Part shown: piece by piece, positions 1 to 62,900 of the stretch | How positions within the stretch are numbered: the first letter of the stretch is position 1 | Layout of the letters: each line of letters opens with the position of its first letter | Virus record (IMG/VR): IMGVR_UViG_3300031857_000168 | Coordinates: 1-62,900 of that record | DNA from: a virus | Lineage: Duplodnaviria > Caudoviricetes | Reading direction: 5' to 3' (one strand) | Length of the DNA stretch: 62,900 bases | The notes under the pieces: generated by a model | What the model was told of the DNA's origin: nothing | Seen by the model: only the letters and a program-made list of their open reading frames with translations | Databases searched by the model: none | Program-made: the position numbers and the translations under genes

Positions 1-931
1 CAAGGTCGCCGACGAGAACCAATACAACCCGGTCGGGACTTGGATCATGAGTAAACCTTGGGACGGCACGTCAAGGCTGGAGGAGTTCTTCGACACCGTG
101 CAGTCCCCATCCCCACTGAAGAAAAAGCTGATGCGCAAGTGGCTGCTGCAAAGCGTGGCCGCAGCCATGTCGCCGGACGGTATCGCCGGGCAAGGGATTC
201 TGGTGTTCGTCGGACCGCAGAATATCGGCAAGACGACATGGTTTCAAAGACTGGCACCGACGGACCTTGACGTGATCATGACCGGGCACACGCTCGATTT
301 AAAAAGCAAAGACTCGACCTTCATCGCGCTGACCTACTGGATCGTGGAGTTGGGGGAGCTGGACGCGACATTCAAGAAGTCCGAGGTGTCGGCCATGAAG
401 GCGTTCGTCACGCAGCCGGTGGACAAGCTGAGGCGCCCATATGCGGCCGTCGAGTCGTCCTTCGGCCGGCGGACCGTGTTCGGCGGTTCGGTCAATGAGG
501 AACAGTTCCTGAACGACTCGACCGGGAACCGGCGGTACTTCACGATCCCCGTCGTGGGGTTCTCTTTCAATCACGGGATCGACATGCAGCAACTGTGGGC
601 CGAGGCCCTGCACCTGTGGCAAGGCGGGGAGGTGTTCTATCTGAACATGGACGAGGTCGCCGAGCTGAACGCCCATAACGAGTCGTTCTTGACCGTGGAC
701 CCGATCGAGGAGCGGGTGGCGGCAGGTTACGGGTGGGGTGATCACGTCACGATGTGGGACTGGATAACGGCCTCCGAAGCCCTGATTCGGGTGGGCGTGA
801 GAGAACCTACTAAGACGCAAACCATAACGGCGTCGGCGGCCCTGAGACGTTTGAACGGGGGTCAGCGCCGCCGTGCTAACGGTAAGACGCTGTTTGCGGT
901 GCCTTCTGGCACGAATGAGTTCTTGGAATGA
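1..931 (+). CDS. Primase/helicase, VapE(VirE)-like P-loop C-terminal part (5'-truncated copy of 55821-58148)
   Basis: GPQNIGKT Walker A, WIVELGELD, FLNDSTGNRRY; near-identical to the C-terminus of the full gene. Confidence 0.9.
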   Translation, partial: KVADENQYNPVGTWIMSKPWDGTSRLEEFFDTVQSPSPLKKKLMRKWLLQSVAAAMSPDGIAGQGILVFVGPQNIGKTTWFQRLAPTDLDVIMTGHTLDLKSKDSTFIALTYWIVELGELDATFKKSEVSAMKAFVTQPVDKLRRPYAAVESSFGRRTVFGGSVNEEQFLNDSTGNRRYFTIPVVGFSFNHGIDMQQLWAEALHLWQGGEVFYLNMDEVAELNAHNESFLTVDPIEERVAAGYGWGDHVTMWDWITASEALIRVGVREPTKTQTITASAALRRLNGGQRRRANGKTLFAVPSGTNEFLE

Positions 932-939
932 GTGTATTA

Positions 940-1170
940 GCGGGGGTAATGCACTGGGTAATGCACTGGGGTAATGCACTGGTCAAAAGCCGCATGAATA
1001 CTAGCTTTTTCTTACTTACAGTGTATTAGTGTAATACTTACTAATACAACTGTAGTAAAGGTATATAAATAAAAAAAGGGGTTTTACCTAGTAAAGGTAT
1101 AGGAATTCATATGCACTGCACTGCACTAATGCACTGTACTGCCCTAATGCACTGGCCAAATGCACTGGAG
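940..1170. repeat. Putative replication origin: (T/A)AATGCACTG iterons flanking an AT-rich core
   Basis: TAATGCACTGG at 947, 959, 972 and 1146, variants at 1111-1136 and 1158; TAGTAAAGGTATA twice; directly after the primase. Confidence 0.65.
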
Positions 1171-1175
1171 CTGGT

Positions 1176-1442
1176 ATGCGGGAGATAAGGGTCGAAGACC
1201 GGCTTAAGCAAAGAACAGAGGCCGCCGGAGGGATGTGTATCAAGCTTGTCATATTGGCTACAGCGGGGCTCCCCGACCGGCTGGTGCTTTTACCGGGAGA
1301 GAAGTTGATGTTTGTAGAAACGAAAGCCCCGAAGAGGGGGCCGACCGCCTTGCAGGAGTACATGCATCGCAAAATTAGGGCGTTGGGCTTTAAGGTCCAC
1401 GTCATCAATACCTTGGAGGGTGTCGATGCACTTTTCACCTGA
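1176..1442 (+). CDS. VRR-NUC domain nuclease
   Basis: GLPDRLVL..FVETKAP..PTALQ PD-(D/E)xK pattern; next to SNF2 helicase. Confidence 0.85.
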   Translation: MREIRVEDRLKQRTEAAGGMCIKLVILATAGLPDRLVLLPGEKLMFVETKAPKRGPTALQEYMHRKIRALGFKVHVINTLEGVDALFT

Positions 1443-2757
1443 ACCTTTTCAGCAGGCGGCGATCGACCGCATGTTGGGTATGGACTACCAGTTGCTGGCC
1501 CTGCGTATGGGTGGCGGCAAGACCGCGATCACCCTGACCGTGATTAATGAGTTGATGTTCAACCGGTTTGAGATCAGCAAGGTCTTAGTGGTCTGCCCGA
1601 AACGGGTGGCGGAGTTGGTCTGGCACACCGAGGCGGCGAAGTGGGACCACACGAAGCACCTGCGGGTGATCCGGGTTTTGGGTAGCCAGTATGAACGGAT
1701 CAAAGCCCTTGCATTGGCTGGCGAGGTTTACGTGATCAACCGGGAGAACTTTGTCTGGCTGGTCAATCTGTACAGGAACTCGAAAGCCCCTTGGCCATTT
1801 GATTGTGTGGTGATTGACGAGAACAGAGGTTTCAAGGACAGGACCAGCGAGAGCTGGAAGCATGTCAACAAGATCAGGTCGATGGTCAGCCGCATGTATC
1901 TACTGACCGGCACCCCGGCACCGAACACGTTGCTTGAGTTGTGGCCGCAGATCAGCATGCTGGACCGAGGGCAGAGGTTGGGCAAGACACTGGGCGGGTA
2001 TCGAGAGAAGTATTTTTTACCGGACAAACGAAACGGGAATGTGATTTACACGTGGCGCTTGCGGCAGGGTGCGGACAAGTTGATTTACAAACGGGTTGCT
2101 GACGTGATGTTCCACGTCGAGAGCGAGCATGAATTGCCGGAGCGGACTGACAACGTGATCAAAGTCAGTTTCGATATGAAGCGTTACAACGAGATCGAGG
2201 CGACGTACATCACAGGTTCCGTGGTTGCGGTGAACGCGGCCGTGCTGGCCGGCAAGCTGGCGCAGATGGCCAACGGCGCTGTGTACGATGATCAGGAAAA
2301 TGTTGTCTCGATACATGAAGCAAAGCTTGATGCATTGGGCGAGGTGTTGGACCAAGGTGAGCCGGTGCTTTGCTTTACGACGTACGTGCATGACCAGCAG
2401 AGGATCATGAAGCGTTTCCCCGAAGCGGTGAAGTTCGACGGCGAGAGAAGCATGAAGCTTTGGGCGCAGGGAAAGATCAAGCTTTTGTTGATGCACCCTG
2501 ATTCAGGTGGACATGGTGTGGATGGTTTGCAGGAGCACGGTAACGTGATCGTGTGGTTTGGTTTGCCATTCAGTCTGGACAAGTATGAGCAGGCCAGTGC
2601 AAGATTGCATCGCAAGGGACAAAAGAAGCCTGTCACAGTGCATCACATAGTGGCCGTCAATACAATCGACGAGCGGATTATGCAAGTGCTTGCGACCAAA
2701 GGCGACATGCAACAAGCACTGCTTGATGCAGTAAAACATTTACGGGAGAAGGCATGA
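1426..2757 (+). CDS. SNF2-family (SF2) helicase
   Basis: MGGGKT, VVIDE, LTGTP, QASARLHRKGQ motifs. Confidence 0.9.
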   Translation: MHFSPEPFQQAAIDRMLGMDYQLLALRMGGGKTAITLTVINELMFNRFEISKVLVVCPKRVAELVWHTEAAKWDHTKHLRVIRVLGSQYERIKALALAGEVYVINRENFVWLVNLYRNSKAPWPFDCVVIDENRGFKDRTSESWKHVNKIRSMVSRMYLLTGTPAPNTLLELWPQISMLDRGQRLGKTLGGYREKYFLPDKRNGNVIYTWRLRQGADKLIYKRVADVMFHVESEHELPERTDNVIKVSFDMKRYNEIEATYITGSVVAVNAAVLAGKLAQMANGAVYDDQENVVSIHEAKLDALGEVLDQGEPVLCFTTYVHDQQRIMKRFPEAVKFDGERSMKLWAQGKIKLLLMHPDSGGHGVDGLQEHGNVIVWFGLPFSLDKYEQASARLHRKGQKKPVTVHHIVAVNTIDERIMQVLATKGDMQQALLDAVKHLREKA

Positions 2758-3242
2758 GTTTGAATGAAAAGATATCGTCGGCACAGGCGTCAGACAATCT
2801 CAGGGAAGTGCCTGCAGAAGACATCGGGGACGTTGACATCATAAGGGCCTGCGGAATGGTAGGCGTGCAGATGCCGCTGGGGCTGGCGCTTTGGCGTTTG
2901 AAGTACAGCGCAGCGCACAGGGAGTTTCCTACCGTCGTTGATGGTTTGCTGACGATGGTGCTGTCAAGGTTTCATAACACGGACGGATTAAAGACCACAC
3001 ATAAGGTGATCAGGCATTGGTTAGATGATCTGTGCAAACATTGTAATGGGAGGGGTTACGAAGTGATACCCGGCACGCCCGTACTGGATCAAAAACATTG
3101 CGAGCCGTGTAGTGGACAGGGACGCGTCAAACTGCCGGAGCCGGATGCCGCGTCCCTTTGGTTGATGGAAGAGATTGCAAGGATGGAGCGAGAGGTTGCC
3201 GCCGCGATATCACGAAAGCTTAATTCTCGACTTGATCTTTGA
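2754..3242 (+). CDS. Putative Q-like antiterminator / late regulator with zinc finger
   Basis: Two CxxCxGxG motifs (CKHCNGRG, CEPCSGQG); last gene of the replication arm. Confidence 0.55.
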   Translation: MSLNEKISSAQASDNLREVPAEDIGDVDIIRACGMVGVQMPLGLALWRLKYSAAHREFPTVVDGLLTMVLSRFHNTDGLKTTHKVIRHWLDDLCKHCNGRGYEVIPGTPVLDQKHCEPCSGQGRVKLPEPDAASLWLMEEIARMEREVAAAISRKLNSRLDL

Positions 3243-3654
3243 GTACTTCCCGGTTGATGTAAAAGCCTTCCTGAACGACTTGATTGCAGCATGGACAGAT
3301 CAATCGTTCTTCACGTCTTTTCAGCGCACGGTGCACCGCTGACGCGTTGATACCAACTTCCTTTGCAGCAGCATAGGCGGTATACCCGTCTTTCAAAACG
3401 AGGTCTACCGCTTGCATGGTTTTGGACTTTGTCTCTGCGAACGGGTCGTCGCCGTCTTTCGCCCACACAGCAATAATATCGTCCGGCCAATCAAGCGGCC
3501 GCCCGGTGTAGGCGGCGGCTGATAGCTTGCCGGCGTTATTCCATGCCACCAAATATTTTAAGTCTTCACGCATGACCATCGTCTGCAGTTTGTAACGAAC
3601 AGCTTCTGACCATGCATAGTCTTCGGTGAACGCTCTGAAGTTGACGAGTTTCAT
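3220..3654 (-). CDS. Hypothetical protein with C-terminal HTH and CPCC
   Basis: TAYAAAKEVGINASAVHRAL helix-turn-helix; start chosen to match the allele at 60437-60871. Confidence 0.7.
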   Translation of the reverse strand: MKLVNFRAFTEDYAWSEAVRYKLQTMVMREDLKYLVAWNNAGKLSAAAYTGRPLDWPDDIIAVWAKDGDDPFAETKSKTMQAVDLVLKDGYTAYAAAKEVGINASAVHRALKRREERLICPCCNQVVQEGFYINREVLKDQVEN

Positions 3655-3887
3655 AGCGGCCCTTCTTCCAAAGGTATCGGCCGCAAGCTCACAGCGTTTT
3701 GAATTACAAACGCAAGTTGCGAGAGTTCTTGACGGGTCAACGTCAAGTCGAGCTTTCGCTGCAACCCGTTGCGGTCTTTCGCACCCCACCACTGGGATTC
3801 GATTAGCAGGTTGTAGTGCCCGCCGGGTATCGGCTTGGCGGTGAAATGCAGCAAGTAGTCTTCTGCAGGTTGAACAGTGATTGTCAT
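3651..3887 (-). CDS. Hypothetical protein
   Basis: GGAGG SD, overlapping start/stop, conserved in second copy. Confidence 0.7.
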   Translation of the reverse strand: MTITVQPAEDYLLHFTAKPIPGGHYNLLIESQWWGAKDRNGLQRKLDLTLTRQELSQLAFVIQNAVSLRPIPLEEGPL

Positions 3888-3973
3888 TACGGCCTCCATA
3901 GGAACAAATCAAGGGCGCCCACAATCAGGGCGGCTATGTATACAACGGTGAATACAAAAGTTTCTAGTTTCAT
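3887..3973 (-). CDS. 28-aa membrane peptide (MKLETFVFTVVYIAALIVGALDLFLWRP)
   Basis: Translated by hand; coupled to both neighbours; intact in second copy (61424-61510). Confidence 0.65.
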   Translation of the reverse strand: MKLETFVFTVVYIAALIVGALDLFLWRP

Positions 3974-4251
3974 GTGATGTCTTCCAATGCGATTGTGGGG
4001 AACACCAAATCCAATACGACGTCTGGGTCGTAGTAGCTCCACAGGTTTTTATCCGAGGACCCTTTCCAATCCCATATAGCGCACTTGTGGCCGTTGATTT
4101 TGAAAGCCCAGCTGTGCGTCACTTTGTCTGGATCGTCTTTGACATTCGGTTCAAAGCCTAGTCTTTCCACTATGTCTTTGTAGCTTGCCTTCAACACGCC
4201 TTGCTTGTATGAAGGTACGTAATCAATGCGTTCAATTTTTACGGCTACCAT
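3970..4251 (-). CDS. Hypothetical protein
   Basis: GGAGG SD; conserved in second copy with mostly silent changes. Confidence 0.75.
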   Translation of the reverse strand: MVAVKIERIDYVPSYKQGVLKASYKDIVERLGFEPNVKDDPDKVTHSWAFKINGHKCAIWDWKGSSDKNLWSYYDPDVVLDLVFPTIALEDIT

Positions 4252-4403
4252 AAAGCCTCCCCATGAGTTTCAGTTGTTGGCGCCTGTTTACGTTTTACAG
4301 GCACAAGTCTTGTGACAAACGGCCTGCCTGCCGCCGGCGGGTAGTCCCGCCAACAACAGACAAGGCCGTCGTCGTCTAACCAACCGTATTGCAGGCGGGT
4401 CAT
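4245..4403 (-). CDS. 52-aa hypothetical protein (MTRLQYGWLDDDG...GEALW)
   Basis: Translated by hand; fills the gap with ATGA overlap; conserved in second copy. Confidence 0.6.
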   Translation of the reverse strand: MTRLQYGWLDDDGLVCCWRDYPPAAGRPFVTRLVPVKRKQAPTTETHGEALW

Positions 4404-4705
4404 GTTGCGGCCATGTCATTGGCCCATTCAATACCGTTGCGTTCAGCAACGTAATCAAGACTGCCTGCAGCACCGGGCCGCACGTCGTCCCGGCTTGGTA
4501 TCGTGGTGCCCCAATAATCGACAGCACGTTCTTTACCGAGCAGGCAGTAGCCGTTCTTTATGGCGGCCATCATTTCGCGGCCATAACTGCCCTGCAGTTT
4601 CCACGCAACGCCGCTGTTGATGGCGGCCTGCACTACGTTGTAGTAGCTGAACTTGTCCAGTTCTACGTCGCCTTCCAAGGCGTCAATCAAGTCAAGGTCA
4701 ATCAT
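4400..4705 (-). CDS. Hypothetical protein
   Basis: AGGAG SD; AWKLQGSYGR motif; conserved in second copy. Confidence 0.75.
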   Translation of the reverse strand: MIDLDLIDALEGDVELDKFSYYNVVQAAINSGVAWKLQGSYGREMMAAIKNGYCLLGKERAVDYWGTTIPSRDDVRPGAAGSLDYVAERNGIEWANDMAAT

Positions 4706-4714
4706 GGTGTTCTC

Positions 4715-4930
4715 CTAGTAAACAAGTGGCTGGCCGGTGTCTTCGATGTACTGCAGCCAACGAAACACGTCAGCTACAGCAATCCAATCACCGCGAGACC
4801 CGTCCGACTGAACGGGCGCAAACTTAGGTGAGAGCAGATGTTCGCGGAACTCTTGGATGCGTTCGGCGCGAGTGATGATCGCGTCCGTTAGTTCCGCCTT
4901 ATCGACTTCAAGCTGTTTGATGTAGTTCAT
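4715..4930 (-). CDS. Hypothetical protein (MNYIKQ...)
   Basis: ATGA overlap with upstream gene; conserved in second copy. Confidence 0.65.
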   Translation of the reverse strand: MNYIKQLEVDKAELTDAIITRAERIQEFREHLLSPKFAPVQSDGSRGDWIAVADVFRWLQYIEDTGQPLVY

Positions 4931-5226
4931 GACGTCTTCCTTGAAGTCACGCGAACGGTGTAGTAAGGATCGCCGACCGAGGTGTTGGCCGTGATCAGTT
5001 GACGTGATGGACTGAACTTCATCGCGATCGTTTTCCAGTCGATGAAAGTCTTGCCGCTGCATTCGCTGACGCTGGCTCTGTGCAACAGGCCATCAACCGA
5101 AGCCAGACCGCTGTCGATCAGCAGGCCCTTGAGTTCAGTTTCTTCTTTTTGCAAGTCAGCGATTTGCTGCTTGACGATTGCCAGACGGTCTACGATGCCG
5201 CCGAGGGTTTTGTCGTTTGCTTTCAT
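4927..5226 (-). CDS. Hypothetical coiled-coil phage protein
   Basis: AGGGG SD; conserved in second copy. Confidence 0.7.
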   Translation of the reverse strand: MKANDKTLGGIVDRLAIVKQQIADLQKEETELKGLLIDSGLASVDGLLHRASVSECSGKTFIDWKTIAMKFSPSRQLITANTSVGDPYYTVRVTSRKTS

Positions 5227-5281
5227 GTTGAACCCCTACTAAGTGGATACCGCCGGCCGGGCGGTGCGGTGCTACAAACGC

Positions 5282-5311
5282 ATTATATGTGACAGTGACT
5301 ATCATTGTCAC
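5282..5311 (-). promoter_or_regulatory. Sigma70-like leftward promoter overlapping a GTGACA inverted repeat
   Basis: Minus strand GTGACA-18nt-TATAAT; GTGACAGTGA..TCATTGTCAC palindrome. Confidence 0.5.
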
Positions 5312-5331
5312 TATCTAACTGCACTGCAGAA

Positions 5332-5347
5332 GGCACCCGAGGGTGCC
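5332..5347 (-). terminator. GC hairpin after DUF932 gene
   Basis: GGCACCC-GA-GGGTGCC; short U tail on minus strand. Confidence 0.4.
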
Positions 5348-5360
5348 CTCCACGCTACAG

Positions 5361-6329
5361 TCAGGCAGCCAGCAAGAGGCTTGCGGCTTTCTGCTTCAGA
5401 TCAGCACCAGCGCCCCACTGTGAGGACACGAAGCGGTTCTGATCGCTACGGGCACGGACGTGGTGATCAGCGTACTCAGTGACTGCATTGAGCAGGCCCC
5501 AAGCTGTACCGAACACGCCGTCGTTCGTGGCACCCATGCCGGAGCCGTTGAACAGGTCCAGAATTTTCGTGAACCCGGCAGACTCGCGAACCTTCTCGCC
5601 GCCACCCAGAAGCTTGGCAACGAAGTCGCCGGCCTCTTCTTCGTGAACCGCGACGTTTGCAAGACGCGTCACGTTGTGGCGGAAGGCTTCCCATGCCGCT
5701 TCGTTCAGGCCCATGAACTCCTTGACCTGATCAGGGCTGAACACCGAACGGTGAGAGACCTTGACCGAAGCCTTGGCATCAGCGAACGCCATGGCCAGCG
5801 TGTTCTTGCAGACTGTACGTACCGTGGTGCGGCGCACCTCAGTAGCCAAGCTGCCGTCGGCACTGGTCGAGATCAGCAGGTAGCCGCCGATCGTGTCGGT
5901 GATCGACGTGGGTGACGCTTCGCCGATCTTCGCTGTTGCCCAGAAACGCTTGCCGCCGTAGATCGTGCCGGCTGCAGACAGTTCCAAGCCACCGGCCTTG
6001 GCGATGTCGCGGAAGAACTCCAAGACTTCACCGGGCTGGACCACCTGATAACGCTTGGACACAACACCGAGCGCGTCGTTGTTGTCGCTGCGGAACAGGA
6101 CGTGCTGGTCAGGCAGCTTGATCAAGCTGTCGGTCGATGCGTCGCGTGAGACTGCGTAGCGAATCTCGCTGCGGCGAATTCTCCAGTCCATCCCTGCGGC
6201 AACGCGCCATGTATCGAGGTCGGTACCGTCAGCCAGTGCTTGGCCAAGACCGTGCCACGGTGTGCCGTCCGAAGCCAGATAAGCAAATTCGACGCGGCCA
6301 TCAGCGTGGGTAGTGAGTTCGTGTGACAT
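5361..6329 (-). CDS. DUF932 (LGT_TIGR03299-like) phage/plasmid protein
   Basis: PWHGLG, LGVVSKRYQVVQ, RTVCKNTL, GTAWGLLNAVTEYADH motifs. Confidence 0.85.
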   Translation of the reverse strand: MSHELTTHADGRVEFAYLASDGTPWHGLGQALADGTDLDTWRVAAGMDWRIRRSEIRYAVSRDASTDSLIKLPDQHVLFRSDNNDALGVVSKRYQVVQPGEVLEFFRDIAKAGGLELSAAGTIYGGKRFWATAKIGEASPTSITDTIGGYLLISTSADGSLATEVRRTTVRTVCKNTLAMAFADAKASVKVSHRSVFSPDQVKEFMGLNEAAWEAFRHNVTRLANVAVHEEEAGDFVAKLLGGGEKVRESAGFTKILDLFNGSGMGATNDGVFGTAWGLLNAVTEYADHHVRARSDQNRFVSSQWGAGADLKQKAASLLLAA

Positions 6330-6373
6330 GTGTATCTCCTAAGTGATTACTGCCATCCGGGCAGCACGGGTTT

Positions 6374-6427
6374 CCTAGACCGTCCGGGGGACGGTTTCGA
6401 CCGGTACCACCCGGTCTCATCAGTAGG
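6374..6427 (-). ncRNA. Type I hammerhead ribozyme
   Basis: Minus strand CCUA-CUGAUGA-GACCGG(GUGGUA)CCGGUC-GAAA-CCGUCC(CCC)GGACGG-UC-UAGG: complete core, three perfect stems. Confidence 0.92.
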
Positions 6428-6614
6428 GGTCGCAAAACGAACAACCAACCTCACCGCATTTCCGTTCAATCGCGGTGTAAGCCCGAGCAAACGACTCGGC
6501 CTCGGCCTCGGTGGTGCAGCGTTCGAGCGTAGTGCCTCTGCCGCCCCGCCACTCGACCACGGCCCAAAAGGGCCGGCAGTCTTCGTCGTCGTAGTATTCG
6601 ACGGTGTATCTCAT
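6420..6614 (-). CDS. Hypothetical protein
   Basis: GGAGG SD; its stop codon lies in the ribozyme core. Confidence 0.65.
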   Translation of the reverse strand: MRYTVEYYDDEDCRPFWAVVEWRGGRGTTLERCTTEAEAESFARAYTAIERKCGEVGCSFCDPY

Positions 6615-6871
6615 ACGACCTCCGCAACAGGGTAAAGGTTTGAGCTTGTGCCGATCAGTTCGCCTTCCATCACTTTGAACAACAGATACTTGGCACGGTT
6701 GAGCGTTTTCCGAGCGCCTTCGACATCGTCGAACGCCATCTGTTCTTGGGCGTCTGACATCAGGCCGGCGATGATCATGTTTGCGCCAGACAGTTTGTAA
6801 CTGACGCAGCTAGTCACTGAATCAACGAACTTGGCCATGTCGCAGCCATACACTTGCATGTCCCTATTCAT
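6611..6871 (-). CDS. Hypothetical protein
   Basis: GAGGAGG SD, ATGA overlaps. Confidence 0.7.
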   Translation of the reverse strand: MNRDMQVYGCDMAKFVDSVTSCVSYKLSGANMIIAGLMSDAQEQMAFDDVEGARKTLNRAKYLLFKVMEGELIGTSSNLYPVAEVV

Positions 6872-7047
6872 ATAACCTCCTCAATAGGTGCGAAAGCCAC
6901 GGTGTAGCCAAGGTCCTTGATCTTGTTAAGAACAGGCCGGGTCAGTGTCTTGGTGTTAGCGATGGCGGCGAACAGCTTTGCTTTCTCACAGACCGGGTAA
7001 TACTTGGTCTCGCCGTACACATCTTTGCGGCTGATGATGATTTCCAT
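6868..7047 (-). CDS. Hypothetical protein (MEIIISRKDVYG...YPVC)
   Basis: GAGGGG SD; first gene of the leftward early arm. Confidence 0.65.
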   Translation of the reverse strand: MEIIISRKDVYGETKYYPVCEKAKLFAAIANTKTLTRPVLNKIKDLGYTVAFAPIEEVI

Positions 7048-7090
7048 AATGAACCCCCTCGTTTGGTCAGGCACTTGTCGGCAGCCTGTT

Positions 7091-7250
7091 ACGCCGCGAA
7101 AAGCCAGCACGCTGGCCTTTCGATCGCTTCGCACTCGCTGCACTTGCGGTACAGGTCCAAGCGGTCTGCCGGTGGTTCCTTGTGTTCATCACACCTAGAT
7201 CAGAACTCCGGTGGTTCCCTTTTTCTATCCCGCTGGTTCCTTCGCGGCGC
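7091..7250 (-). ncRNA. Candidate structured leader/sRNA with three GGAACCA(C/G)CGG repeats
   Basis: Ends pair (CGCCGCGAA / TTCGCGGCG); three internal repeats; starts just after a promoter. Confidence 0.45.
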
Positions 7251-7276
7251 TACTGAATGCATCTACTACAGTTCCA

Positions 7277-7305
7277 ATGGTAGTGACAGTGACAGGCTGT
7301 GTCAA
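7277..7305 (-). promoter_or_regulatory. Sigma70 early leftward promoter
   Basis: TTGACA-17nt-TACCAT on minus strand; spacer contains GTCACTGTCAC shared with the 5.3 kb promoter. Confidence 0.65.
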
Positions 7306-7392
7306 CTACTATTTCACATGTTGTTAAAAAACAACAACAGCTGTTTGTTTGACCCGCGTTTTTTGGGCCAAAAAATTTTTGAAAATCACCGC

Positions 7393-7492
7393 TTGACATG
7401 CAAAAACGAAAAGACTAGACTTTTTGCGGGACCTTGCGCCCAAAATTTCTTTGCAAAACCACTGAAAAGCCGCTCAACCGTAGCGGCTTTTT
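7393..7492 (+). promoter_or_regulatory. Late promoter 1 + GGGACCTTGCGCCC box + intrinsic terminator
   Basis: TTGACA-17-TAGACT; box 7428-7441; AAAAGCCGCT..AGCGGCTTTTT hairpin. Confidence 0.75.
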
Positions 7493-7505
7493 GCTTTTGG
7501 GAGCC

Positions 7506-7760
7506 ATGATGGAACGGATCACAATCGAAGTTGCTGACGATGGTCGCGTGACCGTCACGGCTGAGAGCCCCGGCGAAGCCGGAGACGAAATGGAAACGAT
7601 GGACTTTGACTCAGTCGAAGAAGCGGTTGGCGCTGTGCGTGAACTGATGACCGACGCAGTCGAAGACGCTGGCGAGATGGAAGGCGGCGAGCCTGACATG
7701 GAAACCATGTGGAACGAAGAGGCATCAAAGCGTCCGCCTCAATCAAACCTTATGACCTGA
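7506..7760 (+). CDS. Acidic hypothetical protein
   Basis: GGGAG SD; first late gene. Confidence 0.65.
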   Translation: MMERITIEVADDGRVTVTAESPGEAGDEMETMDFDSVEEAVGAVRELMTDAVEDAGEMEGGEPDMETMWNEEASKRPPQSNLMT

Positions 7761-7774
7761 CCAAGGAGAACACC

Positions 7775-8014
7775 ATGCAAGATTATTCAAATCCAAAAAG
7801 CCGCAACGAAATGCGTGCTGTTGGCGAGAAGCTGAAGTCCGGCGCGCCAATCGGCGGTGGCGGTAACCAAAACCAAGGTAAGGGCGAACTGCCTGCCAAA
7901 GTGTCGGTGCCTATGCCCGGCACGAACGCAACGCAGCCCCCGTACAAAGGCGGCATGAAAAAGAACGTGCCCGGTTTTGGCGGCGGTGTGATCGAAGGCA
8001 AGATCAACGTCTAA
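7775..8014 (+). CDS. Gly/Pro-rich hypothetical protein
   Basis: AAGGAG SD. Confidence 0.65.
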   Translation: MQDYSNPKSRNEMRAVGEKLKSGAPIGGGGNQNQGKGELPAKVSVPMPGTNATQPPYKGGMKKNVPGFGGGVIEGKINV

Positions 8015-8196
8015 TGCCTAGCACATCTGCCAAGCAGGCCCGTCTCATGGCGGCCGCTGCGCACAATCCTGAGTTTGCCAAAAAGGTGGGCGTGCCACAA
8101 AAAGTGGCGCAGGATTTCAACGCGGCCGACAAGGGCGGCGGGCTTTTACGGAGCGCGATGCAAGATGGCCAGAAAAAAAGACGCGGCAAGGCTTGA
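8014..8196 (+). CDS. Small basic phage protein (MPSTSAKQARLMAAAAHNP...)
   Basis: TAATG coupling; motif familiar from podovirus head modules. Confidence 0.7.
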   Translation: MPSTSAKQARLMAAAAHNPEFAKKVGVPQKVAQDFNAADKGGGLLRSAMQDGQKKRRGKA

Positions 8197-8626
8197 CGAG
8201 TTGAACGGTGCACCACCGAAGCTGGCTTCGTCTGCAGACCTGCAGGCTGCCGGCCCCAAGGGCAACCGTCGTCACGCCATCGAGTCCAGCACTGGCAACA
8301 AACATCCGCTAAAGATCAATCTCAAAGCAGTCTCCGAGGCTCTGGTGGAAGAGGGGCTCGATCCAGCGATCGAGTTCGCGCGCATTCTCAAAGGGCGCCC
8401 CCTTTTCGATGAGGACGGCAACCCGATAATTGACCCTGCCACAGGGCAACCGTTGCGCCGATACGCGATCGACGAAGATGTTCGAGCGCGCATGCTGTCA
8501 GAGATTTTGCAATACACGCAGCCGAAGCTGAAGGCAGTTGAAGTCAAGCTGTCCGGCAGTCTGGAGTTGACTAGCGAACAGCTGGACCAGCGACTGGGCG
8601 CGCTACTGCAAAAGGCGATGAAGTGA
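8165..8626 (+). CDS. Putative terminase small subunit
   Basis: Immediately before TerL; LQYTQPKLKAVEV motif. Confidence 0.6.
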   Translation: MARKKDAARLDELNGAPPKLASSADLQAAGPKGNRRHAIESSTGNKHPLKINLKAVSEALVEEGLDPAIEFARILKGRPLFDEDGNPIIDPATGQPLRRYAIDEDVRARMLSEILQYTQPKLKAVEVKLSGSLELTSEQLDQRLGALLQKAMK

Positions 8627-10089
8627 ATCTAGCAAACATCGACATCACGAAGCTGAGCGAAGACGACAAGCGCGAGTTGTATGATTTGCTGCGGTTGAAA
8701 GACATCCGCGCAAAACGCAATCGCCTGTCAACGTACAAGCCCTACGCCAAACAGATGGACTTCCACGCGGCCGGGGCGAGCTTTCGTGAGCGCTTGTTCA
8801 TGGCAGGTAACCAGCTAGGCAAGACGTGGGCCGGTGCGTTTGAAGCTGCGATGCACGCAACCGGGCGCTACCCTGCTTGGTGGACCGGCCGCCGCTTCCC
8901 ATATGCGACTCGAAGCATGGTTGGGTCCGAATCTGGCGAACTGACTCGAAAGGGCGTGCAGCGTTTGCTGCTTGGGCCGCCTGAGATTCGGGAAGAGTGG
9001 GGCACCGGCGCCATACCGTATGACTGCGTGCGCGATACCAGCATGAAGGCCGGCGTGCCTGACGCCGTGTCCAGCATTGTGGTGCGCCACGTGTGTGGCG
9101 AAGACAGCGTAATCCAATTTAACTCATACGATCAGGGCCGCACGAAGTGGCAGGCTGACACGGTCGACTTCGTCTGGTTTGACGAAGAACCGCCACCGTC
9201 GATTTACTCTGAAGGTTTGACGCGTACAAACGCAACCAACGGTCTGGTGTTTGTGACGTTCACGCCATTGCTGGGTATGTCCGAGGTCGTCAAGCGCTTC
9301 TTGCTGGAGAAGCCGCAGAGCGCTACGACGATCACGATGACGATCGACGATGCCGAGCACTACACGCCCGAGCAACGTGCAGCGATCATCGCGTCTTACC
9401 CTGAGCACGAACGTGAGGCCCGGGCCAAGGGCATTCCGATTCTGGGGTCTGGCCGGGTGTTCCCGATTGTCGAGGACGGCATCAAGGTGCAGGCGTTCCC
9501 GATCCCGCCCCACTGGCCGCGCATCGCTGGCATCGACTTCGGTATCGACCATCCCACCGCTGTGGTGTGGATGGCATGGGACCGTGACGCTGATGTGCTG
9601 TACGTGACTGATTGCTACCGCGTCAAAGACCAGTCGCCGATCATGCACGCCGCCGCTGTTCGTGCCCGGGGTGAGTGGGTGCCAGTGGCTTGGCCGCACG
9701 ACGGTCTGCAGCGCGACAAGGGTTCCGGCGAACAACTGGCAAAGCAATACCGTGATCAGGGCCTAAACCTGACCAAGGACCGCGCCACGTTCGACGATGG
9801 CAGTAACGGCCTTGAAGCCGGTGTGGCCGAGATGCTGGCCCGCATGCAGACCCAGCGCTTGAAGGTCTTCGCGCATTTGCAGGACTGGTTCGAGGAGTTC
9901 CGTCTGTATCACCGCAAGGATGGTTTGATTGTGCGGTTGACGGATGACTTGATGTCTGCAACCCGTTACGCGATGATGATGCGCAGATTTGCAAAGACGC
10001 AGGAAGAAGCAGAAACTCGTCTTCGCCGCAACACCATGCCCGCGCCAGACCTGTCGTTTGGCGTGCTTGATCAAGACATGGGGTATTGA
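8623..10089 (+). CDS. terL: Terminase large subunit (P22-like)
   Basis: AGNQLGKT Walker A, WFDEEPP Walker B, TFTPLLG, GIDFG nuclease, DDLMSATRY. Confidence 0.95.
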   Translation: MNLANIDITKLSEDDKRELYDLLRLKDIRAKRNRLSTYKPYAKQMDFHAAGASFRERLFMAGNQLGKTWAGAFEAAMHATGRYPAWWTGRRFPYATRSMVGSESGELTRKGVQRLLLGPPEIREEWGTGAIPYDCVRDTSMKAGVPDAVSSIVVRHVCGEDSVIQFNSYDQGRTKWQADTVDFVWFDEEPPPSIYSEGLTRTNATNGLVFVTFTPLLGMSEVVKRFLLEKPQSATTITMTIDDAEHYTPEQRAAIIASYPEHEREARAKGIPILGSGRVFPIVEDGIKVQAFPIPPHWPRIAGIDFGIDHPTAVVWMAWDRDADVLYVTDCYRVKDQSPIMHAAAVRARGEWVPVAWPHDGLQRDKGSGEQLAKQYRDQGLNLTKDRATFDDGSNGLEAGVAEMLARMQTQRLKVFAHLQDWFEEFRLYHRKDGLIVRLTDDLMSATRYAMMMRRFAKTQEEAETRLRRNTMPAPDLSFGVLDQDMGY

Positions 10090-10090
10090 G

Positions 10091-10474
10091 ATGCCTGAAG
10101 CCAAAATCGCCAAAGACCCGCATGGGTATCCAGTCGATCTGAAACGCCCCATCGTCACTGACAAAGAAGGGGTTCACACTGAAGTGTCGATCACTGAAAA
10201 GATCGGCGACAAATACGTGAACCTGCCCAGCGTTTGGAATGGCAAGCGTTTGGACCCAAGGAAGAACGAAGACTATGCCGAGATCATGCGCAACTACGAA
10301 TCGGAGAAAAGCCGTGGCTGGAAATTCCCGGAATTCAAAGATGAAAAATCGGCTGTAGACGCAGCCATAGCCCGATCAAATTACATTGGCAAAGTTCGTC
10401 GCAAAGAAATTCTTGACGCAGAGAAGCGCATGTGGGATGACGAGGCTGCCAAACGCAAACAGGCAAAGGATTGA
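10091..10474 (+). CDS. Hypothetical protein
   Basis: ORF directly after TerL; TEVSIT..YVNLPSVW. Confidence 0.65.
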   Translation: MPEAKIAKDPHGYPVDLKRPIVTDKEGVHTEVSITEKIGDKYVNLPSVWNGKRLDPRKNEDYAEIMRNYESEKSRGWKFPEFKDEKSAVDAAIARSNYIGKVRRKEILDAEKRMWDDEAAKRKQAKD

Positions 10475-10476
10475 CC

Positions 10477-10863
10477 ATGGCACAGAATCCATTTAACCCG
10501 GCCACCAACACGGCCAACATCATGTCATCAATGACACCGCAAACGGATCAGTTTGCGAACTTTAGCGGCCAGAACAACCCCTTCAATCCGCAGCCGCCAA
10601 AGCCCACCAGTATTGCAAACGTCAGCGGCAATCAGTTCAAGCTGAACATGCCGGGGGTCTCTGAACAGCCGGACCTGTCGCGCGCCCCTTCAGCGGAACC
10701 TACGGTCAAACCGGTGTCGATGGATGCCGGGGTATCCAGCGGTATGGCTGCGCCGAATCCTAGCGCCCCAGCGCCGGCCATGGCACCGCAGGCGTACTCC
10801 ACCCAGTCAACCCAAGCAGCACAGCAGACAGGCTTGATCCGTGGCGCTGTGAGGCCCGTATAA
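10477..10863 (+). CDS. Low-complexity Pro/Gln/Ala protein
   Basis: AAGGA SD; ends GLIRGA, similar to ends of 13263 and 35164 ORFs. Confidence 0.55.
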   Translation: MAQNPFNPATNTANIMSSMTPQTDQFANFSGQNNPFNPQPPKPTSIANVSGNQFKLNMPGVSEQPDLSRAPSAEPTVKPVSMDAGVSSGMAAPNPSAPAPAMAPQAYSTQSTQAAQQTGLIRGAVRPV

Positions 10864-10878
10864 CCAAGGAAGCACCCT

Positions 10879-13263
10879 ATGCAAAACCAAATTGAAGCCG
10901 TGGACGTCGACATCGAAGTTGAGTACGAAGACCCGGAAGAGCAGCGCGCCAAACTGGAGGAGCGGCTTCAGGTGTTCGGGCACAACCTGTCCAAGCAACG
11001 GGATGAATGGGTTCGCAGCCGCTACGCCTATGGCGTAGACAAGCGCTGGCTGCAAGATGAGGATCAGTACAACGCGAAAGACAACATCAACAAAGCCGCC
11101 AGCCAGATGATGACATCGGTTGAGCAAGGTTATCCAGTTACAACGCAAGGCGCTAAGCCGCATCGTTCGACGGTCTTTATCGGTATGACGCGTCAAAAGA
11201 CGAACGCCGCCGAAGCACGACTGGCCGACATCCTGTTGCCCACAGATGACCGCAACTGGGGCATTCAGCCTACGCCAGACCCGTACTTGTCACAGATGGC
11301 CAAGGACAGCCGACTGGTTGACCAACTGCCACCACAGATCAGTGCCCGGTTCGGCCAACACCTTGGGATGGGGGCGCCGATGCAAATGCAAGCGCCTATG
11401 CCACAGGGCCCGATGCCTACGCCGGCTGCAGCACCGATAACGGTCCCCGGTCAACCGCCTGAGCAAGGTATGCCAATGCCGGGCAATGTCACACAGATGC
11501 AGCCGCCACAAAAGCTGCGGATGAAAGACATCGCGCGGGAAGTGATGGACTTGGCCCAACGTAAAGCCGATGCGATGACCCGCGAGATCGACGACCAGCT
11601 AGTCGAGTGCGACTTCAACGGCGAGCAGCGCAAAATGATCCACGACGCTGCCGTGTTGGGCACCGGCGTGCTGAAGGGCCCGATCGTGATCAACCGCGTG
11701 CGGCGTGCATGGCGCCCATACACCGACATGTCGGGCGCTACCATCCACCAAATCGAGGTCGTCGAAGAGCGCAGCCCAGCTACCTTCCGTGTCGATCCTC
11801 GCAACGTGTGGCCTGATCCTGCATGCGGTGAATCAATCCACAACGGCAAGGGCGTTTACGAACGCGAGCAGCTGACCGCCAAGCAGATTCGCGATCTGGC
11901 CAAGCAGCCCGGGTACATGAAAAATCAACTGCGCAAGGTGTTGGAAGAAGGCCCGAAGAAGTCTGCCACCATGGAAGAGCTGAAGGATGAAGATCAGCGC
12001 GACATGACCAAAGACATCTATGAGCAGTGGACTTATTGGGGTGAGGTTGAATACGATGACATGATTGCCGCAGGCGTAAACCCCGGCGAGCATGACGAGC
12101 TGCGCACCATCAGTGCTTGCGTGGTAATGATCAACAGCACCGTGGTTAAAGCATTTTTGAACCCGCTTGAAGGCGGCGACCTGCCGTACGACTTCTACGT
12201 TTGGGAGAAGGTTGCCGGCTCAGTGTGGGGTTACGGCATCCCTTACCTGATGCGCAGCCAACAGAAGGTCCTGAACGCTGCATGGCGTCAAATGATGGAC
12301 AACTCCGGCGTCAGTTCAGGCCCGCAGATTGTCGTCAAACCCAGCGTCATACGGCCTGCCGACAAACAGTGGCAGCTGTCAGCGCGAAAGATTTGGTACG
12401 CGACAGACGACATGGACGACGTGCGCAAAGCGTTCGCGACGTTCGAGTTCAACAGCCACCAGACAGAGCTGGCCGGCATCATCAAGATGGCCACCGAGTT
12501 GGCAGACGCCGAGACCGGTGTGCCGACCATCACGCAAGGCGAGAAGGGCGCAGCGCCAGACACGGTTGGCGGTATGCAGATGCTGATGAACTCTGCAAAC
12601 GTCGTGCTGCGTCGATTGGTCAAGCAGTTTGATGACATGGTGACCAAGCCACACATCCGTCGCTATTACGACTACAACATGCTTTACAACGAAGACGAAG
12701 AGATCAAAGGTGATTTCACCGTCGACGCGCGCGGTACCAGCGCTCTGTTGGTGCGCGACATCCAGAATCAGGCATTCCTAAACCTGCTGGCCGCCGGTGC
12801 AAACCCTGTGTATGGCATCTATCTCGACACGAAGAAGCTGTTTGAGAAAGCACTGCAAGCGCAGCACATCGACCCGGCCGAAGTTTTCAAACCTGAAGAA
12901 GAGATCGACCAGATCATGGAAGCGCAGAAGAAAGCAGCTGAACAAGGCCCGGGCCCAGACCCGCGCATCGAAGCTGCGAAGCTGCGCGCTCAGGCGGATA
13001 TGCAGAAGGTCCAAGTACAGAACCAAGGCGACCTGCAAGAGCTGCAGCTGCGTCAGGCAATTGCAGAGCAAGAAGCGCAAATGCGCATGGCTGAGATGCA
13101 GATGATGCGTGAGATCGAGATGCTGAAGATGGCCAACCAGCAGAACATCACACTGGAAACCATCAAGGCCCAGCTGGCTGACACTGCGATGAAAGAACGC
13201 AGCAAGAAGGAGCTGTTTGCAGCTGAACAGCAGCTGCGAATTCAGACCGGAGCAGGCATCTGA
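10879..13263 (+). CDS. Portal protein (podovirus type) with C-terminal coiled coil
   Basis: Size and position; DAAVLGTGVLKGP, WGYGIP, TVGGMQMLM. Confidence 0.88.
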   Translation: MQNQIEAVDVDIEVEYEDPEEQRAKLEERLQVFGHNLSKQRDEWVRSRYAYGVDKRWLQDEDQYNAKDNINKAASQMMTSVEQGYPVTTQGAKPHRSTVFIGMTRQKTNAAEARLADILLPTDDRNWGIQPTPDPYLSQMAKDSRLVDQLPPQISARFGQHLGMGAPMQMQAPMPQGPMPTPAAAPITVPGQPPEQGMPMPGNVTQMQPPQKLRMKDIAREVMDLAQRKADAMTREIDDQLVECDFNGEQRKMIHDAAVLGTGVLKGPIVINRVRRAWRPYTDMSGATIHQIEVVEERSPATFRVDPRNVWPDPACGESIHNGKGVYEREQLTAKQIRDLAKQPGYMKNQLRKVLEEGPKKSATMEELKDEDQRDMTKDIYEQWTYWGEVEYDDMIAAGVNPGEHDELRTISACVVMINSTVVKAFLNPLEGGDLPYDFYVWEKVAGSVWGYGIPYLMRSQQKVLNAAWRQMMDNSGVSSGPQIVVKPSVIRPADKQWQLSARKIWYATDDMDDVRKAFATFEFNSHQTELAGIIKMATELADAETGVPTITQGEKGAAPDTVGGMQMLMNSANVVLRRLVKQFDDMVTKPHIRRYYDYNMLYNEDEEIKGDFTVDARGTSALLVRDIQNQAFLNLLAAGANPVYGIYLDTKKLFEKALQAQHIDPAEVFKPEEEIDQIMEAQKKAAEQGPGPDPRIEAAKLRAQADMQKVQVQNQGDLQELQLRQAIAEQEAQMRMAEMQMMREIEMLKMANQQNITLETIKAQLADTAMKERSKKELFAAEQQLRIQTGAGI

Positions 13264-13823
13264 TGGGCGGCAAAGTTCTCAAGCGCGAACTGGAAAGCTA
13301 CGAAAAGGCTTACCAGCAATATTTGCGCCGCGTCCGCGACTACAACAAAGAGTCGAAGGAATACAACAAAGCGGTCGAGTATTACAACGCGTCATTCGTG
13401 ATGGACGAGAATGGGAACAAGCTGGTCTATACGCCGGACAATCAGCTGATGGCGATCAACAGCGAAGGCAATATTGTTTCGGCCAAGTTGCCCAAACCTG
13501 AACCGGTGCAGACCACTACACAGAATCAGTACGGCATGGGGCAAACGCAGACCACGTATACGCCGCCGAATCCATACGAGCCTACCAGCGGTGCCTACGG
13601 TTCTCGTTCGCTTCCTGCGGGTGTTCAAACACTGGACGTCGGCGGCGGTTACAAAGCGCCACGGTCCTATGCGGCTGAAGCGCCCGGCGAGATGCCGGCG
13701 CAGCCGGCACCGCTAAGTATGCAAGCGCCGGACCCCACCCGGGCCCAGCTGCAAAAAGTAAATCAAGCCAATTGGTCCGACATAGAGCGCGGCCTGATTG
13801 GCCAAGTCATCAGGTCTAGATAA
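13263..13823 (+). CDS. Hypothetical virion-associated protein
   Basis: TGATG coupling to portal. Confidence 0.6.
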   Translation: MGGKVLKRELESYEKAYQQYLRRVRDYNKESKEYNKAVEYYNASFVMDENGNKLVYTPDNQLMAINSEGNIVSAKLPKPEPVQTTTQNQYGMGQTQTTYTPPNPYEPTSGAYGSRSLPAGVQTLDVGGGYKAPRSYAAEAPGEMPAQPAPLSMQAPDPTRAQLQKVNQANWSDIERGLIGQVIRSR

Positions 13824-13836
13824 CAAAAAAATAATG

Positions 13837-13924
13837 TTGCATAAATCTGACACTTGGATATAGAATTGGCGCAGGGCCCTTGCGCCCTAATTTTTTGAGG
13901 GAGCCGGTGAAAGCCGGCTTTTTT
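13837..13924 (+). promoter_or_regulatory. Late promoter 2 + GGGCCCTTGCGCCC box + intrinsic terminator
   Basis: TTGCAT-18-TAGAAT; box 13874-13887; AGCCGG..CCGGCT followed by T run. Confidence 0.75.
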
Positions 13925-13929
13925 ATTGC

Positions 13930-14133
13930 ATGAGCGATTATCAATCTGCTACGTGGCACATGTTGCGCCGCTGGGCTGAAGCCCAGCTGCAGGCTTGCCG
14001 CGAAAAGAACGACGCTGTGGGGCTCTCCGACCTAGACACAGCTGTCCTGCGGGGCGAGATTCGCATGCTGAAAAGATTTCTCGACTTGCCCAATGCGGCA
14101 ACTCGGGGTGTGGTGGCTGAGCCGGACGAATAG
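13930..14133 (+). CDS. Small head-module protein (Bbp19-like position)
   Basis: LRGEIRMLKRFLDLP; between portal and scaffold. Confidence 0.65.
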   Translation: MSDYQSATWHMLRRWAEAQLQACREKNDAVGLSDLDTAVLRGEIRMLKRFLDLPNAATRGVVAEPDE

Positions 14134-14176
14134 TCCCGCTTGGTCGTATGAAGTAAACCGCCTCGGCGGTTTTTAA

Positions 14177-15112
14177 ATGGAGAGCAATGTGGAAAATCAA
14201 AATCTGACAACGGAGGAAGCGCAGGATATTTGGAATGAAGAGGCCGCAAAACTCGAAGCCGACGATACGTCGTCCGCTGTAGGGGCATTGGCCAATGTGC
14301 CGGATGAAGAACCGCCACAGATTCAAACCGAAGAACCTGAAAATGCTGTTGAGGCAGCAGCTGAACCCGAGCCGGAAGCTGATCCACTGGCTGGACTTCC
14401 TGAAGTCGTCAAAGCCAAATTGGCAGAGATCGATTTATTGAAGCAAGCCAATGCTCAACTGCTGCACCACGTTAAGACTACTGAAGGTCGCGTGGCCGCA
14501 ATGCAGCGTGAGGCCGAGCAAGCGCGACGTGCCCAACAAGTTGTTGGTGACACGGCAGCGCCAACGCAAGGACAGATCGCTGCCGCTGCAAAGAACCCTG
14601 AAAAATGGGAGCAGCTCAAGCAGGATTTCCCTGAATGGGGTGATGCAGTTGAGGAGTTTGTAAATTCACGTCTTGGTAATGTGCAACAGCAACAGGCTCT
14701 GTCACCGGAACAGGTTGCGAACTTTGTGCAAGCAAAGGTTGCTGAGACCAAAGCTGAAATGTCCAAACTTATGGAAGAGGCCCGAATCGAGGGTAAGTAC
14801 GAGAACTGGAAAACGGTCGTTAACACGCCAGAATTCGCCCAGTGGTATGCCGTACAAAACCCGGAGATTCGTGCTTTGGCTGACAGCACTTCGTCACGGG
14901 ACGCAATTCGCATGCTGGACATGTTCCACGAAACGAAGAAGCGTTCCGCAGCGGATATCAAGCAAGAGCGGGAGCAGCGTCTAGCTGCAGCTGCGACAGG
15001 TAAACCCGGTAACACACCGCCGCCCAAAACTTTGGACGACATGTCACCGGAAGAACTTTGGAACTATGAAGCCGCAAAGCGCGAGAAAACCCGAGCGCAA
15101 CGCGGATTTTAA
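14177..15112 (+). CDS. Capsid scaffolding protein
   Basis: Acidic N-terminus, coiled coils, directly upstream of MCP. Confidence 0.75.
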   Translation: MESNVENQNLTTEEAQDIWNEEAAKLEADDTSSAVGALANVPDEEPPQIQTEEPENAVEAAAEPEPEADPLAGLPEVVKAKLAEIDLLKQANAQLLHHVKTTEGRVAAMQREAEQARRAQQVVGDTAAPTQGQIAAAAKNPEKWEQLKQDFPEWGDAVEEFVNSRLGNVQQQQALSPEQVANFVQAKVAETKAEMSKLMEEARIEGKYENWKTVVNTPEFAQWYAVQNPEIRALADSTSSRDAIRMLDMFHETKKRSAADIKQEREQRLAAAATGKPGNTPPPKTLDDMSPEELWNYEAAKREKTRAQRGF

Positions 15113-15131
15113 TCATTGAAAGGAAATAGCA

Positions 15132-16190
15132 ATGACTATTCAAAATTACTCCACCGTAGCGTCGCGAAACCTAATTCGCGCCGCACAAGGCATGCTGGAG
15201 CATGCACAACCCATCACCGTTCTGGGCGACTTCGGTACCCAGCGCGAGATGCCTCAGAACTCGACAGACACGCTGGTCTTCCGTCGTACGCTGCCGTTCG
15301 GCGCATCGACCACTGGCACCGTGATCGAGGGCTCCAACCGCTACGTCGGCACCCCAAACATCCAAGCATCGAACTTCGTGCTGGCTGAAGGCGTGACCCC
15401 GAACGCCAACACGATCAGCTTCCAAGACGTGTCGGTGCAACTGCAGCAGTACGGTATTCTGTTCAAGTACAGCTCGAAAGTTGAGCAGCTGTACGAAGAC
15501 GACATCCCCGGCGAAATGGTCAAGCTGACTGGCGAGACCCTTGCTGAAGTTATGGAGATGGTCCGTTACGGCGTTCTGAAAGCAGGTTCGACTGTTATCT
15601 ACGCAAACGGTTCCAGCCGTTCTGGTATCAACACCGCTATCAGCCTGAACGCTCTGCGTAAAGCAGCTCGTACACTGGAATCGAACCGTTCGCGTCGCGT
15701 GACTTCGCGTCTCGCCCCCGGCGTGAACTTCGGTACTCGCGCAGTGCAGCCTGCTTACATCGTGTTCGTGCACACCGATGCAGTGTCTGACATTCGTAAT
15801 CTGGCCGGCTTTACCCGAGTCGAAGAGTATGGCTCGTTCAAGCCCATCCACGACCGCGAGATCGGCGCTTGTGAAGACTTCCGCTTCATCAGCTCGCCCC
15901 TGCTGGTTCCGTTCACTGCCGCTGGTTCCAGCACTTTGAATGGCATGCTGTCGGTCGGCGCAGCAAACGTCGACGTGTATCCGTTCATCATCATCGGTGA
16001 AGATGCTTGGGGTCAGGTTGCACTGAAAGGCATGCAGGCTGTTAAGCCGGTCGTCCTGAAAGCTTCCCAGACCAACCACGCCAACCCGCTGGGCCAGTTT
16101 GGCTACGTCGGTGCTTCGACTTGGTTCGCGACTGTGCGTCTGAACGACGCCTTCATGGCCCGTATCGAAGCTGGTGTGACCGCTCTGTAA
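15132..16190 (+). CDS. Major capsid protein, N4-gp56 family
   Basis: LAEGVTP, QYG, EIG, NPLGQFGYVG; strong codon bias; AAGGA SD. Confidence 0.92.
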   Translation: MTIQNYSTVASRNLIRAAQGMLEHAQPITVLGDFGTQREMPQNSTDTLVFRRTLPFGASTTGTVIEGSNRYVGTPNIQASNFVLAEGVTPNANTISFQDVSVQLQQYGILFKYSSKVEQLYEDDIPGEMVKLTGETLAEVMEMVRYGVLKAGSTVIYANGSSRSGINTAISLNALRKAARTLESNRSRRVTSRLAPGVNFGTRAVQPAYIVFVHTDAVSDIRNLAGFTRVEEYGSFKPIHDREIGACEDFRFISSPLLVPFTAAGSSTLNGMLSVGAANVDVYPFIIIGEDAWGQVALKGMQAVKPVVLKASQTNHANPLGQFGYVGASTWFATVRLNDAFMARIEAGVTAL

Positions 16191-16196
16191 TCGAAC

Positions 16197-16215
16197 GCCG
16201 GGGCTTTGCCCCGGC
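16197..16215 (+). terminator. Hairpin after MCP
   Basis: GCCGGGGC-TTT-GCCCCGGC; weak U tract. Confidence 0.45.
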
Positions 16216-16236
16216 ATCATTTGAAAGGAATACACC

Positions 16237-16431
16237 ATGGCTGAAAGCATCAATGCCCGCGTAAATCGGTTGGCGGATGGCATTGATCGTCAGGAACTGG
16301 CGCTTTTGTTAGCGTCCATTCTGACTGATCTGACTGCTATCAAAACCAGCCTGAATCAGTTGCGCACCGACTATAACGCTGCAACCACGCCGACCACGGC
16401 TGCTGCGGTGACTTTGAATACCACTTCCTAA
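16237..16431 (+). CDS. Small virion protein
   Basis: AAGGA SD after MCP. Confidence 0.7.
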   Translation: MAESINARVNRLADGIDRQELALLLASILTDLTAIKTSLNQLRTDYNAATTPTTAAAVTLNTTS

Positions 16432-16446
16432 AGAAGGAGAAGGAAC

Positions 16447-16884
16447 ATGTCTTATAATCTTGAGCAATTTAACAGCGGCTACGTGTCGCTGACCTCCGGT
16501 GCAATCGCCATTACCACCAATAAGGCGAAATTCAAAACCACCGCAACCATCACCTTTCTGTTGAACGGCCTGTTTTACTCGAAGGCTGCTACCGACAATC
16601 TGGTGTTCTCGTCGGGCCACACCTCGCTGGGCGCAAGCCAAGCTTGCCTGTTTGGCTTGTGGCTCGATGCAAGCGGCAACGTGACGACCACCCAAGGTCC
16701 GATCGTTAACGCTGGCGACCCCTGCCCAGTTCCTTCGAACCCGGGCAACCGCGCACTGTTCGGCCTGATCAAGGTTGTGACTGGCGCATCTGGCGCGTTC
16801 GTACCCAATACGACCGAGTTTGATGCTTCCGGCGTTACCACGACCTACATCAACGCTGCAGCAATGCCCGGCACCGCGCAGTAA
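16447..16884 (+). CDS. Putative capsid decoration/cement protein
   Basis: AAGGAG SD; Thr/Gly-rich beta protein after MCP. Confidence 0.55.
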   Translation: MSYNLEQFNSGYVSLTSGAIAITTNKAKFKTTATITFLLNGLFYSKAATDNLVFSSGHTSLGASQACLFGLWLDASGNVTTTQGPIVNAGDPCPVPSNPGNRALFGLIKVVTGASGAFVPNTTEFDASGVTTTYINAAAMPGTAQ

Positions 16885-16919
16885 CTTAGCTGTTGCCGTC
16901 CTCTCTAACCAGAGGGTTT

Positions 16920-16954
16920 GCAGGCCGTCCATTTTTTGGGCGGCCTGCTTTTTT
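16920..16954 (+). terminator. Rho-independent terminator
   Basis: GCAGGCCGTCC..GGGCGGCCTGC-TTTTTT. Confidence 0.75.
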
Positions 16955-16984
16955 GGCAGTCACTTCAACATAAGGAAAATAACG

Positions 16985-17407
16985 ATGGCAAAGAAACCAG
17001 CAGTACAAGGCATTGAAATTCTTGATGACGAGCCTGTCGTCGAAACCGTGGCTGAAAGCAAAGACTTTAATCAGCTTGCTTCTGATGAGTCTTTTATGAA
17101 CGAGCACGTTACAGTGCTTGTGCATTCAACTACTGACGAGAACCAAGCCCCGCATATCATCGTTAATTGCAACGGTGTAAATCAGCCGATTGTTCGCGGT
17201 GTACCTACTCAGATCCGCCGCAAGTATCTGGAAATCTTGGCCCGCATGAAAGAAACCAAGTATACCCAGCGTACGCTAAATCCGGCTGCACCTGATCAAA
17301 TAGAAATGATTGCGCGTCATGGTCTTGCCTACCCTTTTGAAGTTGTGGAAGACAAGAACCCTCGTGGCCGTGCTTGGCTATCAAACGTAATGGCTGAACC
17401 CGCTTAA
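16985..17407 (+). CDS. Hypothetical head-associated protein
   Basis: TAAGGA SD; VNCNGV..IVRG motif. Confidence 0.7.
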   Translation: MAKKPAVQGIEILDDEPVVETVAESKDFNQLASDESFMNEHVTVLVHSTTDENQAPHIIVNCNGVNQPIVRGVPTQIRRKYLEILARMKETKYTQRTLNPAAPDQIEMIARHGLAYPFEVVEDKNPRGRAWLSNVMAEPA

Positions 17408-17419
17408 TCAGGAGCCAAC

Positions 17420-18112
17420 GTGAATTTTCTACAGCTTATCAATCGCACGCGAGTAGAGTGTGGCGTGTCTGGCGCCAGCGTGCCATTGACAAGCGTCACT
17501 AATCTTACCGGTGAATCTGCAAGGGTCGCTGGCTGGGTTAATAGTGCTTGGATGGATATCCAGACAGTGAAAGGCGATTGGCAGTGGATGCGCCAGCCGT
17601 TTGAATTTAACACTGTATCCCAGCAGCAGTTTTACACTGCAGCACAAGCCGGGGTAGGAAGTTCATTTGCAAACTGGAAGCGTGATTCATTCCGCTGCTC
17701 ATCGGTCGGTAATTTTTACCGCGATGAGCAGTTGATGAATTACATGGACTACACCGTTTTTCGTAATCTGTACATGTACGCCAACATGCGAACTACGTAC
17801 ACGCGGCCGGTCGTAGTCACTATTGATCCGACAAAACGCCTTGGCTTTGGCGCCATACCTGATATCCCTTACGTAATCAGCGGTGAGTATTACATCAAGC
17901 CAACAGAGTTTGTGCTTGAAACAGATGCGCCTCCTGATGCATTCCCTGATCGCTACCATATGACTATCGTTTATCGCGCGATGATGTTCTACGCCGGTTA
18001 CGAAGCCGCGCCAGAAGTTTTCCAAAAAGGCGAAATGGAATTTAAGCGGATGATGAATAACCTTGATATTGATCAATTGCCGGATACGGTAAGCGGACCA
18101 CCGCTGGCTTAA
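17420..18112 (+). CDS. Head-tail adaptor / tail tubular protein A
   Basis: MNFLQLINR start, PDRYHMTIVYRA; position. Confidence 0.75.
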   Translation: MNFLQLINRTRVECGVSGASVPLTSVTNLTGESARVAGWVNSAWMDIQTVKGDWQWMRQPFEFNTVSQQQFYTAAQAGVGSSFANWKRDSFRCSSVGNFYRDEQLMNYMDYTVFRNLYMYANMRTTYTRPVVVTIDPTKRLGFGAIPDIPYVISGEYYIKPTEFVLETDAPPDAFPDRYHMTIVYRAMMFYAGYEAAPEVFQKGEMEFKRMMNNLDIDQLPDTVSGPPLA

Positions 18113-18121
18113 GGACATAAC

Positions 18122-20167
18122 ATGCCGTTGAAGACTCCTCCAGTCAATTACGATTTAATAAGGCTTGCAGGGGGGTTGGATCAAGTCACGCCTACGTTGT
18201 CGTTGCCTCCCGGGGTTGCGCGCCGCGCGGCTAATTTTGAATGTTCTATTACCGGCGGCTACACTCGCATAGCTGGATACGAACGATATGACGGCCGGCC
18301 TAATCCTTCCGACGCTAACTACAATTTATTGAATTGCGCGCTTACCGGAACTGTAGCAGTAGGTGACACTATTACCGGCAGCGCCTCTGCTGCAACCGGC
18401 AAGGTCATAGCTTTATCAGGAAGCAACGTAATCATTACCCGTGAAGTCGGTAGTTTTTTATCAGGTGAACAGATTACGGTAGGCGCAACAGTAGTCGGAA
18501 CAATTACCTTAGTTCAAGGTGTATCAGCTGACGGTTTAGAAGATGCCACTTACAAAGCTTTAGCAGCTAATGATTACAGAACTGATATACAGACCGTTCC
18601 GGGGTCAGGGTCAGTCTGGGGGGTTGCCTATTACAAAGGCTACGTTTATGCATGGCGTAATGTCGTTGGTGGCGCAAGCGCAAAAATATACAAATCCAGC
18701 CCAGCTGGATGGGTTGAAGTAGCGCTCGGTAAAGAGCTTGGTTTTGATACTGGCAGTTCGCAGATATTTGACGGCGAAACAGTTACTGGCCTTACCAGCG
18801 GTGCCACCGGGGTTGTTGCCAGAGTAGTTCATGAAACAGGAACTTGGGGCTCGAATAACGCCGCAGGCAGGCTTATTTTATCTAGCACTACAGGTACTTT
18901 TGTTAACGGCGAGCATTTGTATATTAGCGGCTCTAAACACGCGCATGCTGTAGGAACTCAAACGCAAATAACTTTACTTCCTAATGGCCACGTAGAAACT
19001 GTCATCGCCAACTTTGGCGGCGGCACACAAAACTACAAACTATATGGCACTGATCAAGTCAACCGCGCATTTGAGTTTGATGGCACGACGTATGTGCCAA
19101 TAAGAACCGGCATGGCGGTAGATAAACCAAAGCATCTTGCTTTTCATAAGCAACATCTGTTTCTATCTTTTGATGCTTCGTTGCAGTTTTCTTCCCTCGG
19201 CGATCCCTACAAATGGACTACGCTACTTGGCGCCGGTGAACTCGCAATGAACGCTGACATTACTAATCTAATAGTTTTGCCGGGCGACCAATCGTCCGGT
19301 GCGCTTGGCGTTTACACAAGAAACGACACGTCAGTTCTTTACGGCACTGATTCCAGTACGTTTTCTTTGTCCACATTCAACACCGGTACCGGCGCCATCG
19401 CTCACACCGCGCAGAACATGGACACCGCTTATGTGCTTGATGATCGCGGCGTGATGAGCCTCGGCACATCGCTGAACTTTGGTAACTTCCTGCCGGCTTC
19501 GCTGTCTATGAACATTCGCCCGTTTATACAAGCCCGCAGAAACCTTGCTACCGCTAGTTTGGTGAACCGCGAAAAAGGTCAATACAGAATTTTCTTTTCG
19601 GATAAGTCCGCGCTTTACATGACCATATTGAACGGCAAAGTTTTAGGTGCCATGCCTATTCAGTTTTCGCACGCAGTAACTTGCGCAATCGAAGGCGAAT
19701 CGCCGGATGGGACTGCTACATCATTTTTCGGTTCTACCGATGGTTATGTATACCGACTTGACGCCGGCACAAGCTTTGATGGGTCTCCGATCCCAGCAAA
19801 CTTTAACCTTGTCTACAACAGCACTAAATCGCCGCGCATGCTTAAGCGCTATCGTAAAGCCAGCGTTGAAATGACAGGCGATTCGTATGCTGAAATCGCT
19901 TTTGGTTATGACCTTGCCTATCGGTCTATTTATTTAGCCCAGCCTTCTGATGCTGACTATGATGCCGACTTGCGTGCGACGTTTTGGGACAGCATGAGCT
20001 GGGATAATTTTGTTTGGGATGGCGCCGACATCTCGCCTACTGAAATATCAGTAGAAGGTTCTGCAGAAAATATGGCGATACGAATTTCTTCTGTGTCGGC
20101 AATTCTTGAGCCGTTCACTGTAAACAACATCATCTTGCATTACACAATGCGTAGAGGACTGCGATAA
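18122..20167 (+). CDS. Tail nozzle / stabilisation protein (tubular B, gp10-like)
   Basis: GGL start motif, beta-rich, follows adaptor. Confidence 0.75.
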   Translation: MPLKTPPVNYDLIRLAGGLDQVTPTLSLPPGVARRAANFECSITGGYTRIAGYERYDGRPNPSDANYNLLNCALTGTVAVGDTITGSASAATGKVIALSGSNVIITREVGSFLSGEQITVGATVVGTITLVQGVSADGLEDATYKALAANDYRTDIQTVPGSGSVWGVAYYKGYVYAWRNVVGGASAKIYKSSPAGWVEVALGKELGFDTGSSQIFDGETVTGLTSGATGVVARVVHETGTWGSNNAAGRLILSSTTGTFVNGEHLYISGSKHAHAVGTQTQITLLPNGHVETVIANFGGGTQNYKLYGTDQVNRAFEFDGTTYVPIRTGMAVDKPKHLAFHKQHLFLSFDASLQFSSLGDPYKWTTLLGAGELAMNADITNLIVLPGDQSSGALGVYTRNDTSVLYGTDSSTFSLSTFNTGTGAIAHTAQNMDTAYVLDDRGVMSLGTSLNFGNFLPASLSMNIRPFIQARRNLATASLVNREKGQYRIFFSDKSALYMTILNGKVLGAMPIQFSHAVTCAIEGESPDGTATSFFGSTDGYVYRLDAGTSFDGSPIPANFNLVYNSTKSPRMLKRYRKASVEMTGDSYAEIAFGYDLAYRSIYLAQPSDADYDADLRATFWDSMSWDNFVWDGADISPTEISVEGSAENMAIRISSVSAILEPFTVNNIILHYTMRRGLR

Positions 20168-22476
20168 TGCCGAACAGCTACTACAACCACGCTACTTACC
20201 CAACACCAAACTCTCCCGGCTCGTCCGCCCAGCTGCGGGCGGAGCTTGAGCTGATTACCGATGGTTTCGACAAGCTGCCTACACTTACGGGCAACGGCTA
20301 CAAGGTAGCTATGATTAATGCCGCAGGCGATGCGATCATCGCGTCATCGGCGCTACAAAGCCTTGCCATCACCGGCAGTACTATAAACAGTACGGTAATT
20401 GGCGGCGTATCGGCCGCAGCCGGTACATTCACCAACCTGACAGCCACAGGTACGGTAAACCTTGGCACCGGTCTGGTTGTCACAGGCGGGTCGATAAACA
20501 ACACCGTCATCGGCAATACGACCCCGGCCGCTGGCTCGTTTACGACACTCTCCGCCAGTGGTGGCATCACCGGCACGCTGACCGGCAACGTGACAGGCAA
20601 TCTGACTGGTAATGTCACCGGCAACGTGGCTGGCAATCTGACGGGTAATGTTACGTCGACCGGCACTTCGTCTTTTGCAAACGTCACCATCTCCGGCACG
20701 CTGAACATGGATGCCGGCTCTTCGGCGACCATCGAGAATTTGAGCACGCCGGTGAACAGCGGTGACGCTGCAAACAAAGGCTACGTAGACACACAGATCG
20801 CTACCCGATTGGCATTGTCCGGCGGCACGATGTCCGGCGCTATCGCAATGGGCACGAACAAGATCACCGGAATGGGTGATCCTACGCTGGCCCAAGACGC
20901 GGCTACTAAGAATTACGTAGACACAGGTTTGGCGTTGAAGCTGAACTTGTCCGGCGGCACGATGTCTGGCGCCATCGCCATGGCCACCAATAAGATTACC
21001 GGCCTTGGCGACCCGACCAATGCACAGGACGCCGCTACCAAAAACTACGTTGATAGCGTCGCACAAGGTCTGGACGTCAAAGCATCTGTCCGCGCCGCGA
21101 CTACGGCCAACATCACGCTGTCTGGCACGCAGACGGTCGACGGCGTTGCCCTGTCTATTAACGACCGGGTTCTCGTCAAAGATCAATCGACGCAAGCTGA
21201 CAACGGTATCTATCTGGTCGCTTCCAGTTCTTGGACCCGTACTGCAGACGCTGATGCTTGGACTGAACTGCCGGGCGCGTTCGTGTTTGTTGAAAGCGGT
21301 ACGGTAAATGACAACAGCGGCTGGGTCTGTACGGTTGCCCCGGGCGGCACGCTAGGTAGCACCGCCATTACATTCGAGCAGTTCTCCGGCGCCGGCCAAG
21401 TTATCGCTGGCACCGGTATGACGAAGACCGGCAATACGCTGAACGTCAATACAGCTTCCAGTGCGCGCATCGTGGTTGGCGCCGATGAGATTGATTTGGC
21501 TTCCACCGGGATCGTGGCCGGCACCTACCGGTCAGTTACCGTGGACCAGTGGGGCCGTGCTACGGCCGGTACAAACCCTACCACGGTTGCTGGATATGGC
21601 CTCACTGACGTGTACACCAAGACCGAGGTCGACAACGCACTGGCTCTGAAGCTGAATCTGTCCGGCGGCACAATGTCCGGTGCTATCGCAATGGGCACCA
21701 ACAAGATCACCGGCATGGGCGATCCTACATTGGCCCAAGACGCGGCTACAAAAAATTATGTAGACAACGGTCTTGCTGCAAAGTTGTCGTTGTCTGGCGG
21801 TACGATGACTGGCGCCATTGCAATGGGCGGGTTCAAAATCACAGGTCTTGGCGACCCTACTGCAAACCAAGATGCCGTCACATTAATCTACCTGACCACT
21901 CTTTTTGGCAGCACCGCTTCAGCCGCTGCTTCAGCTTCGGCTGCGGCCATCAGCGCGTCAAACGCGGCTACAAGTGAAAGCAACGCGGCTACTAGCGCCA
22001 GCAACGCTTTGACTAGCGCTAACAACGCAGCAGCCAGCTACGACGCTTTTGATGACCGTTATCTCGGCAGCAAAAGCAGCGATCCATCTGTTGACAATGA
22101 TGGCAACCCATTACTGACCGGGGCGCTATATTGGAACACGTCTTTAAACCAAATGCGTGTCTATTCAGGAACTGCTTGGCAAGCAGCGTATTTACCTGCA
22201 GGGTCGTATTTACTGCTTACCGGCGGCACGATGACCGGCGACTTAACAATGAGCGCACAAACAGACCTTCGGTTTGCTGATGCGGATTCATCTAATTGGG
22301 TTGCTTTTCAAGCTCCGGCTACCATAGCTTCAAATGTAACTTGGACGTTACCAAACGCGGATGGTACTAACGGCCAAATGTTAACTACTAACGGTTCAGG
22401 CGGTTTATCTTTTACAACCCCGGCAGGCGTTACCACCGGTAAAGCTATCGCAATGGCGATAGTCTTTGGATTCTAA
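20167..22476 (+). CDS. Tail fibre with GN(V/L)T and LSGGTMSGAIAM..DAATKNYVD repeats
   Basis: Four ~42-aa repeats and an ASA-rich linker. Confidence 0.85.
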   Translation: MPNSYYNHATYPTPNSPGSSAQLRAELELITDGFDKLPTLTGNGYKVAMINAAGDAIIASSALQSLAITGSTINSTVIGGVSAAAGTFTNLTATGTVNLGTGLVVTGGSINNTVIGNTTPAAGSFTTLSASGGITGTLTGNVTGNLTGNVTGNVAGNLTGNVTSTGTSSFANVTISGTLNMDAGSSATIENLSTPVNSGDAANKGYVDTQIATRLALSGGTMSGAIAMGTNKITGMGDPTLAQDAATKNYVDTGLALKLNLSGGTMSGAIAMATNKITGLGDPTNAQDAATKNYVDSVAQGLDVKASVRAATTANITLSGTQTVDGVALSINDRVLVKDQSTQADNGIYLVASSSWTRTADADAWTELPGAFVFVESGTVNDNSGWVCTVAPGGTLGSTAITFEQFSGAGQVIAGTGMTKTGNTLNVNTASSARIVVGADEIDLASTGIVAGTYRSVTVDQWGRATAGTNPTTVAGYGLTDVYTKTEVDNALALKLNLSGGTMSGAIAMGTNKITGMGDPTLAQDAATKNYVDNGLAAKLSLSGGTMTGAIAMGGFKITGLGDPTANQDAVTLIYLTTLFGSTASAAASASAAAISASNAATSESNAATSASNALTSANNAAASYDAFDDRYLGSKSSDPSVDNDGNPLLTGALYWNTSLNQMRVYSGTAWQAAYLPAGSYLLLTGGTMTGDLTMSAQTDLRFADADSSNWVAFQAPATIASNVTWTLPNADGTNGQMLTTNGSGGLSFTTPAGVTTGKAIAMAIVFGF

Positions 22477-22486
22477 GGAGCATTAA

Positions 22487-22861
22487 ATGGCGAACCCAAA
22501 CATCGTCAACGTAGCTGCTATTTACGGCAATACGTCAAGTACATCACTTACAGGAACTTCAGCTACTTCTGTTGCGAGCAACGCGGCAAGCAGTGGAAAA
22601 GTCTACAAAATTGGTAGCTTAGTTGTTGCTAACGTATCTGGTTCTGCAGCAACGATAACGATCAACTTGTATTCAGCTGCAGCTCTTGGCGGTACGGGCG
22701 TAGCAATCGCGTATCAAATCAGCGTGCCGGCTAATGCTTCATTAGTTGTCATTGACAAAACCACACCGATGTATCTTCTTGAAGACAAGTCGATTGGCGC
22801 CATCGCTGGTACGGCAAACGCCTTAACAGTTACGGCCTCATGGGAAGAGCTTAACGCTTAA
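22487..22861 (+). CDS. Tail-fibre-associated protein (MANPNIVNV...)
   Basis: AAGGAG SD; follows GKAIAMAIVFG fibre end. Confidence 0.7.
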   Translation: MANPNIVNVAAIYGNTSSTSLTGTSATSVASNAASSGKVYKIGSLVVANVSGSAATITINLYSAAALGGTGVAIAYQISVPANASLVVIDKTTPMYLLEDKSIGAIAGTANALTVTASWEELNA

Positions 22862-22871
22862 TAGGTGACGC

Positions 22872-23285
22872 ATGCTTTATAGCAAAAACGGATCGATACC
22901 TTCACCGCAAACAGATGGGTCTGATGGCTGGATCATTGTGCCTGATAAACCTGAACCTCCTGAAGGTAAAGAGGTTGTTTGGTGGTTTCCGCCCGGCTGG
23001 GTTATTCGTGATCCAAAACCTGAAGCGCAGGAAGGTTATGCTTGGTCATGGTCTCAATCTGAGGAAAAATGGGTTGAGTACAAAATACCTGAACCTGAGC
23101 CAGTCGTTGAGCTTGTGCTGGCCCCAACGCCTATAGCTACTACCGAAGGCGAAACGCTTACCTCTGCACAAATAGAGGCCGTAGCTTCTTCGCAAATAGT
23201 TGCGCTATCTTCTGAACAAACGGAGACTTTGTCTTCTTTACAGATAGAGACGCTTACTACTTCGCAAATTTCTGGACTGGAGTAA
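22872..23285 (+). CDS. Tail-fibre assembly-like protein with C-terminal LT/SxxQI repeats
   Basis: Trp/Pro-rich N-terminus; 8-aa repeats at the C-terminus. Confidence 0.6.
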
Positions 23286-23287
23286 TC

Positions 23288-26248
23288 ATGGGTCTGCGGT
23301 TTGTTGGTAACGTGATGAAGCCGGGGTACAACCCACTGGCAGCTAATATAACTTCCGGCGTAAACACGGTTCAACATCAAGGTATCTTTACGCTACAACA
23401 ACAAGCCCGCGCAATCGCAAATCAGCAGTGGGCTACCGATCCTTATTTCGATTACACAACCCTGTTGATTCAAGCTGACAACGCTGCAAACGGTTTACAA
23501 AACGGCGCGTTCCTAGACAGCAGCACCGGTAGAACTGCAACAGGAACTTCATCTTCTATATCAGGCAATACACTTACTGTTGGCGGCACTGTCACCGGGT
23601 CATTCGCTGCAGGCATGACGCTGTCTGGCACAGGCGTGACGTCCGGCACTACCATCGTTGGTTATGGCACAGGCACTGGCGGCGCGGGTACATACATCGT
23701 CAATATTAGCCAGACAGTTTCAGCTACTAGCATATCGGGTTCAGGTGGGAATTACGTTACACGTAATGGCGGCGCGCCGGGGATGGTGCAAGGCAGTTTT
23801 TCTCCGTTTAGCGCAACAGGCTGGAGTAATTTTTTTGATGGGAATGATTATTTAACAGTCGCTGGTGGTTCTTCGCTTGCTTTTGGTAGTGGTGATTTTT
23901 CACTTGAGGCTTTTGTGTATCCGACAACAGCAAGTGGGACAAGAAAAATATACGACGGGCGACCAAATACGACAGCAGGAAATTACCCTGTTCTTCACAT
24001 AGATGGTAATAATGCAGTATTTTTTGTTGATACAACAGCGTTAATTACTGGAACAACTGTAATACCAGCAAACGCATGGACACACGTTCTAGTGTCAAGG
24101 GTTAGCGGCAATCTTCGTTTATTTATAAACGGTGTGCAGGACGGTTCTACAGTTTCAAATTCAATTAACTTCGCAAATGGAACTGCAAGACCAGCCATCG
24201 GTGTTCGTGGCTCTAGCCTAGCAAATGATTTTTTTACTGGCTACATTTCTAATGTTAGGGTAATTACAGGATCGGGTTTTACTTCGGTTACTGTACCAAC
24301 AACACCATTAACGGCAGTTTCAGGTACGTTACTTCTGACCTGCCAATCAAATCGGTTTTTTGATAGCGGAACAGCAAATTCAGGGTCAGGCTTTGCCGTT
24401 ACCACCGCAGGCAACCCATCCGTCCAAGCCTTCTCGCCATTCGCGCCACAGTATCAATATACGGCAGCAGGAGCAACTTCGTGGAGTGCTTCATTCGGAA
24501 CGTCGAATTATCTAGACTCTACATTCAACCAAGCATTTACTGGCACTACCAATTTCTGCTTTGAGACTTGGATGTATCTCACTGCCATGCCGACACAGGA
24601 GCAATTTTGGTTCTTAGGTGTTCAAAGCGGCATATTTTTTGATTCATGGGTTAACAGTTCGTTGGGCGTTGAAGTACGTATTAGTTCAAGCACTAATGCT
24701 ACACTGACAAGTACCTCCACAGTGTCGGTAAATGCATGGAACCACGTTGCTGTAACATTTGATGGTACGACTTTAAGAATCTTCATCAACGGTGTGCCTT
24801 CTGGTTCAACATCTTTTACGATGCCCACTGGCACTACTACCAGATACTTCGTTGGCTATAACGACTATTCTCCAGCCGCAAGATATTTTACTGGTTACCT
24901 TTCAAATTGGAGGGTATCCGTAGGAACTCCGCGTTATACAACCACTTTCACACCTCCTATCTCACCGTTATCTTCGGATGTGTATACGATAATTTTGCTG
25001 TTGCAGTCTGGTACCTTTATTGACACTAGTGGCAATAACAGAACGGTGGTAGTTAATGGTACACCAACTACGCAGTCTTTTTCTCCTTTCAATCGAATAG
25101 CAACAGGCGGGTCTGGGTACTTTGATGGGACGGGGGATTATTTAACACTTCCAAACAATGCCACTACAACTATAGGAACATCAGATTTTACTTTTGAGGG
25201 TTGGTTCTATACTCCAAGTGTCGCAACGCTTCAAACTTTGATGACGTATGGTTCTAGTGGTTGGCGAGTATTTATGAACGCCGCTGCTATTTGGTTTTTA
25301 AATGGATCAACTTCAATAATTAACACTGGCACTATTCAACCAAACTCGTGGATTCACATTGTTTTAGTTCGCAGTGGGTCTGGAAGTAACAACACAGCTT
25401 TGTGGATAAACGGATCAAGAATTACGCAAGCAACAAATACGACAAATTTTGCGGCTGGCGCTCCGCAGATTGGAATGGAGGGAACTACATCAAGTCCATA
25501 CACTGGCTATATGAGCAATGTTCGTTTAGTGAAATCTGCACTATACAACCCCGCAAATTCAACTATTACCGTTCCATCGCTTCCTTTTAGTAATGTCACA
25601 AATACAGCATTCCTCCTCAACTTCACCAACGCTGGTATTAGCGACGCATCTATGCGCAGTGTTCTTGATACGATAGGCAATGCGCAAGTAAGTACCGCCG
25701 TGGTGAAATATGGTTCAGGTGCCATGCTGTTTGATGGCACTGACGACCGGGTGTCAATTCCTACCAGTCAGTTTTTAGATTTGGGTGTTGGGGACTTTAC
25801 CATCGAATGCTGGGCCTATAACACCAATTGGGATACTGACCAGAATCAACTTTTTGAGCGCGGTCGATTTACCGTAGGTAAGTCTTATCGCGCTTGGATG
25901 AAGACAAATCAGATTGTCTTTGAAGTTAATTTAAGCGGCACCGCTACGGGCGGATATACCACTATTACTGCGACTATCAGAAACAACGTATTTCAGTGGT
26001 ACCACCTCGCTTTTGTTCGCAGCGGACCAAACTTTTATATTTATCGAGACGGTGTGCAAGTAGCCAGTGCTACGTCTACAGCAGCTGTATTTACAACTAC
26101 CGAAGCTTTGGCTGTCGGTGGTGCTGCTGATGGCAACAACAACATCATGATGAACGGTTACATTGATGACTTCAGAATAACTCGCGGTATCGCTCGATAC
26201 ACTGGATTAACTTTCACACCACCACAAGTAGCTTTACCGAGGCAATAA
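23288..26248 (+). CDS. LamG/concanavalin-like lectin repeat tail protein
   Basis: Repeated FDG.GDYL, DFT.E.W, W.H.A, GYISN.R units. Confidence 0.85.
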
Positions 26249-26249
26249 C

Positions 26250-29096
26250 ATGAGCAACTACCCGGGAAAGATAATCACTAACAACGCTGATATCGGCTAT
26301 TCCGTTGTGTTTGACGGGACGGGGGATTATCTCTTTACAACAGGTGCCGCACTCGACACGGGCGCTGGAACAGCGGATATTACTTTTGAGTGTTGGGTGT
26401 ATAACAGAGGGTATTCCGGAAGCCAATATGGACGAGGCATTTTAGTTTTTTACCCATCTGCTGCTTATAATACAGACCGTTTGATGGTACGACTGGACTT
26501 TAACTCAAACGCGATTAACTGTTATTTAATTGTTGGTAGCGCCGCACAGTGGGGGATTAGCGGGACTAATTCGACTAGTTTGGCTACAGTTAACGCATGG
26601 ACGCATGTAGCACTTGTTCGTTCTTCACAGACTTTCAGGTTGTATATCAACGGAGTACTTGATACTACACTGCCAGCAACCACTGTAAGTCTTAATACCT
26701 TTGACACTTTTAATATTGGTAGAACGCAAGATGGGACGGTTCCTGATTTCGACGGCTATATATCTAATTTTAGATATGTCAAAAACACCGCCCTTTACAC
26801 CGCTGCGTTCACGCCTCCAACCCAGCTACTAAACATCACCAACACACAACTACTTACCTGCAACTCTCCGGCAATAGTTGACCAGAGTACCAACGCATTT
26901 GTCATCACAGCCAACGGCAACGCAGCAGTCAGCACCTTCACGCCCTTTGCCGCTTACAACCCTTACACCCCGGAACTTGGTTCAGCCTCGTCGGGGATAT
27001 GGTCTCTGAACGAGTTGATGGAACAAACACTGACTCGTCGTTCAAATAATTATGACCCTTACTTTACGTACAACTCACTTCTAATCCATGGAGCCGGTAC
27101 TGACGGTGCGCAGAACAATACTTTCTTGGACAGCAGCACCGCGAATAGCGGTAGTCCTTGGTCGCTAACGCGTAACGGTAATGTATACCAAGGTGCATTC
27201 ACTCCGTTCACTCGCACGGGCTGGAGCGTATACCTTGACGGTAACGTAAATATAAACAATCCAGCTGGATTGCCTACTGCTTTTGCTGGCTGGGGTGGGC
27301 GGACCAGAACTTTTGAGATGTGGTTATACAGAGAAGATTCTACTGCTGGGTGCAATTTACAGACGGCCTATGCTGCTGTTGTTGCTAACGGCCGCTGGAC
27401 AATAACTATAGACGCTAGTAGCCGACTTGATTTTGGTTGGACAACTAGCACAAGCAGCCAAGAAAGTGTTCAAACCGTAAACACCGTCCCTGTAGGTTCT
27501 TGGTGTCACATAGCCGTAGTAGTAGATTCTACGACTTCTACAAACACTACTATTCGCTTGTTTATAAACGGAGCGATGGAAACTTTTACTGGTAAAAATC
27601 TATCTACTCAAACATCTACCTACGGTTGGCAAAGTCTTTTTGGTTATGCGAGTTACACTTACGGCGCACCGGCGGGTTATTTCTCTAATTTGCGTTGGAG
27701 CAACAATCTTCGCTATACCTCGTCTTTTGCGCCCCCTACAGCAAATTTTACAAACGATGCAAATACGCTATACCTGATTGCCCAAGATTACAGATTAAGA
27801 GATAGAAGCAGCAACGCTTACACAGTTACTGTGGCTGCGGGAACCCCGCGCATAATGCCATTTGGTCCGTTTAACGCAAATACTTTAACTGCCTATCGCG
27901 ACACTACTGTTGGAGGAAGCGGCTTTTTCCCGGGCAGCGGTTCAAGCTATGTGGTTACAACGGATAGTTCAACCGCGTTTTTGCCGCAAACCACTACTAC
28001 GCCGTTCACTATTGAGTGCTGGGTTTATAACACGGGCACTAGCTCGACAGTGCTGTACGCTGCTATAGCCGTTGACAATTATGCTTACACCCTTGGTTTC
28101 GGTAGTGCCGTAGGAACCTATGACTCTACGCAAACACCGTGGTTTGGCGTGTACGGCTTTGGTTGGTCTGGTCTTCGATCCACGACACCAATACCGCTAA
28201 ATGCTTGGACTCACATTGCTTGTGTATTCACCGGCTCCACTTGCTACATATATCAAGACGGTGTCATGACTGCTTCGGGCGGCCCGAGTACATGGGAAGT
28301 TAAAACCGCTGGTAAAGTTCGTATTGGTTGTCGCCCCGACGCTGGTACCGATACATTTACCGGGTACATAGCTGGCGCGCGAGTTGTCATAGGCAGTAAC
28401 TTATACCCAAGTGGCACCACGTTCACTCCGCCTACCGCGCCGCCTACAAACATCACAAACACTAAGCTGCTGCTGAACTTTACTAACGCAGCAGTTATAG
28501 ATTCCACAGGGTTGAACATAATTGATACTGTCGGGCAAGGACAGATATCAACGTCGCAAAGCCGTTTCGGTCGTGGAAGCCTGTTTTCAGGGTCATCCAG
28601 CGGGGGGTTTATTGTTAGAGGCGAAGGGCTAAGTATCGCTTTTGGAAACGGTGATTTTACTATTGAGTTTTATGCGTATTTAACTTCCCTTGGTACTTGG
28701 GTGTTTGATACGTGCCCGGCCGGGGTTGTGGCTCCTACGAACCGAATATTATTGCAGGTTCAAAGCAGTGGTTCTGTAGACTATCTCACTTATCAGGGCG
28801 TCACTACTTTAATATCTTCAGGCGGTGGTGTTTTTTCTACTAACCGTTGGCACCACATAGCCTTGTGCAAAGCTAGTTCGCAAACCAGATTGTTTGTGGA
28901 TGGCATACAGAGAGGTTCTACTTACAGTGACACTTTAGATTATCCGGCACAATTAAATCGGCCAATTTTGTGCGCAGATGGTTACGCTGAAGGTTTTAGC
29001 GGCAACATTCGTATCGATGAACTTCGTATTACCCGTGGGTACGCGCGGTACAAAACTAATTTTAAACCCCAAACTTCTCGTTGGCAGGATCAATAA
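26250..29096 (+). CDS. LamG/concanavalin-like lectin repeat tail protein 2
   Basis: Same repeat architecture; paralogous to upstream gene. Confidence 0.85.
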   Translation: MSNYPGKIITNNADIGYSVVFDGTGDYLFTTGAALDTGAGTADITFECWVYNRGYSGSQYGRGILVFYPSAAYNTDRLMVRLDFNSNAINCYLIVGSAAQWGISGTNSTSLATVNAWTHVALVRSSQTFRLYINGVLDTTLPATTVSLNTFDTFNIGRTQDGTVPDFDGYISNFRYVKNTALYTAAFTPPTQLLNITNTQLLTCNSPAIVDQSTNAFVITANGNAAVSTFTPFAAYNPYTPELGSASSGIWSLNELMEQTLTRRSNNYDPYFTYNSLLIHGAGTDGAQNNTFLDSSTANSGSPWSLTRNGNVYQGAFTPFTRTGWSVYLDGNVNINNPAGLPTAFAGWGGRTRTFEMWLYREDSTAGCNLQTAYAAVVANGRWTITIDASSRLDFGWTTSTSSQESVQTVNTVPVGSWCHIAVVVDSTTSTNTTIRLFINGAMETFTGKNLSTQTSTYGWQSLFGYASYTYGAPAGYFSNLRWSNNLRYTSSFAPPTANFTNDANTLYLIAQDYRLRDRSSNAYTVTVAAGTPRIMPFGPFNANTLTAYRDTTVGGSGFFPGSGSSYVVTTDSSTAFLPQTTTTPFTIECWVYNTGTSSTVLYAAIAVDNYAYTLGFGSAVGTYDSTQTPWFGVYGFGWSGLRSTTPIPLNAWTHIACVFTGSTCYIYQDGVMTASGGPSTWEVKTAGKVRIGCRPDAGTDTFTGYIAGARVVIGSNLYPSGTTFTPPTAPPTNITNTKLLLNFTNAAVIDSTGLNIIDTVGQGQISTSQSRFGRGSLFSGSSSGGFIVRGEGLSIAFGNGDFTIEFYAYLTSLGTWVFDTCPAGVVAPTNRILLQVQSSGSVDYLTYQGVTTLISSGGGVFSTNRWHHIALCKASSQTRLFVDGIQRGSTYSDTLDYPAQLNRPILCADGYAEGFSGNIRIDELRITRGYARYKTNFKPQTSRWQDQ

Positions 29097-29099
29097 GTC

Positions 29100-29438
29100 A
29101 TGCTTGAAGAAAACAAAGAAATGTCTATCGAAACTTCACTGGCGCTTCTGAATCACCGTGTAGAGGTTATGCACGACGATTTTACTGAAATGCGTGCAGT
29201 TCTTAAAGAACTGACTACAGCTATAAATAAGTTGACCGTAGTTGAAGAAAGGCAAACGCAATTTGCTGAAGCCCAAGAGCGGGCTTTTAACGTGATAGCA
29301 AAAATAGAAGAGCGGCTTACTGCTCTTGAAAAACGCGTTCCAGAAAATGACCGCGTAAAAGTTTGGGTCGATCGTAGCGTGATAGCTGTTCTTGGTGTAG
29401 TGTTTTTATTTGTTGTTAAGAAAATCGGGTTGATGTAG
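29100..29438 (+). CDS. Coiled-coil protein with C-terminal TM (holin-like)
   Basis: Heptad pattern and terminal hydrophobic helix; start of lysis block. Confidence 0.55.
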   Translation: MLEENKEMSIETSLALLNHRVEVMHDDFTEMRAVLKELTTAINKLTVVEERQTQFAEAQERAFNVIAKIEERLTALEKRVPENDRVKVWVDRSVIAVLGVVFLFVVKKIGLM

Positions 29439-29450
29439 GAGGTTCCCAGT

Positions 29451-30170
29451 GTGGACCCAATCACCATTGCCGCCGCCTTTAAAGCCGCAACCACGGCCAT
29501 CGATATGGCGAAAAAGGGCGTGGCCCTATACAAAGAAATCAAACAAACCGGCGGAGATGTAAAAGACGTATTGCTTGATCTTAAAGATCAATTTAGTAAA
29601 TTAACCAACCCGTCGCAAGAACAGAAAAAGCAATACAACGAAGAAGTAAAAAGAATTCAAGAAATATCTACGGCAGACCCAAGACAAGTTCTTGACGATA
29701 TATGGGAGCATCTAGGAACTTTTGTAGATAAATACGACATCATGGTTAAAGCCTATGTGGCGTCCGAAGTATCTGCAAAAAAAGTATACAAAGGTGAAAA
29801 ATCTTTAGGTCGACGCGCACTGGAAAGATTAAAGATAAAACATCAATTAGATTCTATGCTGGCTGAAGTACGCGAAGAAATGGTGTACAACACCCCCAGT
29901 GAGCTTGGTGATTTGTGGACACGTTTTGAAGCAATGTGGACTACCATTGTTCGTGAACAGAACATAGCTCTCGCCGAAGAGATGCGGAAAGAACAGGTGG
30001 CGCGGTGGCAACGGGAAAGGGAGTGGGAGGAGGTAAAAGCAAAGGCGGTATGGATTGGGGCGGTAGTGTTCGTCCTGACATGGTTCAGCGGCCTCCTAAT
30101 CCTCCTGCGTCTGAGTCACACATACCGTGGTCTTTACTCATCACCTTGGTGGTCTTGTGTATTGTGTTAG
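29451..30170 (+). CDS. Coiled-coil membrane-anchored protein (MDPITI...)
   Basis: AGGAGG SD, C-terminal TM. Confidence 0.65.
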   Translation: MDPITIAAAFKAATTAIDMAKKGVALYKEIKQTGGDVKDVLLDLKDQFSKLTNPSQEQKKQYNEEVKRIQEISTADPRQVLDDIWEHLGTFVDKYDIMVKAYVASEVSAKKVYKGEKSLGRRALERLKIKHQLDSMLAEVREEMVYNTPSELGDLWTRFEAMWTTIVREQNIALAEEMRKEQVARWQREREWEEVKAKAVWIGAVVFVLTWFSGLLILLRLSHTYRGLYSSPWWSCVLC

Positions 30171-30343
30171 TAATCGCGCTCCCAGTAATGGGGGTTATGT
30201 ACATGGATATGAATAACGCTACTACGGCAGCAATTGCTGAGCTTGAAAGATTGAAAGAAGCACGCAGACGTTACATTAAAGAACTAAGAGGATTACAAGA
30301 TGCTTACGAAAACCCAACTCGCCCAAATGATAAAGGGCAATAA
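30005..30343 (+). CDS. Single-TM protein overlapping upstream gene
   Basis: LLITLVVLCIVLVIALPVMGVMY TM followed by coiled coil; start uncertain. Confidence 0.5.
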   Translation: MATGKGVGGGKSKGGMDWGGSVRPDMVQRPPNPPASESHIPWSLLITLVVLCIVLVIALPVMGVMYMDMNNATTAAIAELERLKEARRRYIKELRGLQDAYENPTRPNDKGQ

Positions 30344-30929
30344 GTATGTTGATAATTGGTACGATGCTCTTTCTATTCTTTTGCCTGAGTACGATATTGA
30401 TTCTCCGAAACGTATTGCGGCTTTTATCGCCCAGTGCGCCCACGAATCCACTCATCGCGGGGTACCTTTCGCCGCGCTTGAAGAAAACCTCAATTACTCG
30501 GCGCAAGGTTTGCGCAAAACTTTCGGCAAGTACTTTCCGACAGATGAACTGGCAAAAGCTTACGAACGCAAACCTGAAAAGATTGCCAATCGTGTCTACG
30601 CTAATCGCTATGGAAACGGTCCAGAATCTAGCGGAGATGGATGGACCCACCGTGGACAAGGTTTAATCCAGCTGACTTTTTACGACAACTATAGAGACTT
30701 TGGTGAAAGTCTCGACCCAACGCTTTCGCCTAAAGAAGTGTCCGAATATTTAAAAACTTTCGAGGGGGCGTCCCAGAGCGCTTGCTGGTTTTGGGAGAAG
30801 TCAAACTTAAACCGATTCGCCGATAAAGGTGATATTCGCGGCATGACCCGCGTGATTAACGGCGGAGAAAACGGACTTGCAGACAGAGAGAAACACTATG
30901 CGCACAATCTTCATATTATGGGCGTTTAG
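30300..30929 (+). CDS. Endolysin, glycoside hydrolase family 19
   Basis: AAFIAQCAHES, EENLNYS, IANRVYANR.GNG..SGDGW..RG.GLIQLT, INGG. Confidence 0.92.
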   Translation: MLTKTQLAQMIKGNKYVDNWYDALSILLPEYDIDSPKRIAAFIAQCAHESTHRGVPFAALEENLNYSAQGLRKTFGKYFPTDELAKAYERKPEKIANRVYANRYGNGPESSGDGWTHRGQGLIQLTFYDNYRDFGESLDPTLSPKEVSEYLKTFEGASQSACWFWEKSNLNRFADKGDIRGMTRVINGGENGLADREKHYAHNLHIMGV

Positions 30930-31104
30930 TCTGGCATTAGCCGGGTGCGAACGCTACAGGTACCCTTGTCAGGACCCCGACAATTGGGAAAAGAAAGAAT
31001 GTAAAAAACCATATTGCACTACTACTGGAACTTGTCCTGAAGATGTAATGACTACTGACGATATGAAAGTGGACAACAATGAACCCGTTCAAACTAATCG
31101 ATAA
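30898..31104 (+). CDS. Cys-rich lipoprotein
   Basis: Lipobox LAGC, then RYRYPCQDP..C..C..C. Confidence 0.75.
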   Translation: MRTIFILWAFSLALAGCERYRYPCQDPDNWEKKECKKPYCTTTGTCPEDVMTTDDMKVDNNEPVQTNR

Positions 31105-31531
31105 GTTTTTAAGTCTGTCACAAGAACAGCATGACGCGGTTATTAAGTTTTGTATTGCGTTCACGTTCTGTTGCACAGTAGTGATTATGGTTGCCATCAG
31201 TCTGTATAGTGTCGTTTTTGTAACACAACCTATGCGGGGCATGGCGCCGGCGGACAAGCAGTTTTTTCTAATTCTGTCCGATATGTCGAAATACATACTG
31301 GGCTCGCTTGCAACTCTGCTTGCGGTCAAAGGGAAAGATGCTTTGCCCAAGTTCGTACCTGAAGGGTTGTCTACTGAAAAGGAACGACTGGCTGCCAGCG
31401 AACCGACAGCTACAGATAAGCCGAAGCGCAAAGAACCGCAGCTTGATCCTGTACCTGAAACCTTTATCATTACCGGGTTCCGTGGCAAAGCTGCCCCGGC
31501 ACCAGTTCAACATGACGTCCGCGACGAATAG
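31079..31531 (+). CDS. Two-TM membrane protein (holin candidate)
   Basis: Two hydrophobic helices within the lysis cassette. Confidence 0.55.
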   Translation: MNPFKLIDKFLSLSQEQHDAVIKFCIAFTFCCTVVIMVAISLYSVVFVTQPMRGMAPADKQFFLILSDMSKYILGSLATLLAVKGKDALPKFVPEGLSTEKERLAASEPTATDKPKRKEPQLDPVPETFIITGFRGKAAPAPVQHDVRDE

Positions 31532-31540
31532 GAGACTGTG

Positions 31541-31729
31541 ATGGAAAAATTACTTTGGGCTCGTATGGTGGTAACCGCAATCGCAAGCCTTGTGCTGGCA
31601 ACCAGCGTGCATGCCGGTGGCGAAATGAAAAAGGTCTGCCGCAAAGAAAATAAAAAGGGCAAAGAAGTTGAGACTTGCCGCATGGTCAAAGTCCATAAAA
31701 AGCTCGAAGGTACGGTTGTTCCAAAATGA
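31541..31729 (+). CDS. Small secreted basic protein
   Basis: AGGAG SD, signal peptide VHA|, two Cys. Confidence 0.6.
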   Translation: MEKLLWARMVVTAIASLVLATSVHAGGEMKKVCRKENKKGKEVETCRMVKVHKKLEGTVVPK

Positions 31730-32208
31730 ACCCGTACTTTATAGCCGGTAGTGTTATCGCTGTCGTGCTGGCGTACGGCGCCGGCCATTGGCAGGGAGAC
31801 ACTGCAGGGCAGGCGAAAGTCCAACAGGCTTGGGATAAGCAAGCCAAGGAACTGGCTGAAGCGCACGCGGTGGCGGTAGCCGCCGCGCGCGAGCGCGAAC
31901 AAGAACTTCAGCAAGGAGCGAACAATGACCGCGAAGAAAAGAATAAACAGCTGCGTGAAGCTAACGCTCGCGTTGCTGCCCTTACTAACGTCGTGCGCGA
32001 GCGTGCCGACCGTCCCGCCGAAACCGGTTCCGTGCCCGGTACCCCCAGCACTGGACCCGCTTCCGCCGGATGTACTGGAGCGGGACTATATAGGCCGGAT
32101 GGAGAATTTCTTATCGGGGAAGCTGCCGCCGGGCGCCAATGCCAAGCCCTCCTCAAAGAATGCCGAGCAGGGTACGAAAGATTTGAAAAATTGAGGAGAG
32201 ACCCATGA
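31726..32208 (+). CDS. Rz-like inner-membrane spanin
   Basis: N-terminal TM, coiled coil, C-terminal Cys; contains nested lipoprotein ORF. Confidence 0.8.
   Translation: MNPYFIAGSVIAVVLAYGAGHWQGDTAGQAKVQQAWDKQAKELAEAHAVAVAAAREREQELQQGANNDREEKNKQLREANARVAALTNVVRERADRPAETGSVPGTPSTGPASAGCTGAGLYRPDGEFLIGEAAAGRQCQALLKECRAGYERFEKLRRDP
31955..32194 (+). CDS. Rz1-like outer-membrane spanin embedded in Rz
   Basis: +1 frame, lipobox LTSC, Pro-rich PVPCPVPPALDP. Confidence 0.75.
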   Translation: MKLTLALLPLLTSCASVPTVPPKPVPCPVPPALDPLPPDVLERDYIGRMENFLSGKLPPGANAKPSSKNAEQGTKDLKN

Positions 32209-32450
32209 CCGGCGCTTGGACCCGTAAAGAAGGCAAGAGCGAAGCTGGCGGCCTGAACGAGAAAGGGCGCCGGAGTTATGAGAGGCAGAACCCGGGCAGC
32301 GACCTCAAGGCCCCGCAGCCAGAGGGCGGCCCACGGAAGAAATCTTTCTGCGCCCGCATGCGCGGAATGAAAGCAAAATTGACAAGTGCCAAAACAGCAA
32401 GAGACCCGGACAGCCGCATCAACAAAGCGTTGCGGGTTTGGAAATGTTAA
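32205..32450 (+). CDS. Small basic conserved phage protein (DUF6321-like)
   Basis: AWTRKEGK..GGLN.KGR..SFCARM..SRINKAL..WKC. Confidence 0.7.
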   Translation: MTGAWTRKEGKSEAGGLNEKGRRSYERQNPGSDLKAPQPEGGPRKKSFCARMRGMKAKLTSAKTARDPDSRINKALRVWKC

Positions 32451-32508
32451 GGTAGAATTTTTGAGGGGCCCTTGCGCCCTTAAAAAAGCCGCCGTTTGGG
32501 CGGCTTTT
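32430..32508 (+). promoter_or_regulatory. Late promoter 3 + GGGCCCTTGCGCCC box + intrinsic terminator
   Basis: TTGCGG-17-TAGAAT; box 32466-32479; AAAAGCCGCC..GGCGGCTTTT hairpin. Confidence 0.75.
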
Positions 32509-32525
32509 CTATTTGTGGAGTCACC

Positions 32526-34775
32526 ATGCCAACTACGACAGCGCAACCTGCAGCACTGACCAGCAGTCAACCATCTGCGCTTACTACAAGTCAGCTGTCC
32601 ACGATGGGTGTTACTGCGGCCAATCCGTACGATCTGAACGCCAATACCCCCGCTGGCCTTGCAACGTCTGCAGCAGCCGGAATGACGAAAGCGGACGTCA
32701 CCGGTTATAAGCCGACAGACGTAACTGCCACTGGATATAAGACCACTGACTGGGCTGATACAGAAAAGCAGACCGTTGCTGGCCAAGTGCAAGGTCTGAT
32801 CAAGTCAGAGTCTCCGCTGATGCAGTTGGCAGAAACTCAGGCCAAGCAGCAGATGAATCAGCGCGGCCTGCTTAATACCAGCATGGCTGTTGGCGCTGGC
32901 CAAGAAGCAGTCATCAAGCAGGCACTCCCGATCGCCCAGCAAGATGCTACGGTGTACGCCAACATGGCGAAATACAATGCGCAAATCGCCAATGAGCAAG
33001 CTGCGTTTGAAGCGGCTGCAAAGAACAAAGCTGTAGCTGACAATGCGGCTGCAGCAAACGCCGCCGCAAGCTTTGAGGCTGCGGCCAAAAATACGGCAAG
33101 CGCAAACTACGCTAAAGATTTAAATGCGTCTGTGTCTCAGATGATGGACATCGCATTTAAGACGGCTACCGCAAATGCAGATAACGTAACTAAAGTTCTT
33201 ACCCAACAGATTGACGCCGATACACGTAAGTATCTTATTGACGTAGAAGCTACTTACAAAAACCAGATGCAAGCATCAGCTTCTGCGAACGAGTTGTACC
33301 AGCAGGTAACTAAAAATATCGCAGACATCATGGCCAACCCAGACCTAGATGTCAAAGCTAAACAGTCGGCCGTAGATATACAAAAAGGTTACCTTAATAG
33401 CGGCATGCAAATACTTAGCGCTACGTCCGGCGTGCAAGGGCTTGATAAGCTAATTGATTTTTCTGGCGGCACCGGCAACACGGTGGAAACACCTACAACA
33501 CCAACCCCGGGATATAAACCTCCAGCGGCCTTAACTGGCGGCGCAAACTTCCAAAGTGTTTCAAAACAATTCGGTGATACGTTAAATACCGGCGGAGGCG
33601 TTACTGTTGATGCTAAAGGTGTTGCTACCTTAAATTACAAAGACCCTATTAGCGGCGCAGCTAACAAATTCACTTTGCCTTCGGGTTCATATTACGACCC
33701 AGATAAAAACCAAATTGTTGATTCGACAGGCAAACAGGTCGCTGTACCCAGCGGGTTGCTTTCTGGCGCAATGTCAGCAGAACAGCGAAGAGCTTTGTCG
33801 CCGGGAATTCAAGTCGGTGACTCTTTGGTTGAAGTTGAAGAGACGTTTAGCCCAACTGGAGCGAATACGGCCGGGGCTAAAATTGATGCAAAAGGACAGA
33901 TTACGCTTAAAGGCGGCACCGTCATACCTCCCGGCTCGGTTGTTGTTGGGGACAAAATTTATAAAGCGGATGGCACTCCTGTTGCACTTAAGCCAGCGGA
34001 TGATGTTAACTACCGTGATCGCATAACCTCAGCTATGGACGCTGGCGGGGCGAACCTTACCGGCGCTACATATAACGCTGATGGCAGTGTCAAGCTTAAG
34101 AATGGCACCGTTATACCGGCTAACGCTTACGCTAAAGACGGTGTGCTTTACGATTCGGCAAATAAACCGATTGCTATTAAACCGGCGGACGATGCTAGAT
34201 ATCGTGAGCGTATAGATACAGCAATGAACAACGCTAACGTAATGCTTGACAGTGCTACTTACAACACTGACGGTACTGTTAAATTGCAAAGCGGCACAGT
34301 AATACCAGCGGGCGCTAAATTCGTTAACGGCAAATTAGTTAATGCCGCTGGCGCTGCGATTACTTTAAAACCAAATGATGTAAACGGCTATCAAGAAAAC
34401 TATAGTTCAGCGCTTGAACAAGCCGGGCTTTATTTAGAGGGTGCTACGTATGACCCTAAAGCCGGAACGATGAAACTTAAGACAGGGACCGTCATACCGG
34501 CTGGCGCTAAGTTTGTTAACGGTAAATTGGTTAATGCTGCCGGCGCGGCTATCGCGATTGCTGCGAATGACAACGTCAACATCCGCAACGCAACGAACGA
34601 AAAGTTTGGCGGCTCTCTCAACATGGCTAACGTCAAAACGTACAACGCGGATGGTTCATTTACTATGACCAGCGGCACTGTAATTCCTAAAACAGCGGTC
34701 ATAAAAGAAGATGGAAAAGTGTATAAGACTGCTGCGGATAAGACGCCTATCGTTTTGAAAAAAGGTGATACTTAA
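32526..34775 (+). CDS. Internal virion/ejection protein with C-terminal ~60-aa repeats
   Basis: GGAG SD; NQRGLLNTSMA motif, Ala/Gln-rich; repeated YNADG.VKL..GTVIP units. Confidence 0.7.
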   Translation: MPTTTAQPAALTSSQPSALTTSQLSTMGVTAANPYDLNANTPAGLATSAAAGMTKADVTGYKPTDVTATGYKTTDWADTEKQTVAGQVQGLIKSESPLMQLAETQAKQQMNQRGLLNTSMAVGAGQEAVIKQALPIAQQDATVYANMAKYNAQIANEQAAFEAAAKNKAVADNAAAANAAASFEAAAKNTASANYAKDLNASVSQMMDIAFKTATANADNVTKVLTQQIDADTRKYLIDVEATYKNQMQASASANELYQQVTKNIADIMANPDLDVKAKQSAVDIQKGYLNSGMQILSATSGVQGLDKLIDFSGGTGNTVETPTTPTPGYKPPAALTGGANFQSVSKQFGDTLNTGGGVTVDAKGVATLNYKDPISGAANKFTLPSGSYYDPDKNQIVDSTGKQVAVPSGLLSGAMSAEQRRALSPGIQVGDSLVEVEETFSPTGANTAGAKIDAKGQITLKGGTVIPPGSVVVGDKIYKADGTPVALKPADDVNYRDRITSAMDAGGANLTGATYNADGSVKLKNGTVIPANAYAKDGVLYDSANKPIAIKPADDARYRERIDTAMNNANVMLDSATYNTDGTVKLQSGTVIPAGAKFVNGKLVNAAGAAITLKPNDVNGYQENYSSALEQAGLYLEGATYDPKAGTMKLKTGTVIPAGAKFVNGKLVNAAGAAIAIAANDNVNIRNATNEKFGGSLNMANVKTYNADGSFTMTSGTVIPKTAVIKEDGKVYKTAADKTPIVLKKGDT

Positions 34776-34777
34776 AA

Positions 34778-35167
34778 ATGCGCGAAGCGTTGCTTGAGCC
34801 GATCATATCCGCGATCAGGAAAGGCACTGCTTTACCGCGCCAAGAAATAGAGAAGTACTTAGCTGACTGGGATGTGATCCCGGTAGAAGCTGATGATAAA
34901 CACGCAGCAACAGTGATAGCCAAAGGCACTGAAATACACATAGCGCTTGCCAACGGTTATCAACCAAAAACTTGCAAACGCGGAGTTATAAAGCAGTTTC
35001 TAAAACCGCTGTTTGATAAGTACGGTTTTGTTACAACACGGGTTTCCCATAACCGTCTAAATGAGAAAAGGTTTGTAGAGCGGGTCGGATTCAAACCGAC
35101 ATGGAGCGATACAGAGTTCCAATATTACTTCCTCGGCTCAATGCCGTTTGAAAGGAAAGCTAAATGA
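34778..35167 (+). CDS. GNAT-fold acetyltransferase-like protein of ejection module
   Basis: TRV...N....RFVERVGFK motif; typical position. Confidence 0.6.
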   Translation: MREALLEPIISAIRKGTALPRQEIEKYLADWDVIPVEADDKHAATVIAKGTEIHIALANGYQPKTCKRGVIKQFLKPLFDKYGFVTTRVSHNRLNEKRFVERVGFKPTWSDTEFQYYFLGSMPFERKAK

Positions 35168-36330
35168 ATTTTCAAAAAACGTACATGTCTCGCGCAGTAA
35201 CCCGCGCGATGGCCGCAGAACATCCTATCGGCGATCCTTTTGGCGGTCCAGCTTTTGGTGAGCGCAATGACCCTATAAGCGCCGCGATCTCTATCGGTAC
35301 GATGTTTGCCACCGGCAGCGCTATGATGGCTGGCTCAGTGATGGCCGGTATCGCTTTTGCTGGTGCAGCGGTTAGCCTTGTTGGCAATATCACAGGCAAT
35401 AAAACGCTGATGCAGTTAGGCGCGGTAGCCGGTATTGTCGGCGGCCTTGGCAGTATGGGTGCGTTCGGTGAAGGCGCGAAAAGCGCTACTTGGTCAAGCC
35501 TTGGTTCTAGCGGCAGTGCAGCTGCCGGCGGAGCTAATGTCGCGCCTCTAGCGTCGACTTCTTCAGCCGCCCCTTCGATAGATGTTTCAGCTGGCGGGGC
35601 AGGGCCAAACACCACTATGTTTGGCGGAACGTCATCAGCTGCAGCAGCTCCCTCGGCGGCGGCCCCAGTTACATCTGCTGTTCCAACACCTAACATCACC
35701 TCTGCTCCGATTAACGCTCAAGGCGTCCCATCGGCTTACGGCCAAGACATATTTAAAACGGCCAGCATGCCGGGCAGTGCAACTGCGGCGGGCACAAGCG
35801 CTACCGCCGCTGGTAACCTCGGCAGCGCTACGACGCAGGCAGCGGATGCTTACAGCGACATTGTTTCTGCCGCTGATCTTGGTTCTCAAAATACAGCTTT
35901 TGGAAATAACATTACTGCTACTGGCGCGGCAGGCGGTACAACTTCTGCTATTCAACCGCAGACCATGTTTGAAAAGGCGATGGGCTACGGCAAAGGCGTC
36001 ATGGATTTTACAAAGGAAAATCCCATGGGTGCCTACCTGCTTGGTAACACTGCCGGCGGCGTTGCGGATTGGTTGTCTGGTAAAACAGACGCAGAACTTG
36101 AAATGCTAAAAGCTGCAACCGCTGCAAAACGAGCTGAAGAAGAAGTGTATGGTGTGCGCGCCGATGCCATGCGGGCTGAAATTGAAAGAGAAAAACAGCG
36201 CCGTGCAAACCTTAATGCCGGCTATCAGCAAGTCAACGCCGGCGTCAACGTAAACCCTAACGCCTACGTTCAACAGCCTTGGGGACAACAACAGCAACCA
36301 GCTGGCCTGATCGCTGGCGCACGTACGTAA
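35164..36330 (+). CDS. Ejection (DNA transfer) protein, Gly/Ala-rich
   Basis: Hydrophobic Gly/Ala N-terminus, low complexity, no Cys. Confidence 0.65.
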   Translation: MNFQKTYMSRAVTRAMAAEHPIGDPFGGPAFGERNDPISAAISIGTMFATGSAMMAGSVMAGIAFAGAAVSLVGNITGNKTLMQLGAVAGIVGGLGSMGAFGEGAKSATWSSLGSSGSAAAGGANVAPLASTSSAAPSIDVSAGGAGPNTTMFGGTSSAAAAPSAAAPVTSAVPTPNITSAPINAQGVPSAYGQDIFKTASMPGSATAAGTSATAAGNLGSATTQAADAYSDIVSAADLGSQNTAFGNNITATGAAGGTTSAIQPQTMFEKAMGYGKGVMDFTKENPMGAYLLGNTAGGVADWLSGKTDAELEMLKAATAAKRAEEEVYGVRADAMRAEIEREKQRRANLNAGYQQVNAGVNVNPNAYVQQPWGQQQQPAGLIAGART

Positions 36331-36343
36331 TAAGGAGAACATC

Positions 36344-36853
36344 ATGGCTGACGGACTTATTCAAGACAATATGGCCCAACCGGGCAATGACTCGCAGATT
36401 AATTCGCAAGTCATTAAGCAAAACATAAAGATGCCTCCAGAATTACAAGAAGCCTATGAGCGCGTCGTGATCGCGGGGATGAAAGTAATGTTCTCTAAAG
36501 AGAGCCACGACTTTATGCTGCGCCAGTTACAGCAAGGCGGTTCTCTAGGTGAAAAGCTTGGCAAAGGTGTAGCCGGTCTTCTGCTTGTATTGTTCAAGCA
36601 ATCAAACGAAACAATGCCCCCACAGGTGATCATCCCCGCCGGCGTTGAGCTAGTAGCTCAAGCAGCTGACTTCCTGAAGGAGGCCGGCATGGAACAGCCG
36701 ACTAACGACGACATCGGTCAGGGTATCCAAATTATGATCTCCATTATCTTGGAGAAGTTTGGTGTCCAGCCTGAGCAAATGCAGCAAATGCTAAATCAGT
36801 ACAGCAATCAAAACATCCCGGCACAAAACGAAATGGGAGGTCAGAATGCCTAG
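36344..36853 (+). CDS. Hypothetical ejection-module protein
   Basis: TAAGGAG SD. Confidence 0.7.
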   Translation: MADGLIQDNMAQPGNDSQINSQVIKQNIKMPPELQEAYERVVIAGMKVMFSKESHDFMLRQLQQGGSLGEKLGKGVAGLLLVLFKQSNETMPPQVIIPAGVELVAQAADFLKEAGMEQPTNDDIGQGIQIMISIILEKFGVQPEQMQQMLNQYSNQNIPAQNEMGGQNA

Positions 36854-37661
36854 CCTTAGCGGCCTTATCGGCGGCGTTATTGGCGGCGCTGCTGGAGCGT
36901 ATGGCGAAGTCGCGCTTTCTGAATTGAAAAACAAACAGCGTATTGATATTGAGAAAGCGCTGTCTGAAGTAATGTTTGAACGCGACCAGCGTATTAAAGA
37001 AGCGGACTTGATGCGCTCACGCGGTGAAGAAGAGCGCAAACTGTCGCCGGAATACATTCAAAGAGTTGGCGCGGCTGATCTAGAGAAGGGCAAAGTAAGT
37101 CTTAAAAACCGTGAACAACTTGCACCGGAGACTGGGCGTGTTGGTGCGATTGAAGCGACAGCCGCTATCCCGGCAAAAGACATCGAAGCTCAAGGTGAGA
37201 CAAGCCGTAAGATGACACAGACCAAAACGATGGCCGGTGATAAAGGGTTTGTCAAAGGCGTCGAAACGCTGGACATTGCGCAGAAAGCTGGCGATATCGT
37301 AGCCGCGCGCGAGAAGGCAAAGATCAGATTGGAAGGCGGTGGCGGTGGTGGCGGTGTTGGAAAAGTGCGGTCTACATACACGGATGACCAAGGAAACAAA
37401 GTGGCCGTTATGTCAGACGGCAGCACTAAAGTGCTGGGCCGTGCAGCTGACTTTGATAAAAGCGTTGCTGGCATCGTTACTAAGCTTAGTAAAGAAGACC
37501 CGAAATATGATGGCACTGCTTTCAGCAAATTGCCAATTAGCCGCCAGCGTGAGATCGCTACTCAAATTCTTACAGGCCAAGGTAGCAGCACAGGCGGCGG
37601 TGGTACGGGCGGCGGTAATAAACGGGACCTATCTGGTCTGTCAAAGTTTGAGCGTCAATAA
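36846..37661 (+). CDS. Ejection protein
   Basis: GGAGG SD; GLIGGVIGGAAG start, coiled coil. Confidence 0.65.
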   Translation: MPSLSGLIGGVIGGAAGAYGEVALSELKNKQRIDIEKALSEVMFERDQRIKEADLMRSRGEEERKLSPEYIQRVGAADLEKGKVSLKNREQLAPETGRVGAIEATAAIPAKDIEAQGETSRKMTQTKTMAGDKGFVKGVETLDIAQKAGDIVAAREKAKIRLEGGGGGGGVGKVRSTYTDDQGNKVAVMSDGSTKVLGRAADFDKSVAGIVTKLSKEDPKYDGTAFSKLPISRQREIATQILTGQGSSTGGGGTGGGNKRDLSGLSKFERQ

Positions 37662-37670
37662 GGACAAGCT

Positions 37671-40600
37671 ATGGCGTTTGACGTCGAAGGTGCACTCGCG
37701 GCTGGCTACAGCCGCGCAGACATTGCTGAGTATCTGGCATCGAAGAAAAACTTCGACGTCGCCGGTGCCCGCGAAGCAGGATATACGGACGAGGATATCG
37801 TTTCTTACCTGTTGCCTGAAAAACCTTTGGCCAAAGCAGCGCCAGTAAGCGCGCCAAAAACTGACACCGTACAAAACCCGCTTGCTGCCAAAGAGCCGGG
37901 GATCATTGACCGTTTAGTCACCGCTGTCAAAGACGTTGGAAAACCTTCCAGCGTTATGGACACCTACACACCAACCGCCGAAGATCAGCAAAAGGCTATC
38001 GACAAACGGCTATCGCTGGGCCAAGGGCCCGTCAGTGAAACAGCAGTAGCCAAAGCGCAGGACGTCCGTACCGGCCGATTGAAGACTGAAGATCAAGGTC
38101 TGATTCGGCTTGCAAAAGCTTTAGAACAGCAACAAGCCCCCACTTTAGAAGGTGTAGCTCAGCGAGTTACCGAAGACGAACGTCTTGCTGATGAAGCCGA
38201 GACCGCCCGTCGCCGGGCGCTTGCCCGCGAAAACCCTTTATTGGGTAGCCTGCAATCAGGTCTTGCCAGCATGACCGCTGGCGGTTTGAATCTTCCCAGT
38301 GTTGCTGCCGATGCTTTCAATCAAACCTTCGTCAACCCGGTTCTTGAAGCCGCTGGCTTTTCTCCGCTTGACCGCGTATCCACTGCATACGGCACCGAGT
38401 ATTTAGCCAAAGCCGCTGAAGACTACATGCCGTCAGTCGGCCGGCAGGGCATGGCTGAAGCGTACGATAAAGGGCAATTCGGCCAATGGTTGTTCAGCAA
38501 CATGGCTGCCAACTCTCCGCAAATTGCGATGTCTTTGGCGGCCGCGTATTTCCCGCCTTTGCGTGCCAGCATTCTGCCAGCTATGGGGTCAACGACCGCT
38601 GGCCAGAGCTTTGCCGCTGGCGATGACTCCCGGGTTGCGGCTGCCAAGGGCGCGGTCGAAGTCGTCACCGAGATGCTGCCACTGGGCGTGTTCGACAAAG
38701 TAGGCGACGTCCTGCGCGGCATGTCTGTGCCCAAGCAGAAAGCTGTTCTTGCGATCGCTGGCCAGCGGCTTCTGCAGTCGGGCGCCCAGATCAGCGCGGA
38801 CATGCTGACGAATGCCGTCGAAGAAGCGGCCGCGCAGTTCGGCGGCAATGTGCTGGACAGGTATTTCCAAGGCAAAGACGTTGAGTTGACTCAGGGTCTG
38901 GCTGATGCATCTGTACTCGGTGCAGCCACTGGCGGCGCTATGGGCGCCCCCCGTTCCGCTGGTATTTTGGCTGGCAAGTTTGAACCGGTTACGCCTGAAC
39001 AGCAGATCGCAGATGCTATCAATCAAAACGTCCAGCAGATGCAACCCGTCGGTGCCGAACTGGAAGCTGTCGCGGCGCTTAGCCCGACACCGATAGACCC
39101 GGCGGTCCTTGCCCAACGGATTCTGCAATCCCGTACGGTAGACGACGCTATCTCAGCGGCTGAGCAAGCCGCCGGCGGTATCCCTCAAGTAAGTTACGCG
39201 CCATCTTTGGCGCCGGCTGCGGCTGCGCCTTTGCCAGCCCCAGCCCCAATCCAAAATCTGCCAACAATCCCTAGTGTTGCAGAAATACAACAGGAGCAGC
39301 CGACCCTGAACATGGGTCGAGTAGAGCCTACGCTTGGGCCCGTGCCAGAGACAGGCACTGTCACACTACCAGAACCCAGCGTTGCGGTTGAACAACAGTT
39401 CGGCCTTGATAAGTTGCGGCTGGCCCCACGCCCACAGCGGATTCAAGGGCAATCTGTGGCAGACTTGTCAGACGACCAGCTGCGCGCTGTGGTTGAAGAC
39501 GAGGCCGCCCCCGCCATCACCCGCAGGGGCGCGCAGATTGAACTGGACGCACGCCGCTCTGAACAAGGACCCGCCCGTGTCGAACCAACCCTCACCCCTA
39601 CAACGGAAGTGCCTGCAGCCGCAGCTGAACCTGTGGCTGGCGCGCTTGAGCCCAGTGCGGTCCGAGCAGATGCGCAAAGATATCTTGATGAGCAGGCAGC
39701 TACCGAAGGAATCGAATCCCCGGTCCAGCTGAACCCGGCCCCGGCGGAAGAGCAGACCGCAGTCAGCGAAATAGCGCAGGCGCTGGGTAGCCAGTTCGGC
39801 ACCAAGATCGAAGCTTACAGCGACGCCCGGGATACGGCGGTGAACGGCTTTGCGTTTAAGGGCACAGCCTTCGTCAATGTAGCCAACGTGCCGATGAACA
39901 TCACGCGCACGACCTTGCATGAGTTCAAACATACCGTCGAGCAGATTGCCCAAGCTGAGACCGAGGCAGGTTTAACCGGTACGGCGGCCCAGCAGTTTGT
40001 CGCTGACATTGACAGCATATTCGACGACATCACGGAAGAAGGTCGCCGCGCGTACGCAGAGAATTTCCTGTTTAAGGAAGAGCTGGATAATCTGACTGGC
40101 GCCAAACGCGAGAAGCGTTTACGGCAACTGTTGGCCAGTCCGACTTTGCGCTCCGAAATGACCGCCGACTTTATCGGCAACCGCGCCACGGACAAAGCCT
40201 TCTGGCAAGACATCGCCGCGCAGGACCCGGAAGGCTTTAAGGGTTTTGTCGAGAAGTGGTTGAAGATCATCGACAACCTGTTGGCTACGCTGCGCGGTAC
40301 CAAAACTCAGACTAGAAAAGAATCGGCCAAGGTCGATAAGTACATCCGCGATCTGAACACCGCGAAGATGATTGCCCGCGACGCCCTTATAGAGTATCGT
40401 CGGGGAGCTTTGACAGAATCGCAAAGGGCAGCCCCCGAGGGCAAACCGGCTGCCAGCCTGAGAGAAGGAGAAGGTCGTGAAACAAATATCCCCGCCGGAG
40501 GTGAAAGCGTACAGCCGGCTGCAGAGCGAGCTGGACCGCCAGTTGGTGAAGCTGGGCGCGGTGAAGTCCCAAGCTACGGAGAAGCCCGTGAAGGCGCTAT

Positions 40601-43118
40601 CTCCGTCATCGGACGACACTACTCGCCCAGAGTCCAGACAAGCTTAAGCAGTGGCTACTATGGATCAGGTCTGCGCGGTGCTGAAGCCGGCCGGCTGCGG
40701 GAAAGCAACGACCCCCGTATCTCCAAACGCATCTACTTCTACGTCGACACCGGCAAAGGTATCCGCCCCGAATCGGGCGTTGGCCGCTTTGCTCACGAAG
40801 TCCGTCTCGATAATATCTACGATCCCGCGTCCCGCCTGATCCCACCACAAGGTAATGCAAATGCATTCGAGTCGGCGGTAATCGACGCCGGGTTCGACGG
40901 CTACATCGCGCCCTTCGGTAACGGTGCGGCGGTTGTCGTGCTAGGTCCGCAGCACAACGCTGTCCCAGTTAAGTCGCTGGAGCAGGTTGCTTTTGCAAAG
41001 CGCGAGAAGACAACCGCGATCGGGGATTTCGAGACCGTGCCGCAGAAAGACGGCGGAATCAAGGTGCTTGGGGCGGCTGATGAAATTCGAGCTGTCATGC
41101 CAGAGGGGGTGGTCGGGCGGCCGGTTGAAGGTGGCATCCTGTTTACCCCGGCAAACGCTCCCCGCGTGCGCGCGGCACTGGAAGGTAGGAAGCTGGCATA
41201 CAGCCGGGCAGGTGCGGTCGTTACTAATCTACCGATGAAAAACGGGGTGTATGTTGGCGCGCCACCGAAGTACAACACGCCTGCCAAAATCGCTACTCTG
41301 CGCAAGAACTTACGCAAGCTAACCTTTGAAGGCGCGCCCGGCAAGTATTGGTATGAGAACAGCGGTAAAGAAGTTTTGAAGATGGTCGGTGGTGACGTGC
41401 AGGAGGCGCGTAAATTCGTCGCGTTGTTGGCGATCTACTCGCCACAAGCTAAGGTTGATGCTAACTCCACTTTCGCCCTGCGCGCGTGGGCCCAATACAA
41501 AGCCGGCCAGCCGATTAGCGTTAAGACCGGAGTCATGGATAAGAAAGCAAAAGCGGCACTGGAAGATGTCGATGCCTTCTGGTCAGGTGAAAAGACTGGC
41601 AATTTCTTCAATAACCTGTTGCGCATGATCGACCCCAGCACGGCCGGCAAGCAGGGTGCGACGATTGACATGTGGATGATGCGCGCTGCCGAATATCCGA
41701 CTGACGCCCCGACCGCTACGCAATACGCGTTTATGGAGAATGAGACCAACGCGATTGCAAAGGAACTCGGCTGGGAACCCCAGCAAGTACAGGCTGCAAT
41801 CTGGGTAGCGATGAAAGCCCGGATGGAAAACTCCGGCGTCAAAAAACGTACTGAAGAGTCTAGCGAAAAGAAAGGCTGGATTCGGTACGACTACCCATTG
41901 AAAAACGGAAAGCCGACAAAGACCCGCGTCATCCTTGACGCGCAGAAGCACCGAGACAATTGGCTGCAAAAAGCTTTTGCGCACGACCCTTCGGGAAGTG
42001 ATACCGCACAAGCGAAGTTTGATTTCGGTGATGGGTTGAAGCGGCACCTTGGCCAGATTTCGTTCGAGGCTAGACCCGGGCGTACAACTAACGTGCTGCC
42101 CGGAATTCATACCGCGCCGTATGCGCAGCAAGTTGAATTCCAGCAGGCGGTGCAGGCTGCTTTCTTGGACGACACCGGCGCTGATCGGCTGGCGCAACTG
42201 CTTGGCCTGCTTGTTGATACGAATGACATTTTGGTGCCCGGTATATGGCAGGGGGATGTATCGCCTAGTTCCCAGAAGCTGGTCGCCATGGCGCCGGCAA
42301 AAGGTGAAGCGGGTAAGACTGAAGTTGATCCAGCTCAAGCCGAGGCCCTCGATCTATACGCCGCCGTAGCGGGTCTGGTGGCCCGGCAGGAAGGCGTCGG
42401 CTGGCACCGGCCATTCTTTGCTGGCACGAAGCGCGATTCAAACGGTTTGGATATCGATCTTGGTCGGGCGATTAACCCGGCGGAAGCGGCCGATCTTGAG
42501 CGGGCGCTTGGCGTGTGGATGGAAAACAACAAAAAGGCAAATTGGCAAGACAGCTTTGCCTTGATCAGTTCCCCGGAAGGCATCCGTCTGGTAAATTTTG
42601 GGGTAGTCTCGAACGAGACTTTACAGTCTGATATTGTCAAGGTTGCCGAATCGGTGCTGCCCGATTTCGACTACCGGGTGTTCGCTTCGAGCGGTAATTT
42701 GGTTGGAAATAATTGGAAGGAAAATCCTAATGGGGAAGGCTACGTACAAAGGCTTAGTGCCGCCGGGCGATCCGATGTTCTCGACTGGGCCCGAACTGTA
42801 CTCGCGCCCAGAGTCCAGTCCGTCTTCGATGAGTACAGCAAGAAGTATGACTGGGGAGACCCCGGAAAAATCAGCTTCAGCAAACGAGAAGCTGAAGGAA
42901 GAAATAAAGAAATTGCAAGAGAGATTCAAGAAGTAGTCCAGCCTGATTTAGAATCCCTTTTCAGAAGTTTGAACGGCCGTGGCCTTAAACGCACCCGTGC
43001 AGAGGCTACGGTATCCGCACGTCCCGATGCAGCCCGCATCAACTACATACAAGAAAATTTCCTTGATATCTTGTCGGAGCTTGAAGACTCAGGCAAAGTC
43101 AAGATTAACTGTGATTGA
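37671..43118 (+). CDS. Giant polyvalent ejection protein 1 (HExxH peptidase-like, ART-like, HhH-glycosylase/DUF7178-like modules)
   Basis: LHEFKH..SEMTAD; RHYS..YGSG..IYFY..GFDGY; YWY..LAIYSPQ..GEKTGNF..TIDMWM..QVQAAIW. Confidence 0.75.
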   Translation: MAFDVEGALAAGYSRADIAEYLASKKNFDVAGAREAGYTDEDIVSYLLPEKPLAKAAPVSAPKTDTVQNPLAAKEPGIIDRLVTAVKDVGKPSSVMDTYTPTAEDQQKAIDKRLSLGQGPVSETAVAKAQDVRTGRLKTEDQGLIRLAKALEQQQAPTLEGVAQRVTEDERLADEAETARRRALARENPLLGSLQSGLASMTAGGLNLPSVAADAFNQTFVNPVLEAAGFSPLDRVSTAYGTEYLAKAAEDYMPSVGRQGMAEAYDKGQFGQWLFSNMAANSPQIAMSLAAAYFPPLRASILPAMGSTTAGQSFAAGDDSRVAAAKGAVEVVTEMLPLGVFDKVGDVLRGMSVPKQKAVLAIAGQRLLQSGAQISADMLTNAVEEAAAQFGGNVLDRYFQGKDVELTQGLADASVLGAATGGAMGAPRSAGILAGKFEPVTPEQQIADAINQNVQQMQPVGAELEAVAALSPTPIDPAVLAQRILQSRTVDDAISAAEQAAGGIPQVSYAPSLAPAAAAPLPAPAPIQNLPTIPSVAEIQQEQPTLNMGRVEPTLGPVPETGTVTLPEPSVAVEQQFGLDKLRLAPRPQRIQGQSVADLSDDQLRAVVEDEAAPAITRRGAQIELDARRSEQGPARVEPTLTPTTEVPAAAAEPVAGALEPSAVRADAQRYLDEQAATEGIESPVQLNPAPAEEQTAVSEIAQALGSQFGTKIEAYSDARDTAVNGFAFKGTAFVNVANVPMNITRTTLHEFKHTVEQIAQAETEAGLTGTAAQQFVADIDSIFDDITEEGRRAYAENFLFKEELDNLTGAKREKRLRQLLASPTLRSEMTADFIGNRATDKAFWQDIAAQDPEGFKGFVEKWLKIIDNLLATLRGTKTQTRKESAKVDKYIRDLNTAKMIARDALIEYRRGALTESQRAAPEGKPAASLREGEGRETNIPAGGESVQPAAERAGPPVGEAGRGEVPSYGEAREGAISVIGRHYSPRVQTSLSSGYYGSGLRGAEAGRLRESNDPRISKRIYFYVDTGKGIRPESGVGRFAHEVRLDNIYDPASRLIPPQGNANAFESAVIDAGFDGYIAPFGNGAAVVVLGPQHNAVPVKSLEQVAFAKREKTTAIGDFETVPQKDGGIKVLGAADEIRAVMPEGVVGRPVEGGILFTPANAPRVRAALEGRKLAYSRAGAVVTNLPMKNGVYVGAPPKYNTPAKIATLRKNLRKLTFEGAPGKYWYENSGKEVLKMVGGDVQEARKFVALLAIYSPQAKVDANSTFALRAWAQYKAGQPISVKTGVMDKKAKAALEDVDAFWSGEKTGNFFNNLLRMIDPSTAGKQGATIDMWMMRAAEYPTDAPTATQYAFMENETNAIAKELGWEPQQVQAAIWVAMKARMENSGVKKRTEESSEKKGWIRYDYPLKNGKPTKTRVILDAQKHRDNWLQKAFAHDPSGSDTAQAKFDFGDGLKRHLGQISFEARPGRTTNVLPGIHTAPYAQQVEFQQAVQAAFLDDTGADRLAQLLGLLVDTNDILVPGIWQGDVSPSSQKLVAMAPAKGEAGKTEVDPAQAEALDLYAAVAGLVARQEGVGWHRPFFAGTKRDSNGLDIDLGRAINPAEAADLERALGVWMENNKKANWQDSFALISSPEGIRLVNFGVVSNETLQSDIVKVAESVLPDFDYRVFASSGNLVGNNWKENPNGEGYVQRLSAAGRSDVLDWARTVLAPRVQSVFDEYSKKYDWGDPGKISFSKREAEGRNKEIAREIQEVVQPDLESLFRSLNGRGLKRTRAEATVSARPDAARINYIQENFLDILSELEDSGKVKINCD
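40477..40647 (+). CDS. Candidate nested +1-frame ORF A (56 aa)
   Basis: AAGGAG 6 nt before GTG; MKQISPPEVKAYSRLQSELDRQLVKLGAV amphipathic helix. Confidence 0.45.
   Translation: MKQISPPEVKAYSRLQSELDRQLVKLGAVKSQATEKPVKALSPSSDDTTRPESRQA
42730..42936 (+). CDS. Candidate nested +1-frame ORF B (68 aa)
   Basis: AAGGA 8 nt before ATG; MGKATYKGLVPPGDPMFSTGPELYSRP, C-terminal helix. Confidence 0.55.
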   Translation: MGKATYKGLVPPGDPMFSTGPELYSRPESSPSSMSTARSMTGETPEKSASANEKLKEEIKKLQERFKK

Positions 43119-43126
43119 GGTAGCCC

Positions 43127-43618
43127 ATGAAACCTACAATGATTATCGCTGGCAATATAAAAGCTTTGCTAGATGACGCCATCCATTCAGAATTGTATGC
43201 GTCAAATCTATACAAGCACATTGCTAATTCAATGCAGAAGCAAGGATACTTTGGCGCGCAGAAATTCTTTTTGAAAGAAAGCGCCTCGGAGCTGGAGCAT
43301 TATCAATCGCACGTTCAGTTTCAAAACGATGTTGGTGCTCAAGCTAAAGTGCCGGCAATCGAAGCCATGACCGAAGAAGTCAATGGTTTGATTGACGCGA
43401 TTGAACTTGGCTACGAAACAGAACTCGAACTATATAACGACTACAAAAAGTGGTACTCAGCAGCCGGGGTCGACCCCGTAGTACAGCAATTCCTTTTGCA
43501 GTTTTTAGAGTTGCAGCGAACTAGTGTTGGTGAGTATGGTGATTTGCTGGCGCGTTTGGCTTTGGTCGCTGATGACAAAGCCGGCATCCTGTTGATAGAT
43601 CAAGAACTAGGTGGTTAA
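43127..43618 (+). CDS. Ferritin-like protein
   Basis: SELYASNLY, GAQKFF..E..ELEH, YETEL, QQFLLQFLELQ, GILLIDQEL; 163 aa; GAGG SD. Confidence 0.85.
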   Translation: MKPTMIIAGNIKALLDDAIHSELYASNLYKHIANSMQKQGYFGAQKFFLKESASELEHYQSHVQFQNDVGAQAKVPAIEAMTEEVNGLIDAIELGYETELELYNDYKKWYSAAGVDPVVQQFLLQFLELQRTSVGEYGDLLARLALVADDKAGILLIDQELGG

Positions 43619-43620
43619 TC

Positions 43621-46600
43621 ATGACATGTACTTACCGGTTTACAGACACTGACGGTAAGCAAGTAGTCATTCAAGGACAGGCTGCGTTCAAAGCTTTTTT
43701 AGCTGAAGGCGGTTTGGAGCGACTGGGAATTACTGCTCCTCAAAAACCTGTTTCTTTCCAGCGGCGTCAAGGCAATGTGCTTGATAGAATACCGGAACTT
43801 GATTTGCGTGACGCTGCAGACGCCATCGCAAAGATGGACCCCGACGTTCGGGATGACACCATGCTTGGCGATTTCCCCGGGGGCGCCGATGGGTACAACC
43901 TATACGAAGCCAGAACACTGCTTAAAAAACCTAGCGAAAAACTAAAGCGCGTTACTGAAAGCAATAGTTTTTCGTTGTGGCAACAGTATGATTACATTGC
44001 TAACGCAGACGGTGAATACTTCGGTGTAACCAAAGAGGAAGACCCGGACGAACCGGATGACGAAACGAAATTTGTATATTCGTTTTCTCCGCTTGATAAC
44101 CCAAGAACCGGCACTACAACAACGACTGATCAGACTGACGAGCTATTCAGAGAGATGCGCGCATCACTCGGTGAAGCGCCAAAATTTCAACGCCGCCAAG
44201 TTGATATTGGCGCAGCTCTTCAAGACAGAGTAGATAATGATTTTGATGCGTTGGTTGAAGAGTACAATCGGCTTGAAGGTACAGATAACGGCGTAGTTCT
44301 TGACGCTGATATCGCCCGCGAGCTTTCTCCTGAATACCGCGCGGATCGGTCCAGAGCTGGTGAGGTGCATGAAGCTGTCGGTAATTTTATCGATAAGCTT
44401 TACGAACAGCGGATGCAAGAAACCAGTCCAGATGGTTTGGTTGTGTTGATGGCTGGCGGCGGTGGTGCCGGCAAATCTAGTTCAAAAAATCTTCTTGCTG
44501 ACGCCTATAGCCTTGCCGACATTATTCTTGACGGCACCTTGTCTACTTACAAAAGCGCCAAACAGCGCGTGCAGGCAGCGCTTGACGCCGGTCAAGATGT
44601 AAACATTGCCTACATATACCGTGACCCAGTAGACGCTGTAAAAAACGGTGTGCTACCACGCGCCATGCGGACTGGGCGCGTCGTGCCTGTTGACGGTTTG
44701 GTCAAAGGCCATGCAGGATCAAACGAAACCATACGCAAACTGCAGGAAGACTACGGCGACAATCCGGCGTTTAAGATATTTGCTGTAGATAACTCTAGGG
44801 GTGAAGGTAACGCGGCGCTGATTAATGTAGATGAAATCCCCCGCGTTGAACGAGAAGGTTTAAAAGAGGAGTTGATAAATGCAATCAATGAAGAATACAA
44901 AGCAGGACGAATCAGCGAAAAAATCTATCGCGCCTCGCTCGGACAAAGTACCAGAGAAGGTGCTGCTGCGACGCAAAATGTTCGAGAACAGATTGAAGAA
45001 GGCGTTCGCGAACGGAGGGGACCTGTCGGGCAAAGAAACGCCGTAGCATTTCAAAGACGGCAGCGCGGCCGTGAGACTGAAGGCTGGGTTCTCAGCCGCG
45101 ATGAGGTAGGTCGTTTCCGTTTCGGCGCTGGCGCAAAAGCGTACCGCTACGCTGCGGACGTCGCTAACCTAGTGCTCGATAAGATTGGCATGAAGCCGGT
45201 CAGCGAGGACCTTGGCCGCGCGATGCGCAAGATGAAGGCGGAAGTAGAGCGCGCTCAACGTCTAACCGTAGACGTGGCTGCCAAGATGAAAGACCTGCCG
45301 GAACAAGAACGGCAAATGATTAGCGACGTGATCGAGGGTGAATTAAAGCGCGGAGTCAAACCGCCACAACACGTGCTGATGTTGGCAGCGTCTCTGCAGT
45401 CAATCATGTCTGAACAATCTGCAGAACTGGTGCGCTTAGGTATGTTGTCGCCCGAAGCAGCCGGCCGTTGGGATGGTAAATACCTGCCACGCTTCTACGA
45501 ACAGAAGCTAGGTGATGAAGTTAAGGCGTGGTCAAAGGCAGCCAAAGCTTTGCTTGGCCGTAAGAAAACCATGCAGGGCATCGGCGGGTCTAGCCTAAAG
45601 TCTCGCGGCATGTTTGAACTAATCAACACCGACGACCTGCAGGACTGGTTGGATGAAGGCTGGGAGATTAGGGATAAAGATTTCGACCCGGCTGTTGATG
45701 ACACAGTGATGGTGTGGCGGGACTACACCCGCAAAGAACGTGACGACATGGGCGAAATCAGAGACGCCATGTTCCGCTTCGTGATGGGCTACAACAAATC
45801 CCAGCGGGACATTGCGCTTGGCCGCCTGTACGAATCGCTCGCCGATAACTTCGCCAGCAAAAGAGAACTGCCGGGGTATGTGAAAGTACCGGATACTTTA
45901 GTCGAGGATACGTTTGCCCGCAGATACGGCAAGCTGGCAGGTAAATGGGTGCCGGCTGAAGTCATGGACCACCTATCTGCATTCGACCAGTCGCAACAAA
46001 ATGAGCTGCTGAAAATGTATCTCAAAGGTTTGTCGATGTGGAAGGAAGGTAAAACTGTTCTGAATCCGGTGTCGCATGCCAACAACGTAATGTCTAACGT
46101 GACCATGGCGCACTTCGCCGGCGTGTCTTATTGGGACCTTCACAAGTACGCTGGCGCCATGCGTGATCTGCTGAAGAATACTCCGATGGTGCAGGAAGCG
46201 TTAGACGCCGGCCTGTTTGGCGGTACGTTTAACCGCGCCGAACTGTTGGATCAGATGCCGCCGCAGCTAAAAGCTTTGGCTGGCATGAGCGAGTCTCGCC
46301 TGAAAAAAGGCGTCGATACAGTTTGGAACGCGTTGAGCTGGTTCCTGCGCAAGCCTGCAGCCACAGCATACCAAGCTGAAGATCAGTTCTTCCGGTACCT
46401 TATCTACAAAGACGCTCGCGATCGTGGGTTAGATGTTGACGACGCGATAGATTATTCTCAGCGCTACATCTTCACCTATGATGATCTGCCAAGAGGCGCA
46501 CGCGTGGCCAGAGATTTTGCGCTGCCATTCTTTGCCTACACTTACAAAGTTGTGCCGCCTATCGTAAACACAGCCCTAGAAAAACCATGGCGCTATGCTG

Positions 46601-47454
46601 CCCCGGCGGCAGCTTTGTACGCCATCAATGCCGCCATGTACGCTATGGCCGCAGGGCTTGGCGGCGGTGAGGATGAAGACTGGTGGACGGTCATCCGGCG
46701 CTATGTAACGGACCCGGAGTTCCGCGACAAAGCAAAAAAGATGGAAGAGCAGGAGCGAGAAAACCTACCGCCGTGGATGAAGGGCGCCAGCTTTACATTA
46801 GGTACTCCGAAAGCAATCCGCATGGGCATGGACGACGTGACAAACTTGCCGCTGTTCCTTGACGTCAGCCGAATTTTCCCGGGCGGTGACCTGCTTGACG
46901 CGCATGCAAACGCTGGGGGCGTACCGTTGCTACAACCAATAACACCTAGCAACCCAGTGCTCAATACTGTCGGCGCCATGATCTGGAATAAGGACAGTTT
47001 CTTCGGCAAGGAAATAGTTGATAAGAACGACACGGCTGCCGAGGCGGCTGAGAAGCGTGGCCAGTGGATATGGAAGCAGTTCAGTCCTGCCGTCGCCGTG
47101 GGTAACTATCACTGGGACCGCGCCATGAATGTCATCGCCAACCAGACAGGCCAACCGGTTTTCGGTTATACCGGCATCGGTAAGGACGGCCTCCCGGTAC
47201 AGCTCCCCTACGCCGCCGCTCAAACTGTCGGTATTAAGATCAGGCCGATCGATCTCGAACTGTCTGAACAAATCTCCAAATCCGAGCGGGAGAAAACTAT
47301 TCGTGACCTTGACGCCGAGATCAGACAGATCAAGCGGCTGGAGAAGAAAGGCGCCATAACCGAGAGCGCAGCAGAGAAGCAGATCGAACTTCAGAAAGAA
47401 AAGAAATCGAGACTTAAAGAAGGTCTTACGGTTGAAGGCGAGAAGCCTAAATAA
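43621..47454 (+). CDS. Giant polyvalent ejection protein 2 (zeta-toxin-like P-loop kinase + helical LPD38-like C-terminus)
   Basis: LMAGGGGAGKS, ILDGTLS, RAMRTGRVVP; YLPRFY, PFFAY, ENLPPWMK. Confidence 0.75.
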   Translation: MTCTYRFTDTDGKQVVIQGQAAFKAFLAEGGLERLGITAPQKPVSFQRRQGNVLDRIPELDLRDAADAIAKMDPDVRDDTMLGDFPGGADGYNLYEARTLLKKPSEKLKRVTESNSFSLWQQYDYIANADGEYFGVTKEEDPDEPDDETKFVYSFSPLDNPRTGTTTTTDQTDELFREMRASLGEAPKFQRRQVDIGAALQDRVDNDFDALVEEYNRLEGTDNGVVLDADIARELSPEYRADRSRAGEVHEAVGNFIDKLYEQRMQETSPDGLVVLMAGGGGAGKSSSKNLLADAYSLADIILDGTLSTYKSAKQRVQAALDAGQDVNIAYIYRDPVDAVKNGVLPRAMRTGRVVPVDGLVKGHAGSNETIRKLQEDYGDNPAFKIFAVDNSRGEGNAALINVDEIPRVEREGLKEELINAINEEYKAGRISEKIYRASLGQSTREGAAATQNVREQIEEGVRERRGPVGQRNAVAFQRRQRGRETEGWVLSRDEVGRFRFGAGAKAYRYAADVANLVLDKIGMKPVSEDLGRAMRKMKAEVERAQRLTVDVAAKMKDLPEQERQMISDVIEGELKRGVKPPQHVLMLAASLQSIMSEQSAELVRLGMLSPEAAGRWDGKYLPRFYEQKLGDEVKAWSKAAKALLGRKKTMQGIGGSSLKSRGMFELINTDDLQDWLDEGWEIRDKDFDPAVDDTVMVWRDYTRKERDDMGEIRDAMFRFVMGYNKSQRDIALGRLYESLADNFASKRELPGYVKVPDTLVEDTFARRYGKLAGKWVPAEVMDHLSAFDQSQQNELLKMYLKGLSMWKEGKTVLNPVSHANNVMSNVTMAHFAGVSYWDLHKYAGAMRDLLKNTPMVQEALDAGLFGGTFNRAELLDQMPPQLKALAGMSESRLKKGVDTVWNALSWFLRKPAATAYQAEDQFFRYLIYKDARDRGLDVDDAIDYSQRYIFTYDDLPRGARVARDFALPFFAYTYKVVPPIVNTALEKPWRYAAPAAALYAINAAMYAMAAGLGGGEDEDWWTVIRRYVTDPEFRDKAKKMEEQERENLPPWMKGASFTLGTPKAIRMGMDDVTNLPLFLDVSRIFPGGDLLDAHANAGGVPLLQPITPSNPVLNTVGAMIWNKDSFFGKEIVDKNDTAAEAAEKRGQWIWKQFSPAVAVGNYHWDRAMNVIANQTGQPVFGYTGIGKDGLPVQLPYAAAQTVGIKIRPIDLELSEQISKSEREKTIRDLDAEIRQIKRLEKKGAITESAAEKQIELQKEKKSRLKEGLTVEGEKPK
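44879..45046 (+). CDS. Candidate nested +1-frame ORF C (55 aa)
   Basis: GAGGAG 7 nt before ATG; ends exactly before the third FQRRQ linker. Confidence 0.5.
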   Translation: MQSMKNTKQDESAKKSIAPRSDKVPEKVLLRRKMFENRLKKAFANGGDLSGKETP

Positions 47455-47455
47455 T

Positions 47456-48097
47456 TTACTCACCGCGACCGTCATAGGTGACATCTTCGGTGTCACCTAG
47501 TCTCCACTTTGCTTTATTCTCCACGCGAAATTTTTTAGTCGCAACTTTAAAGTCCGGCGTCTTCATGTCCTGCGGATTCAATGCCGCGTCAAAAAATAAG
47601 CACCGATTGTTTGGCTGCAGAGCGAACTGACCATTGTGTAGTTTCAATAGATTGAAACTTTTGTGTTCGTCCATGCTTTCGCTGAAACCAAAGTCAGGTA
47701 TCCGTGGATCAGGCGAACAACAGTCCAGTGTAAACATGTACTCGCCGTCATGTAGTTTGCGGTCTTTGCCAAAAAATTGCGCGCGCAATCCTTTCAACAG
47801 CGGTTTCTCTACGACCGTCACATCGTAGCTCATGGCGTCCCAAATCTGCAGAACATCCAACGGGAGATCGCCGCCCAACTGGCTGGCATCGTCGTGTTTG
47901 AAGGCGCTGATTGGTAACTTGTCAAACAGCGCGCCGTACTCAGGTAAGTAGGTTTCAAAACGAAACGCTTCACCGCGTATAGACTTCACACTACACCACA
48001 CACCTTGCACAAAGTCATCGTGTCCGCGTTCAAAGTCGTACAAGTATTCAGCTCGGACTAGTACTTTGACTGGCGGCAGAGGACATATGAAGCTCAT
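47456..48097 (-). CDS. Conserved hypothetical phage protein
   Basis: VRAEYLYD, GALFDKLPISAF, EHKSFN..GQFALQPNNR. Confidence 0.75.
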   Translation of the reverse strand: MSFICPLPPVKVLVRAEYLYDFERGHDDFVQGVWCSVKSIRGEAFRFETYLPEYGALFDKLPISAFKHDDASQLGGDLPLDVLQIWDAMSYDVTVVEKPLLKGLRAQFFGKDRKLHDGEYMFTLDCCSPDPRIPDFGFSESMDEHKSFNLLKLHNGQFALQPNNRCLFFDAALNPQDMKTPDFKVATKKFRVENKAKWRLGDTEDVTYDGRGE

Positions 48098-48285
48098 TAG
48101 AATCTAGCCTTTTCTCTGGTTTTGTTTCTCTGAACACAGTCAGCGCACTTCCATCTCCTGCGCAAACCCTTCATTATGGATACCCACTCCCCGCCTTGAA
48201 TCGGGTGCGCCCAGTTACACTGACTGCACCAGCGCTTACCAGTTATTAACTCTACGCTCCGATGAAACTTGTCCTTGGTCTTCAT
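48097..48285 (-). CDS. Small zinc-finger protein
   Basis: CSQC..WKCADC; GAGGA SD. Confidence 0.6.
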   Translation of the reverse strand: MKTKDKFHRSVELITGKRWCSQCNWAHPIQGGEWVSIMKGLRRRWKCADCVQRNKTREKARF

Positions 48286-48505
48286 CCTCAGCCGCCATCT
48301 GTCTGATTTTTTCAATCGACAACCCTGTCTTATCATAGATAATCAGGATCATTTTTGCCGTCAGATTTTTATGGTCATTTCTAATTCTACTCAAAGCCGC
48401 CGGAGATGAGTAAAGAATTTCTGCCAGTTCTACGTCGCTTTTTACTTTGAATTTTTTGAATAGATACGCAAACAGTTTTCTTTCCGGTACTTTTAAATTC
48501 CTCAT
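48236..48505 (-). CDS. XRE-like HTH protein
   Basis: SDVELAEIL..SPAALSRIR. Confidence 0.65.
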   Translation of the reverse strand: MRNLKVPERKLFAYLFKKFKVKSDVELAEILYSSPAALSRIRNDHKNLTAKMILIIYDKTGLSIEKIRQMAAEDEDQGQVSSERRVNNW

Positions 48506-48693
48506 AGTGCTTCTCTTTTTTCTTTCATCCAGCTGACTACGTCCTCTTCTAGCCACAATAGTTTTCTTGTTTTTGGTATGCGCAGCACCGGCGGTAAAGT
48601 TCCCGGTCGGCGGCGTGCGTCAGAGCGGATTGTTTCAGGTGTTCTGTGTAACAACTTTGCCAGCTCTTCGACACCAATAGTTTTAAGGTTCAT
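48502..48693 (-). CDS. Excisionase/AlpA-like HTH DNA-binding protein
   Basis: EELAKLLHRTPETIR..LPP..LLWLEEDV..W. Confidence 0.65.
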   Translation of the reverse strand: MNLKTIGVEELAKLLHRTPETIRSDARRRPGTLPPVLRIPKTRKLLWLEEDVVSWMKEKREAL

Positions 48694-50711
48694 CAATCAA
48701 TCTCCTTCATGTAATACGGTGTCTCGAATCCATCCCCACGCAGTGGAAGCCCGGGCGCCCAATGGATCGGCCGCCCCATAACTTCTTCAGCGGTCTTTAC
48801 GTTTCGTGGGCCGTTTATCAATTCCTCCATGACGATCTCATCATGTACCGTAGTCAGCATGGTGTAGCCTTCTTGATGTAGACGGTGCATGGATTCAGCC
48901 AGACAGTCGCGGGCGATAGCTTGTGTGATGTTTTCCACCAGCTTGCCGCCATAAGTCGGCACGCGGGTCCATTGCTTCGTCTTCTGGTCCATGCCTTCGT
49001 AAGTCAATGAGCCCGCTCTGGCTACGGCAAACTTTGAACCATCACTTTTCTCTCGGTACAGTTCTTCTTTTTCTATTCGAGGTTTGACGTAGGACAACCG
49101 CCGTCCACTGGGCAGCGTGATAAACAGGAACCCAGACTCCCACTTAAATATCAATTTGGATTTCCCGCCAGCGATCGGCAGGGCTATCTCGCAATGATTG
49201 CCGACAGCCTGCTTGGCCGCCCCTTCACAGTCATACCAGAGGTGCACAATCTCCGGGTTGGCTTCACGCCAAGCTTCTTTAATCGGGTCCAGCTCGTCCT
49301 CACGAAGGCCCATATCAAGTGCACCCATGGTCTTCAGTGCGCCGGCTCCGCCTTGATATCCCAGCGCCAGCTCGGCCACCTTCCCTTTGAATCGATACGG
49401 TGATTTCTTATCGACGCTCCCGGGCGGCAGCTTGAACATTTGCTCAGCTGATGCTTCGTAGATTTTGCCGTGCGTATTGAACACATCGAGACGCCACCGG
49501 CACCAAGCCAGCCAAGCAACAACCCGGGCTTCAATCGCGCTGAAGTCAACGATCACAAACTTATGCCCGGGGCGCGCGACGAACGCGGTTCTGATCAGCT
49601 GTGACAGCGTATCGAACACGCTGCCAAACAGCATTTCAATATCAGCGAATCGACCATCACGCATTAGCCTGCGGGCTAGATCGATGTCACGTAATTTATT
49701 TTGCGGAAGGTTCTGTACCTGTACCAGACGCCCGGCCCAGCGTCCGGTGCGGTTGGCCCCATAGAATTGCGTTAGCCCACGCACGGCGCCGTCTGGGCAC
49801 ATTGCCCGCTGCATCGCGTGATACTTTGACACGCTGGTCTTGGCCAGCTCTTGACGCAGCTCAAGTACCCTACGCACTGTGTCGCTGTCAGTGCCGGTTA
49901 GAATTTTCGGTATGGTCTTTTTTGTTATGTCGGATATCTCGACATCCTCATTGACTTGCAACCACGATAGAAGTTGGTTCCGGCTATTTGGGTTTGATAG
50001 CCCGGTCAATGCGATCGCTTCGTTAGTAAGTTTCTGTTTGAAAGTCTCATCGCAAATGATCGCGTGGTCTACTAGGTCTTGATCAATCATGATGCCATGT
50101 TGGTTCATCTGTTGATCAATCGCCCACAGGTCAAGTTCTTTGGCAGGCACAGGGAACTTAGCCAGCTTCAAAGCAATTTCTCTTTCTGACTCTACGTCAC
50201 GAATGCAGTACTCTCTGAACAAGCTCCATTTCTCTGGATCGTGATGCGGTAGATTCCTTGTGCGGCCGCCGTTCTTCTGGGTCGGTTTGCAAGGCAAACA
50301 AAAATACCTGACCAAGGATGACCCCTGATTCATTTTCTGTTTGTCGGTAGCAAGCCTGAGAACTTTACCGACGTCGGCCAAGTTGCCCGGCAGTCCAAGG
50401 TATAACGCATGAACGCTAGTGCACCGCCAGTGTTTGGGGTCCACCTTGCATTTATAGTGCGCGGCTATACAAGCTATTTCAAACGCGGCGTTGTATGCGG
50501 TTTTAATTACATTCGGGTCGTCGATTGCGTCAATCACATCGTCCGGTAATTCTTCGCCTTGTTTCAGATCGACCAGCTTTACAGGCTGGTCGTCGAAAGC
50601 ATAAGCAAACAACATGATTTCAAAGTCTAAACTAGATACATACTTATGCATCCCCGCTTTCTTCAGGTCGATGCTGCTGTAAGTCTCTAAGTCTATTCTT
50701 AATGTGGTCAT
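48693..50711 (-). CDS. DNA polymerase family A with 3'-5' exonuclease
   Basis: IDLETYS, AYNAAFE, DFSAIEAR, KVAELALGYQG, TVHDEIV. Confidence 0.95.
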   Translation of the reverse strand: MTTLRIDLETYSSIDLKKAGMHKYVSSLDFEIMLFAYAFDDQPVKLVDLKQGEELPDDVIDAIDDPNVIKTAYNAAFEIACIAAHYKCKVDPKHWRCTSVHALYLGLPGNLADVGKVLRLATDKQKMNQGSSLVRYFCLPCKPTQKNGGRTRNLPHHDPEKWSLFREYCIRDVESEREIALKLAKFPVPAKELDLWAIDQQMNQHGIMIDQDLVDHAIICDETFKQKLTNEAIALTGLSNPNSRNQLLSWLQVNEDVEISDITKKTIPKILTGTDSDTVRRVLELRQELAKTSVSKYHAMQRAMCPDGAVRGLTQFYGANRTGRWAGRLVQVQNLPQNKLRDIDLARRLMRDGRFADIEMLFGSVFDTLSQLIRTAFVARPGHKFVIVDFSAIEARVVAWLAWCRWRLDVFNTHGKIYEASAEQMFKLPPGSVDKKSPYRFKGKVAELALGYQGGAGALKTMGALDMGLREDELDPIKEAWREANPEIVHLWYDCEGAAKQAVGNHCEIALPIAGGKSKLIFKWESGFLFITLPSGRRLSYVKPRIEKEELYREKSDGSKFAVARAGSLTYEGMDQKTKQWTRVPTYGGKLVENITQAIARDCLAESMHRLHQEGYTMLTTVHDEIVMEELINGPRNVKTAEEVMGRPIHWAPGLPLRGDGFETPYYMKEID

Positions 50712-50832
50712 GTTCTTTTTCTGCGGCTTCTAGTCTGGTCAACACTTTATCAATAAGCTGTTCAGCTCTTCGCAATAGAATGACTAACTCTTCACGCGTG
50801 AGGTCGTCAAGCTTCTGCTTGCTCTGGTGCAT
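50644..50832 (-). CDS. Small coiled-coil protein
   Basis: Heptad pattern; fills gap, overlaps polymerase start. Confidence 0.45.
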   Translation of the reverse strand: MHQSKQKLDDLTREELVILLRRAEQLIDKVLTRLEAAEKEHDHIKNRLRDLQQHRPEESGDA

Positions 50833-51013
50833 CGGGCTTCTCGCTATCAGCTGATTTTGCTAGGCTCATAGATTGCAGTTGATACAGGTACTGTCCTCGA
50901 ATCTCATTAAACAAACCGTCGCTTTCTTCTCTCGGCATTTTGTTTAATGCTTTTAACACCAGCTCAACACCGGCTGGCACCATTTGTATATTGAGTATGA
51001 TTGGTTTATTCAT
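50807..51013 (-). CDS. Hypothetical protein
   Basis: AGGTG SD; VLKALNKMP. Confidence 0.65.
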   Translation of the reverse strand: MNKPIILNIQMVPAGVELVLKALNKMPREESDGLFNEIRGQYLYQLQSMSLAKSADSEKPDAPEQAEA

Positions 51014-51025
51014 TGGTCACCTATA

Positions 51026-51096
51026 AAAAGTGGGGTACTCGCTGCGTCTGCAAGCGCCATGCATCCACATTCGGTTCACAGCATCCGCTTTCCCCC
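51026..51096 (-). ncRNA. Candidate structured RNA with loop-E (GAA/AGUA) motif
   Basis: GGGGGAAAGCGGAUGCUG...CAGACGCAGCGAGUACCCC followed by U run. Confidence 0.45.
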
Positions 51097-51103
51097 GTAA
51101 CGA

Positions 51104-51667
51104 TTAACTCATGAAGTCTTCGTCGTCATCGCTGAAGTCAGAGTCTGCATTGGTGCGGCCAGACAACGGCTCACCGTCTTCGACTTTCTGAACATTCTGC
51201 AAACCCGCGCCGATACCTCGGTTCCCTTTCGCGTTGAATGGGAAGAAGTTAACCGACACGCGGGCATAGCAGCCGCTGTACACGTCAGATTCGCCGAGTG
51301 GGATCAGCTTGCCTTCGATGTCACGTTCTTTGCCAACGACACCCGGCTTATCCTTTGAGTTCGTGTTGATGAACCAATGGCCTTTGTACTCCGGGCTATC
51401 ACGCTCAGCATCACCGTCGCGTAGAGGCATCTTCAAACCCGCAGGAACTTTACCGCCCCACAGATCAGCGCCTTTAACCTTGGCTGCCTCAACAGCTGCC
51501 TTGATTTTAGCGACGGTCTCTGTGTCTCCCTTTGGAATCAAAAGGCACACGCTGTACTTCGGCTCTTGCCCTGCTTCTTGCGCGCGGGGCTTGAACAGAT
51601 TGGCGTACGAAAGGCGCACCTTACCGGTGATGATTTTGGTACCTGCATCTTTTGCTACTGTGGACAT
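51104..51667 (-). CDS. DUF2815 single-stranded DNA-binding protein
   Basis: VRLSYANLF, PLRDGD, VYSGCY, GLQNVQK..DGEPL, acidic tail. Confidence 0.9.
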   Translation of the reverse strand: MSTVAKDAGTKIITGKVRLSYANLFKPRAQEAGQEPKYSVCLLIPKGDTETVAKIKAAVEAAKVKGADLWGGKVPAGLKMPLRDGDAERDSPEYKGHWFINTNSKDKPGVVGKERDIEGKLIPLGESDVYSGCYARVSVNFFPFNAKGNRGIGAGLQNVQKVEDGEPLSGRTNADSDFSDDDEDFMS

Positions 51668-51688
51668 ACGGTCCTCCTATTTACTGAG

Positions 51689-52870
51689 TTACGAAAAATC
51701 TGCATCGACTGAATTCGATACAGGGATCGCCGGTCTTTTATCGCTGTCCGGCACCAGCGTTGGTTTACCCGCAGGCTTGGTAATCAGGTCACCAAGTATG
51801 CGAGTAAAGTCTTTGCCAAGAACTTTTTCCATGGCAGTAATCCCAAGCAACGACCGCTCATAAACAACAGCGTCATCGATGCCGTGGTTCTTTAATCTCA
51901 GTGCAACTTCATCTGCGTTTGTATACCGACGGTTGCTTCTGCCCTCAACCAACTTAAACCCGGGCACAAGATTACCTTTTGCTGCTTGCTTAAGTGAGTG
52001 CTCTTTGATGTCGTTCAACCACGCAATCACACTGTCAGCCTTCGGCAGGATTTCGGCGATCTGTTCCATCGTCAGCTGCTCCGCTGGCTTCAACGCGAAC
52101 TCGCTTTGCGCGACGGCCAAGGAAGCTTCCGCTCGCTTTGGGCAGGTAAATCGTGCCCGGCAAAAGCCGTCCTTGCAATGATCGCCTGCAACCAATTCAC
52201 CTTCACCGTTCCATGCAAGCTTCGCACGCGGGGCAACAAAGTTATTTGCCCAGTCTAACAGCTCATCGATCGCCAACTCTTCGCCGGTGTAATTATTCAA
52301 TCGCGGTTGTAGCACTAGCGTTCTAACTCGGAAGATGTCATACAGCATGCCGAACTGGTTATAAGCACCGAGACCGTACAGCCGCATTTGAGAATTGTTT
52401 GCGCCATCAACATAGATGCCTTTGCCGTATTTTAAATCGATGACTTCAACCAAGCCGTCAGTAATTATCACAAGATCACCAGTGCCAAAACCTTGAGGTA
52501 CCCAAGGGCTGAAGTCCAGTCGTTGCTCGACCATAAAGATCGGGTCTTTGCACCGCTTCCTTGCTTCTTTAATTAGCTCAAGTGAACGTGTATGCGCAGC
52601 CAGCACATTGTCCAAAAGACTCTTGGACCAAAACTCATGCGCCTCTTGTTCCTTGCGTTTGGTTTTGTATTCCTTGTCGCTTATTAAACCTAATTCAAAC
52701 TTCAACATGTTCTCGAATACATCATGCGCGAACGTGCCTTCACGTGCGAAGTCTGTATCTGAATCAGCAAACGGCTCTTCCATCCGCATGCTGGGTGTAC
52801 ATGTCAACCACTTCTCTGAACCAGAAGCAGAAAGCTTTGCATGCAATTTTACTGGCGCGATATTAGCCAT
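51689..52870 (-). CDS. DUF2800 Cas4-like PD-(D/E)xK exonuclease
   Basis: HAKLSASG..W..C, EGTFAH, FGTGD, IDLKYGKG, QMRLYGLG, C..FC..C. Confidence 0.9.
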   Translation of the reverse strand: MANIAPVKLHAKLSASGSEKWLTCTPSMRMEEPFADSDTDFAREGTFAHDVFENMLKFELGLISDKEYKTKRKEQEAHEFWSKSLLDNVLAAHTRSLELIKEARKRCKDPIFMVEQRLDFSPWVPQGFGTGDLVIITDGLVEVIDLKYGKGIYVDGANNSQMRLYGLGAYNQFGMLYDIFRVRTLVLQPRLNNYTGEELAIDELLDWANNFVAPRAKLAWNGEGELVAGDHCKDGFCRARFTCPKRAEASLAVAQSEFALKPAEQLTMEQIAEILPKADSVIAWLNDIKEHSLKQAAKGNLVPGFKLVEGRSNRRYTNADEVALRLKNHGIDDAVVYERSLLGITAMEKVLGKDFTRILGDLITKPAGKPTLVPDSDKRPAIPVSNSVDADFS

Positions 52871-53024
52871 TGAATTTCTCCTGCTTAACCATCCCCTCGG
52901 CAATAGAGAAAGCTTCTTTTTGTAGCTCTTCGTTAGTGTTCTTTTTGTTCTTTGCGATTAGACCGATCAAAGCAAAAGCAGCATACAGTCGCAGCCAGTC
53001 TTGCTTATCCGAACCGGAAGTCAT
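52863..53024 (-). CDS. Hypothetical protein
   Basis: LRLYAAFALIGL motif; ATGA overlap. Confidence 0.55.
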   Translation of the reverse strand: MTSGSDKQDWLRLYAAFALIGLIAKNKKNTNEELQKEAFSIAEGMVKQEKFNG

Positions 53025-53158
53025 GTCAACCACCGGTACACGTTGCGACCAAAAACAAATACCAAAGCTGTCCAAGTACCCACTGCCGCAGCACTGCCGA
53101 CGATGGCAAGAATCAAGGCGATGATTGTCAGCGCGCCTTTCGCAAGCTCCTCACCCAT
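53021..53158 (-). CDS. 45-aa membrane protein (MGEELAKGALTII...)
   Basis: Translated by hand; GGAGG SD; hydrophobic. Confidence 0.55.
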   Translation of the reverse strand: MGEELAKGALTIIALILAIVGSAAAVGTWTALVFVFGRNVYRWLT

Positions 53159-53399
53159 TTAAACCTCCCTCTGGCACTATGAGTTTAGGCGCTGCTATTG
53201 GCGGCTCATCTTCAGTCTGCGGGGTGCTGGCCCAGCGGATCGCTTCGCTGTATACGTTAGCCATATGCGAGTGCAAGAACAGACCGATGATGGTGGCAGG
53301 CGTAACGTCCAATTGATCGGGGCCCACCGGCGGATCAATCTTGCCTATGGTTTTTATCTCGCCGTCCTCGTCCCATATTTCGATAATGACTTTAGCCAT
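53151..53399 (-). CDS. Hypothetical protein
   Basis: GGAGG SD. Confidence 0.6.
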   Translation of the reverse strand: MAKVIIEIWDEDGEIKTIGKIDPPVGPDQLDVTPATIIGLFLHSHMANVYSEAIRWASTPQTEDEPPIAAPKLIVPEGGLNG

Positions 53400-53862
53400 G
53401 GAGTGCCTCCACTTCATCCAAGAACAAGCCGTACATGTCAGACGAAAGGCTGCTCAGGTTTGCCGCCCCGTATTTTTTCAGCAGCTCACGGATCGCGTTG
53501 CCGTGGCCAGCCTGTGACAGGTGGGCGGTCTTTGCGCGGATGTCTTCAAGGGTGATTTTGGTAGCCGGCTTCTCAGCCGGGGCGGCTTCTTCCGATGCCA
53601 CAGCTTCGGGCTCAGGTGCAGCCTTGCGGCGGCGCTTCTTTACTACTTGCTCGCCCTCGTCAACAACCGGCGCGGGTTCGCTTGTCTGCTCTGGGAAGCT
53701 TGTTGCGATATTCGCCTGCCCGTAGTTCGCTGGGGCCAGTGCGCCAAAGTGTTTCATCCGCTGTTCGCGGGCCTGCTCATACGCGTTTGCCATGGCCAGC
53801 AGGTACTCTGCGGTGGCGCGCATCTCTTCGGGGTCCCGAATGTCGAGTTTCATTTCAATCAT
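53392..53862 (-). CDS. Replication-module protein with Ala/Pro linker and C-terminal helical domain
   Basis: ITLEDIRA..LLKKYGAANLSSL; typical upstream of DUF2800. Confidence 0.7.
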   Translation of the reverse strand: MIEMKLDIRDPEEMRATAEYLLAMANAYEQAREQRMKHFGALAPANYGQANIATSFPEQTSEPAPVVDEGEQVVKKRRRKAAPEPEAVASEEAAPAEKPATKITLEDIRAKTAHLSQAGHGNAIRELLKKYGAANLSSLSSDMYGLFLDEVEALHG

Positions 53863-53890
53863 GTTGCCGTCCTCTTGTTGTTGGTGAATT

Positions 53891-54031
53891 CTATTGGTCA
53901 GTCCAGCTGGCCAGTGCGTCGATCTTTTCTTCTAGCCGCTTGGCTAGTTCAGTAATCAACGGGTTTGCGTAATAAGCGTCGCACTCTTTCAAAAGCTCTT
54001 CGTCTGTTAGGTGGTCGTAGCTGGGTCTCAT
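53891..54031 (-). CDS. 46-aa protein (MRPSYDHLTDEELL...)
   Basis: Translated by hand; AGGAGG SD. Confidence 0.55.
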   Translation of the reverse strand: MRPSYDHLTDEELLKECDAYYANPLITELAKRLEEKIDALASWTDQ

Positions 54032-54228
54032 CCCATCCTCCTGAATTGTCGAACCTTGTCCGGTTGCTGGGACTTGGCGGCCTCGTCCTCGGCCTTCTGT
54101 TTCAACTCGCGCTTGATGGCTTTAAATTTCTTGGCCAAGTCAGTGCTTGCGGAGTCGGTGTACTTAAAGCGTTGGTCCAAGATGGACGTCGGCTTCTCCA
54201 CGTTTTCAATCTTCGATTTAGGTTTCAT
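54028..54228 (-). CDS. Hypothetical protein (SILD..FKYT.S.STD motif)
   Basis: AAGGA SD. Confidence 0.65.
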   Translation of the reverse strand: MKPKSKIENVEKPTSILDQRFKYTDSASTDLAKKFKAIKRELKQKAEDEAAKSQQPDKVRQFRRMG

Positions 54229-54296
54229 GCTGGTCCTTTCATGCACCCGCCGGCGGATGCTACCATCGGTTTCACAAGCGTGCAAGATACACGTTT

Positions 54297-54366
54297 AAAC
54301 TATTTTGTGCGGCACAGGACGGCAAAACACGGACTACTTGCGCCTGCCGATTAAGGCGGATATTAT
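54297..54366. promoter_or_regulatory. Back-to-back divergent sigma70-like promoters
   Basis: Minus strand TTGCCG-17-TAGTTT; plus strand TTGCGC-17-TATTAT. Confidence 0.5.
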
Positions 54367-54372
54367 CAGCCC

Positions 54373-54570
54373 ATGGACCACATCACACTCGTTTTGGATT
54401 TGCATTCTTTACAGAACCTAATCCACGGTAAAGACATCGTCTTTCATTCTGACGATGGCACCGGCGTTCCCATCGTGGTTACCTGTGACGTAAATACAAC
54501 ACACGCCATGCGCAGTGCCGTGCATTTGGCGATGCTGAACCTGCTTCCCCCGGCGCCCGGGGTTCACTAG
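54373..54570 (+). CDS. Hypothetical protein (possibly near-leaderless)
   Basis: ATG 6 nt after the -10 box; no SD. Confidence 0.5.
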   Translation: MDHITLVLDLHSLQNLIHGKDIVFHSDDGTGVPIVVTCDVNTTHAMRSAVHLAMLNLLPPAPGVH

Positions 54571-54580
54571 GAGACTGTTA

Positions 54581-54736
54581 ATGGAAAAGAAATTTTGGGA
54601 CACGCCTTCCCCTGAAGGGAAGCCGAAGAAGCTGACCGCCGCTCAGAAGCTGGCCGCCAAGAAGCGCGCCGCTGACGCCGGCCGTCCTTACCCGAATCTG
54701 GTTGACAACGCCGCCGTTGCAAGGCGTAGCAAATAG
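54581..54736 (+). CDS. 51-aa Lys/Arg-rich protein (...AGRPYPNLVDN...)
   Basis: Translated by hand; TAGGAG SD. Confidence 0.7.
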   Translation: MEKKFWDTPSPEGKPKKLTAAQKLAAKKRAADAGRPYPNLVDNAAVARRSK

Positions 54737-54739
54737 GCA

Positions 54740-55046
54740 ACGCACGCGCGTAGCGCCCAGCGGTGGGTGGCGCGGAGCGCTCATGCAGTAACCCCCGCAG
54801 TTGGGGCCGGGTTGCCCCTCGCAAGCTCGTACCCGGTGACCCAGCGGACACCCCGGAAAGACGGGGGCTAACACGGAAGGGCAGCGAAGAGTGACAGTGG
54901 CATATCGCACACGGCTGATGGGGAACGCCGCTGCTCTTCCGTGTTGGTGAGATGGCAGATCGCACCACTGCCAACGAGAGAGAGAGAGAACCAACATGAC
55001 ACCCCGGAAAGACGGGGACTATCAATCTGCCGCCGAAAGGCGGCAT
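54740..55046 (+). ncRNA. Candidate multi-hairpin structured RNA
   Basis: GACACCCCGGAAAGACGGGG twice, ~20-bp stem with G-U pairs, GCCGCC-GAAA-GGCGGC hairpin. Confidence 0.5.
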
Positions 55047-55064
55047 TCACACATAGGGGGTCTT

Positions 55065-55229
55065 ATGACAGACAGAGCTTTGCTGCAGGTCGCCCTGCAT
55101 GCATTAGAAAAACACGCGCTCACAAAAGAAGAGAAGCTCATAGCGTTGATTCGAGAACAACTAAAAAAACCTGAACGGCAAAAAACAGTTTATGTGCTCG
55201 ACACAGTCAAAAGAAAGATGTACGCATGA
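55065..55229 (+). CDS. Hypothetical protein
   Basis: AGGGGG SD; MTDRALLQVAL. Confidence 0.6.
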   Translation: MTDRALLQVALHALEKHALTKEEKLIALIREQLKKPERQKTVYVLDTVKRKMYA

Positions 55230-55244
55230 CACGCGGAGATAACA

Positions 55245-55439
55245 ATGGCTAAATTACCGTACACCATCACGATCTGCCCAGACGAGCCAAACCCTAAGCA
55301 GTTCACCGCGATGACGCCACAGTTGATCAACGCTATGCGGTTTGGTTACGACATGACGATTGATCAGCGGCAGCAAATGTACCCCTCAGCACCGCAGGGT
55401 ATAACGCAGATCAATAATCACAAGGAGAAGAACACATGA
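55245..55439 (+). CDS. Hypothetical protein
   Basis: GGAG SD. Confidence 0.6.
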   Translation: MAKLPYTITICPDEPNPKQFTAMTPQLINAMRFGYDMTIDQRQQMYPSAPQGITQINNHKEKNT

Positions 55440-55500
55440 AGCCGACAGCATGGCTTTCACCCGAAGGGCTTTTGATTCCGCACGACCGGTGGGGGCAGGG

Positions 55501-55797
55501 ATGAATGACCTAATATTATTTATAGCTGGCGGACTTTGGGTTTTTGTAATGGCGTGTTTATTTGCTTTTATCGAACACTTGCACCGAAAAATAAAACTTC
55601 GGGAGAAAATCATGATAAGAAACTGGTTTGCTATGAAATGGTGTGACCTATTCCATGTAGGCGGAGATATAAAGCTTGATTGCCATGATCGAATAAATTG
55701 GCAGTGCCGATCTTGCGGTCGATGGGCTGAGCCAGTAGACAAGCAAGTCGAGCGTTTAATGACTGAGCAGGCGATTAAGAACAAAGCCCGGCAGTAA
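55501..55797 (+). CDS. Hypothetical protein, N-terminal TM and CxxC
   Basis: TM helix then WC..H..WQCRSCG; could be two fused units. Confidence 0.5.
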   Translation: MNDLILFIAGGLWVFVMACLFAFIEHLHRKIKLREKIMIRNWFAMKWCDLFHVGGDIKLDCHDRINWQCRSCGRWAEPVDKQVERLMTEQAIKNKARQ

Positions 55798-55823
55798 AAA
55801 TTTATAACGAGGGAAAAAACGTG

Positions 55824-58148
55824 ATGGACACAAAGCCAAGCGTCTTGCCGGTGAAGCTTGAAAACATACCTGACAGTTTGAAGCAGATGAATTGCTGGGT
55901 GATGTGGGCTTACACCAAGAGACGCAACAAGAATACGGGTGAAGAGAAGTGGGCGAAGGTACCGTACAAGATCGATGGCCAACCGGCGAGTAGCACGAAC
56001 GCTGCGACATGGTGCAGTTACGGTGATGCAGTTGATGCGTTGGTGTTAGGTGATATCGAGTTCGACGGCATCGGTTTCATGCTCGGGCCAGAGGTGCAGG
56101 GGATAGACCTTGATGATTGTTTGAATGAAGACGGGCTATCTGATCTTGCGAAAGAGACGTTGGAGCGGGTGCAGGGATACGCCGAGGTGTCACCGTCCGG
56201 TACCGGGATCAAGATATTCAGTCGCACGAACCTTGACGGCGGGCGTGCGGACAAACAGCAAGGTGTTGAGCTATACCGCGAGGGAAGATATTTCACAGTG
56301 ACCGGCCATCTGATTGGTGAGGATCACAAAGACCTACCTGTTGGCGTGCAGGACATTGATTGGTTAGTGCAGAAGGTATGGGGCGAGAAGATGGCCGGCG
56401 CAGTGCTGACGGCCGACAAAGAAGAGCTGGAGTTAATGCTCTACCGCGCACCACTAGAAGATTGGGACGCCGACAGAATCCGCGACGAGGTCGCACCTTA
56501 CCTTGATCTGGACATGCACTATGAGGATTGGATCAGGGTCGGGCAGGCACTGTACCACCAGTTCGACGGGGAGCTAGAAGGGTTTGAGTTGTGGGACGAG
56601 ATGTTCCAAGACAGCCCGAAATACGGTGGCAGTGATTACGGGTGGGAGCGCTGGCGTTCGTTCAAGTCGCAGCGTGCGTCAGGCAGAGGGCCGGTGACGT
56701 TGGCGTCGGTGCTGAAGATGGTCAAAGGCAAACGTCAGGAGGTCAAGCGCAGCGAGCGCGACAAGCTGATGTCTGAGCTGATGCAGAAGATTGAAGACAC
56801 GACCGACCCCCGGGACTTGCAGGAACAGGTCGCTGCCAAGGTGGCGAACGAGTCTGAGTTGTCAGACGTCGAGCGGGAACAGGTCGCCGGCGCTATCCAA
56901 GCGAGGGGCCGCGCACTGGGCGTGAAGCTTGAGATATCAACCGTCCGTGGCTGGGTCCGTGCTCGCGTCAGGGGTGCCAAAGGTTTCGTGCATCTAAACG
57001 ACGACGGGCATCCGCTGTGCACACTTGAAAACTTCCGGGCCCTAATCGAACGACTGGACTGGATCGTGCGGTACAACGTGATCAAGAAGTCGATCGAGGT
57101 CCTGATCCCGGGTGCCGAGTTCACGCGGGACAACCGAGACAATGCCGCACTGGCGTGCGTCCTGTCTGAATGCGAGAAGGTCCGCATGCCGACCAAGCAC
57201 GTGGCGCAGTACCTGATCAAGGTCGCCGACGAGAACCAATACAACCCGGTCGGGACTTGGATCATGAGTAAACCTTGGGACGGCACGTCAAGGCTGGAGG
57301 AGTTCTTCGACACCGTGCAGTCCCCGTCCCCTCTAAAGAAAAAGCTGATGCGCAAGTGGTTGCTGCAAAGCGTGGCCGCAGCCATGTCGCCGGACGGTAT
57401 CGCCGGGCAAGGGATTCTGGTGTTCGTCGGACCGCAGAATATCGGCAAGACGACATGGTTTCAAAGGCTGGCACCGACGGACCTTGACGTGATCATGACC
57501 GGACACACGCTCGACTTGAAGAGCAAGGACTCGACCTTCATCGCGTTGACCTACTGGATCGTGGAGTTGGGGGAACTGGACGCGACATTCAAGAAGTCCG
57601 AAGTGTCAGCCATGAAGGCGTTCGTCACGCAGCCCGTGGACAAGCTAAGACGCCCATATGCGGCCGTCGAGTCGTCCTTCGGCCGGCGGACCGTGTTCGG
57701 CGGTTCGGTCAATGAGGAACAGTTCCTGAACGACTCGACCGGGAACCGGCGCTATTTCACGATCCCCGTCGTCGGGTTCTCTTTCAATCACGGGATCGAC
57801 ATGCAGCAGCTGTGGGCCGAGGCGATGTACCTGTGGCAAGGCGGGGAGGTGTTCTATCTGAACATGGACGAGGTCGCCGAGCTGAACGCCCATAACGAGT
57901 CGTTCCTGACCGTAGACCCGATCGAAGAACGGGTGGCGGCAGGTTACGGGTGGGGTGATCACGTCACGATGTGGGATTGGATAACGGCCTCTGAAGCCCT
58001 GATTCGGGTGGGCGTGAGAGAACCTACTAAGACGCAAACCATAACGGCGTCGGCGGCCCTGAGACGTTTGAACGGGGATCAGCGCCGCCGTGCTAACGGT
58101 AAGACGCTGTTTGCGGTGCCTTCTGGTACGAATGAGTTCTTAGAATGA
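55824..58148 (+). CDS. Primase-polymerase (AEP, NrS-1-like) + PriCT-2 + VapE helicase
   Basis: GIDLDDC, EVSPSGTG, ELY..GRYFTVTG; YEDWIRVGQAL; GPQNIGKT. Confidence 0.9.
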   Translation: MDTKPSVLPVKLENIPDSLKQMNCWVMWAYTKRRNKNTGEEKWAKVPYKIDGQPASSTNAATWCSYGDAVDALVLGDIEFDGIGFMLGPEVQGIDLDDCLNEDGLSDLAKETLERVQGYAEVSPSGTGIKIFSRTNLDGGRADKQQGVELYREGRYFTVTGHLIGEDHKDLPVGVQDIDWLVQKVWGEKMAGAVLTADKEELELMLYRAPLEDWDADRIRDEVAPYLDLDMHYEDWIRVGQALYHQFDGELEGFELWDEMFQDSPKYGGSDYGWERWRSFKSQRASGRGPVTLASVLKMVKGKRQEVKRSERDKLMSELMQKIEDTTDPRDLQEQVAAKVANESELSDVEREQVAGAIQARGRALGVKLEISTVRGWVRARVRGAKGFVHLNDDGHPLCTLENFRALIERLDWIVRYNVIKKSIEVLIPGAEFTRDNRDNAALACVLSECEKVRMPTKHVAQYLIKVADENQYNPVGTWIMSKPWDGTSRLEEFFDTVQSPSPLKKKLMRKWLLQSVAAAMSPDGIAGQGILVFVGPQNIGKTTWFQRLAPTDLDVIMTGHTLDLKSKDSTFIALTYWIVELGELDATFKKSEVSAMKAFVTQPVDKLRRPYAAVESSFGRRTVFGGSVNEEQFLNDSTGNRRYFTIPVVGFSFNHGIDMQQLWAEAMYLWQGGEVFYLNMDEVAELNAHNESFLTVDPIEERVAAGYGWGDHVTMWDWITASEALIRVGVREPTKTQTITASAALRRLNGDQRRRANGKTLFAVPSGTNEFLE

Positions 58149-58159
58149 GTGCATTAGAG

Positions 58160-58387
58160 GGGGTAATGCACTGGGTAATGCACGGGGGTAATGCACTGGT
58201 CAAAAGCCGCATGAATACTAGCTTTTTCTTAGTTATAGTGTATTAGTGTAATACTTACTAATACAACTGTAGTAAAGGTATATAAATAAAAAAAGGGGTT
58301 TTACCTAGTAAAGGTATAGGAATTCATATGCACTGCACTGCACTAATGCACTGTACTGCCCTAATGCACTGGCCAAATGCACTGGAA
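58160..58387. repeat. Second copy of putative origin iterons
   Basis: TAATGCACTG repeats and AT core retained. Confidence 0.65.
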
Positions 58388-58392
58388 GGGCT

Positions 58393-58659
58393 ATGCGGGA
58401 AATAAGGGTCGAAGACCGGCTGAGGCAAAGAACTGAAGCGGCCGGCGGGATGTGTATTAAGCTTGTCATATTGGCTACAGCGGGGCTCCCCGACCGACTG
58501 GTGCTTTTACCGGGAGAGAAGTTGATGTTTGTAGAAACAAAAGCCCCGAAGAGGGGGCCGACTGCTTTGCAGGAATACATGCATCGCAAAATCAGGGCGT
58601 TGGGATTTAAGGTCCACGTCATCAATACCTTGGAGGGGGTCGATGCACTTTTCACCTGA
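58393..58659 (+). CDS. VRR-NUC nuclease (copy 2)
   Basis: One amino acid difference from copy 1. Confidence 0.85.
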   Translation: MREIRVEDRLRQRTEAAGGMCIKLVILATAGLPDRLVLLPGEKLMFVETKAPKRGPTALQEYMHRKIRALGFKVHVINTLEGVDALFT

Positions 58660-59974
58660 ACCTTTTCAGCAGGCGGCGATCGACCGCATGTTGGGTATGG
58701 ACTACCAGTTGCTGGCCTTGCGGATGGGTGGCGGCAAGACCGCGATCACGTTGACCGTGATCAATGAGTTGATGTTCAACCGGTTTGAGATCAGCAAGGT
58801 CTTGGTGGTCTGCCCGAAACGAGTAGCGGAGTTGGTCTGGCATACAGAGGCGGCGAAGTGGGACCACACGAAGCACCTGCGGGTGATCCGGGTTTTGGGT
58901 AGCCAGTATGAACGGATCAAGGCCCTTGCATTGGCTGGCGAGGTCTATGTGATCAACCGGGAGAATTTTGTTTGGTTGGTCAACCTGTACAAGAACTCGA
59001 AAGCGCCTTGGCCATTTGATTGTGTAGTGATTGACGAGAACCGAGGTTTCAAAGACAGGACCAGCGAGAGCTGGAAGCACGTCAATAAAGTCAGGCCGAT
59101 GGTTAGCCGCATGTATCTACTGACCGGCACCCCAGCGCCGAATACGTTGCTTGAGTTGTGGCCGCAAGTCAGCATGTTGGACCGAGGGCAGCGGTTGGGC
59201 AAGACGTTGGGCGGGTATCGAGAGAAGTATTTTTTACCGGATAAACGAAACGGGAATGTGATCTACACGTGGCGCCTGCGGCAAGGTGCGGACAAGTTGA
59301 TTTACAAACAGGTTGCTGACGTGATGTTTCACGTCGAGAGCGAACACGAATTACCAGAGCGGACTGACAATGTAATCAGAGTTAGTTTCGATATGAAACG
59401 GTACAACGAAATCGAAGCGACGTACATCACGGGTTCGGTGGTTGCGGTGAATGCGGCCGTGCTGGCTGGCAAGCTGGCGCAGATGGCCAACGGTGCGGTT
59501 TACGATGATCAAGAAAACGTCGTGCCAATACATGACGCGAAGTTGGATGCATTGGGTGAAGTATTGGATCAGGGCGAGCCTGTGCTTTGCTTTACGACGT
59601 ACGTGCATGACCAGCAGAGAATCATGAAACGGTTCCCTGAAGCGGTGAAGTTCGACGGCGAAAGAAGCATGAAGCTTTGGGCGCAAGGGAAGATCAAGCT
59701 TTTGCTGATGCACCCTGATTCAGGTGGGCATGGTGTGGATGGTTTGCAGGAGCACGGTAATGTGATCGTGTGGTTTGGTTTGCCGTTTAGTCTGGACAAG
59801 TATGAGCAGGCCAGTGCAAGATTGCACCGCAAGGGACAAAAGAAGCCTGTCACAGTGCATCACATAGTGGCCGTCAATACAATCGACGAGCGGATTATGC
59901 AGGTGCTTGCGACCAAAGGCGACATGCAACAAGCTTTGCTTGATGCAGTAAAACATTTACGGGAGAAGGCATGA
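58643..59974 (+). CDS. SNF2 helicase (copy 2)
   Basis: Allele of 1426-2757. Confidence 0.9.
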   Translation: MHFSPEPFQQAAIDRMLGMDYQLLALRMGGGKTAITLTVINELMFNRFEISKVLVVCPKRVAELVWHTEAAKWDHTKHLRVIRVLGSQYERIKALALAGEVYVINRENFVWLVNLYKNSKAPWPFDCVVIDENRGFKDRTSESWKHVNKVRPMVSRMYLLTGTPAPNTLLELWPQVSMLDRGQRLGKTLGGYREKYFLPDKRNGNVIYTWRLRQGADKLIYKQVADVMFHVESEHELPERTDNVIRVSFDMKRYNEIEATYITGSVVAVNAAVLAGKLAQMANGAVYDDQENVVPIHDAKLDALGEVLDQGEPVLCFTTYVHDQQRIMKRFPEAVKFDGERSMKLWAQGKIKLLLMHPDSGGHGVDGLQEHGNVIVWFGLPFSLDKYEQASARLHRKGQKKPVTVHHIVAVNTIDERIMQVLATKGDMQQALLDAVKHLREKA

Positions 59975-60459
59975 GTTTGAATGAAAAGATATCGTCGGCA
60001 CAGACGTCAGACAATCTTAGGGAAGTGCCTGCGGAGGACATCGGGGACGTTGACATCATAAGGGCCTGCGGAATGGTAGGCGTGCAGATGCCATTGGGAT
60101 TGGCGCTTTGGCGTTTGAAGTACAGCGCAGCACACAGAGAGTTTCCTACAGTCGTTGACGGCCTGTTGACGATGGTGCTGTCAAGGTTTCATGCGGTGGA
60201 TGGTTTGAAGACTACACACAAGGTGATCAGGCATTGGTTGGATGATGTGTGCAAGCATTGCAATGGGAGGGGCTACGAAGTGATACCCGGCACGCCTGTA
60301 TTGGATCAAAAGCATTGCCAGCCATGTAGTGGACAGGGACGCGTCAAGCTGCCGGAGCCGGATGCCGCGTCCCTTTGGTTGATGGAAGAGATTGCAAGGA
60401 TGGAGCGAGAGGTCGCTGCCGCGATATCGCGAAAGCTTAATTCTCGACTTGATCTTTGA
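59971..60459 (+). CDS. Q-like zinc-finger regulator (copy 2)
   Basis: Allele of 2754-3242. Confidence 0.55.
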   Translation: MSLNEKISSAQTSDNLREVPAEDIGDVDIIRACGMVGVQMPLGLALWRLKYSAAHREFPTVVDGLLTMVLSRFHAVDGLKTTHKVIRHWLDDVCKHCNGRGYEVIPGTPVLDQKHCQPCSGQGRVKLPEPDAASLWLMEEIARMEREVAAAISRKLNSRLDL

Positions 60460-60871
60460 GTGCTTCCCGGTTGATGTAAAAGCCTTCTTGAACGACTTGA
60501 TTGCAGCACGGACAGATTAGTCGTTCTTCACGTCTTTTCAGTGCACGGTGTACCGCTGACGCGTTGATACCTACTTCCTTTGCAGCAGCATAGGCGGTAT
60601 ACCCGTCTTTCAAAACGAGGTCTACCGCTTGCATGGTTTTAGACTTTGTCTCTGCAAAAGGATCGTCACCGTCTCTTGACCATACGACGACGATGTCATC
60701 CGGCCAATCGATCGGCCGCCCGGTGTAAGCAGCCGCCGATAGTTTGCCGGCGTTGTTCCACGCCACTAAGTATTTCAAGTCTTGATTTGTAGACATGGTT
60801 CTTAGCTTATGCCGGACAGACTCCGACCACGCGAAGTCGTCAATAAAACGATCAAGGTCGACGAGCGTCAT
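60437..60871 (-). CDS. HTH protein (copy 2, divergent N-terminus)
   Basis: Allele of 3220-3654. Confidence 0.7.
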   Translation of the reverse strand: MTLVDLDRFIDDFAWSESVRHKLRTMSTNQDLKYLVAWNNAGKLSAAAYTGRPIDWPDDIVVVWSRDGDDPFAETKSKTMQAVDLVLKDGYTAYAAAKEVGINASAVHRALKRREERLICPCCNQVVQEGFYINREALKDQVEN

Positions 60872-61104
60872 GTCTGCAACTCCTCTAAACCCAGCGGCCT
60901 TAGACTCACAGCGTTTTGAATTACAAACGCAAGCTGTGATAGTTCTTGACGGGTCAACGTCAAGTCAAGCTTTCGCTGCAAGCCGTTGCGGTCCCGTGCG
61001 CCCCACCACTGGGATTCGATAAGCAGGTTGTAGTGGCCGCCGGGTATTGGCTTGGCGGTGAAATGCAGCAGGTAGTCTGCTGCCGGTTGAATTGTGATTG
61101 TCAT
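60868..61104 (-). CDS. Hypothetical protein (copy 2)
   Basis: Allele of 3651-3887. Confidence 0.7.
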   Translation of the reverse strand: MTITIQPAADYLLHFTAKPIPGGHYNLLIESQWWGARDRNGLQRKLDLTLTRQELSQLAFVIQNAVSLRPLGLEELQT

Positions 61105-61424
61105 ACTTCCTCCATTTCAAAATTGCGTTTTTCTTCATCAGTCATTCGTTCATAACATAAGCCCCACAGGTCACCATCTTGATGTAGGTAATACACGCTG
61201 CCATCCTTGTCAGTGTATTTTGCATTGTTAAGTATCCATTCCCAGTCTTCCCAATAGTTTTCTGATTCAGGGTTCGCGGCATCAATCCAAAAGCTTTTGT
61301 TTTCTTCTGTGAGCCCCCATGCATTGCAATGGTCCCAAGCTATTTCGTTTTGGGCGTCTGTTAAAAAATCCCGAGGGATATAAATCCCACGGGCGTCAGA
61401 AAGAATTAACACTACAGCGTCCAT
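61101..61424 (-). CDS. Hypothetical protein unique to copy 2
   Basis: DARGIYIPRDF..YWEDWEWIL..LHQDGDLW; AT-richer; absent from copy 1. Confidence 0.75.
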   Translation of the reverse strand: MDAVVLILSDARGIYIPRDFLTDAQNEIAWDHCNAWGLTEENKSFWIDAANPESENYWEDWEWILNNAKYTDKDGSVYYLHQDGDLWGLCYERMTDEEKRNFEMEEV

Positions 61425-61510
61425 CACGGCCTCCATAAAAACAAATCAAGGGCGCCCACAATCAGGGCGGCTATGTATACAACGGTGAACACAAGGGTTT
61501 CTAGTTTCAT
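61424..61510 (-). CDS. 28-aa membrane peptide (copy 2)
   Basis: Allele of 3887-3973. Confidence 0.65.
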   Translation of the reverse strand: MKLETLVFTVVYIAALIVGALDLFLWRP

Positions 61511-61788
61511 GTGATGTCTTCCAATGCGATTGTGGGAAACACTAAATCCAACACGACGTCTGGGTCGTAGTAGCTCCACATGTTTTTATCTGAGGACCCT
61601 TTCCAATCCCATATAGCGCACTTGTGGCCATTGATTTTGAAAGCCCAGCTGTGTGTTACTTTGTCCGGGTCATCTTTTACATTAGGTTCAAAGCCTAGTC
61701 TTTCTACTATGTCCTTGTAGCTTGCCTTCAACACGCCTTGCTTGTATGAAGGTACGTAATCAATGCGTTCAATTTTTATGGCTACCAT
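61507..61788 (-). CDS. Hypothetical protein (copy 2)
   Basis: Allele of 3970-4251. Confidence 0.75.
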   Translation of the reverse strand: MVAIKIERIDYVPSYKQGVLKASYKDIVERLGFEPNVKDDPDKVTHSWAFKINGHKCAIWDWKGSSDKNMWSYYDPDVVLDLVFPTIALEDIT

Positions 61789-61936
61789 AAAGCCTCCCCA
61801 TGAGTTTCAGTTGTTGGCGCCTGTTTACGTTTTACAGGCACAGGTCTTGTGACAAACGGCCTGCCTGCAGCAGGCGGGTAGTCCCGCCAACAGCAGACAA
61901 GGCCGTCGTCGTCTAACCAACCGTATTGCAGGCGGG

Positions 61937-62242
61937 TCATGTTGCGGCCATGTCATTGGCCCATTCAATACCATTGCGTTCAGCAACGTATTCGAGACTG
62001 CCTGCAGCACCGGGCCGCACGTCGTCTCTGCTTGGTATCGTGGTGCCCCAATAATCGACAGCACGTTCTTTACCGAGCAGGCAGTAGCCGTTCTTTATGG
62101 CGGCCATCATTTCGCGGCCGTAGCTGCCCTGCAGTTTCCACGCAACGCCGTTGTTGATGGCGGCCTGCACTACGTTGTAGTAGCTGAACTTGTCCAGTTC
62201 TACGTCGCCTTCCAAGGCGTCAATCAAGTCAAGGTCAATCAT
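61937..62242 (-). CDS. Hypothetical protein (copy 2)
   Basis: Allele of 4400-4705. Confidence 0.75.
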   Translation of the reverse strand: MIDLDLIDALEGDVELDKFSYYNVVQAAINNGVAWKLQGSYGREMMAAIKNGYCLLGKERAVDYWGTTIPSRDDVRPGAAGSLEYVAERNGIEWANDMAAT

Positions 62243-62448
62243 GGTGTTCTCCTAATTTGAAAAACATTTGAACCGCAAGTGATAACAATCTCACCAATCT
62301 CTAACATCCATTGGAATTGTTCTTTCACCCATTCGTTTTTAATCTCATCGATGGTTGAATACTCAACTACCGAACCGTCAGTGCGAGTTGCAGCAGACCA
62401 ATCATTGCTGCGAACCCATTCGCCAGTGTTGTGGTGTACAAACTTCAT
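62239..62448 (-). CDS. Hypothetical protein unique to copy 2
   Basis: AGGAGG SD; absent from copy 1. Confidence 0.7.
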   Translation of the reverse strand: MKFVHHNTGEWVRSNDWSAATRTDGSVVEYSTIDEIKNEWVKEQFQWMLEIGEIVITCGSNVFQIRRTP

Positions 62449-62457
62449 GAGCGCCTC

Positions 62458-62673
62458 CTAATAAACAAGTGGCTGGCCGGTGTCTTCGATGTACTGCAGC
62501 CAGCGAAACACGTCAGCTACAGCAATCCAATCACCGCGAGACCCGTCCGATTGAACGGGCGCAAATTTAGGTGAGAGCAGATGTTCGCGGAACTCTTGGA
62601 TGCGTTCGGCGCGAGTGATGATCGCGTCCGTCAGTTCTGCCTTATCAACTTCAAGTTGTTTGATGTAGTTCAT
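62458..62673 (-). CDS. Hypothetical protein (copy 2)
   Basis: Allele of 4715-4930. Confidence 0.65.
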   Translation of the reverse strand: MNYIKQLEVDKAELTDAIITRAERIQEFREHLLSPKFAPVQSDGSRGDWIAVADVFRWLQYIEDTGQPLVY

Positions 62674-62900
62674 GATGTCTTCCTTGAAGTCACGCGAACG
62701 GTGTAGTAAGGATCGCCGACCGAGGTATTGGCCGTGATCAGTTGACGTGATGGACTGAACTTCATTGCGATCTTTTTCCAGTCGATGAAAGTCTTGCCGC
62801 TGCATTCGCTGACGCTGGCTCTGTGCAACAGGCCATCAACCGAAGCCAGACCGCTGTCGATCAGCAGGCCCTTGAGTTCAGTTTCTTCTTTTTGCAAGTC
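62670..62900 (-). CDS. Hypothetical protein (copy 2, truncated by window end)
   Basis: Allele of 4927-5226. Confidence 0.65.
   Translation of the reverse strand, partial: DLQKEETELKGLLIDSGLASVDGLLHRASVSECSGKTFIDWKKIAMKFSPSRQLITANTSVGDPYYTVRVTSRKTS

Follow-up and report, generated by a model that had tools for sequence, protein, structure and literature searches.

The virus-derived DNA analysed here (the window; 62,900 nucleotides, positions 1 to 62,900 of IMG/VR record IMGVR_UViG_3300031857_000168, Caudoviricetes) contains two giant genes, A and B, whose products appear to be the two halves of one giant phage polyvalent protein. Each product carries a single cysteine (Cys), the penultimate residue of A and residue 3 of B, and the gene between them encodes a ferritin. 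In related loci, the tail module that ends A, the ferritin and the head module that begins B behave as one all-or-none cassette. We propose, at a little short of an even chance, that tail and head dock and that the two thiols form a disulfide or a metal bridge restoring one chain, with the ferritin as a head-internal passenger and possibly the oxidant. The locus comprises the following features.

35164..37661, + strand: three Cys-free ORFs of 388, 169 and 271 aa (35164-36330, 36344-36853 and 36846-37661, respectively) without a Pfam or PHROG match; candidate small ejection proteins, by position and by the ejection-operon Cys suppression published in PMC11445570 (excerpt)
37671..43118, + strand: gene A, putative N-terminal half of the split giant polyvalent, ejected protein (mosaic homology; DUF7178)
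39918..39932, + strand: HEFKH (A residues 750-754), likely zincin-like metallopeptidase active site (HExxH conservation), in a region without a Pfam match
40992..41006, + strand: linker FAKRE (A residues 1108-1112), a module border matching the end of the conserved N-terminal module in BLAST breakpoints
42876..42890, + strand: linker FSKRE (A residues 1736-1740), directly before the tail module (end of A/L074 homology)
42891..43115, + strand: tail module (A residues 1741-1815), ending in ...KVKINCD (alignment and profile search)
43127..43618, + strand: predicted classical ferritin, 163 aa, 0 Cys (PF00210 at 3.4e-16)
43621..43755, + strand: head module (B residues 1-45), MTCTYRF..., with invariant C3, Y5, F7, G12, G19, K24 and L27 (alignment)
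43756..43770, + strand: linker FQRRQ (B residues 46-50), closing the head module (motif)
44185..44199, + strand: linker FQRRQ (B residues 189-193), border of the zeta-kinase-like module (BLAST breakpoints)
44518..44760, + strand: Zeta_toxin-like P-loop kinase domain (B residues 300-380), cargo that changes place among relatives (PF06414 at 1.2e-14)
45049..45063, + strand: linker FQRRQ (B residues 477-481), preceding the constant C-terminal module (motif)
45064..47451, + strand: constant C-terminal module of B (residues 482-1277), LPD38-like (conservation; ESM Atlas)

The initial annotation had credited A and B with one Cys each, and both coordinates and residues proved correct: in A (37671-43118, + strand, 1815 aa) it is residue 1814 (TGT at 43110-43112, in ...KVKINCD before the stop codon), and in B (43621-47454, + strand, 1277 aa) residue 3 (TGT at 43627-43629, in MTCTY), i.e. 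2 Cys in 3,092 residues. The 163-aa ferritin-like ORF was also correctly described, with gaps of 8 nt after the A stop and 2 nt before the B start, and it matches Pfam Ferritin (PF00210, 3.4e-16). The four upstream ORFs had been called Cys-free as well, which is true of three of them; the 129-aa ORF at 34778-35167 contains one Cys, at residue 66.

The terminase, portal, capsid and fibre genes precede A and B, which belong to the late block, and we infer that the products of both are packaged in the capsid and ejected. Their relatives carry ART-PolyVal, InPase, LPD37, LPD38, MuF_C and N-terminal SLT domains, while the Pfam domains found here are DUF7178 in A (residues 1223-1383) and Zeta_toxin in B. 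Modules are shuffled between A and B across relatives, and A shows mosaic homology to both A-type and fused giants; for instance, the kinase module of B sits in A instead in four loci (L012, L013, L020 and L022), and the homology between A and the fused giant of L074 ends exactly at the FSKRE linker. The C-terminal module of B has a mean column identity of 80% (16 sequences), its nearest ESM Atlas clusters carry PF18857 (LPD38), and LPD38 occupies the corresponding region of the related protein P0157. All 42 distinct long A or fused proteins examined contain an HExxH motif, and profile searches of A and B gave no match to any peptidase family; the reading of the HExxH region as the MPTase domain of polyvalent proteins comes from part of PMC5512222. 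Were the linker motifs cleaved by this internal HExxH peptidase, A would lose its tail and B its head, and the bridge would be relevant only before processing. No RNA polymerase domain was detected in A or B, and neither these proteins nor the three small upstream ORFs gave a Pfam or PHROG match to gp50/gp71, gp51/gp72 or gp52/gp73; the capsid protein is the only distantly N4-like component found.

Chance is excluded as the source of the paired Cys. The probability of finding no further Cys in 3,090 residues is ~2e-15 against a background of 185 Cys in the 16,900 residues of the other ORFs of the window, which were called greedily and include some spurious frames, and it is still ~1e-4 at a virion-protein Cys rate of ~0.3%. 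The terminal Cys recur in every split relative examined. Both Cys codons are used at both sites (TGC 32 and TGT 3 at the tail, TGC 32 and TGT 9 at the head), which points to selection on the amino acid and not on the adjacent start or stop signals. Unrelated giants are also Cys-poor, with 0 Cys in 11 of 14 distinct giant ORFs of >1,800 aa (L095-L109). Cys suppression has already been published for the ejection proteins of N4-like phages (PMC11445570, in part), which takes some force from the cross-linking mechanism proposed earlier, so it is the pairing of the terminal Cys that is new.

It had been anticipated in the initial annotation that the C-terminal Cys motif, the ferritin and the N-terminal Cys motif would occur together and that fused ORFs would lack all three, and indeed the three parts are gained and lost together. 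A survey starting from the C-terminal module of B yielded 94 loci, i.e. 66 split (46 non-duplicate), 10 fused (9 distinct) and 18 that are cut and unclassifiable. Among the split loci, the ferritin is present in each of the 65 that show their upstream side, each of the 62 visible tails has its terminal Cys (at position -2 in 61 and at -1 in one), and the head module was found in all 66, its Cys being the only one of B in 65. The fused loci encode one ORF of 2508-4088 aa without tail, head or ferritin, and eight of the nine distinct fused ORFs contain no Cys at all; whole-record searches of 10 fused or possibly fused records (three of them at least 90% complete) likewise gave no ferritin. The conservation of the terminal Cys, on which the earlier interpretation depended, holds as well. 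The tail profile matched 227 representatives at E<=1e-3, and 148 of the best 150 of these end in Cys (97 at -2 and 51 at -1); no other Cys occurs in 140 of the 148, nor in 75 of the 79 proteins with a length of 1000 aa or more. The alignment to the tail reaches the last or next-to-last residue in these best 150 except in P0070, P0089, P0135, P0141, P0145, P0151, P0152 and P0153. When the ferritin was taken as the starting point, the full triad was found in 6/6 viral contigs, in 4/5 MAG contigs (the fifth being cut after the ferritin) and in 63 of 80 metagenome loci, another eight being consistent but cut; the head module was detected by script in 70 of the 80, and none of the 71 metagenome loci with both flanks visible has a single Cys module. 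The triad spans lineages from ~34% to 65% GC, whose ferritins are only 49-50% identical (L110, L115 and L195).

These observations suggest a cassette placed at one inter-module linker: a ~75-aa tail with the Cys at its end is followed by a stop, then by the ferritin gene, which is translationally coupled, and after a new start by a ~45-aa head that opens with the other Cys. Tail and head would dock and so bring together the only two thiols of ~3,100 residues, which could then form a covalent or metal-mediated bridge; a disulfide formed once the particle meets oxygen would be its most likely form. The bridged A and B might behave like the single chain of the unsplit relatives in packaging and tail threading, and reduction in the cytoplasm of the next host could reopen the bridge. 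The ferritin would be a catalytically intact, head-internal passenger whose iron and oxygen chemistry may supply the oxidant, and the gene may have been split because a ferritin cannot be embedded in a long chain. The earlier interpretation of a head-to-tail rejoining of a split polyprotein is partly supported overall. Structure prediction of tail with head, which the initial annotation had put forward, passed weakly: the verdict of the tool was 'weak support', with a score of 0.51 against 0.01 for the best of three controls, a value in a band where, by the tool's own note, wrong calls outnumber right ones for any pairing that was not already likely. Agreement between runs covers at least 87% of contacts, with a partner pLDDT of 67 or more. 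Solved complexes reached the mark in 58 of 80 cases and mismatched pairs in 2 of 110, and the passes scoring <=0.60 comprise 7 of the 80 solved complexes and both of the mismatches. Neither the Tyr that follows the head Cys nor the Asn that precedes the tail Cys is universally conserved, which argues against a Cys-Tyr or an Asn-based chemistry.

The ferritin ORF matches positions 2-141 of the 142 of PF00210, its residues 12-161 align to solved ferritins (best 6lbd, 3.7e-9), and it also matches the Rubrerythrin family (8.9e-8); it is thus predicted to be a full-length classical ferritin with a four-helix bundle and an E helix. Seven residues, E22, Y29, E55, H58, E99, E128 and Q130, are invariant in 14 phage ferritins, and we take them to be the ferroxidase ligands, which would then be intact in the cassette ferritin, from the alignment to solved ferritins and from the numbering of E. 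coli FtnA. With three different ferritins as queries, no match was found in 50,697 records of phage isolates. In 7 of the 80 metagenome loci, a ferritin of the same clade lies directly after the portal gene, without a split or Cys modules. The portal-context ferritins share the length and the clade-specific invariant residues of the triad ferritins, and that of L192 is 80% identical to the triad ferritin of L115, so the ferritin is not specialised for the junction. These seven loci speak against the proposal that it is a dedicated installer of the cross-link, and leave one half of the idea that ferritin is distributed independently of the split: a split implies a ferritin, but a ferritin does not imply a split.

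The same loci bear on an alternative that we regard as unlikely, namely that tail and head each bind a ferritin oligomer sitting between A and B in the capsid core, with the Cys ligating iron or contacting the ferritin. Translation of the genes is coupled, across gaps of 7-12 nt and -13 to +5 nt, no split lacks a ferritin in the 65 loci nor is a lone module seen in the 71 mentioned above, and the portal-context gene precedes scaffold or protease genes, a site typical of head-internal proteins, all of which would fit such an arrangement. However, the portal-context ferritins need neither tail nor head, an extra ORF lies between ferritin and head in L187, and the tail and head pair alone beat the controls, weakly. 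Furthermore, ferritins show no suppression of Cys (each has 0-4, an overall 0.76% in 44 sequences) and are therefore under a constraint different from that on A and B, and 13 of the 44 contain no Cys, which makes a disulfide to the ferritin impossible there, so that the ferritin cannot be the partner of each terminal Cys.

It is quite improbable that the Cys of at least two A-B pairs bind Fe, Zn or a small Fe-S cluster, with the ferritin as supplier and without any disulfide. The link to an iron-storage gene with invariant ferroxidase ligands and the match of the ferritin to the Rubrerythrin family speak for it, rubrerythrins being proteins that pair a di-iron domain with an Fe(Cys)4 site. Yet each chain offers only one Cys with no other conserved His or Cys nearby, and the flanking residues differ between proteins: the tail Cys is preceded by N, K, S, V or E, and the head Cys is followed by T, K, R, S or N. 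Iron-thiolate sites would also be prone to attack by oxygen in free particles.

We consider it very unlikely that no special chemistry is involved, i.e. that an auxiliary iron gene was inserted together with re-association modules in which the Cys are merely packing residues of docking domains kept by descent. The tree requires at least two changes between split and fused states, in which all three parts change together: the fused clade L075-77 is nested in a split clade with a support of 100, and in L080 a linker, DVMASNRA, occurs on both sides of the cassette, as opposed to a single linker in its fused kin. With only about two independent transitions, to which the changes of ferritin context can be added, shared ancestry accounts for much of the co-occurrence, as such an explanation would have it, and the ferritin does work elsewhere without the modules. 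Against it, Cys is strongly selected against (162 Cys in 190,164 residues of the 148 tail-bearing proteins, 14 of them away from the terminal position), Ser, Ala or Val would do for packing, and both terminal Cys persist where nearly all other residues of tail and head differ (L115, L195 and the KSCL variants). Least probable of all is a lock formed on the host side, in which the Cys stay reduced in the particle until the disulfide machinery in the periplasm of the next host oxidises them and so fixes A to B in a trans-envelope conduit. If ejected proteins avoid Cys since they cross an oxidising periplasm, as published reasoning has it (PMC11445570, in part), the two retained chain-end Cys would be the only substrates, but both termini would have to be exposed there at once, and the obligate ferritin is left unexplained.

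Since the ejected giants of podoviruses are known to shun Cys, a universally kept thiol pair at a gene split is a sharp and testable exception, and it points to chemistry, be it disulfide, metal or iron, inside the virus particle. Taken to its full extent, our preferred reading of a bridge between tail and head would amount to an undescribed mode of building a virion, in which the head carries an active ferritin and, where its gene interrupts a giant, terminal modules re-join the halves head-to-tail via the only two thiols of the machinery, as a redox- or iron-gated clasp that ferritin chemistry helps to close in the capsid and that reopens in the cytoplasm of the newly infected host; in this full form it is doubtful. 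The survey also defines a phage-specific ferritin clade in head-morphogenesis contexts, after the portal gene or inside an ejection protein. The cassette and the linker motifs offer a handle on the shuffling, and perhaps the processing, of polyvalent proteins, and the small tail and head modules might serve as a natural means of linking two proteins end to end.

A and B resemble the phage polyvalent proteins described by Iyer, Burroughs, Anand, de Souza and Aravind in 2017 (PMC5512222, in part), which include the N4 virion RNA polymerase gp50 and DEV gp71, in being giant mosaics of many domains in a virion-gene neighbourhood, with an HExxH region and, among relatives, ART-PolyVal, InPase, MuF_C and LPD37/38 cargo; like the N4-like ejection proteins in the excerpts of PMC11445570, they are almost free of Cys. 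They differ in that a ferritin gene, flanked by two Cys-terminated modules, divides the protein into two, and the words ferritin, cysteine, disulfide, split and linker do not occur in the main text of PMC5512222. Ferritin-like proteins have been found with phage particles by mass spectrometry, i.e. ps248/gp346 of phage G (PMC12484599) and gp217 of the Vi01-like phage Sajous1 (PMC10892097); according to the relevant parts of these reports, they belong to other phages and genomic contexts, without a link to a split giant or to terminal Cys. A ferritin-family protein together with an HK97-type shell is also known from encapsulins with ferritin-like cargo (preprint 10.1101/2025.06.18.659913, in part), and the present clade raises the question of whether phage heads contain iron-handling cargo in a similar way. 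Unlike that cargo, the cassette ferritin is of the classical full-length type, belongs to a module of a DNA-filled phage head in which it is presumably packaged, and has no targeting peptide (at ~160-166 aa, the ferritins show no terminal extension in either the split or the portal context). With giant ejection-type or portal genes as neighbours instead of an encapsulin-type shell gene, encapsulin cargo was rejected as an identity.

Fractured genes with split inteins and an intervening free-standing gene were reportedly described by Dassa and co-workers in 2009. As in those loci, an inserted gene here breaks one gene into two ORFs with short re-association modules at the new termini, and the module sizes (~75 and ~45 aa) resemble those of intein halves. 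However, the intervening gene is a ferritin instead of a homing endonuclease, and the Cys are placed the opposite way round, closing the first chain and opening the second. A split intein was therefore rejected: the tail starts with AEGRN... and has its only Cys at the end, the head ends in ...QKPV/SFQRRQ without a conserved His-Asn, and the Asn before the tail Cys is not universal. Peptide-bond splicing of A and B is thus not expected. In AB toxins, a single inter-chain disulfide holds together two chains, one of which is threaded unfolded through a narrow channel and released by reduction in the cytosol. By analogy, A and B would be two chains joined by one disulfide, although there is no homology to the toxins and the A-B disulfide is hypothetical; if true, the clasp would be analogous to protein trans-splicing, though without an intein, and would give phages a counterpart of the disulfide in AB toxins.

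The late block of the window ends with three small Cys-free ORFs, followed by the genes for the N-terminal half (A) and the C-terminal half (B) of a giant polyvalent, putatively ejected protein, with a ferritin gene between them:

37671-43118, A, 1815 aa, with a single Cys at residue 1814 (...KVKINCD-stop)
43127-43618, ferritin, 163 aa, 8 nt from A and 2 nt from B
43621-47454, B, 1277 aa, with a single Cys at residue 3 (MTCTY)

The sole, terminal Cys of each giant and the close spacing of the ferritin gene, which were pointed out in the initial annotation, were confirmed in the sequence; its statement that the four proteins upstream are Cys-free holds for three of them, but not for a 129-aa ORF, which has one Cys. 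For 3,090 residues to contain no further Cys, P is ~2e-15 at the rate of the other ORFs in the window (185 Cys in 16,900 residues), a set that was obtained by greedy calling and includes some spurious frames. The accessible text of a study on phage DEV (PMC11445570) describes Cys suppression as a feature that is conserved in the ejection operon of N4-like phages, and ties it to the crossing of the oxidising periplasm. Furthermore, 11 of the 14 distinct giant ORFs longer than 1,800 aa in unrelated loci (L095-L109) are Cys-free, so the absence of other Cys is a known hallmark, and it is the kept terminal pair that is the anomaly. An RNA-level explanation of the Cys codons was ruled out, as both synonymous codons are found.

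BLAST against related viral contigs revealed that A and B are both mosaic, with a conserved module at the N-terminus of A, a very conserved module of ~800 aa at the C-terminus of B, and variable cargo between them; the Zeta_toxin-like kinase module of B sits in A in four relatives. The Pfam domains of the relatives (ART-PolyVal, InPase, LPD37, LPD38 and MuF_C) are the set defined for phage polyvalent proteins, which are head-packaged and injected according to the accessible text of PMC5512222. One fused relative, in which a single ORF replaces A and B, carries an N-terminal SLT transglycosylase, and an HExxH motif is present in all 42 distinct long proteins. A opens with a duplicated motif of ~25 residues (FDVxGAxxAGYxxxDIxxYL, 37671-37820), and this opening is found in fused relatives too (BLAST of A residues 1-89 against locus L076). 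Every module border in A and B is marked by the linker motif F-[SQA]-[RK]-R-[QE], the five sites of which coincide exactly with the BLAST breakpoints between modules:

40992-41006, linker motif in A, residue 1108
42876-42890, linker motif in A, residue 1736
43756-43770, linker motif in B, residue 46
44185-44199, linker motif in B, residue 189
45049-45063, linker motif in B, residue 477

The Cys-bearing end of A (residues 1741-1815, the tail) and start of B (residues 1-45, the head) are therefore discrete, linker-bounded modules. The homology of the A cargo to the fused locus L074 ends at the ISFS of the linker preceding the tail. Related linker forms (MFSNRQ and VMASNRA) are located at the module borders of relatives, and in one related locus (L080) the repeated linker DVMASNRA stands on both sides of the whole cassette of tail, ferritin and head, while there is just one in the fused sister lineage; the motif is mostly missing in the basal fused forms. 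It may serve as a joint for recombination, or be cleaved by the putative HExxH peptidase built into the giants. Together with the conserved HExxH, the linkers suggest that the giants are processed proteolytically, which would restrict the period in which the junction matters. Profile searches of the PDB with the tail and the B C-terminal module returned marginal matches only, to a de novo TIM barrel (E 0.0026) and to a tail protein (E 0.003).

The association of both Cys modules and the ferritin with the split arrangement, which the initial annotation had proposed to examine in homologues, is borne out by the related loci. A search from the B C-terminal module gave 94 loci with this module, including 66 split (46 non-duplicate, the window included), 10 fused (9 distinct) and 18 cut ones that may belong to either class. 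The ferritin gene is present in all 65 split loci with a visible upstream side, each of the 62 visible tails ends in Cys (INC[DK]-stop in 61 and INC-stop in one), and the heads of split loci follow the consensus M-x(1-3)-C-x-Y. The head Cys is the sole Cys of B in 65 of the 66 loci, the exception being L078 (cut) with one more; the few additional Cys in A frames are all located within 23 residues of the beginning of the stop-to-stop frame, and hence probably upstream of the true start codon. In contrast, the fused loci, each with one ORF of 2508-4088 aa that combines A-like N-terminal parts with the B module, lack tail, head and ferritin, and 8 of the 9 distinct ones are without any Cys. The only fused giants with Cys (L058 and L059) have three, as a C-x5-C-x3-C cluster at residues 1659-1669 that probably forms a metal site in one of the cargo domains. 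No ferritin was found in the 10 fused or possibly fused records that were searched over their whole length, three of which are at least 90% complete. In the tree of the B C-terminal module the fused forms are basal and one fused clade is nested in the split clade, with at least two transitions between split and fused, each with all three parts changing together. Fusion of A, ferritin and B by read-through or frameshift is ruled out in the window, where the three frames differ, and is also contradicted by the gap variation across lineages (7-12 nt and -13 to +5 nt).

When loci were collected from the ferritin instead, the triad was found in all six viral contigs and, in full, in four of five MAG contigs, the fifth being cut after the ferritin; an AT-rich form (...KIDRIC-stop, ferritin, MANPCKYY) occurs among the MAG contigs. 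The short triad-bearing MAG contigs L111-L114 fall into bins of Cyanobacteriota and of freshwater Burkholderiales, Rhodoferax and Methylobacter; for phage contigs binning is weak evidence, and these are faint hints at best as to the hosts. As for the 80 metagenome loci, both Cys modules are present in 63, and another 8 are cut but consistent; the nine scored by script as without both modules were inspected individually. L195 is a divergent triad (...RTCEFE-stop and MAKKIKCKV) with both flanking proteins single-Cys, and in L187 the head is present beyond an extra ORF, which implies that the cassette is able to take up a further gene. This ORF (~520-970 of L187, between ferritin and B head) has a HAD-phosphatase-like DxDGV start. 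Of the 71 metagenome loci in which both flanks can be seen, none shows one Cys module without the other.

The tail profile, run against 1.84 billion proteins, matched 227 representatives (E<=1e-3), the best 150 of which are described here. In all of these except eight (P0070, P0089, P0135, P0141, P0145, P0151, P0152 and P0153) the match reaches the last or next-to-last residue of the protein; of the eight, six end in Cys again after a short extension, and the others are a truncated protein and a false hit of low complexity. Altogether a terminal Cys is present in 148 of the best 150, at -2 in 97 and at -1 in 51, and is the sole Cys in 140 of the 148; the two without it are a truncated fragment and a low-complexity false hit. 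The Cys stays at -2 in the variant tail ...TEDNKSCL-stop, whose sole viral-contig representative (L110, 65% GC) has the tail, an overlapping ferritin and the head MACTYR, with one Cys in the at least 2,505 residues of its B. The thiols are kept against strong selection, and in lineages where nearly all else in the modules has changed. No ancestral unsplit tail-head domain was found among the best 150 of the 227 matches. A word search with the head region gave 6 proteins, a search with the tail match P0152 brought only loci with one cargo domain in common, and no relatives of the protein P0107 were found in viral contigs.

The ferritin is a full-length classical ferritin, and its invariant residues (E22, Y29, E55, H58, E99, E128 and Q130) indicate that the ferroxidase centre is probably active. 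It contains 0-4 Cys per protein (0.76% overall) with no Cys suppression, and therefore lies outside the constraint shaping A and B. In 7 of the 80 metagenome loci (L161, L162, L166, L179, L182, L186 and L192) the ferritin, at ~1400-2000 of each locus, comes right after a portal gene, belonging to at least three portal families, and the next gene downstream, where nameable, encodes a scaffold (L166) or head-protease (L182). The ferritins in this context have the same length and invariant residues as those of the triads, and that of L192 is 80% identical to that of the triad locus L115. The portal context suggests a capsid-internal ferritin in otherwise unrelated phages; both contexts, after the portal and inside the ejection protein, are places encoding head-internal proteins, and we infer that the ferritin is packaged in the head. 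Ferritin-like proteins are reported from particle proteomics of two unrelated phages in the accessible texts of PMC12484599 and PMC10892097. The portal-context ferritins show a function of the ferritin's own, and this weakens the suggestion of the initial annotation that it installs a bridge between the two Cys, in so far as an enzyme dedicated to cross-linking is meant; it may still have a catalytic role on the side.

The simplest account is a three-part junction cassette, by which the ferritin gene would be located inside the giant gene and the two products would be re-associated by tail and head, the link being made by their thiols. A disulfide would suit free particles in oxygenated water, with release in the cytoplasm thereafter. 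When the tail (80 aa, 18-row alignment) was paired with the head (50 aa), as put forward in the initial annotation, complex prediction lent weak support, with a score of 0.51 over three runs against 0.01 for the best of three controls, contact agreement of at least 87% and partner pLDDT of at least 67; 58 of 80 solved complexes pass the mark, as do 2 of 110 mismatched pairs, and passes at 0.60 or less comprise just 7 of the 80 solved complexes plus both passing mismatches. A metal or iron site may be present at the junction instead of a disulfide, or the thiols may be oxidised in the periplasm of the next host. The ferritin may also form a hub between A and B; a disulfide from either of them to the ferritin is ruled out, as 13 of 44 ferritins are without Cys. 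A Cys-Tyr thioether is unlikely, the Tyr being replaced in L195 (C-K-V). Asparaginyl-ligase-type or Asn-cyclisation chemistry is ruled out by tails missing the Asn before the Cys (IKC, IVC, IEC, IQC and RIC), and so is a split intein, by these same variants, by inverted nucleophile positions and by the lack of His-Asn.

The window, 62,900 bases in length, represents a complete viral record; its first ~5.7 kb (1-5700) and last ~5.7 kb (57218-62900) are near-copies, 85-98% identical and 57.2-57.7 kb apart, which indicates one genome of ~57 kb. Helicase-like ORFs occur twice, and this doubling, together with the near-copies at the ends, indicates that the record is longer than one genome and combines two variants that differ slightly; it may be a concatemer, or population variants may have been assembled together. 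Its genes include those for terminase, portal, major capsid protein, tail and fibre proteins, as well as a family A DNA polymerase, helicase, exonuclease and VapE-type primase; an ARAGORN search found no tRNA. A 769-aa fibre or decoration-like gene (20167-22476) contains four copies of a 107-nt unit (20815-21896), which are 65-100% identical to the reference copy and form two pairs 132 nt apart. Two neighbouring proteins of ~950-990 aa (23288-29096), with four Laminin_G_3 (concanavalin-like) repeats in each, are likely receptor-binding fibres or spikes. The capsid protein is a distant relative of those of N4-like phages and other podoviruses. Megablast and tblastn against isolated phages found no close isolate, with no match to the A-B region (megablast) or to three ferritins (tblastn); B gave distant partial matches only, in five records, four of them in Helicobacter prophages (tblastn).

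Within the library searched, and in the main texts accessible there, neither a ferritin between the halves of a phage giant protein nor terminal Cys in proteins of this kind is described. That the junction constitutes a new type of protein clasp is possible, but less likely than not. The giants themselves are members of the known polyvalent, ejected-protein kind, among which the junction of ferritin and terminal Cys represents a new feature.
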